Shown here in pieces: positions 1 through 64,000 of a stretch of 64,000 nt of DNA (positions are counted from its first letter, which is position 1; each line of letters starts with the position of its first letter). The DNA comes from Chryseobacterium gleum. Its GTDB lineage: Bacteria; Bacteroidota; Bacteroidia; UBA10329. The notes beneath the pieces were generated by a model. The model did not search any database. It was not told the DNA's origin and worked only from the letters and a program-made list of their open reading frames with translations. The stretch lies in contig CAMDOM010000003.1 of the NCBI GenBank assembly GCA_945903645.1, positions 64,507-128,506 of the forward strand. The letters run 5' to 3'. The translations under genes were made by a program, and so were the position numbers.

Positions 1-273
1 CTCGTTGCCCACCACGGCTTGAAATCCTATTCCGCCAAACAGAATCGGGTCACCTATGTCAATACCCGCTGCGTAGGTGCTGAAATTACCTGGAACACTT
101 GTCCACAATTTTCGGTAGTTAGCATGAACCCGAACACCTTGGTCGGCCCCAGCAAATGCAGGGTTAATATAGGTCCTTGCAGCAAAAAACTGCGTGAACG
201 TTGGGTCTTGAGCAGATGCATGCTCAATGGTCAGCAACACAAGAAAAAAACTATACAGTAATAATCGCATCAT
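1..273 (-). CDS. Partial T9SS membrane protein of the PorP/SprF family; N-terminal fragment, gene continues past the window edge
   Basis: The reverse complement of 1..273 reads MMRLLLYSFFLVLLTIEHASAQDPTFTQFFAARTYINPAFAGADQGVRVHANYRKLW... with no stop before position 1. A signal peptide followed by the QDPxFxQF...NPAxAG block is the hallmark N-terminus of PorP/SprF proteins. The ORF track did not list it because the ORF is open at the edge. Confidence 0.55.
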   Translation of the reverse strand, partial: MMRLLLYSFFLVLLTIEHASAQDPTFTQFFAARTYINPAFAGADQGVRVHANYRKLWTSVPGNFSTYAAGIDIGDPILFGGIGFQAVVGNE

Positions 274-407
274 ATCTGGAACGCTTCGAACAGGTCAACT
301 TATACTGAATAAAGAGGAATTCGTTACAATCATGCGCAATGGAATGCAAATGTTACAATTCTTTGAAATGGTGGACAAATTTTCTTTAAAATTGATATGA
401 ACCGAAA

Positions 408-1181
408 GTGGAGTATAATTTCGCGGTTGTGAAGATAGGCGCTCTTTTTATATCGTTCGTTTTGCTTTCCGTGCTCTTAATAGCCTCGTGTGACGAGGCT
501 ATGGATACCGAACGGCCGGTGGTGAGTATCCTTTCTCCGCTTGATGGCGCCACGGTTTCTACTGCCGATGGAATTCAGATAAACGCATCACTTACTGACA
601 ATGGCGAATTGTTGCAATACAAAATTGTTGTTTCAGGAATCGATTCGCTCAATGGAATAGCAAAAGACAGCACCCTGCGCATGGTAATTATTGGTGGATT
701 GTCTGGTTCACAATTCGATTTCAACGAAACTATCAACTTACCCGATGCTACGTTCAATGGGTTTTACAACGTAATTTTTACCTGCTTAGACAACGAAGGC
801 AATCAAGCCAATAGCGATACTATTTCGTTGCGAATTGTGAATGACCTCGATTCGGTGCCTCCTGTTTTCAACATTGGTGGTCTTCCTGCCTTGGCCGATA
901 CGCTACGATTGGGTCAGGGATTTACACTTTCCGGAGGAATTACGGACGAAACATCGCTCAATTATGTAACGCTTCGCATCAAAAGCGATGATGGTACTTA
1001 TACAGTCTATGTTTTTGACTTTACCGTTATTCTTGATAATACGGTGAATCTAGAAGGGAATGGTGGCTACTTTTTGGTAGATACCAATTGGGCCGAAGGA
1101 CCCTACACCGCTTATTTTACTGCTTGGGATAGCCTCAATGGTGTTGACCATTCCATACCTTTTTACGTCAAATTTGATTGA
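408..1181 (+). CDS. Hypothetical lipoprotein, beta-rich and Ig-like; non-ATG start (GTG at 408 or 429)
   Basis: The N-terminus VKIGALFISFVLLSVLLIASC has a lipobox-like IASC after a hydrophobic h-region. The rest is Thr/Asn/Asp-rich beta-strand-like sequence with no recognisable catalytic motifs. Confidence 0.45.
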   Translation: MEYNFAVVKIGALFISFVLLSVLLIASCDEAMDTERPVVSILSPLDGATVSTADGIQINASLTDNGELLQYKIVVSGIDSLNGIAKDSTLRMVIIGGLSGSQFDFNETINLPDATFNGFYNVIFTCLDNEGNQANSDTISLRIVNDLDSVPPVFNIGGLPALADTLRLGQGFTLSGGITDETSLNYVTLRIKSDDGTYTVYVFDFTVILDNTVNLEGNGGYFLVDTNWAEGPYTAYFTAWDSLNGVDHSIPFYVKFD

Positions 1182-1192
1182 CCTTACCATTC

Positions 1193-3091
1193 ATGGCAGA
1201 AATGCACACACGAAGTTTTGTTTTTGATTTTGATAGTACGCTAACGCAAGTAGAAGCTTTTGAAGAGCTCGCGGAAATAAGCCTCAAGAACGACCCCGAT
1301 AGGGAGAAGAAAATCCGTCAGATTGGCGAAATAACTGATAGAGGAGTGGATGGCGACATCACCTTTACGGATTCATTGGAGCAACGCCTCAAAATTCTTC
1401 ATGCGCGCGAGGAACATTTGGAGGTTTTAGTGAAGCGATTAAATCGAAAAATCTCCAAGTCCATTTCTAGGAATAAGGAGTTTTTTAAGAAGTATGTAGA
1501 CGATATCTATATCGTTTCATGTGGGTTCAAAGAGTTTATAGACCCCATTATGGCAAGCTATGGCATTCCTTCAGATAGAATTTTTGCCAATACATTTCGG
1601 TTCGATAAAAAGGGAAATATCGTTGGCTTCGATCGCGAAAATGACCTTGCAAAACCCGATGGCAAGATTGACCAACTAAAGAAAATGAAGTTGCCTGGCG
1701 AAATACACGTCATAGGCGATGGATTTTCTGACTATCAAATGAAAGCCGCAGGAATTGCGCACAAGTTCTATGCCTTCACAGAGAACATTGCGCGTAAGAA
1801 CATTTTAGACAAGGCAGATTACATTGCCCCAAGTTTGGATGAGTTTCTCTACGCAAACAATCTTCCAGGCTCCATTTCCTTTCCCAAGAATAGAATCAAA
1901 GTCCTATTGCTAGAGAATATTCATCCCGATGCCGAAACCATGCTGCGCGAGGAGGGCTACACCGTAGAGGCCATTTCCAAAGCATTGAACGAAGAGGAAT
2001 TGTGCAAAGCGATAAAGGGCGTTCACATTCTAGGAATTCGGTCAAAAACGAAAGTTACCGTTAAAGCGCTTCAAGCAGCCGACAAACTGATGGCTGTTGG
2101 TGCATTTTGCATTGGCACCAATCAAGTGAATTTGGAAGCTTGCACCAAAGCTGGTATTGCTGTGTTCAATGCACCATTTAGCAACACAAGAAGTGTGGTG
2201 GAAATGGTTATTGGCGAAATGATATTGCTAATGCGCGGCACATTTCCTAAAAGTGTTGGATTGCACCAAGGCAAATGGGACAAATCGGCAAGTCATAGCT
2301 ATGAAATTCGCGGCAAGAAGTTGGGTATTGTAGGCTACGGAAATATCGGTTCGCAGCTGTCGGTGCTTGCCGAAGCATTGGGAATGCAGGTGTATTACTA
2401 TGATGTGGAAGAGAAGTTGGCGTTGGGAAATGCCAAGAAAATGAACTCAATGAAAGATTTGCTACGCAAATCTGATGTAGTAACCCTTCATGTGGACGGC
2501 CGTGCCGAAAACAAAGGTTTGATTGGTACTCGCGAGTTTAAAATGATGAAGGATGGAGTTATCTTTCTAAACTTAAGTCGAGGCCATGTGGTAGATATAG
2601 ACGCATTGCGAAAGCACATTGTTTTAGGAAAAGTGCGTGGTGCGGCTGTCGATGTATTTCCGAAAGAACCAGGGTCCAATAGCGAACCATTCGAAAGTCC
2701 ACTGCTTGGGCTTCCTAACGTAATTCTTACTCCTCATATAGGAGGTAGCACCATAGAAGCCCAGAAAAACATTGCAGTCTATGTTCCTGATACGTTGATT
2801 AGCTATATCAATACGGGCAACACCACTACAAGTGTAAACCTGCCTCCAGTTCGCGTTGCGGAAATGAAAGGTGCGCATAGGCTATTGCACATTCACGCCA
2901 ACGTTCCAGGCATTTTGGCGCGCATTAACAGCATTTTCTCGCACTACAACATCAACATACTCGGCCAGTCGTTAAAAACTACAGACAGTATTGGTTATCT
3001 TGTAACCGACATTGATAAGTCCTATGACAAGGATGTGATGAACGAGCTGAAAGCCATCGACCACACAATCAAACTAAGGGTGCTTTATTAA
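1193..3091 (+). CDS. serA: Fused phosphoserine phosphatase (HAD, SerB-like) and D-3-phosphoglycerate dehydrogenase (SerA) with a C-terminal ACT-like domain
   Basis: The N-terminal ~210 aa carry HAD motif I FDFDSTLT and motif IV GDGFSD. The C-terminal ~400 aa carry the 2-hydroxyacid dehydrogenase NAD-binding GIVGYGNIGSQ, a catalytic His region (TPHIGGST) and a C-terminal regulatory domain. The track start TTG 1178 was replaced by in-frame ATG 1193 (MAEMHTRSF...). Confidence 0.75.
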   Translation: MAEMHTRSFVFDFDSTLTQVEAFEELAEISLKNDPDREKKIRQIGEITDRGVDGDITFTDSLEQRLKILHAREEHLEVLVKRLNRKISKSISRNKEFFKKYVDDIYIVSCGFKEFIDPIMASYGIPSDRIFANTFRFDKKGNIVGFDRENDLAKPDGKIDQLKKMKLPGEIHVIGDGFSDYQMKAAGIAHKFYAFTENIARKNILDKADYIAPSLDEFLYANNLPGSISFPKNRIKVLLLENIHPDAETMLREEGYTVEAISKALNEEELCKAIKGVHILGIRSKTKVTVKALQAADKLMAVGAFCIGTNQVNLEACTKAGIAVFNAPFSNTRSVVEMVIGEMILLMRGTFPKSVGLHQGKWDKSASHSYEIRGKKLGIVGYGNIGSQLSVLAEALGMQVYYYDVEEKLALGNAKKMNSMKDLLRKSDVVTLHVDGRAENKGLIGTREFKMMKDGVIFLNLSRGHVVDIDALRKHIVLGKVRGAAVDVFPKEPGSNSEPFESPLLGLPNVILTPHIGGSTIEAQKNIAVYVPDTLISYINTGNTTTSVNLPPVRVAEMKGAHRLLHIHANVPGILARINSIFSHYNINILGQSLKTTDSIGYLVTDIDKSYDKDVMNELKAIDHTIKLRVLY

Positions 3092-3103
3092 ACTGAACCC
3101 ATT

Positions 3104-3529
3104 TTAAGACTTTTCTGGAGCAAAGGTTAGCGATGCAGAATTGATGCAGTAGCGCATTCCAGTTGGGCGTGGTCCATCTGGAAAAACATGGCCGAGATGT
3201 CCGCCACAGTTGCCACAAAGCACCTCTGTTCGTGTCATTCCGAAACTTCGGTCTACGTGTTCTACTATTTTTCCCTTTTCCGCCTGTTGATAGAATGCTG
3301 GCCAACCACACCCGCTGTCAAACTTAGAACCTGATTTAAACAATACGTTTCCGCAGCCAGCACATAAGTATTCTCCATCCTTAAAATGCAAATCATAGGT
3401 TCCAGTAAATGGACGTTCGGTGCCTTTTTGCCGAAGTACGCGATATTGCTCGGCATCTAGCTTCTGCTTCCATTCCTCTTCGCTCAATTTTATGGGAAAG
3501 TTGTCGTCACTATTATTTGTCATGTTCAT
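3104..3529 (-). CDS. msrB: Peptide-methionine (R)-S-oxide reductase MsrB
   Basis: Two CxxC pairs (CAGCGN, CGNCGG), the catalytic RYCINSASL motif and HLGHVF are canonical SelR/MsrB features. The track ORF extends to 3628, but the conserved domain starts near internal Met at 3529 (MNMTNNSDD...). Confidence 0.8.
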   Translation of the reverse strand: MNMTNNSDDNFPIKLSEEEWKQKLDAEQYRVLRQKGTERPFTGTYDLHFKDGEYLCAGCGNVLFKSGSKFDSGCGWPAFYQQAEKGKIVEHVDRSFGMTRTEVLCGNCGGHLGHVFPDGPRPTGMRYCINSASLTFAPEKS

Positions 3530-3635
3530 CTTTTTATGCACTGAATAAACAATTGGCGCAGTCTTTGGTTTAGCGGTGCAAACGTGGAAAAATTTTCGAA
3601 CTTTGAACCACGAATTCATAACTAACACTTAAACG

Positions 3636-4073
3636 ATGAAAAAATTAGCGTTACTCTTTGCCCTTGGTGTTTCTATTCCAGTTTTATCTATCGCTCAGCA
3701 AGCTGGTGCGCAGATAAAGTTTGAAAAAGAAGTACATGATTACGGTACAATTATGCAAAATGCGGATGGTGCTACTGCTTTTGTTTTTACAAACACAGGT
3801 TCAGAGCCATTGATTATTTCAGATGCGAAAGGAAGCTGTGGATGCACAGTTCCAGAATGGCCAAAAGAACCAATTGCTCCAGGAAAGAAGAGCAGCATCA
3901 AGGTTCAGTATGATACCAACCGTGTTGGAGCATTTCAGAAAACGGTAACGGTTACAACCAACGGTTCAGTGGAGCCTATCGTTTTGAAGATTCAAGGGAC
4001 TGTAAACGCAAAAGAAACTGCTCCAGCAGCAGGTGACGGTCACGATCATAGCGATCCAAACCACAAGCACTAA
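3636..4073 (+). CDS. Secreted DUF1573-family protein with a His-rich C-terminal tail
   Basis: A signal peptide MKKLALLFALGVSIPVLSIAQQ is followed by GSCGCTVPEWPKEPIAPG, typical of Bacteroidota DUF1573 proteins. The tail is GDGHDHSDPNHKH. Confidence 0.55.
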   Translation: MKKLALLFALGVSIPVLSIAQQAGAQIKFEKEVHDYGTIMQNADGATAFVFTNTGSEPLIISDAKGSCGCTVPEWPKEPIAPGKKSSIKVQYDTNRVGAFQKTVTVTTNGSVEPIVLKIQGTVNAKETAPAAGDGHDHSDPNHKH

Positions 4074-4094
4074 GCGTTTTAGATTAATTAGAAA

Positions 4095-4130
4095 GGGTCT
4101 CGAGACATTGGCGTTTCGAGACCCTTTTTT
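4095..4130 (+). terminator. Rho-independent terminator after the DUF1573 gene
   Basis: A 9-bp perfect stem GGGTCTCGA...TCGAGACCC is followed by T6. Confidence 0.7.
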
Positions 4131-4354
4131 ATTGCGGTAACTGAAGTTGTATACTATACTTTAGGTTGTAGATGTAATAGCCCAAGTCTTGGGCAATGAA
4201 GTTAATTGTGGTTCATACCTTCAGCGAGTTCCACGCATTGTGCTTTTCGTTTAACTCGATTCCTTTAGAGTGCATTTGATTTCAGTTGAGGGACTTTGAT
4301 GCTTAAGATTAGGAATGAGGTAGAGTAGTTTAGGAGTGTTGGTATTTGTAGTCA

Positions 4355-4388
4355 ATAAAAAAGCCTCAATCCATTTCTGAATTGAGAC
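4355..4388 (-). terminator. Probable rho-independent terminator of the nqr operon
   Basis: On the minus strand GTCTCAAT-tcagaaatgg-ATTGAGGC is followed by TTTTTTATT. It lies 25 nt downstream of the nqrF stop. Confidence 0.5.
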
Positions 4389-4412
4389 TTTGTCTATGCG
4401 GTTGTTTAACTG

Positions 4413-5729
4413 CTAGCTACCAAAATCGTCAAACGAAACATTCTCTTTTGGCACACCCCAATCGTCACACATCTTGAGGATGGCTTGGTTCATCATTGGC
4501 GGGCCACAGAAGTAAAACTCAATATCTTCTGGTGCTTCGTGCGCATTTAGATATTGTTTAATAACTTGATTATGTACAAACCCAACGAATCCGTCTCCTG
4601 CAGTATCGTTGATATCTTTCTTTTCAATCCAGTTATCCTCTGGTTTGGCATCAGAAAGAACCATGTAGAATTTGAAGTTCGGGAATTGTGCTTCAATCTC
4701 ACGGAAATAGTGGATGTAAAACAATTCAGCCCTCGACCGACCTCCATACCAGTAAGTCACCTTACGACCAGTTTTCAACGTTTTGAAGAGGTGATAAATG
4801 TGCGATCGCATAGGAGCCATACCAGCACCACCACCAATGTAAAGCATTTCTGAACCTGTTTCCTTGATGAAGAATTCTCCATAAGGGCCAGAAATAACTG
4901 CTTTATCCCCAGGTTTTAAATTGAAAATATAAGAAGAAGCAATGCCTGGGTTAATGTCTGCCCATTTATTATTTGCCCGGTCAAAAGGTGGAGCCGCTAC
5001 ACGAACATTGAGCATGATGTGGCGACCTTCGGCAGGGTAGGAGGCCATAGAGTAGGCACGAACTACTTCCTCATCATTCTTCATCACCAAACCACGCATC
5101 GCAAATGGCCCTTCACTCCAGTCTTTCTCGAATTTGGTGGGTTCTCCTGGATGGTCTTTCGGGTGTGCACTCACGTCCATGTCAGCGAATTTCACTACAC
5201 ACTTTGGAATCTTGATTTGGATATAACCTCCAGCCTCATAGTGCATATCCTCGGGCAATTGCACCACAAACTCCTTGATGTAGGTAGCTACGTTGTAATT
5301 GGAAACCACTTCGGCCTCCCATTCTTTAATGCCGAAGACTTCCTCAGGAACCTGTATAACCATATCCTGTTTCACCTTCACTTGGCAGCCCAAACGCCAG
5401 TTATCTTGAATCTGCTTACGCGAAAAGTATGGTGCTTCTGTAGGTAGGATTTCACCACCTCCTTCTAGCACCTGACATTTGCACATGGCGCAAGTGCCAC
5501 CACCACCGCAGGCAGATGGAAGATAGATTTTAGCGCCACTTAATGTAGATAACAGAGAGCTACCTCCTTCCACAGTGATTTCTTCTCCACCGTTAATCTT
5601 AATTTTAACTGGACCATTAGAAGCAAGTTTGGCCTTTGCGAAAAGCAATAGTCCTACTAGTACAGCTATTATAGCCATAAAAACGGCCACTCCTACTGTA
5701 ATGATGAAAGTGATGTTTAGTAGTGTCAT
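4413..5729 (-). CDS. nqrF: Na+-translocating NADH:quinone oxidoreductase subunit F
   Basis: N-terminal TM helix, 2Fe-2S ferredoxin Cys cluster CGGGGTCAMCKC, and a FAD/NAD-binding ferredoxin reductase fold. It is the last gene of the contiguous nqrABCDEF set. The track start TTG 5735 was replaced by ATG 5729. Confidence 0.9.
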   Translation of the reverse strand: MTLLNITFIITVGVAVFMAIIAVLVGLLLFAKAKLASNGPVKIKINGGEEITVEGGSSLLSTLSGAKIYLPSACGGGGTCAMCKCQVLEGGGEILPTEAPYFSRKQIQDNWRLGCQVKVKQDMVIQVPEEVFGIKEWEAEVVSNYNVATYIKEFVVQLPEDMHYEAGGYIQIKIPKCVVKFADMDVSAHPKDHPGEPTKFEKDWSEGPFAMRGLVMKNDEEVVRAYSMASYPAEGRHIMLNVRVAAPPFDRANNKWADINPGIASSYIFNLKPGDKAVISGPYGEFFIKETGSEMLYIGGGAGMAPMRSHIYHLFKTLKTGRKVTYWYGGRSRAELFYIHYFREIEAQFPNFKFYMVLSDAKPEDNWIEKKDINDTAGDGFVGFVHNQVIKQYLNAHEAPEDIEFYFCGPPMMNQAILKMCDDWGVPKENVSFDDFGS

Positions 5730-5754
5730 TTCCAATGAATGTTTTTGGAGGTGA

Positions 5755-6369
5755 TCAGATTGTGATGCCCATGAAGCTCATGAACGCGATGGCCATAAGT
5801 CCAGTAACAATGAATGAAATCCCTAGTCCCCTTAAAGCCGGAGGCACGTTTGAATAACGGAGTTTTTCCCGAATTGCTGCTAATGCGATAATCGCAAGAG
5901 CCCAGCCAAATCCTGAACCAAATGCAAAGATTGTGGCCATGCCAACATTACTAAACTGACGTTCTTGCATGAATAATGCTCCACCAAGAATCGAACAGTT
6001 TACTGCGATAAGTGGAAGAAATATACCAAGCGAAGCATAAAGTGCGGGTGAAAATTTTTCAACTGACATCTCCACCAACTGCGTGAATGATGCCACAACA
6101 GCTATAAACATGATGAAACTAAGGAAACTCAAGTCCAGCGTTGCATATTGAGGCCCTAACCATTCTAGCGCTCCAGCCTTCATGAGGTAATTTTCAATTA
6201 AATAGTTAATTGGAACAGTGAAGCCTAACACGAAAATAACCGCCATTCCTAGTCCAACTGCTGTTTTTACTGACTTAGAAACGGCCAGATACGAGCACAT
6301 GCCCAAGAAGTAGGCAAAAATCATGTTCTCAATGAAAATCGCTTTTATAAATGCATTAAAATATTCCAT
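5755..6369 (-). CDS. nqrE: Na+-NQR subunit E
   Basis: A 204-aa polytopic membrane protein with the NqrE/RnfA-like N-terminus MEYFNAFIKAIFIENMIFAYFLGMC, sitting in operon position. Confidence 0.9.
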   Translation of the reverse strand: MEYFNAFIKAIFIENMIFAYFLGMCSYLAVSKSVKTAVGLGMAVIFVLGFTVPINYLIENYLMKAGALEWLGPQYATLDLSFLSFIMFIAVVASFTQLVEMSVEKFSPALYASLGIFLPLIAVNCSILGGALFMQERQFSNVGMATIFAFGSGFGWALAIIALAAIREKLRYSNVPPALRGLGISFIVTGLMAIAFMSFMGITI

Positions 6370-6388
6370 GATAATTGAATCGTATGGG

Positions 6389-7066
6389 TTAGTTCTCGAT
6401 GAGTTTTGTATTTCTACTGCGTTGGAACCAAATTATACATCCAACAGTAATCAATGCCATTGGAGGAAGAATCATTAAACCGTTATTGACATAGCCTGCG
6501 GCATAGAAAGCATCAGGCACAATTTGAATGCCCCATAGTTTACCTGATCCTGTAAGTTCTCTAATAATTCCAATGACTACCAATATTAGACCATATCCAA
6601 GTCCATTTCCTATGCCGTCCACAAACGAAGGCCAAGGTTTATTCGCTAGTGCAAATGCTTCGATACGTCCCATAACGATGCAGTTAGTAATGATCAGTCC
6701 CACAAATACAGAAAGCTGCTTGCTCACATCATATACGAATGCTTTTAACATCTGGTCTACTAGAATTACCAACGCGGCAACGATAACCAACTGAACGATA
6801 ATACGAATACGATTGGGTACGTAATTGCGAATCATGGAGAGTACCAAATTCGAAAAACCAGTAACTACCGTAACTGAAAGTGCCATAATCACGGCCTGCT
6901 TTAATTGCACTGTAATTGCCAATGCCGAACAAATCCCAAGTATCTGAACAGTTATCGGGTTGCTATCATTGAAAGGATCGGTGATAAGCCTAAGGTTCTT
7001 TTTTGAGAACATTGGCTCAGTAACTTGCTTTACTGCTATTGACTCTTCTGCTACTGCTGTGCTCAT
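6389..7066 (-). CDS. nqrD: Na+-NQR subunit D
   Basis: A 225-aa polytopic membrane protein in the NqrD/RnfE family, in operon position. Confidence 0.9.
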   Translation of the reverse strand: MSTAVAEESIAVKQVTEPMFSKKNLRLITDPFNDSNPITVQILGICSALAITVQLKQAVIMALSVTVVTGFSNLVLSMIRNYVPNRIRIIVQLVIVAALVILVDQMLKAFVYDVSKQLSVFVGLIITNCIVMGRIEAFALANKPWPSFVDGIGNGLGYGLILVVIGIIRELTGSGKLWGIQIVPDAFYAAGYVNNGLMILPPMALITVGCIIWFQRSRNTKLIEN

Positions 7067-7075
7067 GAGTTAAAT

Positions 7076-7906
7076 TTATTTAATGGATTGCGCAACTAAT
7101 GTATCTACAACTAGGCTATCTAGCGCCAAACTATCTACCGCAAGACTGTCTAACGGAAGTGCGGAAATATCTATAGAGTTAACGGAAGCTTGCATTTCTT
7201 TGAAGTATTTGGTATAAATCTTCAAAGTATTTGATATCATAGCTGAAAGTCCATTGCTGGTAATTGTGCCTCCTGAAATTGCATCTACACCATGCATATC
7301 GTCATCGGCAGCACCACCTTTCACTGCTTTAATTGGAGAAAACTCTCCAGCATCGTTGAATATTTTTTTACCAACAAAAGGAGCTTGAAACCAGCCTGTA
7401 TTTATTTCCGCCCCTAGACCAGGAGTTTCGCTCTTGTGGTCAAAAGATGCACCTTCTACTGTGATACCATCACTAGAAATCGCCATATATCCCCATATTG
7501 GCCCCCAAAGTCCAGTGCCAACCATTGGTACAATATAAGAACGCTTTCCATCTCTAACACAAACAAAGAGAGGATACTCTTTATACTTATCTGGTTTTTC
7601 CTTATCCTTATACTGAGCAAGCACATCAATCTCGAATGCTTCTTGAGAAGGCGCGTCCTTAATATTTCCTTCTACGTCCAATACATAGGATTCTTTGATT
7701 AAAGCCGTATAAGCACTGTCAGCCTGAAGTGCAGTAGTTTTTACACCTACAGATGATAAGACGTTCTGCATCTTTTCAATCCTGACATTGGCGCTCTGCA
7801 TAGGTTTTAACCCTTCAGAAGCCAAAGCAAGTAGAACGGCAACAACTACCACCATTACAGTGGAGAAGGCAAAAGTGTATTTATTGCTATTTATATCGAG
7901 TGCCAT
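7076..7906 (-). CDS. nqrC: Na+-NQR subunit C (FMN-binding), carrying an unusual C-terminal (L/V)DSLA x3 repeat tail
   Basis: Single N-terminal TM helix, the FMN attachment motif region DAISGGTITSNG, and operon position. The C-terminus ends ISALPLDSLAVDSLALDSLVVDTLVAQSIK. Confidence 0.85.
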   Translation of the reverse strand: MALDINSNKYTFAFSTVMVVVVAVLLALASEGLKPMQSANVRIEKMQNVLSSVGVKTTALQADSAYTALIKESYVLDVEGNIKDAPSQEAFEIDVLAQYKDKEKPDKYKEYPLFVCVRDGKRSYIVPMVGTGLWGPIWGYMAISSDGITVEGASFDHKSETPGLGAEINTGWFQAPFVGKKIFNDAGEFSPIKAVKGGAADDDMHGVDAISGGTITSNGLSAMISNTLKIYTKYFKEMQASVNSIDISALPLDSLAVDSLALDSLVVDTLVAQSIK

Positions 7907-7912
7907 GATGAA

Positions 7913-9097
7913 TCAAGCAGTTTTAACTGTAGCTCTTTTAAGTCTTCGTGAGATATTTGCTTGAACCACATAATGGTCAATAAGCGGTGCCATAACATTC
8001 ATTAGCAGAATTGCCAACATTATGCCTTCAGGATAAGCAGGGTTAAACACGCGAATCATGATGGCAAATATCCCAATTAAAAAGCCGTAAATCAATTTAC
8101 CTGTATTAGTTTGAGCGGCTGTAACTGGATCGGTTGCCATAAAAACAACGCCAAAGGCAAACCCACCAACAATAAGGTGCTGCCACCAAGGAAATGACAT
8201 CAATACAGTAGCACCAATGGCATTGAAAATCAGACCCATTACTGAAGCTCCAGCAACAGCGCTAAGCATTACTCTCCAACTACCTATACCAGTAAATAAT
8301 AAAATTGCCGCACCAATAAGAATGGCAAAGGTGCTTGTTTCGCCTATAGAACCTGGAATAAATCCAAAGAACATATCAGAAACGCTGTACACATTGTAAT
8401 CGACTGGTACATTATTCGCAAGCTCACCGAGAATAGTTGCACCACTGTAAGCATCTGGGGTATTTGTGGATGCTAACGCACCGTGAACCCAAATTTTATC
8501 ACCGCTCATATAGGTTGGATACGCAAAGAAAAGGAATGCACGGGCAGTCAAAGCCACATTCATAATGTTCATTCCCGTTCCTCCAAATACTTCTTTGCCA
8601 AATACAACTGCAAAAGCAGTAGATAAAGCTACCATCCATAGTGGGATATCAATAGGAAGAATCAATGGAATCAGCATTCCTGAAACTAGGAATCCCTCTT
8701 CTACAGAATGGCCTTTTTTCATTGCAAAGGCGAACTCAATTCCCAAACCTACAGCGTAAGATACCACTACAATCGGAAGTACTTTCCATGCACCCATGGC
8801 AATCATTTCCCAAAATGTAGCGCTTTCTAAAAGTCCTTGCGCTCTAAAGTGTTGAAATCCTGCATTATACATGCCAAACAAAAGGCATGGAACCATAGCA
8901 AGGATTACCGTGCTCATGGTTCGTTTCAAATCTATCCCATCTTTGATATGAACACCGCGGTGTGTTACTTCCTTTGGTGTAAAAAGGAAAGTCTCGAAGG
9001 CGTCAATAGCTACCAAGAAACTACCGTGTTTCTCAAATTTGCCTCCTTTTTCAAAAGGATGTCGAGCTTTCTCAAAAAAATCTTCTAAGAACTTCAT
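7913..9097 (-). CDS. nqrB: Na+-NQR subunit B
   Basis: A 394-aa polytopic membrane protein in the NqrB/RnfD family, in operon position. Confidence 0.9.
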   Translation of the reverse strand: MKFLEDFFEKARHPFEKGGKFEKHGSFLVAIDAFETFLFTPKEVTHRGVHIKDGIDLKRTMSTVILAMVPCLLFGMYNAGFQHFRAQGLLESATFWEMIAMGAWKVLPIVVVSYAVGLGIEFAFAMKKGHSVEEGFLVSGMLIPLILPIDIPLWMVALSTAFAVVFGKEVFGGTGMNIMNVALTARAFLFFAYPTYMSGDKIWVHGALASTNTPDAYSGATILGELANNVPVDYNVYSVSDMFFGFIPGSIGETSTFAILIGAAILLFTGIGSWRVMLSAVAGASVMGLIFNAIGATVLMSFPWWQHLIVGGFAFGVVFMATDPVTAAQTNTGKLIYGFLIGIFAIMIRVFNPAYPEGIMLAILLMNVMAPLIDHYVVQANISRRLKRATVKTA

Positions 9098-9121
9098 CTT
9101 ATTCTGTACGTGTTGAATTGG

Positions 9122-10483
9122 TTAACCGCACTCTTTTTCTACCAAGGTAAGACCCCCGCGAATAACCGCTTGAACAGGAGTCTTCGAGGTGCATACATAT
9201 TCGCAGAGGGCGAAATCCTCGTCATCCACCTCATAAATGCCTAAGTTTTCCATAGATTCAAAATCGCCTATCATTACGGCTTTCACCAAATGCTGAGGAT
9301 AAATGTCCATAGGAAATACGCTTTCATACTCTCCAGTAGTTACATAGGCTCTATGTTCACCGTTGGTATTGGTATCTAACCGATATTTTTTGCTTGGCAA
9401 TAACCACGAAAAATAGGTTCGACTTACAGAATGCTTGTTTAGACCAGCTCCGGCCCACCCGTCAGTAATAAAGAACTTTGGATGATTGCCTTCTGGAATC
9501 ACAGTTATAGTACAGTCAAAGAATCCCAAATGTCCTTCAGCTCCCACACTAGTACCAGTTAACACGTTGCCACTGATATAGCGCAAGTTTCCATCTTTCA
9601 CGTGTCCTTTGGTCAGGCTTGCAATTGGTGCTCCTTGAAGTACTTTGTAGTATTTCGGAGCAACCACTTCAGATCCTACTAAAGCTACAGTTCTACTTGC
9701 ATCATAATGTCCTGAAAGAAATGCTTTGCCAATTAGCGCCACATCTTGAGCAGCCACTGTCCAAACAACTTCTCCTTTATTTATGGGGCTTATATGGTGA
9801 ATTTGAACACCAACGTTACCGGATGGATGCGGGCCAGTTATCCGGTTAATTTGAACACCCTTCGCACCTTTCAAAACCTCAGATGTGGTGTGTTTACGGT
9901 GAAGCGTAAGGTGCACTTTACCTGAAGTCAACTTGCTTAATGCGTTCAGACCTGTCTGAAACTCTTTGTCTTTGCCATGAAGGACATAATCCAAATCAGC
10001 GGCAAGTGGAGCGCTGTCAAATCCTGAAATAAAGATTGCTTTTGGTTTATCCTCAGGACGTGCTGGAGTTCCATATGGACGTCTTTTAATAAATGCCAAT
10101 AAGCATTGGTCAATTATTCTTTTCAGAACGTCATCATTGCTCATTATGCTCGGATCAGCAGCGGGAAATTCAGCATAACGCGTTTCCTTGTCTGCAAGGA
10201 TTTTAACACCTAGAATGAGGCGTTTGTCTCCACGAACCACTTCAACCACTTCACCACTTACCGGAGATGCGATTTTTACATCTGGGAAATCTTTGCTAAA
10301 AAACAAAGGAGCACCAGCTTTAACTTCGTCACCTTGCTTCACCAACATTTTGGGAGTAAGATTTTTGAAGTCTGATGGTTTGATGAAGAATAGGTCTGAA
10401 CGCTCGGCTGACCCGGTCACTTTTTCGGCCTCTCCTAATAAAGGAATATCTAGACCTCGCTTAATACTGATGTCTTTTGACAT
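9122..10483 (-). CDS. nqrA: Na+-NQR subunit A
   Basis: A 453-aa soluble subunit, first gene of the operon, with the typical NqrA N-terminus MSKDISIKRGLDIPLLGEAE. Confidence 0.9.
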   Translation of the reverse strand: MSKDISIKRGLDIPLLGEAEKVTGSAERSDLFFIKPSDFKNLTPKMLVKQGDEVKAGAPLFFSKDFPDVKIASPVSGEVVEVVRGDKRLILGVKILADKETRYAEFPAADPSIMSNDDVLKRIIDQCLLAFIKRRPYGTPARPEDKPKAIFISGFDSAPLAADLDYVLHGKDKEFQTGLNALSKLTSGKVHLTLHRKHTTSEVLKGAKGVQINRITGPHPSGNVGVQIHHISPINKGEVVWTVAAQDVALIGKAFLSGHYDASRTVALVGSEVVAPKYYKVLQGAPIASLTKGHVKDGNLRYISGNVLTGTSVGAEGHLGFFDCTITVIPEGNHPKFFITDGWAGAGLNKHSVSRTYFSWLLPSKKYRLDTNTNGEHRAYVTTGEYESVFPMDIYPQHLVKAVMIGDFESMENLGIYEVDDEDFALCEYVCTSKTPVQAVIRGGLTLVEKECG

Positions 10484-10667
10484 AATTGGGATACGGGATT
10501 TCTATCTTGAAAAATCGCGGCAAATTTATACGAAAGCTTATAGCGCTTCGGACTATAATTCAATTAAGTCTAATTTAGAATGAATCTAAATAATGGGTGA
10601 TAATTGGAGATTGAAAGCACTTCGAAGAAATAACCTTTTACGTGGTTTGGCTTACCTTTGACCTTCA

Positions 10668-11972
10668 ATGAAAGTTATATTTTTTCAATGGTTTTTGACC
10701 GCAGTTATTCCGACAATAGGGTTTATAACTCAAGCTCAAGAGGATGATTATGTGGATGATGGTTTTGTGCGCTATGAGGACCGTGTTTACAATCCTAGTA
10801 TCCGAACGGTCCTGTTCCAAATAAACAATGTAAATCTAAGTTTGCCAGTAATCGGATTGAATGATGGGCAGCAACTGAACCTTCGTTTTGACGATTTGCG
10901 AGCGGAATACAGTGATTTATCATACACGGTGATTCACTGCGACAGAAATTGGCAACCGACAGATATTCCTGCAGCCGAATACATTAGTGGATTTCTTGAG
11001 GAGAATATCTCGAACTACAGGTTTTCCCTAAACACTACTACGAGTTACATCCATTATTCATTTTCATTTCCGAACCAAAACTTTAATCTGAAACTATCGG
11101 GTAACTATTTACTCTTAGTTTATCAAGATTTTGATCGACAGAAGCCAGTTATCACCCGTAGATTTAGGGTGTATGAGAAGTTGGTGGACATTGACGCCTC
11201 GGTGCGAATGCCTGTAGAGGTTGAAAAAAGGAGAACACACCATCAAATTAATATGAAAGTGCTTCATCCCAAGTTTGATATTCGGAATCCAATGGGCGAT
11301 ATCGCTGTTCATATCCAACAGAATTACCGTTGGGATAATATGAAAACGGACAGTAAGCCAATATTCATTCGGCCATCCGAGCTTGCGTATGACAATATGG
11401 GTGAAATTGTTTTTGAAGGAGGAAATGAGTTTCGATGGATTGACATTCGTAGCCTTCGGTATCAGCCATCTAATGTGAAAACCATTTGGCGTGACCAAGA
11501 TTCGTTGCTTACGCATGTTTTTTTAACAGACGATCTTCCCATTCGTAAGGGTAATTACGTGGCTAATTTGGACATGAATGGAGCCTATGCGATTGAATTT
11601 AGAGAAGGTAACTATCCCGATACCGAGTCAGATTATGCTATGGTTCATTTTCGATTGCTGTATGATGAACCTCCTATGAATGGTGGCATCTACATTTTTG
11701 GAGGATTAACGGATTGGATTATCAATCCCAAGTTTAGAATGGAATACAACTACAAGGCAAAAGCCTACGAAGCGAATATGCTTTTGAAGCAAGGCTATTA
11801 CAATTATCAGTACATGTTTCTGGAAGACGGGAAAACCGAGGGTAGCACAGAAATGATGGAAGCTTCGTTTTTAGCCGCTCGACAGATTTATACGTTTTAT
11901 GTATACCACAGACAGATGGGCACCCGCTACGACCGTCTCATTGGGCACGATATTATTGGTTCACAGAACTAA
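10668..11972 (+). CDS. Secreted conserved hypothetical protein; possibly DUF5103 / T9SS plug-like family (unverified)
   Basis: A signal peptide MKVIFFQWFLTAVIPTIGFITQAQ is followed by a 434-aa beta-rich protein with no catalytic motifs. The family assignment rests on size and composition only. Confidence 0.4.
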   Translation: MKVIFFQWFLTAVIPTIGFITQAQEDDYVDDGFVRYEDRVYNPSIRTVLFQINNVNLSLPVIGLNDGQQLNLRFDDLRAEYSDLSYTVIHCDRNWQPTDIPAAEYISGFLEENISNYRFSLNTTTSYIHYSFSFPNQNFNLKLSGNYLLLVYQDFDRQKPVITRRFRVYEKLVDIDASVRMPVEVEKRRTHHQINMKVLHPKFDIRNPMGDIAVHIQQNYRWDNMKTDSKPIFIRPSELAYDNMGEIVFEGGNEFRWIDIRSLRYQPSNVKTIWRDQDSLLTHVFLTDDLPIRKGNYVANLDMNGAYAIEFREGNYPDTESDYAMVHFRLLYDEPPMNGGIYIFGGLTDWIINPKFRMEYNYKAKAYEANMLLKQGYYNYQYMFLEDGKTEGSTEMMEASFLAARQIYTFYVYHRQMGTRYDRLIGHDIIGSQN

Positions 11973-12048
11973 GATTTCCTAGTCCTCACTTCTTTTCTTT
12001 CTTCGATTAACTTTGATGCCCCTTCAAAATAAAGTTGAAGCAGGTGTT

Positions 12049-14400
12049 ATGGTGCGTTTAATATTGTCCTGTATTCTAATCGGTTGTATTGCTCCAGTTC
12101 AATTGAGCGCGCAACAATTGGGACAAGCAATTCGCGGTACCGTAATAGACGAAGACACCCATGTGCCCTTAATAGGTGCTTCAGTAATTGTTTTGAATTC
12201 CTCACCACTTAAAGGTGCTACCACAGACGTTGAAGGAAGATTTTCCATTCCAGGCATTCCGGTAGGAAGGCATTCCTTACAAGTTCAGTATATGGGCTAT
12301 GAACCGCGAGTAGTATCCGAAATTAACTTGGGAAGTGCTCGCGAAGTTGTATTGGGAATCACCTTGATGGAATCCGCTCAAAAATTGGAAGAAGTTGTGG
12401 TGAAGGCCAATAATCAAGGGTCAGAGCCGAATAATGAAATGGCCGTGGTTAGCACGCGTTCATTCAGTTTAGAACAATCAGACCGATTTGCGGCCAGCAT
12501 TAACGATCCATCACGCATGGCGCTTTCGTTTGCTGGGGTCAATTTAACAAATGACATTAGCAATGAAATAGTGATTCGAGGTAATTCGCCACGAGGGTTG
12601 CTTTGGCGAATGGAAGGAATCGAAATTCCTGCACCCAATCACTTTAGTATTGATGGCGTAAATGCGGGAAACATCTCCATTTTGTCCAATAATTTATTGG
12701 ATCAAAGTGATTTTTCTACTGGGGCTTTTCCAGCGGAATATGGTAATGCGCTGTCAGGAGTTTATGATATTGGATTACGAAAGGGAAATGATCAAAAACG
12801 CCAATACACCGTTCAAATTGGATTTCTTGGCGTGGAGGCTTCTGCCGAAGGTCCGTTTGTAAAAGGGAAACGGTCGTCATATCTCATCAATTATCGTTAT
12901 TCAACGTTGGCGCTTTTCAAAGCAGCTGGCGCAAATCTGCAAGGTGATTTGTACACATCATTTCAAGATGTAAACATGAAACTAAACTTCCCAACCAAGA
13001 AAGCTGGGGTGTTTTCAGTATTTGCAATTGGCGGCTTAAGCAATGCCTATTTTGAACCACAAGCTGATAGCTCTAAATGGGCTGCTAACGGAGTTTGGGA
13101 TCAGGACAGAGTGCGACAAGACAACAAGATGAGCTTTTTGGTTTCGGGTGTCACTAACCGCTATATCATCAACGAGCGTAACTATGTTAGAAGTACATTA
13201 GCTTTTACTCATAATGGCAGCACCTTAATTCATAGCTACTTAACGGATAGTATGACGCTTGAAGAGTTTTGGAATTTGAATATTAATAATAATGCATTTC
13301 GCGCTGCCGTACAGTTCAATACCAAGCTAAATTCCAAGCATCATCTTCGTTACGGACTTAACTATGACCTGCTCAATTTCACCCTAAATGACCACAAATT
13401 GGTTTGGGAAGATTCATCTTTTGCAGCAAATGGAATTGGTCATTTCCCGCAAGTTTATTTTCAACATAAATTTAGGATTCTTGAAAATTTTACGTTAATA
13501 ACTGGGGTTAATGTTAGCTATTTTGATGTGAATCAAAGGATTTCGGTAGAGCCACGCTTTGGAATTAATTGGAAACCTCACCGAAGGCATTCGTTGGGAT
13601 TGGGGTTGGGTTTGCATAGTCGCCAAGAAAATTTGTCATTCTATCTCGTTCAAGCCTCGTTTACAAACGATTACATAAATAAGTCTCTCGACTTTAGCCG
13701 AGCATTTCATGCTGTACTGTCGTACGATTTAATTATTCTTCCTAGGTTAACCCTTAAGAATGAAATATACTTTCAGTACCTTTTTGCGGTCCCAGTAAAT
13801 GCGGAGAAACAAAATTCATATTCCTCACTCAATGATAATAATGCTTACCAAAGGAGAGCATTGAGCAACGAAGGAATTGGCATGAATTACGGGGCGGAAA
13901 TAACCATTGAAAAAGGCTTTTCGAAAAACTGGTATGCCATGTACACCTTATCGCTGTATGATTCGCGCTATCAAGGATCTGATAATATTTGGCGCAATAC
14001 CAAATACAATGGAAATTATATTACCAGCCTTACCGCAGGCAAAGATTTTCGAGTTGGCAAGGATAAGAAGCATGTCATTGGGTTGAATATGAAGCTGTTT
14101 TGGGCTGGTGGAAATCGTTATACGCCAATAAACGTTGAAGAATCCATTGCACTAGGTGAACAAGTTAGAGATGAAAATCGAACATATGAGCGGAAGGTCG
14201 AAGATTACTTTCGCTTAGATACTCGTATTCATTTCCGTCAAAACTTCAAGAAATTTGCTTGGGAGTTTTCAATAGACATTCAAAACACCACGAATAAAAA
14301 GAATGAGGTGAGTCGAAAGTTTAATCTAGAGACATTAACTGTGCAGAAGAAGTATCAGCAAGGTTTATTGCCCGTTGCCCGGTTAAGGTTGGAATTTTGA
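12049..14400 (+). CDS. TonB-dependent outer-membrane receptor with an N-terminal carboxypeptidase-regulatory-like domain
   Basis: Signal peptide MVRLILSCILIGCIAPVQLSAQQ, a CarbopepD_reg-like segment IRGTVIDEDTHVPLIGASVIVLNS, a plug, and a beta-barrel ending in the terminal aromatic ...RLRLEF. The track start TTG 12013 was moved to ATG 12049 (ATG 12016 is also possible). Confidence 0.8.
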   Translation: MVRLILSCILIGCIAPVQLSAQQLGQAIRGTVIDEDTHVPLIGASVIVLNSSPLKGATTDVEGRFSIPGIPVGRHSLQVQYMGYEPRVVSEINLGSAREVVLGITLMESAQKLEEVVVKANNQGSEPNNEMAVVSTRSFSLEQSDRFAASINDPSRMALSFAGVNLTNDISNEIVIRGNSPRGLLWRMEGIEIPAPNHFSIDGVNAGNISILSNNLLDQSDFSTGAFPAEYGNALSGVYDIGLRKGNDQKRQYTVQIGFLGVEASAEGPFVKGKRSSYLINYRYSTLALFKAAGANLQGDLYTSFQDVNMKLNFPTKKAGVFSVFAIGGLSNAYFEPQADSSKWAANGVWDQDRVRQDNKMSFLVSGVTNRYIINERNYVRSTLAFTHNGSTLIHSYLTDSMTLEEFWNLNINNNAFRAAVQFNTKLNSKHHLRYGLNYDLLNFTLNDHKLVWEDSSFAANGIGHFPQVYFQHKFRILENFTLITGVNVSYFDVNQRISVEPRFGINWKPHRRHSLGLGLGLHSRQENLSFYLVQASFTNDYINKSLDFSRAFHAVLSYDLIILPRLTLKNEIYFQYLFAVPVNAEKQNSYSSLNDNNAYQRRALSNEGIGMNYGAEITIEKGFSKNWYAMYTLSLYDSRYQGSDNIWRNTKYNGNYITSLTAGKDFRVGKDKKHVIGLNMKLFWAGGNRYTPINVEESIALGEQVRDENRTYERKVEDYFRLDTRIHFRQNFKKFAWEFSIDIQNTTNKKNEVSRKFNLETLTVQKKYQQGLLPVARLRLEF

Positions 14401-14499
14401 TTATTACAATTCCTGTTATACGAGTATTTTTGCGAAAGAATTCGATGAGTAACCGTTAAGTCTGGTAACTTTAATAGATTCAAGATAGTTTGTAGTAGC

Positions 14500-15570
14500 A
14501 TGAAGCATTTCAACCTCCTATTTTTATTTGTTGTTCTTTCTTTTTGCACTGTTTCCGGACAAAAGCGGTCTGTTACAGTAATTGAAAATAACGTGATGTT
14601 TAATTATACGATCACGCGATATGTGCCTGTTTGGGAAATTCAATCGGGCAAAAATGAACAAGAAGGATTGCTGTCGCAGCACAAACAGTTCTTTAAAGAA
14701 GCCACTAATACAGGGCTTCAATCGCTCAAAAACCTGTTGTATTCAAAAGCCTTAGTTCCTGATGATGTGAAGCGTATGGATGCTAAAGCCATGGAATCCT
14801 ATCTAGCTTCCAATCGGTTGGTTATACACTACCGGATTCAATACAAAGAGCACAGCATTTTCTTGGCGCATTTAAATAATAGTCCAGTTCGTTCTGTTAT
14901 TCCTTTTCGTATTGAGGGTAGCAAGTGGATTCTCGACCCTGAGTTTGCCAATACAGAGTTTTATGCGCTTCTTAGCAATCTTGAGTTTGACCCTTATATG
15001 GGTTTGAAAGAAGGTGTTGTAGTGTGTTCCTTTGGCTTTGAAGAAGTAGTTGATATGGAGCGTTTTTACGACTATTCGGGAAATCGAAACAATCTAGCTA
15101 TAAAATCAGCTACAATTATAGATGGCCGTTTTGGTGGAGCTTTGAAATTAAACGGAGCAGAAGTTGGGACAGCGTCTCTGAAAAATAATATGCCTTCGAA
15201 AGATAGGTTTAAGGTGGATTTTCATTTCCAAATCCCCAAAATGGTGTACAATACCGAAAAGATAAGAGGTGTTGTGAGTTTGGTAGGAAGCAACGAAAGT
15301 GCTTTGAAAGTGGAAGTAGTTGGAACCAAATTGCGTTTGTCTTATCCAGCCATAGCGGGTGTTCAGCGTTTAGAATGGAACTATACTCCCGAGTCGTGGG
15401 CCCACATTACGGTTGAAATCAACTCTAAGGGAGTTAGCGTTAGAGTCGATGATACTGTTGTAAGCTCTTCATCAGTTTTATCTACGCTTTCATTAGAAGG
15501 TGGAAAAGTCCAAATTGGAGCTGCCAATGGCGTAAAAGCCAATATGGACGAATTCCGCATCATCAAATAA
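14500..15570 (+). CDS. Secreted hypothetical protein with a C-terminal concanavalin-A/LamG-like domain
   Basis: Signal peptide MKHFNLLFLFVVLSFCTVSGQ. The C-terminal segment ends ...ANMDEFRIIK, as LamG-type lectin folds do. Confidence 0.45.
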   Translation: MKHFNLLFLFVVLSFCTVSGQKRSVTVIENNVMFNYTITRYVPVWEIQSGKNEQEGLLSQHKQFFKEATNTGLQSLKNLLYSKALVPDDVKRMDAKAMESYLASNRLVIHYRIQYKEHSIFLAHLNNSPVRSVIPFRIEGSKWILDPEFANTEFYALLSNLEFDPYMGLKEGVVVCSFGFEEVVDMERFYDYSGNRNNLAIKSATIIDGRFGGALKLNGAEVGTASLKNNMPSKDRFKVDFHFQIPKMVYNTEKIRGVVSLVGSNESALKVEVVGTKLRLSYPAIAGVQRLEWNYTPESWAHITVEINSKGVSVRVDDTVVSSSSVLSTLSLEGGKVQIGAANGVKANMDEFRIIK

Positions 15571-15649
15571 TAGTTCTTAAACCCTTCCGAAACATGCTGC
15601 GGCAAAATGTTTTGGAATTGCTATTTTTCGGATTCAAACTCCGAAACTT

Positions 15650-17935
15650 ATGGGCATGGAAATGACCGATTTAATTGCCGTAGCCTCACGGTTTGTAAAC
15701 AGCACAAGAAGTCATATTTTTCTTACGGGCAAAGCAGGAACGGGAAAAACAACCTTTCTGCACAACCTAGCGGCAAGCACCCACAAAAAACATGTAATTG
15801 TGGCTCCCACAGGTATTGCTGCGCTCAATGCTAAAGGTGTAACTATTCATTCTCAGTTTCTGCTACCATTGGGCACCTTTATTCCAGAGCGTGAAGCACC
15901 GTTGGATTTAGGAATGCAATCCAATTTCTATACGCAGCGCACATTGTCTGCGAAGCATCCATTAAACAAAATAAGAAGGCAAGTGCTTCGCAGTATCGAC
16001 CTCATTATTATTGATGAAGTCAGTATGTTGAGAGCAGATGTGCTCGATGCGATTGATTACAGAATGCGGTCGGTACGCAACAATTTTCAGCAAAGTTTTG
16101 GGGGTGTCCAAGTTTTGATGATTGGCGATCTGTATCAATTGCCACCAGTGGTAAAAGATGCCGAACGCGCCTGCATGAACCGTTATTACCGCAGTCCACA
16201 TTTTTTTGAAGCTAAAGCGCTACAACAAGATGGATTTGTATTTATCGAGTTAGACAAAATCTTTCGGCAGAAGAGTGATAAGTTCATAGGATTGCTCAAT
16301 AATCTGAGGAACAATACCGTCACAAAGGAAGATGTGGTTCTACTCAATGAGCGGTTTATGCCTGAAATGGAAGGCGATAAAGAGGAAATAATTACCATCA
16401 CTACCCACAACTATCGAGCGGAAGAATTGAACCAGAAAGCGTTGGCTAAACTTGCAAAGCCTTCTTTTTTCTTTAACGCACAATTGGAAGGCGAATTTCC
16501 GGAATCGGCATACCCAGTCCTTCAGACCATTGAATTGAAGGTGGGAGCGCAGATTATGTTTGTAAAGAATGACACCTCTGCTGGGGTCTATTTTAATGGG
16601 AAACTTGCTACGGTGGAATCCATTGATGACGATGGTGTAATGGTAAAGCTCGCTGGCTCAGGCATTCGTTTTTCCTTACGAAAAGAGGTTTGGGAAAACA
16701 AACGCTATACCACCAACGAGAAATCGAAAGAGCTAGAGGAAGAAGTGATTGGCACATTTTCGCAATATCCCATTCGGCTTGCGTGGGCAATCACGGTGCA
16801 CAAAAGCCAAGGGTTGACCTTTGAGCGGGCTATTATTGATGTGGGCCAAGCATTTGCGCCAGGTCAGGTTTATGTGGCATTATCACGGCTCACTTCGCTG
16901 GAAGGACTCATTTTGCGTACTCAAATTTCGCCCAATGTGGTATCTACCGATAATGAAGTGGTCGAATTTTCGAAGCGAAAAGACACACAGGGCGAACTCA
17001 TTCCCATTCTTAGACAGCGCCAAGCTGCCTTTGTAAATTCATTGCTGGAAACCACTTTTCAGTTTCAGGATTTAGTTAAGGAATTGGAACAAATTCAGCA
17101 GAAGCACCAAGTGGTGCAAGAATTTGACAATGCTGAAATGCGGAATACCTTGACCTCTTTGGTAAAACAGATGATTGCAGAAAGCGAAACCACAGCGCGT
17201 TTTAGGCAGCAATTAGCTTTTCTACTGCAAAGCAACGATGACGCAAAGCTTAGCGAACGTCTAATTAAGGGAACCGATTATTTTGAGGAGAAAGTAAAAG
17301 TTTGGGTGAAAGAATTGCTGCTACACATTACCGAAGTAAGTCAACTTTCCAAAATAAAAACCTATCAATCGGCACTTGAAGAGTTGGATTTAATGCTGAT
17401 GAAAAAATTGGAAGACCTGCAGAAGTCTGAGTCCATGGCACGCTGTATTTTGAGCGGGGCCGATATTTCTATCTCTCCTGAATTTGACCGTAAAAGAAAA
17501 CGGTTCAGAGAAACATTGCTAGAGGAAGTGACTCAAAAGGTGGCTGCAAATCCAAAGAACAGCGCTCGAAAAACGGGTAGAATTCGAAAGGCCAAGGATG
17601 TTTCTGCGGTTAAAAATCCAAAAGCGGAAAAAGGTGACACCTATCGTGAAACACACGAATTATTAAAAGAGGGATTAACGATTGCCCAAGTGGCCGAAAG
17701 GCGTGGTTTGCAAGTAACTACCATTGAAAGTCATGTGGCGCGATGCATAGCTGATGGCAAGGCAGATATTAGCAGTTTCCTGACGCCAAAGCAATTGGAT
17801 ACCGTTTTAACGGCAATCAAAAACTCTAGTGAAGCTTCTATCAAGGCAGTATTTGATGAGCTAAAAGGCAAATTTAGCTTTGGTCAAATCAGAATGGTCT
17901 TGGCAAGCAGTGCACGCGAAAAACAGGAAGAATAA
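15650..17935 (+). CDS. PIF1-family ATP-dependent DNA helicase with a C-terminal HTH/helicase-associated domain
   Basis: Walker A GKAGTGKTT, motif II DEVSML, the PIF1 signature DLYQLPPV, and motif V/VI TVHKSQGLTFE. It belongs to the conserved Bacteroidota PIF1-like family. Confidence 0.8.
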   Translation: MGMEMTDLIAVASRFVNSTRSHIFLTGKAGTGKTTFLHNLAASTHKKHVIVAPTGIAALNAKGVTIHSQFLLPLGTFIPEREAPLDLGMQSNFYTQRTLSAKHPLNKIRRQVLRSIDLIIIDEVSMLRADVLDAIDYRMRSVRNNFQQSFGGVQVLMIGDLYQLPPVVKDAERACMNRYYRSPHFFEAKALQQDGFVFIELDKIFRQKSDKFIGLLNNLRNNTVTKEDVVLLNERFMPEMEGDKEEIITITTHNYRAEELNQKALAKLAKPSFFFNAQLEGEFPESAYPVLQTIELKVGAQIMFVKNDTSAGVYFNGKLATVESIDDDGVMVKLAGSGIRFSLRKEVWENKRYTTNEKSKELEEEVIGTFSQYPIRLAWAITVHKSQGLTFERAIIDVGQAFAPGQVYVALSRLTSLEGLILRTQISPNVVSTDNEVVEFSKRKDTQGELIPILRQRQAAFVNSLLETTFQFQDLVKELEQIQQKHQVVQEFDNAEMRNTLTSLVKQMIAESETTARFRQQLAFLLQSNDDAKLSERLIKGTDYFEEKVKVWVKELLLHITEVSQLSKIKTYQSALEELDLMLMKKLEDLQKSESMARCILSGADISISPEFDRKRKRFRETLLEEVTQKVAANPKNSARKTGRIRKAKDVSAVKNPKAEKGDTYRETHELLKEGLTIAQVAERRGLQVTTIESHVARCIADGKADISSFLTPKQLDTVLTAIKNSSEASIKAVFDELKGKFSFGQIRMVLASSAREKQEE

Positions 17936-17964
17936 ACCAGATTTCGCGAAGTAGATTCCTTCGC

Positions 17965-19050
17965 TTAAGGAATAACCACGCGTTCAGTAGCTTTTAAACT
18001 TTCGCTCTGCAATTGGCATATGTAGGTTCCTGATGGTAGGCCAATCGCTCCCAAAACCAAAGTGTGTTGACCAGCTGATTGGATGCCATTCATTGCTGAA
18101 TGCACCAATTTGCCTCCCATATCAAATAGGTCAATTGCCACTATCTGAGATTGCGGAAGGGTGAATTTAAGTTGTGGAAGTCCAGCATCGTAAATAACGC
18201 GTAGTGCGGCAGGTGCTGAATTTCCTATGATTCCAACTGATGGATTCTCAAATCCTACAAACAACACTTGATTGCCGCCAGGAATAGCCAAGGTGTCCGT
18301 TTCGTTGGCATAGCAAATATCCGCTGGGCTACTGATGCCCGCCACTGTTATGATTTCTGACGAGCTGAAATCGTTGCTGTAGCGCGTAATGCGCGCTGGA
18401 CTCCAAGAGGCTACATACCAATTGCCCGCAGCATCGCGGTCAATTCCATCTATGTTGCCAAGTCCAGTTGCGGCAACAAGGGTGGTAACTGCATACGTGG
18501 TCAAATCCATTGCTTTGATAGGTGCATTGTTGGTTCCCCAATTCACAAATACAATGCGGTTGTTGGCACCGTCATACACAATGCCATTAGGCTTGTTGGT
18601 TTGGCCTAAATCATTTTGATCTGCAACCATTGTATATGTTGGGGATGACAGATTAGTAATGTCAATTTGGTAAATATCGTAGCCGTTAAAATCGCTTGCC
18701 CAAAGGCGATTACTTCCATCAGACCCAAGGCCATTAAGAAAAGAAGCGCCAGAAATATTCAAATCCATTACTTGCATGGCAGATGTTAGGTCGTAGCCTT
18801 TGATGCGTGTGCCCGTTATGGCAAAGAGCGTATTGCCTACTACCTCCATTCCGTAGTCGGCAGTTAGACCAGTACCAAAATAAGACAATGTGCCATTGGG
18901 AGCAATTTCCACTATTGACGTACCAGCTGACGATGCTAAATAGCGATTGTTAATGGGGTCGTATTCCACGCTTTCCACTCCAGAAAGGCTCTGAGCCGAA
19001 ATGGTTTGAAAACAAATGAGAAATAAAATGACTGAGTTAAGAATTTTCAT
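17965..19050 (-). CDS. Secreted beta-propeller (NHL/SMP-30-like) protein with a T9SS C-terminal sorting domain
   Basis: Signal peptide MKILNSVILFLICFQTISAQ and repeated beta-propeller blade motifs. The T9SS CTD is ...GTYICQLQSESLKATERVVIP. The track start TTG 19086 was moved to ATG 19050. Confidence 0.6.
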   Translation of the reverse strand: MKILNSVILFLICFQTISAQSLSGVESVEYDPINNRYLASSAGTSIVEIAPNGTLSYFGTGLTADYGMEVVGNTLFAITGTRIKGYDLTSAMQVMDLNISGASFLNGLGSDGSNRLWASDFNGYDIYQIDITNLSSPTYTMVADQNDLGQTNKPNGIVYDGANNRIVFVNWGTNNAPIKAMDLTTYAVTTLVAATGLGNIDGIDRDAAGNWYVASWSPARITRYSNDFSSSEIITVAGISSPADICYANETDTLAIPGGNQVLFVGFENPSVGIIGNSAPAALRVIYDAGLPQLKFTLPQSQIVAIDLFDMGGKLVHSAMNGIQSAGQHTLVLGAIGLPSGTYICQLQSESLKATERVVIP

Positions 19051-19168
19051 AACGATGATTAAATGATTCCGTGAAGTTAACTGCAAAGAAATACCTTATA
19101 GCATCATTTAAACCGACTAGATAATTCAAGTTTTCACGATTGGCGTTTCATTCTGACAAGCGCCAATT

Positions 19169-19792
19169 TCATTTGCGATAATACAAAGCACAGCCCAAAG
19201 GACGCGTTTCCGGAATTGAAACAGGCATACCCTGAAGACTTTCCTTTACGGCCTGATCTACATGCATTTTGGTAACCTTTTTTTGATCAGCCCCATTGTC
19301 GTCTATAGCCCCAGAATAAACTATTCTCCATTTATTGTTGTGTTTCCAAACAACATAAGCTTGGGGGTTATAGCTCGCTTTAAACGCTTTTCCAGTTGTC
19401 TGCCGAGAATCGTAGAGATATGGAAAATTAAAACCTGCGCTGCTCGACCGTTCTTGCATGTTCGCAAAACCTTCATCTCCATACACCACCGTGTCCATCG
19501 AATTGATGGCGAACACTGGAACTCCTAGGGGACTATATTTTGCATTCAGTTCATTGATACGTTTTGTGTAAAGTTTAGCAAACGGACAATGGTTACAAGT
19601 AAATATCACTATAAATCCTTTAGCCTTTGGATAGCTTTTTAGCGATATATATTTCCCATCTACATTTTTCAGATTAAAATCAGAAATAGTGATACCAACT
19701 GCAGAAGAAGGCTCAGTTTTTGAGCTTTTAAAAGTGAATGCGCTTAATGAAATTCCCGCAACGAGGAGCGCATTTATTCCCATAAGAAGCAT
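19169..19792 (-). CDS. Thioredoxin-fold thiol:disulfide oxidoreductase (AhpC/TSA/redoxin-like), secreted
   Basis: Signal peptide and the CxxC active site FTCNHCPF. The track start GTG 19804 was moved to ATG 19792. It sits immediately downstream of the multicopper oxidase on the same strand. Confidence 0.7.
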   Translation of the reverse strand: MLLMGINALLVAGISLSAFTFKSSKTEPSSAVGITISDFNLKNVDGKYISLKSYPKAKGFIVIFTCNHCPFAKLYTKRINELNAKYSPLGVPVFAINSMDTVVYGDEGFANMQERSSSAGFNFPYLYDSRQTTGKAFKASYNPQAYVVWKHNNKWRIVYSGAIDDNGADQKKVTKMHVDQAVKESLQGMPVSIPETRPLGCALYYRK

Positions 19793-19800
19793 TTGGCGGC

Positions 19801-21498
19801 TCACAGTTTCACAAATTTCTTTGTGGTTGTCACTTTCGTTTTTTCATCTGTGAGAAGCACATTATACACTCCTGCTGAAAGGGCACTTATATCAAGTCCA
19901 GCATTTAAAAATGGACGTGGAAGCATCAGTATTGTTCGCCCCACAGCATTGGTTATTCTTACATAATAGACCTGCATCAATGGGTCTGAGAAAGAGAATT
20001 GAAGCCGGTTAGTTGCCGGGTTTGGGTATAAGTTATAGTCAGTGGTTGTTGCCGATTGTTCTATCAATCCTGTTGGCGTTCCAGTAACAACAAATTGCCC
20101 CATCATTCCAGCGTCTTCATGATTTGCAAAATGACAGTGATACATAAAGGGATGAATCGCATCGGAGTAATCCTCAAATTTTGCTACAAATGTTGCCGAG
20201 GTATTTCTCGGTAAATACAAAACATCTTTCCACCCATTCTCATATTCTCCAACAGCACCATTACTTCGAGATACAATTTTGAACTGCACATCATGTATGT
20301 GGAAGGTATGTCCAAAAATCTGGTTGTTAGTAATGGTCCATTTTTCAATTGTATTTACATCCACTGTTTTATTAATTGTCGCCAAATTAAAAGGAGTGTT
20401 GTCAAAGGAGAACGGTGTAGGGCCTTGACCGCCAGTCACAGTAACAGTTCGGTTAACTGTGGCGTCTGTCTCTGTTAAAAATGTGCTGTTTGCTAAAGTG
20501 GATGGAACAGCAGTAACAGCATTGCTAGTACTGCCAATAACATTTATGTGCAAAACGGTAAAATCTAAGTTGTTCAGCAAGCTCCCAAAATTTCCACTTG
20601 TTCCGGGTTCTCCACCTGGGAATCCTAGAGCAAATCCTGAATTATATGCTTTTAGATCAAGCGTAGAACCTTCAGTATCACTGCCTAAGTCGACCATAAT
20701 CTCAATACGTTCTCCTACTGCGAGTATTACACGAGTTGCTTCAACAGGTGCATTTAAAAGCCCACCATCGTTACCAATGATGTGAAATGTTCGGTTATCG
20801 CTGAAACCAAGATTGTAAGCCCGTTCCATTTCCGCATTCAGTATGCGAAGTCGAACAAATTGACGGGGTAAATCAACCTCAGCATTTGGGGTTCCATTGG
20901 TTAACATGTAATCCCCATATGCCGTATTAGTGTAAACAAATGCATTATCAGAATCATATCTTCTACTGGTCAATGCCAAAGGAATATCATCTACTCCATA
21001 GGTGCGTGGGAGTACTAACGCTGCTTCTTCTTCATCGCGAACAATAATGAAACCACCTAGTCCTTTTGTCATTTGTTCTTGACTCATTTCGTGCAAATGG
21101 GGATGATACCAAAAAGTGGCGGCTTTATTCTTTACTACCCAATGTGGTTGCCACAATGCTCCCGGAGGTATAACTTGATGAGGTCCACCATCCATAACAG
21201 CAGGCAAATGGAATCCATGCCAATGCAAAGTAGTTTCGTCATTTAAAGAGTTTTGTACATTCATAAAAACCTCATCGTTTTTATTGAAGAAAAGAGTTGG
21301 ACCCCAAAAAGAGTTGTTTACACCCGAAGTTATGGTCACATTACCAGGTATCAGCTGTAAATTAGACTCCATAAGAGTTAAGTTGAAAGTGGTACCCGAT
21401 AACGTATCTGGTATCCATAATTCGTTATACGTTTGAGCATATAGTGCGCTATTAAGGAGGCTAATAGAGAGCGATAGACTTAGAAACAATTTGTTCAT
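19801..21498 (-). CDS. Multicopper oxidase (laccase/CueO-like) with a T9SS C-terminal sorting domain
   Basis: Copper ligands HWHGFHLP, HPH and HCHFANHEDAGMMGQF (type 1/3 Cu sites), plus a signal peptide. The T9SS CTD is YNLYPNPATNRLQF...KFVKL. Confidence 0.85.
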   Translation of the reverse strand: MNKLFLSLSLSISLLNSALYAQTYNELWIPDTLSGTTFNLTLMESNLQLIPGNVTITSGVNNSFWGPTLFFNKNDEVFMNVQNSLNDETTLHWHGFHLPAVMDGGPHQVIPPGALWQPHWVVKNKAATFWYHPHLHEMSQEQMTKGLGGFIIVRDEEEAALVLPRTYGVDDIPLALTSRRYDSDNAFVYTNTAYGDYMLTNGTPNAEVDLPRQFVRLRILNAEMERAYNLGFSDNRTFHIIGNDGGLLNAPVEATRVILAVGERIEIMVDLGSDTEGSTLDLKAYNSGFALGFPGGEPGTSGNFGSLLNNLDFTVLHINVIGSTSNAVTAVPSTLANSTFLTETDATVNRTVTVTGGQGPTPFSFDNTPFNLATINKTVDVNTIEKWTITNNQIFGHTFHIHDVQFKIVSRSNGAVGEYENGWKDVLYLPRNTSATFVAKFEDYSDAIHPFMYHCHFANHEDAGMMGQFVVTGTPTGLIEQSATTTDYNLYPNPATNRLQFSFSDPLMQVYYVRITNAVGRTILMLPRPFLNAGLDISALSAGVYNVLLTDEKTKVTTTKKFVKL

Positions 21499-21804
21499 TT
21501 AATGGAATTGTTAGGATTTTCTTTTTTACTTAGACGACTTATATTTAGATTTCCTTTGCTTGCTATTTAGTTTTTACCTCTAAATGTTGCAATACAGATG
21601 ATGCCGAGTAAAGTCAAATTATTGAACAGCAAAGCGAGTGCAAAAGTGCATTAGACGGATACAAACTGATGTTATGAAATTTCGGGATTCATGTTTAAAA
21701 TTTTCTAAACCTAGTCGATACAAAATGTTTCTATATCTCGCTTCCTTATGATTCTATTTACCTTTCCACTCTCAAAGCTGTGACTGTAAAACAGAGAAGT
21801 CAAT

Positions 21805-22755
21805 TTGACCAAACTCTGCAATGGCAAGAGTTTATTTAAGCTTAAAACCGATAACTTGTATATCAATTCCTCTGTCTGCATTTCCTACCAACCTAGTTTT
21901 CTCAACGAGAATCTAATCGAGCAACTTCACCATGTGGGCGATGATGCTGAGTTGCAGCATCCCGACTACAAGCAATATGTGTCGCCAGTGCAATTGCGCA
22001 GAATGAGTGCTGTGCTCAAAATGGGCGTAGCAGCTGGTGCAGAAGCATTGAAACAAGCGGACAATGCAGAAGCAGATGCCATAATTGTAGGCACAGGTTT
22101 GGGTTGCATTCACGACACACTAAAGTTTGTGGAAGCCATGTACGAGAGCGAGGAAGGTACCCTTTCGCCTACTGCATTTATTCAAAGCACGCACAATAGC
22201 ATTGCTGGACAGTTGGCTTTGCTGCTGGGCAATCGCAACTACAATATGACCCATACGCAAGGCAATCTCTCGTTGGGGTACGCACTTTTGGACGCGCAAT
22301 TGCTGCTTGCCGAAGGCGATGCTGCCCAAGTGTTAGTAGGCGCTGTGGACGAAATGACCGAAGACGAGCACGCTATGATTGCTGCCTTGGCCGAGAAAAT
22401 GCAAGTGTCCATGCCCGTTTTGGGAGCAGGTAGCGTATTCTTTCATCTTTCATCAGAGAAAACGTCAACTACGTTTGCGCGAATTGTCAGTATCAAAATG
22501 GGCCACAACGGAAAGGCCGATGGCTTGCTGTCTATTCTTGCCGAGGCTGAACTTATCCTAACCAATACCGATTCCTTTTTTAATGAAGCCGAAAATGTGC
22601 GCTACACCGATTTCTGTGGCGAATTTTTTACGGCCTCGGGCTTTGGGTTGCACCTTGCGGTTCAGTATCTAAAAGCTCGTAGAGAATTAACGCGGGTATT
22701 GGTGCATCATCGCTTTGTCGCGCAAGAAATTGGAATTCTCGTAGCGCGAGCGTGA
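21805..22755 (+). CDS. Beta-ketoacyl-synthase-like protein (KS N-terminal / chain-length-factor-like), non-ATG start
   Basis: LYINSSVCISYQPSF resembles the MxYIxGxGxISPQ N-termini of the KS-like proteins found in aryl-polyene/flexirubin-type lipid clusters. The thiolase fold is followed by AIIVGTGLGCIHDT. There is no in-frame ATG upstream of the conserved block; candidate starts are TTG 21805 or TTG 21856. Confidence 0.55.
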   Translation: MTKLCNGKSLFKLKTDNLYINSSVCISYQPSFLNENLIEQLHHVGDDAELQHPDYKQYVSPVQLRRMSAVLKMGVAAGAEALKQADNAEADAIIVGTGLGCIHDTLKFVEAMYESEEGTLSPTAFIQSTHNSIAGQLALLLGNRNYNMTHTQGNLSLGYALLDAQLLLAEGDAAQVLVGAVDEMTEDEHAMIAALAEKMQVSMPVLGAGSVFFHLSSEKTSTTFARIVSIKMGHNGKADGLLSILAEAELILTNTDSFFNEAENVRYTDFCGEFFTASGFGLHLAVQYLKARRELTRVLVHHRFVAQEIGILVARA

Positions 22756-23525
22756 ACATTCACCGCCTTAATATCATAGCGTTTGGAGCCTTGCTCATCC
22801 TAGCGTCTGCCGTGGCGTTTGGCTACGTAGGGGCTTGGGCATTTGTGCCGTTGGCGCTAGTGTATGTAATCACCGTAGGCTGGGGCGTATTCGACATTGG
22901 TTCGCAGTTCTTTATCCGAACCGTTTGGAAAGGACCAAAAGGCCAAGTCACATTTACGTTTGATGATGGCCCACATCCCATCTATACTGCTCAAATTTTG
23001 AACGTTTTGGAAGAAGAAGGTGTGCAAGCATCCTTCTTTTGCATTGGCAAACATGCCGAGCAATATCCCGAATTGCTGCGCCAAATAGATGCGCAAGGCC
23101 ACGCCATTGGCAATCATACATATTTGCACACGCATCGATTGGGTATAATGTCTTTAGCTGGGGTTCGCGAAGAAATTAGTCATGGAAAGCGTGTGATTAG
23201 CCAAATTATTGGCAAGACACCTCGTATGTTTCGACCTCCATTTGGAGTTGTGAATCCTAAAATTGCCAAAGCTGTCGCGGTCGAGTGCGATGTGATTATC
23301 GGTTGGGATCTTCGCTCGCGTGATGGCGTGGCATGCTCCGAAAAGCAGATTCTAAACCGTGTGATTCCTAACCTTCATCGTTCTAGTTTGCTGCTATTTC
23401 ACGATACAAATGCGCATACCGCTGGTGCATTGCGAAAGGTTATTCACCTTTGCCGCAAGAATGGCACGGAAATCGTGTCGTTGCAGCAACTCACAGGTGT
23501 AGCACCGTATGCGGAACATGAATAG
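22752..23525 (+). CDS. Membrane-anchored polysaccharide deacetylase (NodB-homology domain)
   Basis: Two N-terminal TM helices, then TFDDGPHPIYTAQILNVLEEEGVQASFF with conserved His residues (HTYLH). A GTG start overlaps the KS-like stop (GTGA). Confidence 0.75.
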   Translation: MNIHRLNIIAFGALLILASAVAFGYVGAWAFVPLALVYVITVGWGVFDIGSQFFIRTVWKGPKGQVTFTFDDGPHPIYTAQILNVLEEEGVQASFFCIGKHAEQYPELLRQIDAQGHAIGNHTYLHTHRLGIMSLAGVREEISHGKRVISQIIGKTPRMFRPPFGVVNPKIAKAVAVECDVIIGWDLRSRDGVACSEKQILNRVIPNLHRSSLLLFHDTNAHTAGALRKVIHLCRKNGTEIVSLQQLTGVAPYAEHE

Positions 23526-24222
23526 GTCTAGTATGCTAGGATTTCAGATTTCAGATTTGAGACTTCAGAGGTTTAAGGGAGTTTTTCTTCAATCTGCATC
23601 CTCGCTAGGTTTCGGGATTCTACTTTCAGTTTTAACCTTTACGGCCACAGCACAAGATTTAAAACCACTTGCCGCTACCAATCCTGCCTTAGCTTCCTTG
23701 AAAAAAACGCTGGCTGCTATGCAAAGCATCCAAGGCAAGATTCGGCAAGAGAAATCGTTTGCTTTTTTAGAGGACAAGTTGGTTTCCACGGGCAGTTTTA
23801 GCTACAAGAAAGAGAACAAACTGCGTTGGCAGTTCAACGAACCCATCGAATACATTATCCTGATAAAGGAAAACAGTATGCGCTTGCGCGAGGATGGCAA
23901 AGAGAAACAATACAAAGGCGTTGACAAGATTTTGCGTCAGGTGAAGGAAATTATTCTTGGATGCATTGATGGTTCCATCATCACCAATACCAATTATAAA
24001 ACGGTATTTTTCGCCAATGCCACCACCCTCAAAATAGACTTGCAGCCTAAGGATAAGCAGTTGCGCGAGTTCATTCAGCGCATTGAGGTAGATTTTGAGA
24101 AGAAGGACACGCGTCTAAAATCTGTGCTGCTCACCGACCCATCTGGTGATGTTACGCGCATTCTGTTTTCTGATATTCGCATTGGTCAACCCATCAATGA
24201 GGGCACTTTTACTGATTTTTAG
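23509..24222 (+). CDS. LolA-like outer-membrane lipoprotein carrier family protein
   Basis: A signal peptide and an unclosed beta-barrel family signature, GKIRQEKSFAFLEDKLVSTGSFSYKKENKLRWQFNEP. It overlaps the upstream stop by 17 nt. Confidence 0.6.
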   Translation: MRNMNRSSMLGFQISDLRLQRFKGVFLQSASSLGFGILLSVLTFTATAQDLKPLAATNPALASLKKTLAAMQSIQGKIRQEKSFAFLEDKLVSTGSFSYKKENKLRWQFNEPIEYIILIKENSMRLREDGKEKQYKGVDKILRQVKEIILGCIDGSIITNTNYKTVFFANATTLKIDLQPKDKQLREFIQRIEVDFEKKDTRLKSVLLTDPSGDVTRILFSDIRIGQPINEGTFTDF

Positions 24223-24760
24223 TCTGTTGCTTTCTGCGCCTGTTTGGGCGCAACAATTGCCCGTACCCGAGGTGTTGGCTGCTGGTAGTGATGCTATTTA
24301 CAAAGCAGATTTTCGGGTAACGGGCACAAGCATGAATGGGTATTTGGCCGTTAGTCACAAGGGCAATCATTTGCTGCAAGTGTCGTTCAACTCGGTAATG
24401 GGAACCAACTTGCTCGAAATGCAATGGAAAAATGGACGCTGGAAAACCATGTACGTCAACAAAAGCATGAATAGACGTGGCCTTATCGAAATGCTGCAAG
24501 AAGATATCATGCTGCTGTTTCTACATTTCCGCCACGATTCAAAAGCAGAAGACCGAGGTAATTTGTGGCTTTGGCAGAAGCTCGATATTCATTTGGATAT
24601 GAAAGACGGGCAGTTGGTTGGTCTGCGCGTAAAAACCAAGAAGAACCTTCCAAGTCTTGAGGTGAATTACATCCTAGACAATGCTGGTGCTATGGAAGAA
24701 ATGAGCGTAGCCCATGCCGGCTATCCTTTCTCGTTGGGATTGAAACCACTCAAAAAGTAG
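24197..24760 (+). CDS. Secreted hypothetical protein, possibly a second LolA/LolB-like carrier
   Basis: The signal peptide MRALLLIFSLLLSAPVWAQQ begins at ATG 24197, so the track start GTG 24146 was not used. It overlaps the previous gene by 26 nt. Confidence 0.4.
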   Translation: MRALLLIFSLLLSAPVWAQQLPVPEVLAAGSDAIYKADFRVTGTSMNGYLAVSHKGNHLLQVSFNSVMGTNLLEMQWKNGRWKTMYVNKSMNRRGLIEMLQEDIMLLFLHFRHDSKAEDRGNLWLWQKLDIHLDMKDGQLVGLRVKTKKNLPSLEVNYILDNAGAMEEMSVAHAGYPFSLGLKPLKK

Positions 24761-24769
24761 CAGGTCGAG

Positions 24770-26008
24770 TTAGCTAACGGTGGCGGTTCCACGCTTCAAT
24801 TCCAATACGGTAATTTCTGGAGGAATTCCAACGCGGCCCATAAAGCCCAAAAAGCCTAACCCACGGTTTACGTACAGATATTGCGCTCCTTCTTGATACA
24901 ATCCCGCCCATTGCTTGTACACGTATTGCACAGGGCTCCACTTAAATCCTGGAATTTCTATGCCAAACTGAAAGCCATGTGTGTGGCCGCTTAGGGTAAG
25001 GTCGATGCTTTTGTGCTCGGTTCGCACTTGTGCATCCCAATGGCTTGGGTCGTGCGAAAGGAGGATTTTGAAAGGAACGTTTTCAGTTCCTCGTGTCGCT
25101 TTGTTCATATCGCCATATTTTGGGAATCGCAACGAAGCTCCCCAGTTTTGGATTCCCACCACCGCCATTTGCTGCCCATCGCGTTCCAATATGCGATACT
25201 CGTCCATCAATAAATTCCAGCCTGCATCTCGTTGTATCGCCATCAAGCGTTGCAAATTGGCGCGCTTGTCTGCTTCGTTCGACCACTGCGCATAGTCTCC
25301 ATAATCGTGGTTTCCAAGGATGGAATACACGCCAAGTGGTGCCTTCAATCGGGCCAATTCGTCTTTAAATGGCTCCACTTCCGAAGCCAAATTATTCACC
25401 ATATCGCCCGTAAAAAAAATCATGTCGGGATTTTGATTCAATATTAAGTCGAATGCCTTACGGATGTGTTCCACCGATGCAAAGCTCCCCAAATGCATAT
25501 CCGAAATCTGCACTACTTTCAGTCCGTTAAACGCTTCAGGCAGATTTGAGAGCACGAGCTTTTTTCGCTTAATCGTATAGTCGAATGCCGTTCGGGCCAT
25601 ACCATAGAGCATGGCACTAAAAGGAATTGCCGCTGTGATGATGCTTGCTCTGGCAACAAAACTTCTTCGGTCGGCCAAAAAAGGAGTGTCAGACCCTTGC
25701 ACCGCTCTCCATAGTCCACTAACTAAGCGGGTAATATCCTCTCCAAGCAGAAACAAAATCCCCAATACTTTGGGTAGGGTGAGCACCATTATGGCGCTGA
25801 GCAAGTAGTAGCGCACGTACGGCTGCACGTTTTGCAGCTGCATGGCGGTTACCATTAGGACCAACGCCCCAATGCTGGTGGCCCAATAGGTGCTGTAGGC
25901 CACGGTTTTCCAGCGGGGTTCAAGGTGCAGGGAAAGTTGTTTTATGGCTTGAAAAAAATAGACATCAATTGCTAAGAGCAGCAGGGCAGGAATAAGAAAA
26001 CGGAGCAT
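24770..26008 (-). CDS. Membrane-anchored calcineurin-like metallophosphoesterase
   Basis: N-terminal TM helices, then the phosphoesterase motifs DMHLG, GDMVNN, GNHDY and GHTHG. The track start TTG 26032 was moved to ATG 26008. Confidence 0.8.
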   Translation of the reverse strand: MLRFLIPALLLLAIDVYFFQAIKQLSLHLEPRWKTVAYSTYWATSIGALVLMVTAMQLQNVQPYVRYYLLSAIMVLTLPKVLGILFLLGEDITRLVSGLWRAVQGSDTPFLADRRSFVARASIITAAIPFSAMLYGMARTAFDYTIKRKKLVLSNLPEAFNGLKVVQISDMHLGSFASVEHIRKAFDLILNQNPDMIFFTGDMVNNLASEVEPFKDELARLKAPLGVYSILGNHDYGDYAQWSNEADKRANLQRLMAIQRDAGWNLLMDEYRILERDGQQMAVVGIQNWGASLRFPKYGDMNKATRGTENVPFKILLSHDPSHWDAQVRTEHKSIDLTLSGHTHGFQFGIEIPGFKWSPVQYVYKQWAGLYQEGAQYLYVNRGLGFLGFMGRVGIPPEITVLELKRGTATVS

Positions 26009-26476
26009 TGGGATAGGATTAGTACCATGCAAACCCGCTTGGGGCGAAATGGTTCGTAAAGGTATCTATCCAAAAAACGGTGCAACATTGGTATGCGATG
26101 AATTAACATCCTTTCGCAATTGAGTTGGCCAATAAGGGTTAAATGAGAGCCTTAAATGAGCCGGGCAATGATTTTAGGTAGGGGCGGAGTGATTCTTGGT
26201 AAATACGAAATGAAATAATTTGTGTACAACGAAACTTTTACTTTCAGTGTAAGTGGGGGGCAGAGTTTGAGTCTTGTTTACAAACTATGAAATTTTGGGT
26301 ATCTTGTATCAAGCCCAGAACCAAATCCTAATCATATTATTTAAAATCAAGCAGTTAAATAAATGAGGAAGTTTTGAATAAGTTGTTCCCACACCCCAGA
26401 TACCAAAGCTATAAAGTAGTAAATATCTGAATTAGGGATGCCTTGATTATTAACCAAATCAGCTTCTTCTCGCTCC

Positions 26477-27421
26477 CTATCCGTCCGGAAACAATACTTG
26501 AATTTTCTCTGCTAAGACCTGCGAAAGCTTCATGTAGCTTTCTTGGGTCCAACCCGCAATATGGGGCGTAAGTATCACCTTTGGGCTATCTAAAAGATAT
26601 TGCAGCGCTTCGGGAGTTTCGCCATCCAGCAAGTGTTCGAACGATGAACCTTCATATTCCAGTACATCCAAACATGCACCCAGCACTTTACCTCTCTCTA
26701 TGGCGCGCATCAAAGCCTCAGTGTTCACCACCTGCCCGCGCGAGGTATTGATGAGATAGATGGGATTGTGCAAACGCTGGAAGAATTCGTCATTCACCAC
26801 ATGTTGCGTGGCCTCGGTTAGCGGAACGTGAAGCGAAACAATTTCTGCTTCTTCGAAAATGCTGCCCATGCCTGTTTCAATTACATATTCGTCTGAATAG
26901 TTTTTCTTCAACGCATCGAAGGCATAGGTGAGCACTCCAAAATTTGCAAGTCGCTTGGCAAAAGCTCTTCCAGTATTGCCATAGCCAATAATGCCCACGG
27001 TGCGGCCTAGCAATTCAACCCCACGATTTTCTTCGCGCAGCCAAAGGCCACTGCGCACTTCTCTGTCTGCATGGTTTATTCGGTTAAAGAGAGTGAGCAA
27101 CATCCCAATGGCATGTTCGCCCACCGCATCGCGGTTGCCTTCGGGCGCATTTATGCAGCTAATGCCCAATTGTTTGGCGTAGGCTTCGTCTATATTTTCC
27201 ATGCCTGCTCCAGACCGCGCCACGAACCGAAGCTTTGTGGCAGCATCTAAAATTTCCCGATTTATGGTGATGCGACTGCGAATAACCACCCCATCAAAAG
27301 CATTAATGCGCGAGAGTATTTCGGCCTTAGTCCATAAGGTGCCATCTTCGCATTGATGCCCCATTCGAACCAAGTATGATTCTAAATAAGGGTGAACTGT
27401 ATCGAGAAAAAGGACGCGCAT
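26477..27421 (-). CDS. D-isomer-specific 2-hydroxyacid dehydrogenase (NAD-binding)
   Basis: The NAD fold GIIGYGNTGRAFAKRL, and the catalytic Arg/Glu/His region ...SRGQVV...TPHIAGWT. Confidence 0.8.
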   Translation of the reverse strand: MRVLFLDTVHPYLESYLVRMGHQCEDGTLWTKAEILSRINAFDGVVIRSRITINREILDAATKLRFVARSGAGMENIDEAYAKQLGISCINAPEGNRDAVGEHAIGMLLTLFNRINHADREVRSGLWLREENRGVELLGRTVGIIGYGNTGRAFAKRLANFGVLTYAFDALKKNYSDEYVIETGMGSIFEEAEIVSLHVPLTEATQHVVNDEFFQRLHNPIYLINTSRGQVVNTEALMRAIERGKVLGACLDVLEYEGSSFEHLLDGETPEALQYLLDSPKVILTPHIAGWTQESYMKLSQVLAEKIQVLFPDG

Positions 27422-27519
27422 CTGGGCGGCAAAGTAAAGAATTCAGGGTGAAGGACTGGAAGTGGAAATGGAGCCCTATGGAAATGATTTCCAAGGAATA
27501 ACAACAGTGCAGTGATGCG

Positions 27520-28878
27520 CTACATCAAAGCGGAATACATCATTCTTCCAATAATGAAATAGAAAAATAGGCCAATAATATCGTTGCTGGTGGTGATGAA
27601 TGGGCCAGTGGCTAAGGCGGGGTCAAAGCCATAGCGCTTTAGTGCTAAGGGAATGAGGGTTCCAAAAATGCCCGCCACCAAAATCACAATCATAAGTGAT
27701 AGCCCAATGGTAAGACTAAGTGCTATAGCATGCCCAAAGAAATAGGCGTAGGCCAAAATGGCTACAGAACATGCCAAGCCATTCAATAATCCTACGGTCA
27801 GTTCTTTTATAATTTTAGGCAATACCCCATCTTTACTTAATGTGTTGTTTGCCAAACCCTGCACAATAAGAGCCGAAGATTGTATACCTACATTGCCCCC
27901 CATGGATGCCACAAGCGGCATAAAAATAGCCATTTCGGGAAACACACGAAGCTGTTCTTCATGTTGGCCTATCACCTGCGAGCCCACAATACCGCCTGCC
28001 ATAGCAATAAGCAGCCAAGGCAATCGCGCCCGCGACATGATGAGTGCGGTATCAGTAGTCTCAATATTCTGAGATATACCGCTCATCATCTGGTAATCTT
28101 TGGAGGTCTCTTCGCGCACCACGTCCATCACGTCATCCACTGTAATTCGCCCTAATAGACGATTTTGACTATCCACCACAGGAATAACCACCAAGTCATA
28201 TTTCTCCGCAATCTGCGCCACTTCTTCGGCAGGGGTGTGCGCCTCTATGGCATGCACATCTTCATCATAAATATCTTTAATAAGCGAGCGCTCGGGAGAA
28301 ATAAGCATCTTTTTTAGGGAAACTATTCCCAGCAAATGGTCTTCATCGTCCACTACGTAAACGGTATAAACGGCATCTACATCCTCGGCTTGCTTTCGCA
28401 TTTCGCGCACGCAACGCGGCAACGACCAATTTACGTTTACCCGAATGAGCTCTTTGGCCATAAGGCCGCCAGCGGTGTTTTCGTCATAAAGAAGAAGGTC
28501 GGCAATGTCACTGGCTTGCTCCTCATCTTCCACCTGCTCCAAAACTTCAGTTTGGCGATTTTCTGGAAGTTCGGAGATAAGGTCAGCCGCATCGTCAGAG
28601 TCCAAGAGGTCGACATACAATGCAATTTCTTCAGAAGAAAGCGAGCGCAGAAAACGCTTGCGCACATCTTCGTCAAGCTCCATAAGCACTTCAGAGCGTT
28701 CTTCATCATTCAATAACCGGAAAATGAACTGCGCCTCTTCGAGGTTCACTTCATCCAGTATTTCCGCTATGTCTTGAGGATATAAGTCTTCAATCTTGGC
28801 AGCAACCACCGTGCTGTCGCGCCTTTCTATATCCTCCCGCAGTGCGGAAAGATATTCGCTTGTGAGTTCGAACTGCAT
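27520..28878 (-). CDS. mgtE: Magnesium transporter MgtE
   Basis: MgtE N-domain DIAEILDEVNLEEAQFIF, tandem CBS domains, and a five-helix TM domain. The track start TTG 28890 was moved to ATG 28878. Confidence 0.85.
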   Translation of the reverse strand: MQFELTSEYLSALREDIERRDSTVVAAKIEDLYPQDIAEILDEVNLEEAQFIFRLLNDEERSEVLMELDEDVRKRFLRSLSSEEIALYVDLLDSDDAADLISELPENRQTEVLEQVEDEEQASDIADLLLYDENTAGGLMAKELIRVNVNWSLPRCVREMRKQAEDVDAVYTVYVVDDEDHLLGIVSLKKMLISPERSLIKDIYDEDVHAIEAHTPAEEVAQIAEKYDLVVIPVVDSQNRLLGRITVDDVMDVVREETSKDYQMMSGISQNIETTDTALIMSRARLPWLLIAMAGGIVGSQVIGQHEEQLRVFPEMAIFMPLVASMGGNVGIQSSALIVQGLANNTLSKDGVLPKIIKELTVGLLNGLACSVAILAYAYFFGHAIALSLTIGLSLMIVILVAGIFGTLIPLALKRYGFDPALATGPFITTSNDIIGLFFYFIIGRMMYSALM

Positions 28879-29045
28879 CGTCCAAGGCAAGAGGCGTAGG
28901 TGAAACTTCTTTTTTGGTTAAAATGTCTGTAAATCCAAGGGTCAAATTAACTGGTACAAAAGTACATGATTCAAATTGGAAGAAGAACGAAATATGCGTT
29001 CTAATAAGATTAGCTTCACGTTTCTTTGCGATTAAATAACTCACC

Positions 29046-30509
29046 ATGCAACCCACTATAGAACAGGTATTTAGTTCCATACCATTGCGGTTTCGAACCG
29101 ACAATGCAGGAGATGCTAAAGCACTAATTCATTTTAGTTTTACAGATGGAACCCAGTTTACTGTGGAGGTTAATGGAGGAAAATGCACGGTTAATGCTGG
29201 GTTGACAGGTGAACCAACGTGCGTGGTAAAGTCGAAGAGCGAAACCTATGTCCAATTGGAAATAGGAATTCTAAATCCTCAAATGGCGCTTATGTCGGGC
29301 GAAGTGAAGGTGAGCGATTTGGGTGAAATACTTCGTTTTACCAAATGGTTTCGCAAGTTTGGAGGAGCAACTGAAACGGTTAATGAGAATACAGAAAGAC
29401 CAAAAGCCGTTGGACCATTAGCGGGCTATCGAATTTTGGATTTCACCAAACTGCTGCCTGGGCCGCTAGCCACGCTTTGGTTGGCTCAACAAGGAGCGGA
29501 GGTAATTAAGGTGGAAGACTCGTCATCGCCCGACCCTATCCGCGATTATCCTCCTTTGAAGGATGGAATTTCGGTGTATAATTCAGCGCTTAATAAGGGA
29601 AAGCGAAGTCTTGCAATCCATTTCAGAACAGAAGAAGGTAAGGCCATTCTGCATCAGTTGGTGAAGGAGATGGATGTGGTGGTTGAGCAGTTTCGACCGG
29701 GCGTTATGCAAGCGTTTGGTTTAGATTATCAGACTTTAAAGGGGATAAATCCACGCATAATTATGGTTTCCATAACGGGATATGGTCAAACTGGGCCTAT
29801 GGCACATTTTCCCGGTCATGATTTGAATTACCTGAGTTATTCAGGAATACTGGATGGCCTGCGCGATTCAAATGGAACTCCAGTTATCCCAACTTCGCAA
29901 TTGGCAGATGTATCTGGTGGGTCCATGATGGCGCTAAATGCGGTAACATTAGCGCTGCTGCATAGGGAGCGCACTGGCGAAGGGCAACATGTGGATGTGG
30001 CCATGACCAATGTGTTGCCCTACTTGCACTCTTTGCGTTGGGCAGAAGAATCCGCTGCTGGTAATTTTGCGGGCCAGCTTTCTGGAAAAATGGCGTGCTA
30101 CAATGTATATCGCTGCCAAGATGGGAAACACGTGTCGCTGGGAGCTTTAGAGCCTAAGTTTTGGAAACGATTTTGTTCTCTGCTAGCGCATCCCGAATGG
30201 GAGGGCAGAATTCTTGAAACGGATCAAACTGCATTTATAGCGGAAGTTTCCGCGCTATTTGGTTCTAATAAAATGCAGTTTTGGGTCGATAAATTAGAAA
30301 AAGAAGAGGTCTGTTTTTCTCCTGTACTCACCTTATCAGAAGCTGCAAATCATAGGCAATTCCAGCAAATTGGTTTTCCACCACCTTTAGGAAGTTGTCC
30401 AACGTGGCCAGCGACACCATTAGGTCAAGACAACTTTACAATTCTCCAAAGTTTGGGCATTTCACTAGAAGAAATTCACAGATTGAAACAAAATGGAGTT
30501 TTGGAATAA
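29046..30509 (+). CDS. SCP-2 sterol-carrier-like domain fused to a family III CoA-transferase (CaiB/BaiF / alpha-methylacyl-CoA racemase-like)
   Basis: Residues 1-110 are an SCP2-type fold (FTVEVNGGKCTVNAGLTGEPTCVV...MALMSGEVKV). The remainder is CoA-transferase III (GPLAGYRILDFTKLLPGPLATLWLAQQGAEVIKVE, and the catalytic Asp in LADVSGG). Confidence 0.7.
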   Translation: MQPTIEQVFSSIPLRFRTDNAGDAKALIHFSFTDGTQFTVEVNGGKCTVNAGLTGEPTCVVKSKSETYVQLEIGILNPQMALMSGEVKVSDLGEILRFTKWFRKFGGATETVNENTERPKAVGPLAGYRILDFTKLLPGPLATLWLAQQGAEVIKVEDSSSPDPIRDYPPLKDGISVYNSALNKGKRSLAIHFRTEEGKAILHQLVKEMDVVVEQFRPGVMQAFGLDYQTLKGINPRIIMVSITGYGQTGPMAHFPGHDLNYLSYSGILDGLRDSNGTPVIPTSQLADVSGGSMMALNAVTLALLHRERTGEGQHVDVAMTNVLPYLHSLRWAEESAAGNFAGQLSGKMACYNVYRCQDGKHVSLGALEPKFWKRFCSLLAHPEWEGRILETDQTAFIAEVSALFGSNKMQFWVDKLEKEEVCFSPVLTLSEAANHRQFQQIGFPPPLGSCPTWPATPLGQDNFTILQSLGISLEEIHRLKQNGVLE

Positions 30510-30593
30510 TTAGGGAAGAACCTAAATAATGTTGGAAATCGAAAGTCGAAGGTTAGAGTTTAGTTTGCATGTAATCGATGCCTACCTTGCACC

Positions 30594-31028
30594 ATGGATT
30601 GGTTAGAGTGGGGATATATGGGACTATTCATAGCGAGCTTTCTCTCAGCTACTGTTGTGCCATTTTCATCTGAGGTGGTCCTAGCTGTTTTTTTGAAAAA
30701 AGGGGGTGACCCTATTTTAAGCATTGGCATTGCTACTTTGGGTAACACCATGGGAGGCATGACATCCTACTGGATTGGACATTTGGCCAAATGGGAATGG
30801 ATAGAACGCTACCTGCGGGTAAGCAAGGAGAAAGTGATGGAATGGCAGCCAAAAGTTAGCCGCTACGGAAGCCTATTTGCAATTTTTAGTTTTGTACCAA
30901 TCATAGGAGATGCCATTCCTTTGGCTTTGGGATTCTTTCGCTCTAATGTTTGGCTCACACTTATTTTAATGACTATTGGAAAGCTATTGCGCTATATAGT
31001 AATCTACGGAGGTGTGAATTTGTTCTAA
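30594..31028 (+). CDS. YqaA/DedA-related small inner-membrane protein
   Basis: A 144-aa protein with 4 predicted TM helices. The COG1238-like N-terminus is MDWLEWGYMGLFIASFLSATVVPFSSEVVL. Confidence 0.55.
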   Translation: MDWLEWGYMGLFIASFLSATVVPFSSEVVLAVFLKKGGDPILSIGIATLGNTMGGMTSYWIGHLAKWEWIERYLRVSKEKVMEWQPKVSRYGSLFAIFSFVPIIGDAIPLALGFFRSNVWLTLILMTIGKLLRYIVIYGGVNLF

Positions 31029-31120
31029 TTGTGCATTGTCACAGAAGGTGAATGCATACAAAGGTGAAGATAAGTTATGTTATGGGATAAGCGTAACTTT
31101 CCCACACAAATAGTTAACCT

Positions 31121-31741
31121 ATGATTTATGAGTTTAATGGCATGCGGCCATCCATTCATCCATCTGCCTACATTCATCCAACGGCTACAGTGCTCGGAAA
31201 TGTGCAAATTGGAAAGGATGTCTATATAGGTCCTGGAGCTTCGATTCGTGGCGATTGGGGACGCATTGTAATTGAGGAAGGATGTAATGTTCAGGAGAAC
31301 TGCACTATTCACATGTTTCCGGGCGCAACAGTTTGGTTGCATCAATGGGCACACGTGGGGCATGGCGCAATAGTTCATGGAGCAACTTTAGGGCGCAATT
31401 GCCTTATTGGAATGAACGCAGTATTAATGGACGATGCCATCATTGGCGATGAAGCAATTGTGGGAGCCTTGTGTTTTGTGCCCACAGGAATGGTCATTCC
31501 CAGTAGGAAAATTGCAGTTGGCAATCCAGCCCGAATCGTTAAGGATGTTACCGATGAAATGATTGCATGGAAAACGGTGGGAACTAAATTGTATCAAAGT
31601 CATCCTAAGGTTTGCCACGAAACACTTGTACTCTTAACTATGGAGGAAGTCCGTTCTATGGATGAAATAACGCCAGAAAATCCTTTTGCATCAAAGCAAG
31701 AAGCCCTACTCGAAACTTGGCAAAAAACCGAGAAGAAATAA
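31121..31741 (+). CDS. Gamma-carbonic-anhydrase / hexapeptide-repeat (left-handed beta-helix) family protein
   Basis: The N-terminus MRPSIHPSAYIHPTATVLGNVQIGKDVYIGPGASIRGD is typical of gamma-CA/PaaY/YrdA proteins, with hexapeptide repeats and conserved His ligands. Confidence 0.75.
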   Translation: MIYEFNGMRPSIHPSAYIHPTATVLGNVQIGKDVYIGPGASIRGDWGRIVIEEGCNVQENCTIHMFPGATVWLHQWAHVGHGAIVHGATLGRNCLIGMNAVLMDDAIIGDEAIVGALCFVPTGMVIPSRKIAVGNPARIVKDVTDEMIAWKTVGTKLYQSHPKVCHETLVLLTMEEVRSMDEITPENPFASKQEALLETWQKTEKK

Positions 31742-31755
31742 AAACAAAATTCAAC

Positions 31756-33153
31756 ATGAAAGCTCAGCTTTTTCCAATAGTAATTGCCACTTCAATGGCT
31801 TTCGTTTCCATTTTTGGTGGTAGTGAATGCCAAGGTCAATCCAGCATGAATGTGGAATTGCTTTCCAATTGGAAGGACCTGTCATTGCCCGCTTCCACTA
31901 CTTGGAATAATACCTACAATGAGGTTTGGGGATATGCAGCCGATGGACGAGAGTATGGAATAATAGGTTCAACAAATGGCATCCATATTATTGATATTAC
32001 TGAACCAACCTTACCTGTTGAGGCCGTTTTTATTGAAGGCGCTTCCACTGGGCCGCAAGTAATTCATAGACATTTTGATAATTATGGCCACTATTTGTAT
32101 ATGGTTTGCGATGAAGGTGCTGCTACTTTACAAATTGCAGATTTGAGTTTTCTTCCCGATTCAGCACCAATTGTTTACGATAGTGACGAATTGTTTAGCC
32201 GTGCGCATAACTGCTTTATCGATACCGCTACCGCGCATCTCTATGTAGTAGGAAATTCATCATGGTGTAGCGTCTATTCTCTGGCAAACCCAGAGAGCCC
32301 TGAATTATTGGTTGACTGTCGTTATGACCTTCCATTTTGGAGTTCCATAGGTTACTTGCACGATATTTTTGTTCGTAACGATACAGCCTATTGCAATGCT
32401 GAAACCCGCGGTTTGTTTGTGGTAGATTTTAGCGATATCAACAATCCAACCATGATTGGTTCTTTGCCCGTTTATCCGCAACAAGGCTACAATCACAGTG
32501 GTTCGCTAATGGCCGAAGCGCCTTTCTATGCTATGGCAGATGAAACGCATGGTATGGCCATTAAAATTGTGGACGTTAGCGACATGCAAAACTTGGTGGT
32601 AACGGATACCATGCGGTCTGGGGTAAATCAATTTAGCATTCCTCACAATCTTCTGTATCATGATAGAATGCTTTACATCTCCTATTATTTTGACGGTATG
32701 TATGTGTTTGATTGCACTAATCCTGCAAATCCAGTATTGGCCGGTTTTTATGACACATCTTTAGAACCTCACGCTGACAATGATTATAGAGGCAATTGGG
32801 GCGTGTATCCTTATCTGCCCTCAGGAATTGTATTGGCCAGCGATATGCAATCGGGCTTGTGGGTGTTAGACCCTTCGCAGGCCATAGGAACGGGAATAAC
32901 AGAAAATGGTAGGTCAAGCAGCAGTAAACAACTCAGTGTGTTTCCAAATCCAGTTTCAACTATTGCTTTTGTGGATAGGAGATATTCAGGAAATTCCTTT
33001 ACCATGTCGGATATAACAGGCCGAATTCATGCGGAAGGAATAGTTCTTGCCGATGGAAAACTGTTGGATACCAGCCTTATGAAGGCTGGAATGTATATTG
33101 TTTATATCGAACAACAAGGACAAATCTTTCCCTGTAAATTCCTTAAAATTTAG
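31756..33153 (+). CDS. Secreted beta-propeller (LVIVD-repeat-like) protein with a T9SS C-terminal sorting domain
   Basis: Signal peptide MKAQLFPIVIATSMAFVSIFGGSECQGQ. The T9SS CTD is LSVFPNPVSTIAF...KFLKI. The track start TTG 31717 was moved to ATG 31756. Confidence 0.6.
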   Translation: MKAQLFPIVIATSMAFVSIFGGSECQGQSSMNVELLSNWKDLSLPASTTWNNTYNEVWGYAADGREYGIIGSTNGIHIIDITEPTLPVEAVFIEGASTGPQVIHRHFDNYGHYLYMVCDEGAATLQIADLSFLPDSAPIVYDSDELFSRAHNCFIDTATAHLYVVGNSSWCSVYSLANPESPELLVDCRYDLPFWSSIGYLHDIFVRNDTAYCNAETRGLFVVDFSDINNPTMIGSLPVYPQQGYNHSGSLMAEAPFYAMADETHGMAIKIVDVSDMQNLVVTDTMRSGVNQFSIPHNLLYHDRMLYISYYFDGMYVFDCTNPANPVLAGFYDTSLEPHADNDYRGNWGVYPYLPSGIVLASDMQSGLWVLDPSQAIGTGITENGRSSSSKQLSVFPNPVSTIAFVDRRYSGNSFTMSDITGRIHAEGIVLADGKLLDTSLMKAGMYIVYIEQQGQIFPCKFLKI

Positions 33154-33322
33154 AGGCGGTTGCTTGCAAACAGAGTTTTAGCGAAGTGCACTGTGGATAC
33201 TAAGAAACTACCATTCAAAATGGAAGGCAGTAATAAAACGTAATACTCCCTTAACTCTATTGTCGTTGCTTGACTAGCTAAACTGTATTCAACAGTAGGA
33301 GTGCTCAACTCCAACAGTAACG

Positions 33323-33526
33323 TTACTGCGGATTAGTTTTTAGTGCTAATCGTTTTCTCATTGAAAAACCTACATAACCCGCACCTAAAACGAGTAGTAG
33401 TATATCAAATCCGTCTAGTGGAACTTCGTTTTGGGCTGGGGGAGGAGCTGGCCCTTGTGCAACAGAAATTGTTACCGAGCTAAAGGCCAACACGAATGTC
33501 AAAACTGCACTTAAGTAGATTTTCAT
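33323..33526 (-). CDS. 67-aa mini-protein: signal peptide, Pro-rich linker and a PEP-CTERM-like C-terminal sorting-signal-like segment
   Basis: MKIYLSAVLTFVLAFSSVTISVAQ / GPAPPPAQNE / VPLDG-FDILLLVLGAGYVGFSM-RKR-LALKTNPQ. The layout is motif, hydrophobic helix, then basic cluster. It lies 26 nt downstream of the preceding T9SS cargo gene on the same strand. Confidence 0.4.
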   Translation of the reverse strand: MKIYLSAVLTFVLAFSSVTISVAQGPAPPPAQNEVPLDGFDILLLVLGAGYVGFSMRKRLALKTNPQ

Positions 33527-33551
33527 GACTTCTATTTATTAAAGAAGGATA

Positions 33552-35273
33552 TTAGCGAATAGCTCTTTTGGAGAAAACCCCAGATTCAGAAGTAAGTTTT
33601 GCTATGTACACTCCGCGGCTTAGGTGGCCAACATCCACGGTAGAACGTTCAGGAACAATTTCAGTTTTGGATGCCCAAACTAATTTCCCAGACATATCCA
33701 ATAGCTCAATTTTGCCTTTGCCATCGATATTATCAACGGTTACAGTTAGTAATCCGTCATAAATCCAAGCGTTCATATTTGGTGTATCTACATCACGGAT
33801 TCCAGTAACCAGTTCAGAACCAATGTGGAGATAGAACCTACCTATATGGTCACCTGCCTCGAGTTGAAAGGGTACTTGAGTGCCTTGTTGCATTGGGAAG
33901 TAACTATACGTGCTTCGATCTTCTAAATAAATATCATACCCATCAAATCCCTCGATAGTATTGGAGTGAAAATTGAATTCCCCAGCTTCAGAGACGAAAA
34001 CGTTTAAAGGTATTGTCTTCTCGGTTGGTGGAGGTGGAAACGCAAGAATAGAATATTCGTATGTTTCGTTAAGTGCAGAAAGTGCTATTTGCTGATTTCC
34101 ACGAACCTTGATAGCATCATACAAACGATCTTCACCCTCTGTAGCTTCATCCAGCATTCCTATAAGGATTTGGTTAAACAAGTCTGCTCCTTCAATACTC
34201 AAATACAAGCGTGAAGGTTCACTCTCCAAGCGGAAGAACTGAGAATTTGGTCCTGTCATCCGCATAGAGTTGTCAAAATCTAAATCTGCTGCACCGCTCA
34301 AGCCACGAATCATAAATCCCTGACCTGAGGAAATGAAACCATTTGGCACACCTGCCGAACCAGCACCAGTACCTAATGAGCCCGTGCCATTCCAAATGGC
34401 GTAATCAGAAGTGCTGTATCCAGTCCCTCCACTTAGGTCATCATCCCAAAAGTAGATAGATCCGTTTACATCGGTGTTGGTAGTAACCAAATCTAATGCG
34501 TTGATAGCACATGGATAGGGATTGCCCATAAGATTGAACGGAGTTCCTGGCGACATATTACCCGGTGAGTAGGGATAATATACCATAGACCGAGTGAGCG
34601 GACCATTATTTGCAGTTCCGCTAAATGTAGCTAAGCCACCACCGGTGCTTGCGTAGCCAGAACCGGGAACCATTGCTCCTCCAAATGCAATCCAACCTGG
34701 ATCAAATGCATCATCGCCATAATCTTGCGTGCTTGTATTTGGATTCCACTGATAAACGCTTCCCCCAGGCACAGAACCAGCAGTGACAGGCGCACTCCAA
34801 TAATTGTATATCGAAGAAGAGTTGGAGCCTTGGCGTTTCACATTGAATGTTCCCGCACCTGTGAGCGTACTTCCCACAGCCTGAACTAGACTACCACTGT
34901 TTTCAACATTAAACGTACCTGCGTTGCTCAATGGACCATTAACTAAAATATAAAGATTGCTTGGTATGGTAAGCGAACTGCCTGAGGTAACATCAAGAGC
35001 ATTGCCAATAGTAAGCGAATTAGCAGGGGTAACATCTGCACCGTTACTAACGCGAATGTTGTTAATTCCGCCAACTCCAGTAATGGTTTGAGAGCCAGCG
35101 CCCATTTGGAACATACCAGCACCTTCTATATCTCCAACCACTTCAAGATCACCAGTCCAATATACTGTGTGGCCTGTACCGATAAACAATTTAGCTCCGT
35201 TTGTAACGTAGAATTGCCCAAACACTTGAGCGGTAACAAAAATCAAGAGCACGAAAGGGAAGAAATGTTTCAT
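33552..35273 (-). CDS. Secreted Gly/Ser/Thr-rich (beta-helix-like) protein with a T9SS C-terminal sorting domain
   Basis: Signal peptide MKHFFPFVLLIFVTAQVFGQ, then low-complexity beta-solenoid-like sequence. The T9SS CTD is KIELLDMSGKLVWAS...GVYIAKLTSESGVFSKRAIR. Confidence 0.6.
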   Translation of the reverse strand: MKHFFPFVLLIFVTAQVFGQFYVTNGAKLFIGTGHTVYWTGDLEVVGDIEGAGMFQMGAGSQTITGVGGINNIRVSNGADVTPANSLTIGNALDVTSGSSLTIPSNLYILVNGPLSNAGTFNVENSGSLVQAVGSTLTGAGTFNVKRQGSNSSSIYNYWSAPVTAGSVPGGSVYQWNPNTSTQDYGDDAFDPGWIAFGGAMVPGSGYASTGGGLATFSGTANNGPLTRSMVYYPYSPGNMSPGTPFNLMGNPYPCAINALDLVTTNTDVNGSIYFWDDDLSGGTGYSTSDYAIWNGTGSLGTGAGSAGVPNGFISSGQGFMIRGLSGAADLDFDNSMRMTGPNSQFFRLESEPSRLYLSIEGADLFNQILIGMLDEATEGEDRLYDAIKVRGNQQIALSALNETYEYSILAFPPPPTEKTIPLNVFVSEAGEFNFHSNTIEGFDGYDIYLEDRSTYSYFPMQQGTQVPFQLEAGDHIGRFYLHIGSELVTGIRDVDTPNMNAWIYDGLLTVTVDNIDGKGKIELLDMSGKLVWASKTEIVPERSTVDVGHLSRGVYIAKLTSESGVFSKRAIR

Positions 35274-35893
35274 GATACGTAACTGATTAAAGTTGTTTAC
35301 TGGTATGCGAATTTGGACTACAAAGTTGTTGGATGATTTTTTAGACTAGAGGTAAACATAAATCAACTATGTCAATTCAAATTTACAAAAAAATACTACG
35401 TGAATGATATATTTTTTTGTTTGAGACATGTAATTTTTACCGGAAACTTAACGTTTTTTGGAGTTATGTATTTAGGAAATTTATGAAATGTATTTCAATT
35501 AATACGATGTTATTTTTTTAAACAGAGTTAAGCACAGGAATATAGCTAAATAATAATTTTAAATGAAGTTAAAAAGTGAGAATTTTATCTAAGGATTTGA
35601 TAGTACTCCAATCTGAAACTTATGAATGTGGTATTTGTTGTTTTGATTATTTTTATTTTATGTCTGTTTAATTTCATACGGGTTAGGGATTTTAGTGACT
35701 TGCTGAATAATCGATTACCATAAGATAGGAAGAAACCTGTTAATCACTGTTAATTTCAATAGGATATAATCAATTCCGACATTTTGATTTCAGATATTGA
35801 CTTAATCTTGTGGTTATAAAGGTCGTCTTAGTATTTATGATGGTTTTAGGTAAAGGACGTTCTGAGGGGCAACAAACGAAAGAAAATTTGAAG

Positions 35894-36454
35894 ATGGAAG
35901 ATATGAAGCAAAGTGAAAAACAGGTATTAGAGTTGGCAACATTTGGCGCAGGATGTTTTTGGTGCGTGGAGGCCATGTTTGAAAGCATAAAAGGCGTTGA
36001 AAGTGCCGTTTCGGGCTATAGTGGCGGCACTGTAAAACGACCTACGTATAAGGAGGTATGTAATGGGAATACAGGCCATGCGGAAGTTATTCAGGTTCAT
36101 TTTAACGCATCTGTCATTTCTTATGAGGAGTTACTGGAAGCCTTTTTTTTAGCACATGACCCAACCACACTCAATCGACAAGGTGTTGATGTTGGTACAC
36201 AATATCGTTCGGTTATTTTCTTTCATTCGGCACTTCAAGAGCAGTTGGCGCAAGAATGCAAAACGAAATTGGATGCTTCTAAGGCGCTTGATTCACCAAT
36301 TGTGACAGAAATAACTCCGTTTGATACCTTCTACGAAGCGGAAGATTATCACCAAGAGTATTTCGCCCTAAATCCAGACCAGCCTTATTGCTCGAGAGTA
36401 GTTGGCCCTAAATTGGACAAGTTTAGGAAGGTGTTTAAAGAGAAATTGAAGTAA
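35894..36454 (+). CDS. msrA: Peptide-methionine (S)-S-oxide reductase MsrA
   Basis: The active site GCFWCVEAMF and the conserved C-terminal region. The track start GTG 35810 would add a hydrophobic 28-aa extension; ATG 35894 (MEDMKQSE...) gives a canonical MsrA. Confidence 0.85.
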   Translation: MEDMKQSEKQVLELATFGAGCFWCVEAMFESIKGVESAVSGYSGGTVKRPTYKEVCNGNTGHAEVIQVHFNASVISYEELLEAFFLAHDPTTLNRQGVDVGTQYRSVIFFHSALQEQLAQECKTKLDASKALDSPIVTEITPFDTFYEAEDYHQEYFALNPDQPYCSRVVGPKLDKFRKVFKEKLK

Positions 36455-36490
36455 AAAAGAAAGCTCCGGTACTTTCGTACCAGAGCTTTG
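36455..36490. terminator. Bidirectional rho-independent terminator between msrA and the csp gene
   Basis: AGCTCCGGTAC-tttc-GTACCAGAGCT forms an 11-bp stem with one mismatch. It is flanked by an A-run upstream and TT downstream. Confidence 0.55.
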
Positions 36491-36524
36491 AAGATTCAAT
36501 GTTTAATCGTTGATGTGCGGCCGC

Positions 36525-36716
36525 TTAGGCGCGTTTCACGTTTACTGCATTCAAACCTTTGCGACCTTCTTGCAATTCAAAAGTTACGGTGTCATCCTCA
36601 CGAACTTCGTCAATAAGACCTGATACGTGAACAAAATACTCCTGATTTGAATTACTGTCTACAATGAAACCATAACCTTTGGTGTCATTGAAGAATTTTA
36701 CTTTACCTTCTTTCAT
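36525..36716 (-). CDS. Cold-shock protein (CspA family)
   Basis: MKEGKVKFFNDTKGYGFI...YFVHVSGL is a canonical cold-shock domain with RNP1/RNP2 motifs. Confidence 0.9.
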   Translation of the reverse strand: MKEGKVKFFNDTKGYGFIVDSNSNQEYFVHVSGLIDEVREDDTVTFELQEGRKGLNAVNVKRA

Positions 36717-36892
36717 TATATTTATTATGATGGATTAAAAAACTTCCGCAAAATTAAGCAAGAATGACGGAATGAATGATGTGATTTTGGAATTTCTTTT
36801 TCTCCCCAACAATATCGTCAAACTATTGGTAATCAGCACTTAGGAGAATAGATTTGAGCCCAAAGATGTGCTTAGCGAAAATGTAGTCTTCC

Positions 36893-38386
36893 CTAAACCG
36901 TCCAATTGTAGTCGACAGGGTTCACTTTTTTCGTTCTGGAAATGAATTCGAAGGTGAATCCAGGCCAAATGGAAGTGTTTTTTCCAGAAGATGTACGATA
37001 CCAGCTGACACAACCGCTATTCCAAACGGTATCTCTTAATCGCGATTGAAGTTCCCTATTATACGAGACTTGAATTTCGGATTTCACTTCGATTTGTTTG
37101 GCTTTTTTGGACTCTAGAGTGCGAATGCAAGACATGATATATGCAACTTGCGCTTCAATCATTATTACCATTGACGAATGTCCAAGTCCAGTATTTGGGC
37201 CAATGATGAAAAACATGTTGGGAAAACCCGATAACGTAGTTCCTAGATAGGCCTCAGGTCCATCTTTCCACACTTCGCTCATAAGTTGCCCAGATTTACC
37301 GCGAACCACGAATGAGGCAGGAAACTCTGCAGCTTCAAATCCAGTAGCGTAAATGATGACATCCACTTCAGTTAGTATTCCATTACCATGCTGAAGCCCT
37401 AATGGATTTATGCGCTCAATGGCATCCGTGTGCAAATGCACGTGAGGTAATTTGAACGTTGGGTAATAATTGTTTGTTGGAAGAATCCGCTTACAACCGA
37501 TGGTGTAGTTGGGAGTTAGTTTTGCTTGCAATTCCTCCGAAAGATTGGCTCGTTTCATGTGTTTCAATGCCATAAGTCGAATGAATCGAGTTAAAGCAGG
37601 TCTTTTAGATAGAGCGATTACTGTAATCTCATTTATCCAGTAAAACAACCAACGAAAAAGTCTTTGAGTGATGGGTACACTGCTAAAAAGTGATTTCTCC
37701 CAGGCTTTCATTTTCCGGTCTGGCTTGTGCAAAACCCAAGCAGCAGAGCGCTGAAAAACGTGCAATTCTTTTACTGACGATGCAATGTTTGGTATTACTT
37801 GAATGGCACTTGCACCCGTACCAATTACGGCTAACCGTTTTCCAGTTAAATCGCAGTTGTGATTCCAATGCGAGGTGTGAAAAGATGTTCCTTCAAAAGA
37901 ATCAATGCCTGCAATCTTGGGTAACACAGCTCGGTTGAGCGGTCCCATGCCATTAACCCAAAGCTGGGCTTTAATATCCTGTTGGTCTTTTATGTGAATG
38001 TTCCAAATAGAAGCTTTTTCATTAAAGGTTCCTCCTTGTACTTCCTGTTCAAATTGTATGTAGGGACGAAGGTTGTATTTGTCTACACAGTGCAGCAAAT
38101 AGGCCTGAATTTCCTTTTGCTGTGCAAACATTCGACTCCAATTTGGATTTGGTTCGAATGAGAAGGAATACAGGTGCGAAACCACGTCACAGGCTGCTCC
38201 TGGGTACGTGTTGTCTCTCCAAGTGCCTCCTATATCGGTTGATTTCTCAAGAAGCACAAAATCCTGAATGCCTTCTTTTAACAGGTTTACAGCCATGCAA
38301 ATACCAGCGAAACCTGTGCCTATTATGGCAATGCGATAAGAGCGTGCATCTCTTTGGGAATCGAATTGAGAATGCCCTAGGTTCAT
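36893..38386 (-). CDS. Flavin-containing / Baeyer-Villiger-type monooxygenase
   Basis: FAD GxGxxG IAIIGTGFAGICMA, the BVMO fingerprint FEGTSFHTSHWNH (FxGxxxHxxxW), and a second Rossmann fold LAVIGTGASAIQ. Confidence 0.8.
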   Translation of the reverse strand: MNLGHSQFDSQRDARSYRIAIIGTGFAGICMAVNLLKEGIQDFVLLEKSTDIGGTWRDNTYPGAACDVVSHLYSFSFEPNPNWSRMFAQQKEIQAYLLHCVDKYNLRPYIQFEQEVQGGTFNEKASIWNIHIKDQQDIKAQLWVNGMGPLNRAVLPKIAGIDSFEGTSFHTSHWNHNCDLTGKRLAVIGTGASAIQVIPNIASSVKELHVFQRSAAWVLHKPDRKMKAWEKSLFSSVPITQRLFRWLFYWINEITVIALSKRPALTRFIRLMALKHMKRANLSEELQAKLTPNYTIGCKRILPTNNYYPTFKLPHVHLHTDAIERINPLGLQHGNGILTEVDVIIYATGFEAAEFPASFVVRGKSGQLMSEVWKDGPEAYLGTTLSGFPNMFFIIGPNTGLGHSSMVIMIEAQVAYIMSCIRTLESKKAKQIEVKSEIQVSYNRELQSRLRDTVWNSGCVSWYRTSSGKNTSIWPGFTFEFISRTKKVNPVDYNWTV

Positions 38387-38425
38387 TAGTTATAATTCCA
38401 TAAGGAGAGCGGAAAACGCAATCAA

Positions 38426-38857
38426 TTACTCTAGAAACAACCTTCGAGTAATTGTGGTTCCAGTGTCCGCATTGCGAAATTGTACCACATAAAGACCCTT
38501 CGACAGATGAGCAAGGTCAACCTCTGAAGTGCCAATTGGTCGAATTAGAGTTTCAAAAACCTTTTCGCCAATTATGTTGAAAACGTTCATCGAAACGTTC
38601 CCAACCGCTCCAAGCGTTTTTACCTGAAAACGGCCATTGCTAGGATTTGGAAACAACTGAACATCCCAAGGTTTATCACTATTATCGACAGTATTTATCG
38701 CTTCAATACCTGCGTAACTAGCTGCAGTGTTGAATGACAAAGTCAAGAATAAAATAAGACGAATGACGGTTTTCACAGCCACGAAGGTAAGGACTAGTGG
38801 TTGAATTATAGTGATAATTACCTTAAAATGTCTTAATGCACTTTCATGGCTAGGCAT
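38426..38857 (-). CDS. Small secreted protein that is essentially a signal/anchor plus an orphan T9SS C-terminal domain
   Basis: The C-terminal ~85 aa, VQLFPNPSNGRFQVKT...GLYVVQFRNADTGTTITRRLFLE, is a type-A T9SS CTD. Only ~25 residues separate the N-terminal hydrophobic region from the CTD. The true start is uncertain, since there is no internal ATG before the CTD. Confidence 0.45.
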   Translation of the reverse strand: MPSHESALRHFKVIITIIQPLVLTFVAVKTVIRLILFLTLSFNTAASYAGIEAINTVDNSDKPWDVQLFPNPSNGRFQVKTLGAVGNVSMNVFNIIGEKVFETLIRPIGTSEVDLAHLSKGLYVVQFRNADTGTTITRRLFLE

Positions 38858-39447
38858 TTAGAGGATTCTACAATCTGCAATATCTCTTGTTGAATGGTCA
38901 AACCTTTATCCTGTAAATACCATTTCTGCACAACAACTGCGAATTCTGAATAGGGAATTTTACCTATTCGTTTGTTCTCAATAACCATATCCTGTGCAAC
39001 TTTTGGGCGTGGTCCCCAAGTTCCAATTACTTCCATTTGCTCGTTCATTAGAATGAGTTTTGGAATGGCTCGTCCACCATCGGTAAGGTACTCATCCATA
39101 ATTTTTAAATGCTCGTCTCTAAGTAAAATGCGCAATTTTATTTTTGGACATGCTTCTGCCAACTTGTTCAAGACTGGAAGATTTTGCGCAGCATCGCCAC
39201 ACCAAGCTTCGGCCAAAATCAACCAATTCAATTTGCAATTAAGGCGTTGAAATTGAGTTAAAATTTCGGGGACAACTTGTATCGTTTTATCTAAACGATG
39301 CATTCGTTGGATATTAATTTTTGTAAACTCTAATTTCTCAGGAGTTTGAATTGGGCCAGTGGTTTCACCGTTAGCAAATTTATCTGCAATCATTTCGCCA
39401 TATGCACTGTAGCTGTATCCGCTTTCAAATAGTTCCTTTGTTATCAT
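38833..39447 (-). CDS. Thioredoxin-fold family protein
   Basis: A Trx-like alpha/beta pattern with WCGDAAQ in the active-site position. The track start 39501 was moved to Met19 (ATG 39447). Confidence 0.55.
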   Translation of the reverse strand: MITKELFESGYSYSAYGEMIADKFANGETTGPIQTPEKLEFTKINIQRMHRLDKTIQVVPEILTQFQRLNCKLNWLILAEAWCGDAAQNLPVLNKLAEACPKIKLRILLRDEHLKIMDEYLTDGGRAIPKLILMNEQMEVIGTWGPRPKVAQDMVIENKRIGKIPYSEFAVVVQKWYLQDKGLTIQQEILQIVESSKCLAMKVH

Positions 39448-39520
39448 TGCTTTCTTTTTTTGCGAAGGTCGATAGGAGCAAATAATCCATGTGTGACTCA
39501 TGTCATTAAGATCAAAAAGT

Positions 39521-40177
39521 ATGGTTCAACTAGAGCGAACAACAGATGGTTCGTTAACCGTGAGAGTTATACAAACGGGCTCAACCTATCATTCAAGGCA
39601 TGGTGCGCGAACCGAAAGTGAGCATGTGTTTATTGATGCGGGATTACGGTTGAAACTGCAAAAAAATCCAACTAAGCTAAGCGTTTTAGAAATGGGTTTT
39701 GGAACGGGATTAAACGCATTTCTTACAGCTCAAGTTGTTCTTGATAACGAAGTTGAGGTAGAATATGAAGCTTTGGAAGTATTCCTATTGGAAGAACAAA
39801 TTTGGAGCGAAGTGGTAAAAAATGAATCTGTGAATCCTGAACTTTTTCGTGCTATTCATCAAGTTTCTTGGGGTTTAAGCACTAAGTTGATGCCTAATTT
39901 CACACTAACTAAGCATTTCATTAAAGTCCAATATTTTAGAACTGACACACGTTTTGACCTAATTTATTATGATGCTTTTGAACCTGATGTTCAACCCGAA
40001 CTATGGTCAAAAGAGATTTTTGAAATCCTGTTTGAGATTACGGCCAAGCAGGGTGTTCTGGTTACCTATTGCGCCAAAGGACAAGTTCGTAGGAATTTGC
40101 AGGCGGTTGGATATATTGTTGAGCGCATTCCTGGCCCTCCATTTAAGCGTGAGATGTTGCGCGCAACACGCCCGTAA
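39521..40177 (+). CDS. mnmC: tRNA U34 mnm5s2U methyltransferase, MnmC methyltransferase-domain-only form (DUF752-like)
   Basis: DGS..TVRV...SRHGARTESEHVFIDAGL and the SAM-binding LEMGFGTGLNAFLT, plus YDAFEPDVQPELWSKEIF. The alternative start is ATG 39500. Confidence 0.65.
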   Translation: MVQLERTTDGSLTVRVIQTGSTYHSRHGARTESEHVFIDAGLRLKLQKNPTKLSVLEMGFGTGLNAFLTAQVVLDNEVEVEYEALEVFLLEEQIWSEVVKNESVNPELFRAIHQVSWGLSTKLMPNFTLTKHFIKVQYFRTDTRFDLIYYDAFEPDVQPELWSKEIFEILFEITAKQGVLVTYCAKGQVRRNLQAVGYIVERIPGPPFKREMLRATRP

Positions 40178-40223
40178 CCTTGCCACTGCTAAAGTATACC
40201 TTTGCCGCCCTTAAAATTTGACC

Positions 40224-41804
40224 ATGACCCATCAGCAGGAAGTTGAGCGCAGAAGAACCTTTGCCATTATTAGTCACCCTGATGCTGGTAAAACCACATT
40301 GACCGAGAAGCTTTTGCTTTTTGGAGGCGCAATTCAAGTTGCTGGTGCTGTGAAAAGTAATAAGATTAAGAAAACCGCCACCTCCGACTTTTTGGAGATT
40401 GAAAAACAGCGTGGTATATCCGTAGCTACCTCCGTTATGGGGTTTGACTACAAGGAAAAGAAAGTGAATATTCTAGATACTCCTGGTCACCAAGATTTTG
40501 CTGAGGATACGTACCGCACGCTAACTGCGGTTGATAGTGTTATCGTTGTGGTGGACGTGGCAAAGGGAGTTGAAAGTCAAACGGAAAAATTGGCGGAAGT
40601 GTGTCGTATGCGCAATACTCCTGTTATTGTTTTCATCAACAAAATGGATCGCGAAGGCAGAGATGTATTTGATTTGTTGGATGAAATTGAGCAAAAACTG
40701 ATGATTAAAGTGCGCCCAATGACATGGCCAATTGGCATGGGCGAACGTTTTCAAGGAGTTTACAATTTGTATGAAAATAACCTGAGTTTGTTTAGCCCTG
40801 CGGATAAACAGCGCGTTCAGGATACCGTAGATATTGCGGATATAAATGACTCGGAAATAGACCGAATTGTAGGCGAAAAACCCGCGGAACAATTGAGAGA
40901 TGAAGTAGAATTGGTAAATGGAGTCTATCCTACATTCAATATGGAGGATTATTTGAATGCCAAGGTTGCACCCGTATTTTGCGGTAGTGCGCTAAACAAT
41001 TTTGGAGTTCGCGAAATGTTGGATTGCTTTGTTCAAATAGCACCGTCACCGCGTATGATGGAAACGGAAGAGCGAATAATAGAACCATTGGACAGTCGAT
41101 TTTCAGGGTTTATTTTTAAAATTCACGCCAACATCGACCCAAATCATCGCAATCGGATTGCTTTTTTGCGCATCACTTCAGGCACTTTTTTACGAAATCA
41201 GAATTACACACATGTGCGATTGGGAAAGCTTCTCAAGTTTAGCAGTCCTACCTCATTTATGGCACAAAAGAAAGAAGTGATTGATGAGGCTTATCCAGGC
41301 GATATTGTTGGACTTCACGATAGCGGAAATTTTAAGATTGGTGATGCTTTAAGTGATAGAGAACAGTTGCATTTCAAGGGAATTCCTAGTTTTTCTCCAG
41401 AGCTGTTTCAGTATGTTGAGAATGCAGACCCAATGAAAACCAAGCAATTCCACAAAGGCTTGGATATGTTAATGGACGAAGGTGTAGCTCAGATGTTTAC
41501 CAAGCGCATCAATGGCAGAAAGATTATTGGTTGTGTTGGTGCCCTACAGTTTGAGGTCATTCAACATCGATTGGAACATGAGTATAACGCAAAGTGTCGG
41601 TACGAGGGAATTTCACTTCATAAAGCGCTCTGGATTACCAGCGAATACGAAACCGAAATGGAACGCTTTGTTGATATGAAGTTGAACAATTTGGCCGAAG
41701 ACAAAGAAGGTCGGCCAGTATTTTTAGCAGATAGTGCTTGGGCGCTTCAAATGGCCATGGAGCAGTATCCAAAAATTGAATTTCACGTGAAAAGTGAATT
41801 CTAA
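40224..41804 (+). CDS. prfC: Peptide chain release factor 3
   Basis: RRTFAIISHPDAGKTTLTEKLLLFGGAIQ and the G-domain motifs DTPGHQDF and NKMDR. The track start TTG 40218 was moved to ATG 40224. Confidence 0.9.
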   Translation: MTHQQEVERRRTFAIISHPDAGKTTLTEKLLLFGGAIQVAGAVKSNKIKKTATSDFLEIEKQRGISVATSVMGFDYKEKKVNILDTPGHQDFAEDTYRTLTAVDSVIVVVDVAKGVESQTEKLAEVCRMRNTPVIVFINKMDREGRDVFDLLDEIEQKLMIKVRPMTWPIGMGERFQGVYNLYENNLSLFSPADKQRVQDTVDIADINDSEIDRIVGEKPAEQLRDEVELVNGVYPTFNMEDYLNAKVAPVFCGSALNNFGVREMLDCFVQIAPSPRMMETEERIIEPLDSRFSGFIFKIHANIDPNHRNRIAFLRITSGTFLRNQNYTHVRLGKLLKFSSPTSFMAQKKEVIDEAYPGDIVGLHDSGNFKIGDALSDREQLHFKGIPSFSPELFQYVENADPMKTKQFHKGLDMLMDEGVAQMFTKRINGRKIIGCVGALQFEVIQHRLEHEYNAKCRYEGISLHKALWITSEYETEMERFVDMKLNNLAEDKEGRPVFLADSAWALQMAMEQYPKIEFHVKSEF

Positions 41805-41845
41805 TTTTAGAAGCAAATAATTCAGATTGATATGCCCTAAAACAA

Positions 41846-41874
41846 CTGACCCCATCCGAAAGGGACAGGGTCAG
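41846..41874. terminator. Probable bidirectional terminator hairpin between prfC and the crp-like gene
   Basis: CTGACCCC-atCCgaaaGGgaca-GGGGTCAG carries a GNRA-like internal loop. The T-rich tail is weak on both strands. Confidence 0.4.
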
Positions 41875-41902
41875 CAATTGTATTAGATTGAAAATCGGTC
41901 GT

Positions 41903-42587
41903 TTAAGCCAACTTCGCCATGTTGCGAACAAGAATGGTTGTTCGGTCGAAATTGATAAGCTTTTTTCTTCTTAGTTCATTAAGAACAATGGTAACCAACT
42001 GGCGAGAAGTTCCAGTAATGTTTGCCATGTCTTGATGTGTGAAACCATGATTTACAAGGATTTCATCGCCAAAAGCTACGCCCGAACGACCTGCTTGTTC
42101 TTTGATAAATCCAATAATGCGAGTACGTGCATCGTTGAACACCAAATCCTCCATTCTTCTTTCTGAACGCGACACGCGCTCTCCAAGTTTGGATATCATT
42201 CGTTGTCCAACTTCTGGATTGCGAGAAATCAAATCCTTCAACGCATCCAGTGGAATACGAAGAACTTCGGCACCAGCTTTAAATGTCCCAGCAAAATCTA
42301 TGCGCTCCATTATGCCAGAAATCCCCAATTCGCCAAACATTTCGCCTGGATAAACAAGGTTTTTAATTACTTCTCTTCCATCGTGGCTAATGGTTCCACC
42401 TTTCACAACACCTTTCAAAACGAAGTAAACCCAATCTGCAGGTTCGCCTGGTTGATAGATGAATGAAGATTTACCATAAGATTTGTGTTGGGCATAACGA
42501 CCCAAGAAATCTTGTTGTTCAACTGGTAAACCTCTTAGGACTTCGACATTTTCGAATAAATCGGTTTCAACAAGCATTATTATGTAT
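41903..42587 (-). CDS. Crp/Fnr-family transcriptional regulator
   Basis: A cNMP-binding beta-roll (GEMFGELG) and the C-terminal HTH TSRQLVTIVLNELRRKKLI. The track start TTG 42598 was moved to ATG 42587. Confidence 0.85.
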
Positions 42588-42813
42588 TTTAAGTTCAAGA
42601 CAAATTTACAGATCCAACTACGTAAAACACGTATACTGACGTTGCGAATACCATAAATCCTGTCACGCTACTTACACGAATCCCAAGGTTTTTGCCGCTT
42701 TCAGCCATTTTTCGAAATTAATCATCTGTGGGGTTGGTCGCGAAGATGATGTTCAACGTAATTGGTGATTACTACATTTGTTGCCTAGTTTTTTCTTTAA
42801 CAAATCACCTCGA

Positions 42814-44928
42814 ATGAAATATCTCTTACTATCATCTCTTGTTTTTTTGACGTTTTCTTTTTCGTTACATGCCCAAAATCGTTGGTGCGGCCACGATGAA
42901 TACCGCGATTTTTTAGAAGCAGAAAATCTAGGGAATACATTTTTAACCTTAGAAGCAAGAGAGCGTTTCCAACGAAATCTTCAGGAAAATCCATCTCTGG
43001 GAGAGGCTAGAGGTGGCGTACGCACTGTTCCTGTTGTATTTCATGTGGTTTATAATACAGCGGCAGAAAATTTAAGTGATGCATTAATCCAGCAGCAATT
43101 GGATAAGCTTAATTTGGATTTTAGCACAGCTTATTTAAGTACTCAAGTTGCTCAATTTGAGGCTGTTGCGGTTAATCCAATGATTCAGTTTTGTTTGGCG
43201 TCAACCAGTCCACAGGGTACACCTACCACTGGTGTCACGCGCACTCAGACGAATACAACTTCTTTTGGTGTTGGCAACGATATGAAATCAAGCACAACTG
43301 GCGGTAAAAATCCTTGGCCTTTTGGGTCTTATATGAACGTATGGCTATGTGATATAGGATTTGACCCAAATCAAGGTGGTACTGCTGGTTTTGCCTATTT
43401 ACCATCTTACGGACCTCAATTTGAGGCAATAGATGGAATTGTATTGGCTTACCAAGTTATTGGGCCAAACGAGACCACACTTTCTCACGAAACTGGCCAT
43501 TATTTGGGGTTAAATCATACTTGGGGTGTGCAATTTGAAAGCTGCTCTGACGATGATGGATTTACAGATACACCTAACTGTGACGGGCCAAATTTCGGAA
43601 GTTTCAACAATAATTACTGCCCTCTTACGGCTACCTCATGCGGTAGCTTGGATAACGTAGAGAATTTTATGGATTACTCAAGCTGTCCTACAATGTTTAC
43701 TGCACAGCAGTCTGCCTATATGAATTCCGTGCTGAGTACCAGTTATAGTCAGTTTAGCCAAGCAGGACGTGCTAGTTTGATTACATCGAATGGATGTGCG
43801 GGCCAACAAGTGGCAGCTCCAGTGGCCGATTTTGTAGGGAATCCAACAACTGTTGCTGTTGGTGCCAATGTTACATTCACAGACATGAGCACGAACAGTC
43901 CTACTGGTTGGTCGTGGACATTTGGTGATGGTGGTGCAACTTCAACCGCTCAAAATCCCGTTCGCTCATATTCTACTCCCGGGCAGTATACCGTTACACT
44001 AACCGCTAGCAATGGTACTGGAAATGATTCTGAAACTAAAGTGAATTATATTACGGTAACCAGTGGTGGTGGAAGTTCTACTTCTTGCGATTCGCTTGTG
44101 TACTTAGATGGAGAGTTTATTGCTCAAATTAATGCTACGGATGAGCCAAATTTCACTGCCCAATTAATAGATAATGATCAGGAACCAGTAAATACAAATT
44201 TGGCTGATGCGGGTTATGATTCTGGTTGGTTACCATTTTATGAAGTAATTGCGCCAGGCGATACCAATTTCTTTTGGGGGGCAACGTCTTGGTTTGACAA
44301 TAACACCATTGCTGCGGATAATTGGATTACAATGGGGCCAATAACTATTCCTTCAGATGGCGCTGATTTATCTTGGCTTCATTCATTTTCTGACATGGAT
44401 TTTAGAGATGGGTATCGAGTTTTATTGAACTATACGGGCACAGATGTGACCGATTTTTCTGGAGGAACTGTTTTGTTCTCTGTAGCAGACAACGCTTCTA
44501 GCACTGCTGGCGATGTAGCGTGGGCTAGCCGCACGGTAAACTTGCCTGGGGCAACATACGCAGGGCAGCAAGTATATATCGGGTTCAACCATAATGCACT
44601 CGATATGTTCGTCCTTTTTCTTGACGATATTTATATGAATGGATGTAATACAACCATTGTTGGAGTGCAGGAGGAAGAGAACATTGCTATGCAAGTCTTC
44701 CCAAATCCATCGTCTGCAAATTTCACGATTCGTTTTACTGCGCAATCGCCTAAAACTTCGTTGGCTTTGTACAACGCAGTAGGTCAAAAAGTATGGAGCA
44801 AAGAGGTTTCAGCTCAAGGCACAGTGAATATTGAAATTGAAACGGAGGCATTAGCCGGTGGCTTGTACACATTAATTTTGAATGACGAAGCAAACAACGT
44901 TTCTCAAAAATTGGTCTTAAATAAATAA
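42814..44928 (+). CDS. Secreted M43 (pappalysin/cytophagalysin-like) zinc metalloprotease with PKD-like domain(s) and a T9SS C-terminal sorting domain
   Basis: Signal peptide MKYLLLSSLVFLTFSFSLHAQ. The zinc site is HETGHYLGLNHTW (HExxHxxGxxH). A PKD-like segment reads PVADFVGNPTTVAVGANVTFTDMS...GQYTVTLTASNGTGN. The T9SS CTD is VFPNPSSANFTIRF...KLVLNK. Confidence 0.8.
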   Translation: MKYLLLSSLVFLTFSFSLHAQNRWCGHDEYRDFLEAENLGNTFLTLEARERFQRNLQENPSLGEARGGVRTVPVVFHVVYNTAAENLSDALIQQQLDKLNLDFSTAYLSTQVAQFEAVAVNPMIQFCLASTSPQGTPTTGVTRTQTNTTSFGVGNDMKSSTTGGKNPWPFGSYMNVWLCDIGFDPNQGGTAGFAYLPSYGPQFEAIDGIVLAYQVIGPNETTLSHETGHYLGLNHTWGVQFESCSDDDGFTDTPNCDGPNFGSFNNNYCPLTATSCGSLDNVENFMDYSSCPTMFTAQQSAYMNSVLSTSYSQFSQAGRASLITSNGCAGQQVAAPVADFVGNPTTVAVGANVTFTDMSTNSPTGWSWTFGDGGATSTAQNPVRSYSTPGQYTVTLTASNGTGNDSETKVNYITVTSGGGSSTSCDSLVYLDGEFIAQINATDEPNFTAQLIDNDQEPVNTNLADAGYDSGWLPFYEVIAPGDTNFFWGATSWFDNNTIAADNWITMGPITIPSDGADLSWLHSFSDMDFRDGYRVLLNYTGTDVTDFSGGTVLFSVADNASSTAGDVAWASRTVNLPGATYAGQQVYIGFNHNALDMFVLFLDDIYMNGCNTTIVGVQEEENIAMQVFPNPSSANFTIRFTAQSPKTSLALYNAVGQKVWSKEVSAQGTVNIEIETEALAGGLYTLILNDEANNVSQKLVLNK

Positions 44929-44947
44929 CTTGGTTATCACTTTCTTG

Positions 44948-44984
44948 AACCCTATGATCAACGTTTGGTCATAGGGTTTTTTTA
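44948..44984 (+). terminator. Rho-independent terminator after the M43 protease gene
   Basis: ACCCTATGATCA-acgtttg-GTCATAGGGT is followed by T7. Confidence 0.8.
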
Positions 44985-45058
44985 TTCGGATTATCCAAAA
45001 ACGAACATTTCAGCTTATAGCCTGTTGCTTAATCTTGCCAATCTAAAATCCACTTCTA

Positions 45059-47953
45059 ATGATTAAATATTTTTTACCCATATTGTTCTTTTTGTTGATC
45101 GCAATAAATGGATTTGCTCAAGTAAGCGTTCATGGTGAACCTCTATCGTTTAGCATTCCGTTATTGCGCGATATTGCGGCACCAACCCTAAGAGTTTATG
45201 GTTTTAATGCCGCCCAGGTAGCAACGGAAGACGCCTTGGAAGACCCTTTGGGCAAAGCACCTAGGTATGCTAAATTACTTTCCGCTGGGTTCAATCTCGA
45301 AAATTCGGGGGAATGGACGCCTTTGAAAAATGGAGACCGTGTTTGGCGCTTACGTATAGAAACTTCCCAAGCCCAAGCTGTCACATTGTTTTATGATGAT
45401 TTTTCAATACCTGTAGGAGGTAGACTGTACATATATAATGACGCTAAAAGCGAGTTTATTGGAGGGTTTTCCTCAATGAATAATACTGATGGAGGAACCT
45501 ATGCAACACCTTTGGTTTTTGGAGATGCTGTAACAGTTGAATACTTTGAGCCTCATACTGCAATTGGTCAAGGAAGACTTAGCATTGAACAAGTAGGCCA
45601 TGCTTATAGGTTTGTGCTTGAAGATGATAGGCTGGAAGAAGAAACAAACCAACGTGGTGGAGAAGCATGCGAAGTGGATATAAATTGTTCGCCAGAAGGA
45701 ACCAATTGGCAGGATGAAAAACGCGGTGTTGTTCGAGTTTCGGTAGTTAGTGGGCAAGGTGCAGGCTGGTGCACTGCTTCGATGATAAATAACACTGCTC
45801 TGAATTGTAGAAATTTTGTTTTGTCGGCTTTGCACTGTGGCGATAATTCGACTGCCAATAATTTCGGTCAATACGTGTTCTATTTCAATTACGAACGACC
45901 GGGATGTGGAACTGGAACAGCTTCTCAAGCACAATCAATGACGGGCTGCGTAAAACGTGCCGAAAGCAATGATGGTGGTGGTAATAGTGGGTCGGACTTT
46001 TTGCTCATGGAACTGAATGCAACGCCTCCGTCTAACTATAATGTTTACTACAACGGTTGGAATAAGCAAGCAACAGCAAGCACGAGTGGTGTTGGTATTC
46101 ATCATCCTGCTGGTGGACGTAAAAAGATTTCTACTTATACCTCTGCGCTGCAATCAACTTCTTGGGGTTCAGCAAATGGCTCGCATTGGTCAGTTACGTG
46201 GGTTGCAACTGCCAATGGCCATGGCGTTACAGAAGGAGGTTCTTCTGGTTCACCACTTTTTAACAGTGCTGGATTGATTGTAGGAACGTTAACTGGTGGA
46301 GGGTCATTTTGTAATTCACCAAATTCACCAGATTCGTATGGTAAAATGTCCTATCACTGGACAAGCAATCCCGGTGATGACTTAAGTGTTTGGCTTGACC
46401 CAACAAATTCTGGGGTTAACAGCTTAACTGGAACTTATGCTCCTTGCACAGTTGTAAATACGCTAGATGCGGGTATCGCTTCTGTTAGTGTGCCTTCCGG
46501 TTCTATATGCGCTACTGCAATCGCTCCAATTGTTACCCTTCAAAATTTTGGGACCACAACAATAACTGCTGTTCAGATTATTTCCAATGTTGACGGAGCA
46601 AACCAGCAAACCTATAGTTGGACAGGAAGTCTTGCCGCAGGTGCTACGGTTTCAGTTACACTGCCCAATAGAAATGTTGCAGCTGGTGCGCATGTATTCA
46701 ACGTGAACACAAATCTGCCCAACGGTCAAGCTGATCAAAGCTCGGGCAACAATAGTGCAAGTTCAAATTTCACAGTGGTGGTTGCCAATTCGTACGTTAC
46801 TCTGCGCTTGACTACCGATAATTATGGCGATGAAACTACTTGGCAGGTAACTCAATCGGGTGGTGGAGTAGTGGCCTCTGGTGGGCCATATACCACTTCA
46901 GTTGTTTCGTTTGTTGAGCAAGAAATTTGTGTTCAAACAGGGCAATGCTATACTTTCACCATTTCCGATTCTGAAAACGATGGCATTTGCTGTCAGTATG
47001 GCAATGGTTCTTATTCTATTGCTGATGCGAGTGGAACCAGCATTTACACTGGAGCAGCGTTTGGCGCATCTGAACAGGTTAACTTTTGTGTGCCAACTGG
47101 TGTTTCTTCTTGTGATACCATTTATAATCCCTTTTCGTCTGTGGCTTCTGGATATACTTTGTATGCCAACGGTGGTGGTGGTTATATATCAGGTTCTAAC
47201 AGTTTTGGTGATGTGGCCAAAGCGCAGGCATTTTCAGCACCAACGGGTGCTACGGAAATTGCTGGGATAGTATATTGGGTTGGAGCTAAGCAAAATAGTG
47301 GCGGCAGTGTTTCCGTCAATTTGTATGACTTAGATGGTGCTGGAGTGACAGTGGCTGGCAACACTACCAATGCGCCAGGAACTATTTTGGGTTCGCTTAG
47401 TGTTCCTTTAAGCCGAGTGGATACGGCTACTTTTTTGAACTATGCTGAATTTGCATCGCCAGTTGTTTTGGGTGGAGCTTATGCGGTAGGAATTGATTTT
47501 TCTACGCTAGCAGCTGGAAATCAAATTGGAATTGTAACTAATGTGGATGGCGATGCTGGCAGTGCAGAACGTTCATGGGAAAAATGGGAGGATAACACCT
47601 GGCATACCATTGACCAGGGATGGAATTCGAGTTCCAACGGCAAATTTGACCTTGGTATTTTTCCGGTGCTATGTCCTTTAAATGTAACGGGAGTTAATCA
47701 GGCTAATGCCAATTCTTTGATGGTATTTCCAAATCCATCTTCGGGGCAATTATCCATTGGTTTTGTGTTAAATGGAAGCGATTACGCTACGATTGAAGTA
47801 ATATCTTCCATTGGGCAATTGGTGCATTCCGAAGCTGTAGTTGGACCTTTTGGAACAATCAACTTATCGTTGAATGATCAACCTAACGGGCTTTATATAG
47901 TGCGTTTGCAAACGCAAGAGGGAACCATCGTGCAGAAATGGATAAAGCAATAG
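45059..47953 (+). CDS. Secreted multidomain S1-family (trypsin/lysyl-endopeptidase-like) serine protease with a T9SS C-terminal sorting domain
   Basis: Signal peptide MIKYFLPILFFLLIAINGFAQ. The catalytic triad context is SALHCG (His), GGSSGSPLF (Ser, a GDSGGP variant) and a disulfide-rich fold. Long Thr/Ser/Gly-rich beta domains follow. The T9SS CTD is VFPNPSSGQLSIGF...VQKWIKQ. Confidence 0.65.
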   Translation: MIKYFLPILFFLLIAINGFAQVSVHGEPLSFSIPLLRDIAAPTLRVYGFNAAQVATEDALEDPLGKAPRYAKLLSAGFNLENSGEWTPLKNGDRVWRLRIETSQAQAVTLFYDDFSIPVGGRLYIYNDAKSEFIGGFSSMNNTDGGTYATPLVFGDAVTVEYFEPHTAIGQGRLSIEQVGHAYRFVLEDDRLEEETNQRGGEACEVDINCSPEGTNWQDEKRGVVRVSVVSGQGAGWCTASMINNTALNCRNFVLSALHCGDNSTANNFGQYVFYFNYERPGCGTGTASQAQSMTGCVKRAESNDGGGNSGSDFLLMELNATPPSNYNVYYNGWNKQATASTSGVGIHHPAGGRKKISTYTSALQSTSWGSANGSHWSVTWVATANGHGVTEGGSSGSPLFNSAGLIVGTLTGGGSFCNSPNSPDSYGKMSYHWTSNPGDDLSVWLDPTNSGVNSLTGTYAPCTVVNTLDAGIASVSVPSGSICATAIAPIVTLQNFGTTTITAVQIISNVDGANQQTYSWTGSLAAGATVSVTLPNRNVAAGAHVFNVNTNLPNGQADQSSGNNSASSNFTVVVANSYVTLRLTTDNYGDETTWQVTQSGGGVVASGGPYTTSVVSFVEQEICVQTGQCYTFTISDSENDGICCQYGNGSYSIADASGTSIYTGAAFGASEQVNFCVPTGVSSCDTIYNPFSSVASGYTLYANGGGGYISGSNSFGDVAKAQAFSAPTGATEIAGIVYWVGAKQNSGGSVSVNLYDLDGAGVTVAGNTTNAPGTILGSLSVPLSRVDTATFLNYAEFASPVVLGGAYAVGIDFSTLAAGNQIGIVTNVDGDAGSAERSWEKWEDNTWHTIDQGWNSSSNGKFDLGIFPVLCPLNVTGVNQANANSLMVFPNPSSGQLSIGFVLNGSDYATIEVISSIGQLVHSEAVVGPFGTINLSLNDQPNGLYIVRLQTQEGTIVQKWIKQ

Positions 47954-47985
47954 GGGATTCCTGATTTCTGAAATTCTTGCTTACG

Positions 47986-49158
47986 CTAAGATTTTTGCCC
48001 GAAAATCATTTCAGCAGACTTCTTGCCTATGCTTGCGCCCAAAGCCACGCCCATACCGCCCATGCGCACTGCACAGGTAATGTGAGTTGAAATTGTTTGT
48101 ACCAGAGTGTCTTTCGTTTTTCCCAATCCCATCACGCCCGACCACCTATGCGCTATGGAAAATTCCATGTTTGGGAGAATAGTTGTGCGCAATAACTCTT
48201 CCAATTTGTTCTGAATCAGTTCAGTTAGTCCAGTTAAGCTAGTAGTTTCGTTTTCAAAATCTAAATTTCGTCCACCGCCAATCAATATCCTGTTTCCTAT
48301 ATTTCTAAAATAGTAGTAGCCTTCCTCCAAGTGAAAGGTTCCATTTACCTTCAAATCAGCTATCGGATTTGTGATTAGAACTTGGGCGCGAGCAGGTCTT
48401 ACATCAAATTCGGGAAGCAATTCCTGGGCAAAACCGTTAGTTGCAATGTGAATGTGCCCAGACCAAAGTTCATATCCATTATCCAACAATGCGATTGCAC
48501 CAGTATTGCTTTCTGTAATAGTTGTTACTCCCATTCCTGTTAGAATGAAAATACCCAATGATTGAACTTTCTGTGTAAGCGAGTGCATCATTTTGCCAGT
48601 ATGCAAGGCACCTTCACCTTTGTTGTGAATGAGGTGAGAAACTCCTTCAAAACCAAATGCGGCAATTTTATGGTCAGCTACTTCATAGGTGTTGGACAAC
48701 CCAGTTAAATGACCAAGTTGCGTATTGGCATTAGAAATGAACGATAAACACTGGTTGAAAATAGCTTCATGCTTTGGAGTAAGTAGTTCAAATCCGCCAC
48801 AGTTTTCATAACCTAAAACATCATCTCCAATTAGGTTTCGAAGCAATTTCAATCCCTCAATTCGGTGAGCAACACGCTCAAAAACTTCACTTTCTGATTG
48901 GGTTTGCAAGTCTGACAGCAATTCACTGGCACTACCAAAACAGGCGAATCCTGCATTTTTTGTACTTCCACCACTTGGTAATGAACCTCGCTCTACAACA
49001 ACAATTTTTAGGTTAGGATTGCTTTGTTTACTGTAGATTGCAGTCGTTAATCCAACAATCCCACTTCCAATTATTAACAGGTCTATATTTGCAAGATATG
49101 TTTCAATTTCCCAGTAGCTTAAATTGGGCGGTTGAGCTGTTGTGAAAATTGTGTCCAT
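47986..49158 (-). CDS. FAD-dependent oxidoreductase (DAO family)
   Basis: The N-terminal Rossmann fold DLLIIGSGIVGLTTA and the DAO-like C-terminal region GGMGVALG. Confidence 0.75.
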   Translation of the reverse strand: MDTIFTTAQPPNLSYWEIETYLANIDLLIIGSGIVGLTTAIYSKQSNPNLKIVVVERGSLPSGGSTKNAGFACFGSASELLSDLQTQSESEVFERVAHRIEGLKLLRNLIGDDVLGYENCGGFELLTPKHEAIFNQCLSFISNANTQLGHLTGLSNTYEVADHKIAAFGFEGVSHLIHNKGEGALHTGKMMHSLTQKVQSLGIFILTGMGVTTITESNTGAIALLDNGYELWSGHIHIATNGFAQELLPEFDVRPARAQVLITNPIADLKVNGTFHLEEGYYYFRNIGNRILIGGGRNLDFENETTSLTGLTELIQNKLEELLRTTILPNMEFSIAHRWSGVMGLGKTKDTLVQTISTHITCAVRMGGMGVALGASIGKKSAEMIFGQKS

Positions 49159-49241
49159 TTGATGAATTTTGTGCGTCTAAAAGTGAAACAAATAAACGTT
49201 AACGAGGTAAGAGTTCGTCAGCGTAGCATCACCAATAATTC

Positions 49242-52200
49242 ATGAGTTTGAGTAGTTTATTTTTATTGAATCTCAAGCGAACATGTTTAGTAGCACTTCT
49301 GCTGTTTGCAGGGTTACAATCTACGTTCAGTCAGTCTCGAAATTTGGCAATTAATGGTTCCATTCGACAGTATCGCAAAACGCTGGAAGGTGTAAAAATC
49401 ACGCTTTATAAAAGTGGTCGCTCTGAAAAAGTAATGACTACAGCAGCTAATGGTAAGTTTTCCATGAATTTGGAGGTCAACGCAGATTACATTTTCGAGG
49501 TTATAAAGTCTGGCTATGTAAGTAAAAAGATTTCATTCAACACTAAAGTGCCGGATGATGTCAAGCAATCTTGGACATTTGATTTTGAGGTAGAGCTTTT
49601 TGAAGATTTGGAAGGCTTCGATAGAGCCATTTTCGTCAATCCTGTTGCTCAAGTAGAATTTAGTACGGAGCTAGGAGAGTTTGATTACAATCTTGACTAT
49701 TCTATGGAGTTTGAGAAGCAAGAGGAAGAAGCATTCAAAAAACTAGAGCAGATTAGTAAAGACGAGGAAGAGGATAAGAAAGCCGCTCAAGAGTTGGAAA
49801 AACTGCGTTTGGCTGCCGAAGAAGCGCGCAGAAAGAATGCTGAGGCTAAAATGATGTCTGATGCCTTGGCGCGCAAAGTGGAAGAAGAGAATAATCGCAA
49901 AGCCGAGGAAGCAGCTGAGACTAAACGCATAGAAGAGGAACGCATTCGCAAAGAACAAGAAGCCGTAGAAGCCAAGCGCTTAGAAGCCGAAGCTACAGTC
50001 AAAGCTGCCAATGAAGAGCGTATCCGCAAGGAACAAGAAGCCGCAGAAGCCAGACGATTAGAAGCCGAAGCAGCCAATGAAGAACGTATTCGTAAGGAAC
50101 AAGAAGCCGTAGAAGCCAAGCTCTTAGAAGCCGAAGCTACAGCCAAAGCTGCCAATGAAGAGCGTATTCGTAAGGAACAAGAAGTCGCAGAAGTTAAACG
50201 CATAGAAGCCGAAGCAGCGGCCAAAGCAGCCAATGAAGAACGTATACGCAAGGAACAAGAAGCCGCTGAAGCCAAACGTTTAGAAGTCGAAGCTATAGCC
50301 AAAGCAGCCAATGAAGAACGTATTCGCAAGGAACAAGAAGTCGCAGAAGCCAAACGCATAGAAGCCGAAGCTACGGCCAAAGCAGCCAATGAAGAACGTA
50401 TTCGCAAGGAACAAGAAGTTGCAGAATCCAAACGCATAGAAGCCGAAGCTATAGCCAAAGCTGCCAATGAAGAGCGTATCCGCAAGGAACAAGAAGTCGC
50501 AGAAGCTAAACGTATAGAAGCCGAAGCCACGGCCAAAACTGCCAAAGAAGAGCGTATTCGCAAGGAACAAGAAGTCGCAGAAGCCAAACGCATGGAAGCC
50601 GAAGCTGCCAATGAAGAGCGTATTCGTGAGGAACAAGAAGACGCAGAAGCCAAACGTTTGGAATCCGAGGCAGCAGCTAAAGCAGCCAATGAAGAACGCA
50701 TCCGAAAGGAGCAAGAAGTCGCAGAAGCCAAGCGTTTAGAAGCCGAAGCTGCCAATGAAGAGCGTATTCGCAAGGAACAAGAAGTCGCAGAAGCCAAACG
50801 TTTAGAATCCGAAGCTACAGCCAATGCTTCCAATGAAGAGCGTATTCTCAAGGAACAAGAAGCCGCAGAAGCCAAACGCCTAGAAGCCGAGGCATTGGCA
50901 AAATCGAATGCCGAAGAAAGGTTGAAAAAAGAGCAAGAAGCAATTGAGGCCAAACGATTGGATGCAGAAGCAGTAGCAAATACTGAAAAAGCTGAGCTTT
51001 TACGAAAGGAGCAAGAACTTGCAGAAGTCAACAGATTAAGTAACGAACTCAAGGGCAAGGAAGCCGCCAATGAGGAGCATATTCGAAAAGAAAAGGAGCA
51101 AGCCGAAGCCAAGAGTTTGGAAGACGAACATAAGTTGAAGGAAATAGCAGCTCAAGCGGAGGATCAACGCAAAAGAAGTGAAACTGATCTTGCATTAAAA
51201 TCGGATATGTTGAATCAACAATTCAGCGCTCTTCTCACTGAAGGTGATGCGTTTGTTTCTACTAAAGAGTATGAAAAAGCTAAGGCTAGCTATCGTCAAG
51301 CTCAAGTGCTTAATGCTGAATCTCAAGAGGTAGTTAGTAAAATTACTGAAGTAGATTCGCTAATTGCCAATCAAGTAGAAGAGGAGAAAAAAGAACTGGC
51401 CATTGAAAAGCAATACGCCTTTTTCATGAAAAATGGGGCTGCTGCATTTAGTAGAAAGCAGTTGGATGAGGCATTGAGCAACTACAGAGACGCGGCCGCG
51501 ATTCGACTTGAATTACCTGAGCCAAAAGCGAAAATTGAAGAGATTGAAAAGCTGATGCAGCTTGAGGCCAATCAGAAAGCGCTCGAAGCAGCACAAACAC
51601 AGCAATTTGCCAAGCTCGTAGCAGAGGCCGACAGAGATTTTAAAGCCAAGAACTACGAGCAATCGCTTCGTATGTACAAGGATGCTTTGGAGTTGAAGCC
51701 AACAGATAGAAACGTTATCACACGAATTACTTCCATAAATGAAATACAAGAGCGTGCCAAGTTAGCTGAACGCGCTAAATTGTCTAACGAAGAGGCAGAC
51801 CGTCAGGCCGAGCTGGATAAAATCAGAGCAGAGGAAGAACGTGTTAAAAAAACAGCAGTTGATGCTGATGAAAAACGATTAGCGGATGCACGTGCGGCCA
51901 AGGAGTTAATTGAGGCGCAAAAACGAGAGGAAACTGCTCGAGAGGCTTATGAGAAAGCGAAGTTGGCGGAATTAGCAGTCCAACAGGAAGCTGAAAATGT
52001 AAAGCGACAAGCCGAAGAGGAAGAAAAGCTTAGGTTTTTGGCCGAAATGAAAGTTATAGAAGAACAAAAGCGATTAAGAGAAGAAGAGGAATTAAAGGCT
52101 AAACAAGAATCCAAAGCTCAATCAGATAGAGCAAAAGCCGCAGCTGAGCAAGCAATTCGCGATGCTGAAAAGTCTAAAGCCGAAGATGCGGCAGCCAAAA

Positions 52201-53735
52201 AGTTAGCTTTGGAAGAGCAAGCGCTGCGTGAAAAAGAAGAAGAGGAACGCAAACTAGCTGAAGTACGTTTAGCCGAAGATATCCGGAGGTTGAAACTCAT
52301 TGAAGAGAACCGATTACTTCAAGAAGCTCGCGAAAAGGCCGATTTGGAGGCAAAAGCAAAAGCCGAGGAGGAAAATAGAACTCGGGAGGAGCGCTTAAAT
52401 GCAGATCGGGAACAATATGAGAAAGAAGGTGCGCAAGTGGCATTAAATAATGCAGAGCTCGAGCGCCAAGCACAAATTGCTGCCAATTTGGAAGAGCAAG
52501 AACGCAGAATGGCCATTGAAAAGGAACGTCAGCGCCAGCAGGAAGAGTATGATAGACAAGCACGAGAAGAGGCGGATAGACTTGCCGCAGAAGCAGAAGC
52601 TATTCTTCAAAAGGAAGTGAAAATGCGCGAAGACCGCATGAGAGCTGAAGTTGAAGCCAAGCTTAAAGGGGAATTTGAAAAACAGTTTGCTGGTGAAGTG
52701 AAAGAACTGAACCAACAAGAGCAAGACGAAGCAGAGTTTAAAGCGGTGATGGCACGCCAACAAGAGCTTGAAATGCGCAAAAAGGAAGAGGAAAAAGCGC
52801 AAAAAATTGCAATGCTAGAAACCCGTAGACGCCAACAAGAAGAGGCATATGCAGCACAACAAGAGGAGGCTAGAAAAGTGGAAGAGGCACGCAATAATGC
52901 TGAGAAGTCACGCATCAAAAAAGAAGCCGAAGAATTGGCAAGGGTAGAAGATGAACGCATCAAGCAGGAAGAACTAGCGCGTATTGCAGCCGAGCGCTTA
53001 GCCCAACGCGCAGCCGAAGAGGAAGCCAGAAGGCTGCAAGAAGAGGCTCGAAAGCAAGGTCAATTGGCTGCAGCAGAACAGGCAGCATTGCTTGCAAAGA
53101 AGGAACAACAGCAACGGGAAGAAGCACAACGCGCTATTGACGCGCAGAAAATTGCAAGGGCACAACAGGAATTTGCAGCTCAAGAACGGCTAAAAGCGAA
53201 GGAAAAAGCACGGAAAGTTGCCGAAGCCGAAAACTTAGCGCGCGTAGCCTTGGAGAAAAAAATCTATGACGATAAACTGAGGTTAGAAGCGGAGGAGCGC
53301 AAAAAAGTGGAAACTACGGCCAAGGAAGAGAACTACCAAAATAAAATTGAGTTTGAAAAGAAAGCCAAAGATTTGGCTAAAACAATGGTAGAATCAGAGC
53401 GCGTAGACTACGAGGAACAAACCCGTCAGAAGTTAGAGCTGGAGTATGCCAAGAAACGTGAGGAATTACTGGCCGCAAAATCTGCTCCTGCTAAGCCAAC
53501 TTTTTCAGGCATGTTTAGCCAATACCAAATTGATTTATCAGGACGTTATCCAGAAGGTGTAACGGAAGAATCTGAGATATTCCCGAATAGAGAGATAAAA
53601 CGAATTATAGTGAACCGTGGAGGCGGTAACGCCAATCTTTATAGCAGAGTGCAGTGGAATTGGGGAGGTGTTTATTATTTCAAAAACGACCAGAATACCT
53701 CCAAGCTAATTTTTGATTCAGAATCGAAGTGGTGA
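49242..53735 (+). CDS. Giant (1497 aa) secreted protein: signal peptide, carboxypeptidase-regulatory-like beta-sandwich, >1000 aa of E/R/K/A-rich predicted single alpha helix with tandem repeats and three TPR-like units, and a small C-terminal domain
   Basis: Signal peptide MSLSSLFLLNLKRTCLVALLLFAGLQSTFSQS. The CRD-like segment is GSIRQYRKTLEGVKITLYKSGRSEKVMTTAANGKFSMNLEVNADYIFEVIKSGYV. Tandem units read ANEERIRKEQE(A/V)AEAKR(L/I)EAEA(TAKA). Three TPR-like motifs are YEKAKASYRQAQVLN, LDEALSNYRDAAAIR and YEQSLRMYKDALELKP. The single uninterrupted ORF has no T9SS CTD. Confidence 0.7.
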   Translation: MSLSSLFLLNLKRTCLVALLLFAGLQSTFSQSRNLAINGSIRQYRKTLEGVKITLYKSGRSEKVMTTAANGKFSMNLEVNADYIFEVIKSGYVSKKISFNTKVPDDVKQSWTFDFEVELFEDLEGFDRAIFVNPVAQVEFSTELGEFDYNLDYSMEFEKQEEEAFKKLEQISKDEEEDKKAAQELEKLRLAAEEARRKNAEAKMMSDALARKVEEENNRKAEEAAETKRIEEERIRKEQEAVEAKRLEAEATVKAANEERIRKEQEAAEARRLEAEAANEERIRKEQEAVEAKLLEAEATAKAANEERIRKEQEVAEVKRIEAEAAAKAANEERIRKEQEAAEAKRLEVEAIAKAANEERIRKEQEVAEAKRIEAEATAKAANEERIRKEQEVAESKRIEAEAIAKAANEERIRKEQEVAEAKRIEAEATAKTAKEERIRKEQEVAEAKRMEAEAANEERIREEQEDAEAKRLESEAAAKAANEERIRKEQEVAEAKRLEAEAANEERIRKEQEVAEAKRLESEATANASNEERILKEQEAAEAKRLEAEALAKSNAEERLKKEQEAIEAKRLDAEAVANTEKAELLRKEQELAEVNRLSNELKGKEAANEEHIRKEKEQAEAKSLEDEHKLKEIAAQAEDQRKRSETDLALKSDMLNQQFSALLTEGDAFVSTKEYEKAKASYRQAQVLNAESQEVVSKITEVDSLIANQVEEEKKELAIEKQYAFFMKNGAAAFSRKQLDEALSNYRDAAAIRLELPEPKAKIEEIEKLMQLEANQKALEAAQTQQFAKLVAEADRDFKAKNYEQSLRMYKDALELKPTDRNVITRITSINEIQERAKLAERAKLSNEEADRQAELDKIRAEEERVKKTAVDADEKRLADARAAKELIEAQKREETAREAYEKAKLAELAVQQEAENVKRQAEEEEKLRFLAEMKVIEEQKRLREEEELKAKQESKAQSDRAKAAAEQAIRDAEKSKAEDAAAKKLALEEQALREKEEEERKLAEVRLAEDIRRLKLIEENRLLQEAREKADLEAKAKAEEENRTREERLNADREQYEKEGAQVALNNAELERQAQIAANLEEQERRMAIEKERQRQQEEYDRQAREEADRLAAEAEAILQKEVKMREDRMRAEVEAKLKGEFEKQFAGEVKELNQQEQDEAEFKAVMARQQELEMRKKEEEKAQKIAMLETRRRQQEEAYAAQQEEARKVEEARNNAEKSRIKKEAEELARVEDERIKQEELARIAAERLAQRAAEEEARRLQEEARKQGQLAAAEQAALLAKKEQQQREEAQRAIDAQKIARAQQEFAAQERLKAKEKARKVAEAENLARVALEKKIYDDKLRLEAEERKKVETTAKEENYQNKIEFEKKAKDLAKTMVESERVDYEEQTRQKLELEYAKKREELLAAKSAPAKPTFSGMFSQYQIDLSGRYPEGVTEESEIFPNREIKRIIVNRGGGNANLYSRVQWNWGGVYYFKNDQNTSKLIFDSESKW
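49935..50900 (+). repeat. In-frame coding tandem repeat array of 69/78/87-nt units, ~12 copies at >85% identity with degenerate copies continuing to ~51110
   Basis: The unit GAAGAGCGTATTCGCAAGGAACAAGAAGTCGCAGAAGCCAAACG(T/C)(A/T)TAGAAGCCGAAGCTACAGCCAAAGCAGCCAAT recurs head-to-tail. Unit lengths differ by multiples of 3 (insertion or deletion of the TAKA codons). Confidence 0.85.
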
Positions 53736-53882
53736 TAGTGGAAACACAATTCACCTGAATTTTCGAAACATGAACCACATCGAATTCAATAACGACCAAA
53801 AGCAGTAAAAAATTGCCGATTAGTTTTATCTTAATTGGATGTTAAAAATATTGTTGCAAGTCCAATGGTGATTCTATCCCTT

Positions 53883-54194
53883 CTACCCTTTAGTTGAAAT
53901 GGTTAAGGAATAGCTTCCATGAGGCAAATTAGGCATTGAAAATTGGCCAATAATATCTGTTTGAGTGCTGTAGGTTTTGTTATTCTCATCGCTCAATACT
54001 ACGGTGACGAACTCTAATAAATCTCCATTTGTATTCTGTATGCGGCCCGTTAATATTGAGTTTTTCCCACTAATCTGAGTGGACTTAAGATAAAACTTGG
54101 AGCCTGAACATTTGTGCTGTGTTGTTTCAAATTTGGTTTTATAGCCAAAAGCACTCACTATAACCCACAAGATAAGGATGATTAATGGTTTCAT
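53883..54194 (-). CDS. Small secreted carboxypeptidase-regulatory-like (CRD) beta-sandwich protein
   Basis: Signal peptide MKPLIILILWVIVSAFG. The CRD segment is GRIQNTNGDLLEFVTVVLSDENNKTYSTQTDIIGQFSMPNLPHGSYSLTIS. The track start GTG 54206 was moved to ATG 54194. It lies directly downstream of the porE-like gene. Confidence 0.5.
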   Translation of the reverse strand: MKPLIILILWVIVSAFGYKTKFETTQHKCSGSKFYLKSTQISGKNSILTGRIQNTNGDLLEFVTVVLSDENNKTYSTQTDIIGQFSMPNLPHGSYSLTISTKG

Positions 54195-54202
54195 CTTTTG
54201 TA

Positions 54203-56194
54203 TCACTTCCCTGTAATCACAAACTCCGTCCTGCGGTTTTTGGCTTTGCCCTCGGGGGTGGTGTTGGGGGCAAGGGGCTTGGTGGCGCCAAAGCCTTGGT
54301 GGGAGAGGCGCGCTGCGGCAATGCCCTTGGAGATGAGATAGTCGTTTACGGCCTTTGCGCGGTTTTGCGAGAGGGTCATGTTGAGGGCATCGCTGCCATC
54401 GCTATCGGTGTGGCCGTGGATGGCAACCTTGACCTTGGGGTTGGCTTTGAGGTAGTTGGCAAAAGCGGCCAATATGTTTTTGCTCGCTACGTTTAGTTCA
54501 AAGCGTTCAAACTCAAAATGGATGTCGTGTAGCCTATATGCCTCGCCTGCTTTGGCTTCTTTTACCTCTACATTCATTTTGGTAACGCCTGTTAGGGAAG
54601 TGTCTTCTGTGCTGAAATAGCGCGAGGTGAAGGCTGCACCTTCGCGCTCTACAGTCATGACCACATCGCTGGTAAAATTCATTACCGCCACGTAATTGCC
54701 CGTAATACTGTCGGCTTCCACCTCATACACTTCTTTGGTACGCATGTTTTCGAACCGCACTTTGGCATCGGTAACCCTTCTATTTTGGTCATCGGTGAGC
54801 TTGCCTTTTAGAAATAACACCTTATCGGGCTGGGCTTCTTTGTAAAGTGGAAAGCTGAATAAATCCCAGCCGCCATTACCGTCCTCGCGTTCGTTGCTGC
54901 TGAAATAAGCCGTTTTTCCATCTACAGCTACAAAGAAATTAACATCGGCACCTTCGGTATTTATGGGGTGGCCTAGGTTTTTTGGGGTGAGCCAATTGCC
55001 CAGGCTGTCGTGCTTAGTGAAATAAATATCGAAACTACCCACGCCTTTGTGCCCTTCTGAACTGAAATAAAGCGTGTGGCTATCTTCATGGATAAATGGC
55101 GATTTTTCGTTTTTCCTAGTATTGATAGTGGTACCCATGTTTTTGGCTTCGTCCCATGTGCCATCGTCTTTCAGGTGCGAATAGTACAAATCCATGTTGT
55201 CGATGTCGCCAATTTCATCTTCACGTATGCTTACGAAATAGAGCGTCTTTCCATCGGGGGTAACGGTGGGTTGGCCTTCGAAGGCGTTCTTTTTGTTGAC
55301 GCCTGGGCCAAGGTTTATGGGGTCGCTCCAACCATGATACTGCCAGTTGCTGTGAAAAATGTCGCAGTTTTTGTAGCCCTGAGCATCGTCTTCGCAAATG
55401 GTGAGAAACATGCGCTTGTTGTCGATGGTCATGCTGGCGCTGCCAATGTTTTCGGTGACATTGAAAGGACGAGGCATAGCAGTTCCGCCATCAAACTTGC
55501 CGTCAGGCTGTTTTTTACTGAGGGTAAATTCTTCCACTTGGCGAGGTGTGAGGTCGTTTTTGCGCGTCACCATGTGGTTGCGGATGTACAGGGCATTTTC
55601 TCCATCGGGCGAAAGGATGGCCAGATATTCATTATTGCGACTCGAAATTCCCGAAACAACGCTGGGCATAAACGCCACGGGATGGGCAAACAATGAATCG
55701 TAAAACGCGCATTGCGGTATCAAGCTTTCCACCTGCTCATATTTGGCCGTATAGTCTTTGGGATACATGCGTGGGTCTGGCAATTCTACCTTTAAGAAAC
55801 GCTTGAAATGCCCCTCGGCTTCCTTAAAGTCTTTGCGCTCCATGGCTATCACTCCCATAAAATAATAGGGGTAGGGATGGTAGTCTGGACATTGTTCGAC
55901 CACGCGCTGCATGGCATCATAGCCAAAACTGATGCCTTTGCCCATGGGGTTCTTTTCGGCCTTCGTCATTTGATCGAAGTATTTGGCGAAAAGGGCACCC
56001 GTGTGGTTGGGTTCTTCTTTGAGTATTTCCTCATATAATTCGTTGCGCACTGAGGGCTTCTTTTCGTCCACCGCTTCTTCCCAAAGCTTTTGCAGTTTTT
56101 TGGAGCCCGGCATCTCGCACCCTTCTGGGTTTTGGGCCGCCAGTTCTCCAGAAAAACAAAGCAGTAGGAAGGGAAGAAAACGAAGGTTCATCAT
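54203..56194 (-). CDS. PorE-like T9SS-associated protein: TPR + beta-propeller + carboxypeptidase-regulatory-like + OmpA_C peptidoglycan-binding domains
   Basis: Signal peptide MMNLRFLPFLLLCFSGELAAQ. N-terminal TPR-like helices (YYFMGVIAMERKDFKEAEGHFKRF). TolB/WD40-like blades (SPDGENALY, PDGKTLYFVS, GKTAYFSS). A CRD-like segment (KGKLTDDQNRRVTDAKVRFENMRTKEVYEVEADSITGNYV). The OmpA_C motif is HGHTDSDGSDALNMTLSQNRAKAV...NRRTEF. This four-domain order matches that described for Porphyromonas PorE. Confidence 0.65.
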   Translation of the reverse strand: MMNLRFLPFLLLCFSGELAAQNPEGCEMPGSKKLQKLWEEAVDEKKPSVRNELYEEILKEEPNHTGALFAKYFDQMTKAEKNPMGKGISFGYDAMQRVVEQCPDYHPYPYYFMGVIAMERKDFKEAEGHFKRFLKVELPDPRMYPKDYTAKYEQVESLIPQCAFYDSLFAHPVAFMPSVVSGISSRNNEYLAILSPDGENALYIRNHMVTRKNDLTPRQVEEFTLSKKQPDGKFDGGTAMPRPFNVTENIGSASMTIDNKRMFLTICEDDAQGYKNCDIFHSNWQYHGWSDPINLGPGVNKKNAFEGQPTVTPDGKTLYFVSIREDEIGDIDNMDLYYSHLKDDGTWDEAKNMGTTINTRKNEKSPFIHEDSHTLYFSSEGHKGVGSFDIYFTKHDSLGNWLTPKNLGHPINTEGADVNFFVAVDGKTAYFSSNEREDGNGGWDLFSFPLYKEAQPDKVLFLKGKLTDDQNRRVTDAKVRFENMRTKEVYEVEADSITGNYVAVMNFTSDVVMTVEREGAAFTSRYFSTEDTSLTGVTKMNVEVKEAKAGEAYRLHDIHFEFERFELNVASKNILAAFANYLKANPKVKVAIHGHTDSDGSDALNMTLSQNRAKAVNDYLISKGIAAARLSHQGFGATKPLAPNTTPEGKAKNRRTEFVITGK

Positions 56195-56196
56195 TG

Positions 56197-58908
56197 CTAT
56201 TTCCCGAAAATGCCTTTCAATTTGTCGGCAGCAGCTTTTTTCGCTTTTGATTCTGCTTCTTTTTTCAAACGATCGGCTTCTTTTCGAGCGCGGTCTTCGG
56301 TTTCTTTTTTCAAGCGTGTAGCCTCTTGCTCTGCCTGACCTTTTAGTTTATTCACCTCTTGCTCGGCCTGTTGTTTCAATTTGTCGGCTTCTTCTTTGGC
56401 TCTGCGCTCCAGTTCTTCTTTCTGCTTGTTGAGCTCGTCTGTAGCCATGTTTTTCAGGCTTTCTCCCATGTTCGCTCCGCCCGAACCACCAAATGATGGG
56501 GTGATAATCGGTTTGGCAAAGGTGCCTTTCACCAGCAAGTCCATGTCAATTTTGTCGGTAGCGCCAAGGTTAACGCCAAAACCTTTGGCCGCAGAAGATA
56601 AACTTCCAATAACGGCAGTGACCTGCGAACCAAGTGCCGCAGTAGGAATGCTGGTTTTTATTACATAGTCCATGGTTTCATCAAATCCGTGGCTACCACC
56701 AATGTTTGCAGATACAGGACCAACTTTCACATCGAATGGAGCAATAGAAACGCGACCATTTTCAAACTTGAAGCTCAGGTTCATATCTTTCACCTCTGGG
56801 TTTTTTAATGCGGGATATTTAACCACCTCGGTGATTTTGTTCAGCATTTCAGTACCCTTCACTTTTAGGCTTTTAGACGTAAGTCTTCCACCACCGTTCA
56901 AGGATTTGAGGTCGGCATCCATGCCATTCAAACCACCTTTTACAGCGAATTGTAGGGATATTTTGCCTTCTGTTTTCTCTCCAAATGGAATCAGTTTTTT
57001 GACCGTATTGAACGTGCGGAAGGCTTCTTTCACCACCACTTCATTTACATTCAAATCAAAAGCGAATACTGGTTTTTTCTCATTGCGTGAGTCATAGTTT
57101 CCGCTCATAGTCACGCCACCGCCAAGGGTATTAAAGTATAGTCCACTCAAATCGGCCTTGCCTTCGCGAATGCTGACATTGCCTTTCACTTGCGATAGGG
57201 TCATGTTGTCGTAGATGAGTTTGCTCACGTTGAGAGCCAACGCAACATCCAAGTTTTGGGGAATAAGCATGGGCTCTGATGTGGTGGCGGCAGGCGCTGA
57301 TTCGGTAGGTTTTGCTTCGGGAGCGGCATTCGGGTCGGTAGGAACTATTCCCATCAATTGATTTACATCGAGCAAGGTGCTGTTTAGCGCAAAGCTTCCT
57401 TTCAACAATTCATCTTTAAACGCATAGCCTAAATAGTTCTCAATCTTGCCACTAGCTTTGAAATCTGATTTGCCTGCCTTGGCATCGAATGAAGTCAATT
57501 CTAAGTGTGTTGGGGCAAATTTGAACTGTGCGTATTTCACGTTTATCGGTAACACCAATGATTTTGTGGCGTATTCAAAGTTGGTGAGTATGAATTCGCC
57601 ACGGGCCACAAAGCGGTCGTATTGCTTGTTGTCGAGATACGATTGACGGCCTTTCAAATCGGCATCGGCTATGAGTGTGCCTGTAATCTTATCTTCTTTT
57701 TCGAGCGGCATCACATCGGCCACGCTTCCAAGTTCGAGTTTGCCTTTAAAGGAGGCGTCAATGTCTGGGTCGCTAGTTGGAGTCTTAATCAGCATCCGAA
57801 CATCAAATGGATTTCCAGCCATTTGAAAGTGAAGTTTCTTGAGGTTAACGACAGTGCGGTCTGGATCGCCTCCAGGATTCATTACATTCAAGTCGATGGT
57901 AATTTGCTCCACTTTTTTCGTCAAATCCGGGTATTGAAACGAGGCATCATCTACCTTCAAATTGAGATTGAAAGCGGGCATTGTTGTTTCATTGTAGGTG
58001 CCTTTGGCCATGCCATTGAGAGCAAGTTTTCCGCTGGTTTTTACAGCAGAAAAATCGGTCATGTAAACAGATGGAATGAGCGATAGAATCTCTTTGAAGT
58101 CTGTTTTTGGTGCTCCAAACGTTAAATCCATAGTGATGTCGTCATCGTTTGGCATGCCCACGTTGCCCTTCCATACAAGATTTAGCCCGTTTATGCGCAG
58201 CGAGTTGTCTTTCAATACGAACTGCATATTCTTCATATCGGCATCAACTTCTGCTTTTACTTCCAATTCCACTCTACTTAAGTATGGAATCCCACCGTTT
58301 ACCAAGGTTAGTTTATCCATAGTCACCTCGGTATCTACCGAAGTATTGTCGGCCGTAAAATCGCCACTCAATTCCATATTCAACGCAGCAGTGTTAATTG
58401 CAGTGCCGCCTTCGCGATCATCGTAGCGTATCTCTACATTATCGATTGAGAATTTCTTCAGTTTAAGTTGGAATGCAGTGGGTTCAGCGGCTGGGGCTTC
58501 GGCTCCATCTTCGCTTGAAGGAACAATATCATAGCTCGCCTTGCCGCCTTTTAGCACCGTTGCGCTCACCAATCCGTTTGCCAAATTGATGTGGTTTATT
58601 ACAGGCGCACCATTGATAGCGCTCATGATGTTTACATCCAAGCCCAATGTTTCGAGATAGACAAGGGTATCGCCTTCAAATTCTTGAACTCCGATAACGG
58701 AAAGGTTTTCTACACCTACAAACAAGTCCGGAAAACTGCGAAAGAGCGATAGGCTTACATCACTAAAATTGATTTTAGCATTTAGGTTTTTGTTGGCTTC
58801 TTCCAACACTTTTTTCTTAATCGGTTCTTCTAGAACGATAGGGATAATGATGGCTGCGGCAAGCAGAATACCGAAGAATATACCTAAACCGATGAGTGCT
58901 TTTTTCAT
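56197..58908 (-). CDS. AsmA-family (TamB/AsmA-like) envelope protein with a C-terminal ER/K-rich helical tail
   Basis: N-terminal TM anchor MKKALIGLGIFFGILLAAAIIIPIVL, then an ~800-aa beta-rich AsmA-like body. The tail is ELNKQKEELERRAKEEADKLKQQAEQEVNKLKGQAEQEATRLKKETEDRARKEADRLKKEAESKAKK. Its stop overlaps the porE-like start (ATGA-type junction). Confidence 0.6.
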   Translation of the reverse strand: MKKALIGLGIFFGILLAAAIIIPIVLEEPIKKKVLEEANKNLNAKINFSDVSLSLFRSFPDLFVGVENLSVIGVQEFEGDTLVYLETLGLDVNIMSAINGAPVINHINLANGLVSATVLKGGKASYDIVPSSEDGAEAPAAEPTAFQLKLKKFSIDNVEIRYDDREGGTAINTAALNMELSGDFTADNTSVDTEVTMDKLTLVNGGIPYLSRVELEVKAEVDADMKNMQFVLKDNSLRINGLNLVWKGNVGMPNDDDITMDLTFGAPKTDFKEILSLIPSVYMTDFSAVKTSGKLALNGMAKGTYNETTMPAFNLNLKVDDASFQYPDLTKKVEQITIDLNVMNPGGDPDRTVVNLKKLHFQMAGNPFDVRMLIKTPTSDPDIDASFKGKLELGSVADVMPLEKEDKITGTLIADADLKGRQSYLDNKQYDRFVARGEFILTNFEYATKSLVLPINVKYAQFKFAPTHLELTSFDAKAGKSDFKASGKIENYLGYAFKDELLKGSFALNSTLLDVNQLMGIVPTDPNAAPEAKPTESAPAATTSEPMLIPQNLDVALALNVSKLIYDNMTLSQVKGNVSIREGKADLSGLYFNTLGGGVTMSGNYDSRNEKKPVFAFDLNVNEVVVKEAFRTFNTVKKLIPFGEKTEGKISLQFAVKGGLNGMDADLKSLNGGGRLTSKSLKVKGTEMLNKITEVVKYPALKNPEVKDMNLSFKFENGRVSIAPFDVKVGPVSANIGGSHGFDETMDYVIKTSIPTAALGSQVTAVIGSLSSAAKGFGVNLGATDKIDMDLLVKGTFAKPIITPSFGGSGGANMGESLKNMATDELNKQKEELERRAKEEADKLKQQAEQEVNKLKGQAEQEATRLKKETEDRARKEADRLKKEAESKAKKAAADKLKGIFGK

Positions 58909-59129
58909 GGAAAGTTGAATTGAAATAGTGAGTTGTATTGCTCGAAATCAAGCTTCGAAGGTACTCAACAGAAGGTAGTTCTTCGAGTTGGGGCACGGCT
59001 ATTTATTGTATAATTTTTTGGTGGCGCAATGCGATATATTTGTCATGTAACCTTAAGGCCATGACAAAACAAGATTAAACGGAAGAAAAATTTGCTGAAA
59101 AAGCCAAATGAAAAATTCAAAATTTCTTT

Positions 59130-59537
59130 TTGTGGTTCGCTGCTGTGGCGGTCATTTTAACCACGGTAGTTACCTTATTTCTGGTGTATGCCATCTATAG
59201 AGAAGGCGTGCGAGCAGGAACTGTTTTGAAGATAAGCAAGCGTGGAATGCTATTTAAAACCTATGAAGGTCAACTGGATTTGGAGGTGTTTGGTGCCAAT
59301 GTGAACAAAGAGAACCTACTGAACCAAGCATTCATGTTTTTAGTAAAAGACCCCGCTGTGATTAAAGATTTGGATGCAGTTTCCATATCGGGAGAGCGGG
59401 TTAATTTGCGGTATGAAGAAAAGTATTTGCAACTTTCGTTTTTATGGGAGACTAAGTATTTCGTTACTGCGGTAGAGCGGTCGATGGTAGAATTGGAGGG
59501 AGTCCTTATTCGTTTGGAGCAAAAAAAATGCCCTTGA
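59130..59537 (+). CDS. Hypothetical small membrane-anchored protein; start uncertain (TTG in the track)
   Basis: The N-terminus is hydrophobic, AAVAVILTTVVTLFLVYAIY. There is no in-frame ATG before it; the first in-frame ATG is at Met40. There is no recognisable domain. Confidence 0.35.
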   Translation: MWFAAVAVILTTVVTLFLVYAIYREGVRAGTVLKISKRGMLFKTYEGQLDLEVFGANVNKENLLNQAFMFLVKDPAVIKDLDAVSISGERVNLRYEEKYLQLSFLWETKYFVTAVERSMVELEGVLIRLEQKKCP

Positions 59538-59559
59538 ACCATGGTTCAAGGGCATTTTT
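59521..59559. terminator. Strong bidirectional terminator: perfect 28-nt palindrome flanked by A8 and T5
   Basis: AAAAAAAATGCCCTTGAACCATGGTTCAAGGGCATTTTT. The palindrome centre is CCATGG. It serves both the convergent genes 59130..59537 and 59576..61288. Confidence 0.8.
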
Positions 59560-59575
59560 AGTAAGCGGATTTCGC

Positions 59576-61288
59576 TTATTTCTTAATCAGCGTGCGGAAT
59601 GAAGTTGAAGTTCCATCTTGGAACGTAAGACGGAATATATGCATTCCATTGCTCAAAGAAGATGCATCGACACGAAGTGTGTTACTAGCTCCGTTGGTAA
59701 TGTTTTGGCTCATCATTTCGCGACCAGCCATATCAAACACATTCAGAATTACATTTCCTTTTACAGTTGTTCCCATTGGAATGCTAATAAAATCGGCTGT
59801 TGGGTTTGGATAAGCCATGATTTCTTTGCTAGCAACATCTTCTGCAATACCAGTAGCAGATGAAAGGTGCGTGATTATAGCTGGTGAATTGTCGGGACCA
59901 AAGCCACCAGGAGTCCATGTTGTGCCCACTTTAACTGGGAAAAAGATGTCTGAAGGATATGCATCGTAAGTAAGTTCGTAGTCAATACCCGCATCAACGG
60001 TTAGGAACATGCTATCTCTAAAAATAGTAGCACATACCAAATACTTGATGCCATCTTCAAGGAAAACGGGCTCGTCAAAATCTGCTCTTACAAATTCGCC
60101 ATCAGCATTTTCGGTATAATCATAGAATACTTCACCGATTTGCAAAAGGTCTGTAAATGTTAGTGTAGTAGTGGTTTCGTCAAAGATGTCGTTCCACTCA
60201 TATACTTCTAGGAGAACAGCATCACCTTCAAGTGAATCGAGACCATTAGTGATAGTTGAGAAGCTAACGCCATCCACTTTCATGTTGCTTGCGTTATTAG
60301 AGCGAAGCATGGTGCACCATGTGAATTCAGGTCCAGTTGCTGGACGAATACCACCACCACCAATTGGCTCTGATGTGGTAGGATTAATGCGGCTTTTTGA
60401 ATACAGACCTTGGTCGTTTATCCAGAAATTAACATCCAAAAGGTTGTCGTTTGGAAATTCATCTTCAGTGGAAGTGGCTACCGAATAAGAAAGCGTGTAG
60501 TAGCCCACTGGATAGTTGTCTAGGGCAAAGTTTGGCAAAGAAACCAATACACTATCGCCAGCAAGAACGCTTTCTGGAGAAGATGTTTCATTATAAAGCT
60601 CATCACCATCAACGGTGATAACAGCACTAAGGCTCAATCCGGTTTGATTTTCTGAACCGTAGTTGTGCAACCATGCTCCCACTGGAATATCGAAATCCGT
60701 GCTATCCAAAGCAAATTGTACGGGAGTAGCAAAGCTCTTTGCCATTGCAACGTTTGGTTTTTGGAAACCAGCATCGAAAGCAAAAAGGCCAGTTTTATTT
60801 CCGATAAACATTTGTAGCGTTCCAGCATCTACATATTGCCGAAGCGCTGCACCGTCTGTGTTGCTAATCATAACTACAGGAATAGTAACTTGAGCACCAA
60901 CGGCACCACCGCCCATGCCAACGGGCTCACCTGGAATGTTGTTTACAATAATTACCCCAACGGCACCAGCATCTTGTGCTTTCAATGCTTTCGCGCCAAA
61001 TTCGCAATCACCACGATATAACATGGCAATTTCCCCGTCTAGTTCAGCGGTATTGCTAGCAACAGCACAAGCCAAAGTGTCGGAAGCAACTGCTGCGCGA
61101 TAAAGCACAACCATGGCTGATACTTCTGTGGTGTCCATGTCTGCACCCCAAGTGTCAGAATAGGTAAAGGTGTAGCTTCCTTCTGCTGCAGCTGGTGCTT
61201 CGCCCAAGACCACGAGCTGGGCGTTAACTTGTGCAGAGAACGCCATTGCGGCAATTATTCCTACACTTTTAAGTAGTGTTTTTTTCAT
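59576..61288 (-). CDS. Secreted PA (protease-associated) domain protein with a T9SS C-terminal sorting domain
   Basis: Signal peptide MKKTLLKSVGIIAAMAFSAQVNAQ; the track's upstream ATG 61363 was not used. The PA-domain-like segment is GEIAMLYRGDCEFGAKALKAQDAGAVGVIIVNN. The T9SS CTD is MAYPNPTADFISIPMG...FRTLIKK. Confidence 0.6.
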   Translation of the reverse strand: MKKTLLKSVGIIAAMAFSAQVNAQLVVLGEAPAAAEGSYTFTYSDTWGADMDTTEVSAMVVLYRAAVASDTLACAVASNTAELDGEIAMLYRGDCEFGAKALKAQDAGAVGVIIVNNIPGEPVGMGGGAVGAQVTIPVVMISNTDGAALRQYVDAGTLQMFIGNKTGLFAFDAGFQKPNVAMAKSFATPVQFALDSTDFDIPVGAWLHNYGSENQTGLSLSAVITVDGDELYNETSSPESVLAGDSVLVSLPNFALDNYPVGYYTLSYSVATSTEDEFPNDNLLDVNFWINDQGLYSKSRINPTTSEPIGGGGIRPATGPEFTWCTMLRSNNASNMKVDGVSFSTITNGLDSLEGDAVLLEVYEWNDIFDETTTTLTFTDLLQIGEVFYDYTENADGEFVRADFDEPVFLEDGIKYLVCATIFRDSMFLTVDAGIDYELTYDAYPSDIFFPVKVGTTWTPGGFGPDNSPAIITHLSSATGIAEDVASKEIMAYPNPTADFISIPMGTTVKGNVILNVFDMAGREMMSQNITNGASNTLRVDASSLSNGMHIFRLTFQDGTSTSFRTLIKK

Positions 61289-61393
61289 GATGATTTGGTT
61301 GAAGATTTTGTGAATTATTTTTTTGGAATGCAAATATACTTCGAGGTTATGAAACCTTAACATTTGTTGTGATTATTAAGAATAAAAGGACAA

Positions 61394-61648
61394 TTAATGC
61401 TTGAAACGGACGAATAAACGTCCGAAGTTCTTGCTATCCTTATCAATGCGGTGGTATTTTGCCTTTATGTGTTTTTGTTCGAGAAAACGGATAACGGCCT
61501 TTTTCAATTGTCCACTTCCTTTGCCCGGAATAATTTCTACTAAAGGAATGCGTTTTTCTACTGCTTCGTCAATCACGCGGTTTAATTCGGTATCAATCTT
61601 CTTGCCTTTATTGAAGATTTCGTGGAGGTCGAGAACGAGTTTGGACAT
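61394..61648 (-). CDS. Smr-domain protein
   Basis: LDLHEI...VEIIPGKGSGQLKKAV..., which is the small MutS-related (Smr) domain signature. Confidence 0.7.
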   Translation of the reverse strand: MSKLVLDLHEIFNKGKKIDTELNRVIDEAVEKRIPLVEIIPGKGSGQLKKAVIRFLEQKHIKAKYHRIDKDSKNFGRLFVRFKH

Positions 61649-61753
61649 AAGGCGAAAATAGGATTTAGTATTTAGGTATGCATGGTAAGGCGTAAGTAGT
61701 GAGGTGGGTAGCCGTTTCCATAATTTGATTCCTAGTCGAACTATCTTCGCGCC

Positions 61754-62989
61754 ATGGCAGCATTGCTTATCAAGAATATCCGAATTCTAGCTCAGGTGCG
61801 AGAAAACACGGATGCACCTGTGCGCGGATTAGATATGGCGCAACTTCCAACTTTAGAAAATGCTTGGCTGCTTATAAAAGGCGGGACTATCATGGATTAC
61901 GGTACTATGGATGCTTGTCCGCCCGATCCGAATGCAGTGATTGACGCTTCAGACCGATTGGTGCTTCCCGCTTGGATAGATTCGCATACGCACATTGTGT
62001 TTGCTCACACTCGCGAAGAGGAATTCGTTGACCGGATAAAAGGACTGACCTACGAGCTGATTGCTACTAAAGGAGGCGGCATCCTCAACTCCGCAAGGCG
62101 ACTGGCTGATACGCCAGAAGATAAATTATATAAAGAAGCATTGGCGCGGATCAACGAAGTTGTAGCTACTGGAACAGGTGCCATCGAAATTAAAAGTGGT
62201 TATGGGCTAAGTGTAGAAGGCGAGTTGAAGATGCTGCGTGTCATTAAGCGCTTGAAGGAAACCCATTCCATAACCATCAAGGCTACGTTTTTGGGTGCGC
62301 ATGCCTTTCCGCAGGAATACAAGTCCGATAGGGAAGGCTATGTGCAGCTCATCATTCAAGAGATGCTGCCCGCCATCGCTGCCGAAGGGCTGGCGGATTT
62401 TATCGATGTGTTTTGCGAGAAGAACTATTTCACGCCCGATGAGATGGGCCGCATCCTTGAAGCAGGTGCCAAGCATGGACTGCGCGCCAAGGTGCACGTG
62501 AACCAGTTCAATAGTATAGGAGGTATTGAAGCTGCCATAGCGCACAATACCCTTTCTGTGGATCACTTAGAAGTGATAACAGATACGGATATCACTGCCT
62601 TGGCCGCTAGCAATGTGATGCCCACGGTGCTGCCCTCGTGCTCGTTCTTCCTCAATATTCCATATGCCCCTGCAAGGCGCATGATGGATGCTGGGCTGCC
62701 CATATGCCTTGCCACCGATTACAACCCTGGGAGCACACCATCGGGCAACATGCCTTTTGTGCTCTCGTTGGCCTGCATCAAGCTGCGGATGCTGCCCGAA
62801 GAGGCCATCAATGCCGTCACCATCAATGCCGCCTTCGCCCTTGGGCTGGAAAAGGAACTCGGTTCCATCACCCGTGGCAAGACGGCCAACATCATCATCA
62901 CACAACCGATGGAGTCCATTGCACGGATACCCTACAGCTTTGGTAGTAATACTGTTTGGAAGACGTTGGTGAAGGGGTATGAGGTGTAG
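61754..62989 (+). CDS. hutI: Imidazolonepropionase (amidohydrolase superfamily)
   Basis: The metal-binding DSHTHIVFA, GAIEIKSGYGL, and conserved HutI blocks (HV..NQF, LATDYNPGS). Confidence 0.85.
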   Translation: MAALLIKNIRILAQVRENTDAPVRGLDMAQLPTLENAWLLIKGGTIMDYGTMDACPPDPNAVIDASDRLVLPAWIDSHTHIVFAHTREEEFVDRIKGLTYELIATKGGGILNSARRLADTPEDKLYKEALARINEVVATGTGAIEIKSGYGLSVEGELKMLRVIKRLKETHSITIKATFLGAHAFPQEYKSDREGYVQLIIQEMLPAIAAEGLADFIDVFCEKNYFTPDEMGRILEAGAKHGLRAKVHVNQFNSIGGIEAAIAHNTLSVDHLEVITDTDITALAASNVMPTVLPSCSFFLNIPYAPARRMMDAGLPICLATDYNPGSTPSGNMPFVLSLACIKLRMLPEEAINAVTINAAFALGLEKELGSITRGKTANIIITQPMESIARIPYSFGSNTVWKTLVKGYEV

Positions 62990-63087
62990 TTTTTTCTTTT
63001 TAGCTAATGCAAGCTTTTTATGATTTTTTGCGAATTCGTAACCCCTACTATAATTTTCAATTCTAGTTACCTGTCTGCTTAAATAAA

Positions 63088-63699
63088 ATGATTTCAAAAG
63101 TTCTCCAAGATGCCGTTGATGAGTTTACGCAGTTGCCTGGAGTGGGGCAGAAGACCGCCTTCCGCTTTGTGCTGCATCTGCTGAAGAAGAATCCGCAGGA
63201 ACTGGAACGTTTCGGCCACACTTTCCTTACACTGAAAGAGAATGTGCGCCATTGCCGCGACTGTTTCACCATCACCGACAAGGAGGTATGCGATATATGT
63301 AGCGATTCGAGGCGCGACCGTTCTTTGATCTGCGTAGTGGAGGATATCCGCGATGTGGTGGCGTTCGAGAACACTGCTCAGTTTAAGGGCACCTACCATG
63401 TATTGGGTGGAATCATCTCGCCAATGGACGGTGTAGGGCCGAGCGAATTGCGCATCGCCCCATTGGTGGAGCGCTGCATGAGCGCTGAAGTGGCCGAAGT
63501 GATTCTGGCCCTGAGCACCACCATGGAGGGCGATACCACCAACTTCTACCTTTTTCGCCAGCTGAAACCTTGCAATGTGAAGGTGAGCACCTTGGCGCGA
63601 GGAGTTTCTATCGGTGGTGGACTTGAATTTACGGATGAGGTGACCCTTGGTCGCTCGCTTGTGCTGCGGGTGCCCTACGAAAACTCGCTAGGGCGCTAG
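63088..63699 (+). CDS. recR: Recombination protein RecR
   Basis: Helix-hairpin-helix LPGVGQKTAFRF, the C4 zinc finger CRDCFTITDKEVCDIC, and a Toprim domain LICVVEDIRDVVAFE. Confidence 0.9.
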   Translation: MISKVLQDAVDEFTQLPGVGQKTAFRFVLHLLKKNPQELERFGHTFLTLKENVRHCRDCFTITDKEVCDICSDSRRDRSLICVVEDIRDVVAFENTAQFKGTYHVLGGIISPMDGVGPSELRIAPLVERCMSAEVAEVILALSTTMEGDTTNFYLFRQLKPCNVKVSTLARGVSIGGGLEFTDEVTLGRSLVLRVPYENSLGR

Positions 63700-63737
63700 T
63701 TTTTTACAAAAAAGCAGAACCAGATTAGGATCTAGTA

Positions 63738-63925
63738 GTTCAGAGTGCCTTCTGTGGAACCTACGGAGCATAAACAGGAAGCTTTTTGTCCTTTTGGAAG
63801 TTCATGGAGCATAAACAGGAAGCTTTTCGCCCTCTTGGAAGCCACGGAACACTTTCGCAATTCGGAGTGCCCTCTGTGGAAACCACAGAGCACTATCGAA
63901 TTTCGGAGTGTCTATTGGTGTGTTT
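63738..63925. repeat. Degenerate head-to-tail tandem array (~4.5 copies) of a ~41-nt non-coding unit downstream of recR, running toward the window edge
   Basis: The unit ACGGAGCATAAACAGGAAGCTTTT(T/C)G(T/C)CC(T/C)TTTGGAAG appears twice at ~85% identity (63763, 63805). More diverged copies follow (ACGGAACACTTTCGCAATTCGGAGTGCCCTCTGTGGAAACC; ACAGAGCACTATCGAATTTCGGAGTGTCTATTGGTG), plus a leading half-unit CAGAGTGCCTTCTGTGGAACCT. Confidence 0.5.
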
Positions 63926-64000
63926 CCTTACCTAATCACGTCATTCCTTCATTCCGTATAACTTTTCTTTATTACATCATTTCTTTTCCAACACTTTATC

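Follow-up and report, generated by a model that had tools for sequence, protein, structure and literature searches.

The asmA-like and porE-like genes of this locus form a strongly conserved, co-directional and tightly coupled two-gene unit. Taking the locus as a whole, we consider it fairly probable that this conserved operon encodes a lipid bridge together with a peptidoglycan anchor, that the small CRD ORF behind it is a gene remnant, and that the giant ER/K gene became its neighbour through rearrangement. All coordinates refer to the window, the whole 64,000-nt stretch of DNA that was analysed, in which the four ORFs of the original prediction were found at the positions given there:

56197..58908, minus strand, asmA-like gene, 903-aa ORF
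56195..56196, minus strand, 2-nt spacer between the asmA-like and porE-like genes, an operon-type junction read from the sequence
54203..56194, minus strand, porE-like gene, 663-aa ORF
53883..54194 (54206 with the alternative start), minus strand, small CRD ORF, 103/107 aa
49242..53735, plus strand, giant ER/K ORF, 1497 aa
45059-47953, 964-aa T9SS cargo (CTD) gene, on the other side of the giant gene from the pair

Junctions and conservation of the asmA-like/porE-like pair

The giant ORF converges on the minus-strand genes, with 147 nt between the stops. The asmA-like stop TAG (56199-56197) is followed by CA and then by the porE-like ATG at 56194 (...AAA TAG CA ATG ATG...). The stop had been claimed to overlap the porE-like start; the window has a spacer there instead, and a true 4-nt ATGA stop/start overlap is seen only in some relatives (five: L027, L035, L043, L047 and L048). 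Junctions in the relatives range from -4 (4-nt overlap) to about +38 nt over many lineages. An Rfam scan of 49000-61500 gave no match, a tRNA search found none, and a scan for sigma-70 promoters and terminators gave no excess over the shuffled expectation, the sigma-70 model being inapplicable to Bacteroidota promoters. Three T9SS-CTD cargo genes lie no more than 15 kb from the locus.

Synteny of the two genes, as predicted, was borne out across relatives. The asmA-like gene followed by the porE-like gene was present in 27 of the 68 assessable loci, in MAGs labelled Flavobacteriales, Bacteroidales or Bacteroidota, and in every relative whose PorE-like protein has at least 50% identity (L001, L003, L005, L007, L008, L009, L011, L089 and L090). 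The upstream asmA-like gene was missing in 22 main-clade loci and in 19 of 19 basal-clade loci, and no PorE-like gene lies downstream of P0240, an AsmA-like orthologue with 40% identity. A neighbour-joining tree of 82 PorE-like proteins, which excludes P. gingivalis PorE, had asmA-adjacent and non-adjacent members intermixed within the main clade, so asmA adjacency defines no single clean PorE-like subfamily.

The outer neighbours of the pair vary between loci. Downstream of the porE-like gene, no recurrent gene was found in the 27 loci, and what lies there is different in each of the three relatives with 94%, 91% and 86% identity. In 12 loci aroC lies upstream in the same orientation, so part of the conservation of the pair may be plain gene-order inertia. 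Synteny of all four genes across Bacteroidota, which had also been expected, did not hold: in no relative do the small ORF and the giant gene stand beside the pair.

The small CRD ORF and the giant ER/K protein

The small ORF begins with an ATG at 54194, 8 nt past the porE-like TGA; the close spacing originally described is thus right, and its exact figure of 9 nt is not. An alternative GTG at 54206 would give a 4-nt overlap with the porE-like stop. In the closest relative, L089, an intact 320-aa CRD lipoprotein gene also starts 8 nt past the porE-like gene, and the colinearity of the window with it stops at about 53896. The L089 homologue covers positions 2-81 of the 82 in the CRD profile; the small ORF scores 44.8 bits with Pfam CarboxypepD_reg (PF13620; cutoff 32.3) and covers positions 2-58 of 82 only. 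The lipobox ALGC of L089 reads AFGY in the window, with the loss of the lipobox Cys. Differences between the two sequences were distributed 18/17/28 over the three codon positions, and 32 codon changes were non-synonymous against 11 synonymous; for the porE-like gene the same comparison gave 38/17/214, with 205 synonymous and 37 non-synonymous changes. By this pattern, selection on the small ORF is relaxed. It has no gene call in the source record and is absent from L090 (the 91% relative), and an exact-sequence look-up of it returned no record. The remainder of the 320-aa gene was not found elsewhere in the window, where the sole other match was a weak CRD at 12184-12402. L089 carries a duplication of the porE-like 3' end, and the window has none of this type. 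The 103-codon ORF is a truncated, decaying 5' remnant of the 320-aa lipoprotein gene and probably a pseudogene.

Membership of the small ORF in a conserved unit was rejected, given its truncated CRD, lost lipobox and lack of synteny. The coupled asmA-like/porE-like unit survives from the co-directional three-gene operon first described; the small CRD ORF does not belong to it, and its proposed role as a functional module member falls with the finding of a 5' stump that is absent beside the pair in relatives.

The giant gene contains a tandem repeat of 78 nt in 12.6 copies at 49944-50890, which encodes a 26-residue repeat. Its C-terminal domain belongs to a family of 264 clusters, always at the extreme C-terminus, and its N-terminal CRD match was sub-threshold in Pfam (18.8 bits). 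No relative, not even one of those with 94%, 91% or 86% identity, has the giant beside the asmA-like/porE-like pair. Its homologue P0248 directly follows a 51%-identity homologue of the window's 964-aa T9SS-CTD gene, and no AsmA-like or PorE-like gene lies near P0248. In L005, a 144-aa protein with the giant's C-terminal domain is encoded just upstream of the asmA-like gene. In its gene order, the giant is syntenic with the 964-aa gene and not part of the asmA/porE unit, and would adjoin the pair through a lineage-specific rearrangement. The conserved neighbour of the giant is thus the CTD gene, which goes against its proposed place in a shared envelope module.

The AsmA-like tail had been said to resemble the giant's rod strongly. 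The Smith-Waterman score of the tail against the rod was 101, compared with 79.7 ± 6.7 for shuffled tails (z = 3.2). BLASTP without composition correction gave a raw E of 4e-10, and the best composition-corrected match reached 25 bits (E 6e-4). The repeat units also differ, the giant having one of 26 aa and the AsmA-like tails one of 15 or 11 aa. The resemblance is mostly compositional. The CRD-like beta-sandwiches reported in three of the four proteins were recovered in the small ORF (truncated) and in the PorE-like protein (by AF2), while the giant's remained below threshold. The three CRD-like segments had no pairwise sequence similarity (E > 0.2), and the supposed sharing of a CRD module across the locus comes down to a common fold. 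The CRD-type fold is very common in Bacteroidota.

The AsmA-like and PorE-like proteins

The AsmA-like assignment of the 903-aa protein was upheld by profile and by fold. Pfam AsmA (PF05170) matched residues 1-252 with 63.4 bits (cutoff 29.8). The score with the NCBIfam E. coli AsmA equivalog was 38.5 bits, far under its cutoff of 412, so the protein is not an AsmA orthologue. The AF2 model (mean pLDDT 77.8) has an N-terminal TM helix at residues 2-41 and beta-strands over residues 44-805, a region that the model predicts to be bridge-like (RBG/beta-taco) and beta-rich. The best Foldseek match in the PDB was the bridge-like lipid-transfer protein LPD-3 (9cap_A; E 2.5e-9, probability 1.00), and TamB (9xdd_B) was matched with probability 0.97. 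The C-terminal charged helix, predicted at about 70 aa, is indeed present: a charged helical tail spans about residues 815-900, with a helix of about 75 aa (residues 823-897) and the end motif LKGIFGK. The tail has low confidence in the AF2 model (pLDDT <50). Tail and terminal motif are kept in orthologues, whose tails have a 15- or 11-residue repeat periodicity, and the charged tail is ancestral within this AsmA-like family.

The predicted order of TPR, beta-propeller, CRD and OmpA_C in the PorE-like protein was confirmed by its AF2 model (mean pLDDT 89.5), which contains all four domains, two of them also recovered by Pfam (OmpA and PD40):

residues 32-170, helical, TPR/CpoB-like domain (AF2; Pfam TPR_2 weak)
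residues 178-450, TolB-like beta-propeller (AF2; Pfam PD40, 74 bits)
residues 459-545, CRD-like beta-sandwich (AF2 only; undetected by Pfam)
residues 560-662, OmpA_C/Pal-like peptidoglycan-binding domain (AF2; Pfam OmpA, 83 bits)

The CRD and OmpA_C domains, whose absence would have counted against the PorE-like assignment, are thus both there. Among the PDB structures matched were TolB 1c5k, Pal, OmpA and 6top, the C-terminal domain of PorE; for the OmpA_C domain, the match to 6top had E 3.6e-13 by sequence and E 7.5e-9 by fold. Residues D597, N605 and R612 are invariant across 48 homologues and have the same spacing as D576/N584/R591 of PorE (PMC7192894); the peptidoglycan-binding triad and pocket are intact. 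The N-terminus (MMNLRFLPFLLLCFSGELAAQNPEGCE) carries an SPI-type signal peptide, with ELAA before and QNPEGC after the cleavage site. Judged by eye, this site has no lipobox; the N-terminal pattern conserved in the clade is (A/S)Q, then 2-8 mostly acidic residues, then Cys.

Alternative readings, proposed function and known systems

The architecture raises the alternative that the 663-aa protein is a functional T9SS PorE orthologue anchoring the secretion machine to peptidoglycan, with the asmA-like gene as a T9SS/gliding accessory. The four-domain order matches P. gingivalis PorE (PMC7192894), and T9SS_PorE (NF052230) was the top NCBIfam match. This match had only a small margin, at 223.2 bits (cutoff 600) against 216.4 bits (cutoff 620) for CHU_0125 (NF053607), an outer-membrane-integrity family. 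Twenty family representatives from related loci also stayed under the PorE cutoff (170.8-366.9 bits), so the PorE model is narrow and failure alone is compatible with distant orthology; all 20 fell under the cutoffs of both models without clean separation, and the two models are too narrow to classify clades. Three T9SS-CTD cargo genes within 15 kb also speak for a T9SS role, but such genes are numerous in these genomes, and their proximity is therefore weak evidence. PorE is an outer-membrane lipoprotein of the T9SS (PMC7192894), whereas the 663-aa protein has no lipobox. PorE-like proteins are multi-copy, and the known T9SS-linked copies adjoin porP-like genes (PMC9143113), whereas neither a porP-like nor a T9SS core gene lies beside the porE-like gene in any locus examined. 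Identity with the T9SS component PorE is thus not established, and we regard this explanation as quite unlikely. Basal-clade N-termini are, by inspection, a mixture of lipoprotein-type and SPI-type, and the candidate designation of that clade as the "true PorE" was rejected for this reason.

The adjacency of the genes can be read in two further ways. The pair may simply reflect an inherited aroC-asmA-porE-like gene order, the two proteins acting independently in the envelope; the conservation of the functionally unrelated aroC and the splitting of the pair in many lineages are in keeping with this. However, the pair has stayed together through repeated changes of both its outer neighbours, its 1-4 nt overlaps or spacers of <40 nt are what is usual between co-translated genes of an operon, and both products are periplasmic envelope proteins, which makes mere inheritance of order unlikely. 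At the other extreme stands the four-gene module first envisaged, envelope-spanning, in which the AsmA-like tail would pair with the ER/K rod of the giant. The four genes are physically adjacent in the window, the helices share an E/K/R/A-rich composition that yields the raw BLASTP value above, three of the proteins have a CRD-type fold, and the 144-aa protein of L005 places the giant's C-terminal domain upstream of an asmA-like gene. The synteny test named in the original prediction contradicts this module: every relative lacks the giant and the small ORF beside the pair, and the giant keeps company with the 964-aa CTD gene. With the small ORF a truncated remnant, the tail-rod similarity modest after composition correction and the repeats of different length, we judge the four-gene module very improbable.

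We therefore return to the two-gene operon, for which the most likely function, by analogy with known systems, would be that of a lipid bridge across the periplasm, linked to a peptidoglycan anchor of the Tol-Pal type. AsmA-like proteins are lipid bridges with outer-membrane partners (PMC12045153). The AsmA-like product would be a bridge-like lipid-transfer protein akin to AsmA/TamB/YhdP, anchored in the inner membrane and bearing a family-specific amphipathic or charged C-terminal helical tail. The PorE-like product would be a periplasmic CpoB(TPR)-TolB(propeller)-CRD-Pal(OmpA_C) fusion lacking a lipobox; by binding the cell wall it may serve as the peptidoglycan- or outer-membrane-proximal partner of the bridge, and may position or stabilise the bridge where it crosses the wall. 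The pair would thereby couple phospholipid/outer-membrane homeostasis to a Tol-Pal-like tether, in a partnership analogous to TamB-TamA/TamL and YdbH-YnbE. As for the flanking ORFs, the 320-aa lipoprotein gene may have been inserted downstream of the porE-like gene in this lineage and then decayed to the 103-aa 5' fragment, and a rearrangement breakpoint just past the porE-like gene would have brought the giant and its 964-aa companion gene beside the operon.

Few partners are known for the AsmA-like bridges that cross the wall and dock at the outer membrane (TamA/TamL, YnbE), and the operon offers a concrete candidate for a peptidoglycan-anchored partner. The literature searched contained no link between AsmA-like and PorE-like proteins. 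In PMC12204202, PorE is presented as a CpoB-TolB-CRD-Pal fusion that some genomes encode in several copies, and is proposed to tether the outer membrane to peptidoglycan; whether the multi-copy PorE-like proteins of Bacteroidota act as T9SS anchors or as Tol-Pal-like tethers is debated (PMC12204202). The operon argues that at least this PorE paralogue serves envelope homeostasis rather than secretion, and the ER/K giant and small CRD ORF should be kept out of the system. More tentatively, one subfamily of AsmA-like bridges in the class Bacteroidia might be obligately paired with a PorE paralogue, a CpoB-TolB-CRD-Pal fusion that is not lipidated and clamps the bridge to peptidoglycan, and the TPR domain of the fusion possibly binds the conserved C-terminal hendecad/pentadecad helix of the bridge. 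If true, this would give a bacterial bridge-like lipid transporter an outer partner of a type not described before, and would tie Tol-Pal-like tethering directly to phospholipid transport.

Among known systems, the PorE-like chain shares three folds with Tol-Pal of Proteobacteria (CpoB, TolB, Pal), its propeller matching TolB 1c5k and its OmpA_C domain matching Pal, and the fusion of these folds is as described for PorE (PMC12204202). Unlike Tol-Pal, it is a single polypeptide with an extra CRD and has no adjacent TolQRA genes. With CHU_0125 of Cytophaga hutchinsonii ("Pal-like") it shares the TPR-PD40-OmpA_C architecture and a near-equal profile score (216), although this score lies below the cutoff of 620; the outer-membrane-integrity role of CHU_0125 fits the function proposed here, and PMC5891637 makes no mention of AsmA as its neighbour. 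PorE of Porphyromonas gingivalis (PG1058/PGN_1296) has the same four-domain order, with the D/N/R triad kept and the OmpA_C domain matching 6top, but the 663-aa protein differs in falling below the family cutoff, in lacking a lipobox and a porP-like/T9SS neighbour, and in being encoded with an asmA-like gene. The 903-aa protein has the N-terminal inner-membrane anchor and long beta-taco groove common to the AsmA-like family, compared here through E. coli AsmA, YdbH, YhdP and TamB and F. johnsoniae Fjoh_1342, 1548, 1716, 3185 and 4317. As in tamB-tamA/tamL and ydbH-ynbE, its gene is paired with that of an envelope partner; unlike in the TamB/YdbH systems, this partner is a peptidoglycan-binding TPR/propeller/CRD/OmpA_C protein rather than an Omp85 barrel or small lipoprotein. 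Whereas TamB ends in a pseudosubstrate beta-domain, the C-terminus of the AsmA-like proteins of this family is a charged amphipathic helix of 70-170 aa in which 15 or 11 residues form the repeat unit.

Conservation of the asmA-like/porE-like pair

The original prediction had joined four genes into one envelope-spanning module. Three minus-strand ORFs were found in 53883-58908, and the ORF coordinates confirmed that they are co-directional and that the giant, a charged ER/K protein gene, converges on them, with 147 nt between the stops:

56197..58908, minus strand, asmA-like ORF, 903 aa
54203..56194, minus strand, porE-like ORF, 663 aa
53883..54194, minus strand, small ORF ("CRD protein"), 103 aa from ATG or 107 aa from an upstream GTG
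49242..53735, plus strand, giant ORF, 1497 aa

Read directly, the sequence shows the asmA-like stop set 2 nt apart from the start of porE-like (AAA-TAG-CA-ATG) instead of the predicted overlap. The small ORF does lie just 3' of porE-like, but its ATG is 8 nt, not 9 nt, past the porE-like TGA.

A scan of species-representative genomes gave 80 loci. Of all collected loci, 68 had upstream sequence long enough to judge, and 27 of these carried the asmA-like/porE-like pair. The pair kept its synteny; the small ORF and the giant did not. All PorE-like relatives at least 50% identical had a same-strand asmA-like gene directly upstream (PorE-like identity: L089, 94%; L007, 86%; L005, 72%; L001, 68%; L008, 66%; L003, 53%; L011, 52%; L009, 51%), and the pair was also present in L090 (AsmA-like protein 91% identical). 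The pair-bearing loci were MAGs labelled Flavobacteriales, Bacteroidales, Bacteroidia or Bacteroidota, and their AsmA-like proteins were as little as 30% identical. The asmA-like upstream gene was missing in 41 assessable loci, 19 of them basal-clade, and one AsmA-like orthologue was not followed by a PorE-like gene while another was. Judged by their sequence, the pair junctions are operon-like: five loci showed a 4-nt ATGA overlap and one a 1-nt overlap, and the remainder had mostly 1-38 nt spacers, with a minority of 65-987 nt gaps.

Flanking genes outside the pair varied by locus, except aroC (chorismate synthase), which lay on the same strand directly upstream of asmA-like in 12 of the 27 pair-bearing loci (e.g. 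L012:1139-2224); other genes occupy this position in the window's lineage. A 130-aa membrane-anchored gene without a Pfam match (59145-59537, plus strand) is divergent from asmA-like in the window, and L090 keeps its counterpart as a 146-aa protein. Three Por_Secre_tail (T9SS C-terminal sorting domain, CTD) genes flank the region, at 42778-44928 (M43 peptidase/PKD protein), 45059-47953 (964-aa protein) and 59576-61363 (PA-domain protein), indicating that the organism has a T9SS; none of them was kept beside the pair in relatives.

The PorE-like and AsmA-like proteins

The 663-aa protein matched Pfam OmpA (83 bits) and PD40 (74 bits), and its confident model (mean pLDDT 89.5) comprised four domains:

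residues 32-170, TPR-like helical domain (model)
residues 178-450, beta-propeller (model)
residues 459-545, beta-sandwich, CRD (model; missed by Pfam)
residues 560-662, OmpA_C (model and Pfam OmpA)

The predicted TPR/beta-propeller/CRD/OmpA_C order of PorE was therefore borne out, CRD included. PDB matches were Pal, OmpA, the PorE C-terminal domain (6top) and TolB. D597, N605 and R612 were invariant in 48 homologues, with the same spacing as D576/N584/R591, which contact peptidoglycan in PorE (PMC7192894). The four-domain model, the PDB matches and these invariant residues together indicate that the PorE-type architecture is real. In the same 48 homologues, C26, just past the predicted signal-peptide cleavage site, and C102 were invariant and C267 and C277 nearly so; these cysteines may form disulfides.

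Profile searches supported the PorE-like assignment through OmpA and PD40, but the protein scored below the NCBIfam cutoffs for T9SS_PorE (223 bits; cutoff 600) and the outer-membrane-integrity family CHU_0125 (216 bits; cutoff 620), as did 20 relatives from other loci; both models are too narrow to decide orthology. PorE is an outer-membrane lipoprotein (PMC7192894), whereas the window protein and its clade lack a lipobox; by inspection, their signal peptide has an (A/S)Q end followed by a few acidic residues and then a conserved Cys. Flavobacterium johnsoniae encodes multiple PorE-like proteins (PMC9127263, PMC12204202), and porE-like genes there adjoin six porP-like genes (PMC9143113). No porP-like or core T9SS gene was found beside porE-like in any locus examined. 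Because of the missing lipobox and the absence of such neighbours, we treat the 663-aa protein as a PorE-like paralogue rather than classing it as PorE of the T9SS.

The 903-aa protein matched Pfam AsmA above threshold (63 bits), and its AlphaFold model (mean pLDDT 77.8) showed an N-terminal helix (2-41), unbroken beta structure (44-805) and a low-confidence C-terminal helix (815-900). The closest solved structure was the bridge-like lipid-transfer protein LPD-3 (9cap_A, E 2.5e-9), and TamB (TamAB complex) was also matched. On the strength of the Pfam match, the model and these structures, it is an AsmA-like, bridge-type protein. Orthology to E. coli AsmA was rejected (38 bits; cutoff 412).

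A charged tail of 70-170 aa was present in all AsmA-like orthologues examined. Comparison of the window tail (56197-56470, residues ~815-903) with orthologues in L003, L008, L082, L017, L043, L027 and L013 revealed 15-residue repeats in Flavobacteriales-type and 11-residue repeats in Bacteroidales-type proteins; Flavobacteriales-group tails terminate in L(K/N)G(I/L)FGK. Hydrophobic periodicity in the L017 and L043 tails was maximal at 3.67 residues, a possible sign of a right-handed coiled coil, or of an amphipathic helix at a lipid surface, rather than a plain ER/K single helix.

The downstream site and the giant protein

No recurrent gene family was found downstream of porE-like among the 27 pair-bearing loci. 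Three close relatives (85-94% identity) had three different contents at the site just 3' of porE-like (window ~53736-53896). L090 loses homology to the window precisely at the porE-like stop; beyond it come a spacer (L090:14707-15561) packed with short direct repeats of AATCATTGCGCACTT-like and GGAAGCGACCTATGA-like units and then a phosphoesterase gene. L007 carries a 290-aa gene, and L089 a 320-aa CRD lipoprotein gene and a 263-aa gene (L089:2862-4967).

Colinearity between the window and L089 (85% nucleotide identity) runs from window position 57061 to 53896 and takes in just the first ~100 codons of the 320-aa gene; the window ORF ends four codons on, and the remainder of the gene was not found anywhere in the window. 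The CRD of the small ORF ends at profile position 58 of 82 (2-81 in the L089 protein), and the L089 lipobox ALGC reads AFGY. Substitutions against L089 were evenly spread over codon positions (18/17/28; 11 synonymous and 32 non-synonymous codon changes), compared with 38/17/214 and 205/37 for the neighbouring porE-like. The 103-aa ORF is also absent from the gene calls of the source record, which belongs to an uncultured Flavobacteriales genome (ENA ERZ27280268, contig k141_3175565). By these sequence features the small ORF is a remnant of the 320-aa CRD lipoprotein gene; being truncated, and absent at the same spot in L090 and L007, it drops out of the proposed module. The final 82 nt of the L089 porE-like gene (2777-2858) recur at 3910-3991 (78% identity), directly past the 320-aa gene, so that the insert is flanked by two copies of the porE-like 3' end. 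Such an arrangement resembles an insertion carrying its own replacement 3' end; no such repeat was found in the window (54205-54281 and downstream).

The giant ends in a ~70-aa domain without a Pfam model, whose family comprises 264 clusters when grouped at 50% identity; the domain always lies at the extreme C-terminus, in proteins of 68-2282 aa. Sampled members of ~600 aa or longer mostly had an N-terminal CRD-like domain and TPR-like repeats; the giant's family carries a "...KP.E.YPK..I.EI" motif in these repeats and a variable coiled coil. In L005 (72% identical), a 144-aa secreted protein that is essentially this domain (5108-5542; 40% identity) is encoded directly upstream of asmA-like, co-directionally, as a single case. 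P0248, a homologue of the giant with 46% N-terminal and 43% C-terminal identity, comes directly after a full-length, 51%-identical counterpart of the window 964-aa T9SS-CTD gene, with no AsmA-like or PorE-like gene nearby. Since the same order occurs there, the giant is judged to travel with the gene to its left, contrary to its predicted membership in the asmA/porE module, and a rearrangement breakpoint near 53896 divides it from that unit. From the window, L094 and L095, the synteny of one distant homologue with a ~965-aa T9SS-CTD protein gene suggests a separate conserved pair.

Modules thought to be shared across the locus were not recovered. The AsmA-like tail scored 101 against the giant by Smith-Waterman (shuffled tails, 79.7 ± 6.7), and its best match after composition correction was 25 bits (BLASTP, E 6e-4). 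A tandem array at 49944-50890 encodes the giant's first E/A/K/R rod: its 78-nt (26-aa) unit is repeated 12.6 times, with a higher-order period of 222 nt, and differs from the 15/11-residue units of the tails. This array also accounts for the AT skew of 0.36-0.41 at 50-54 kb. Because the tail is present in every orthologue examined and its repeat unit differs from the giant's, it is best read as an ancestral trait of its AsmA-like family, not a module swapped with the neighbouring giant. Likewise, no sequence similarity was detectable among the three CRD-like segments.

A proposed role for the pair

The AsmA-like and PorE-like proteins are each of known kinds; only the conserved pairing, of which no mention was found in the literature searched, gives the finding some value. 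The AsmA-like protein would be anchored in the inner membrane, its lipid groove spanning the periplasm. The PorE-like protein, co-translated with it, would hold peptidoglycan through OmpA_C and leave the surfaces of its TPR, propeller and CRD domains available for binding other proteins. We infer that it may position or stabilise the AsmA-like bridge where this meets the wall or the outer membrane; if so, lipid transport would be tied to envelope tethering. This role is proposed by analogy with the bridge/partner pairings TamB-TamA/TamL and YdbH-YnbE (PMC12045153) and with the Tol-Pal-like role proposed for PorE (PMC12204202).
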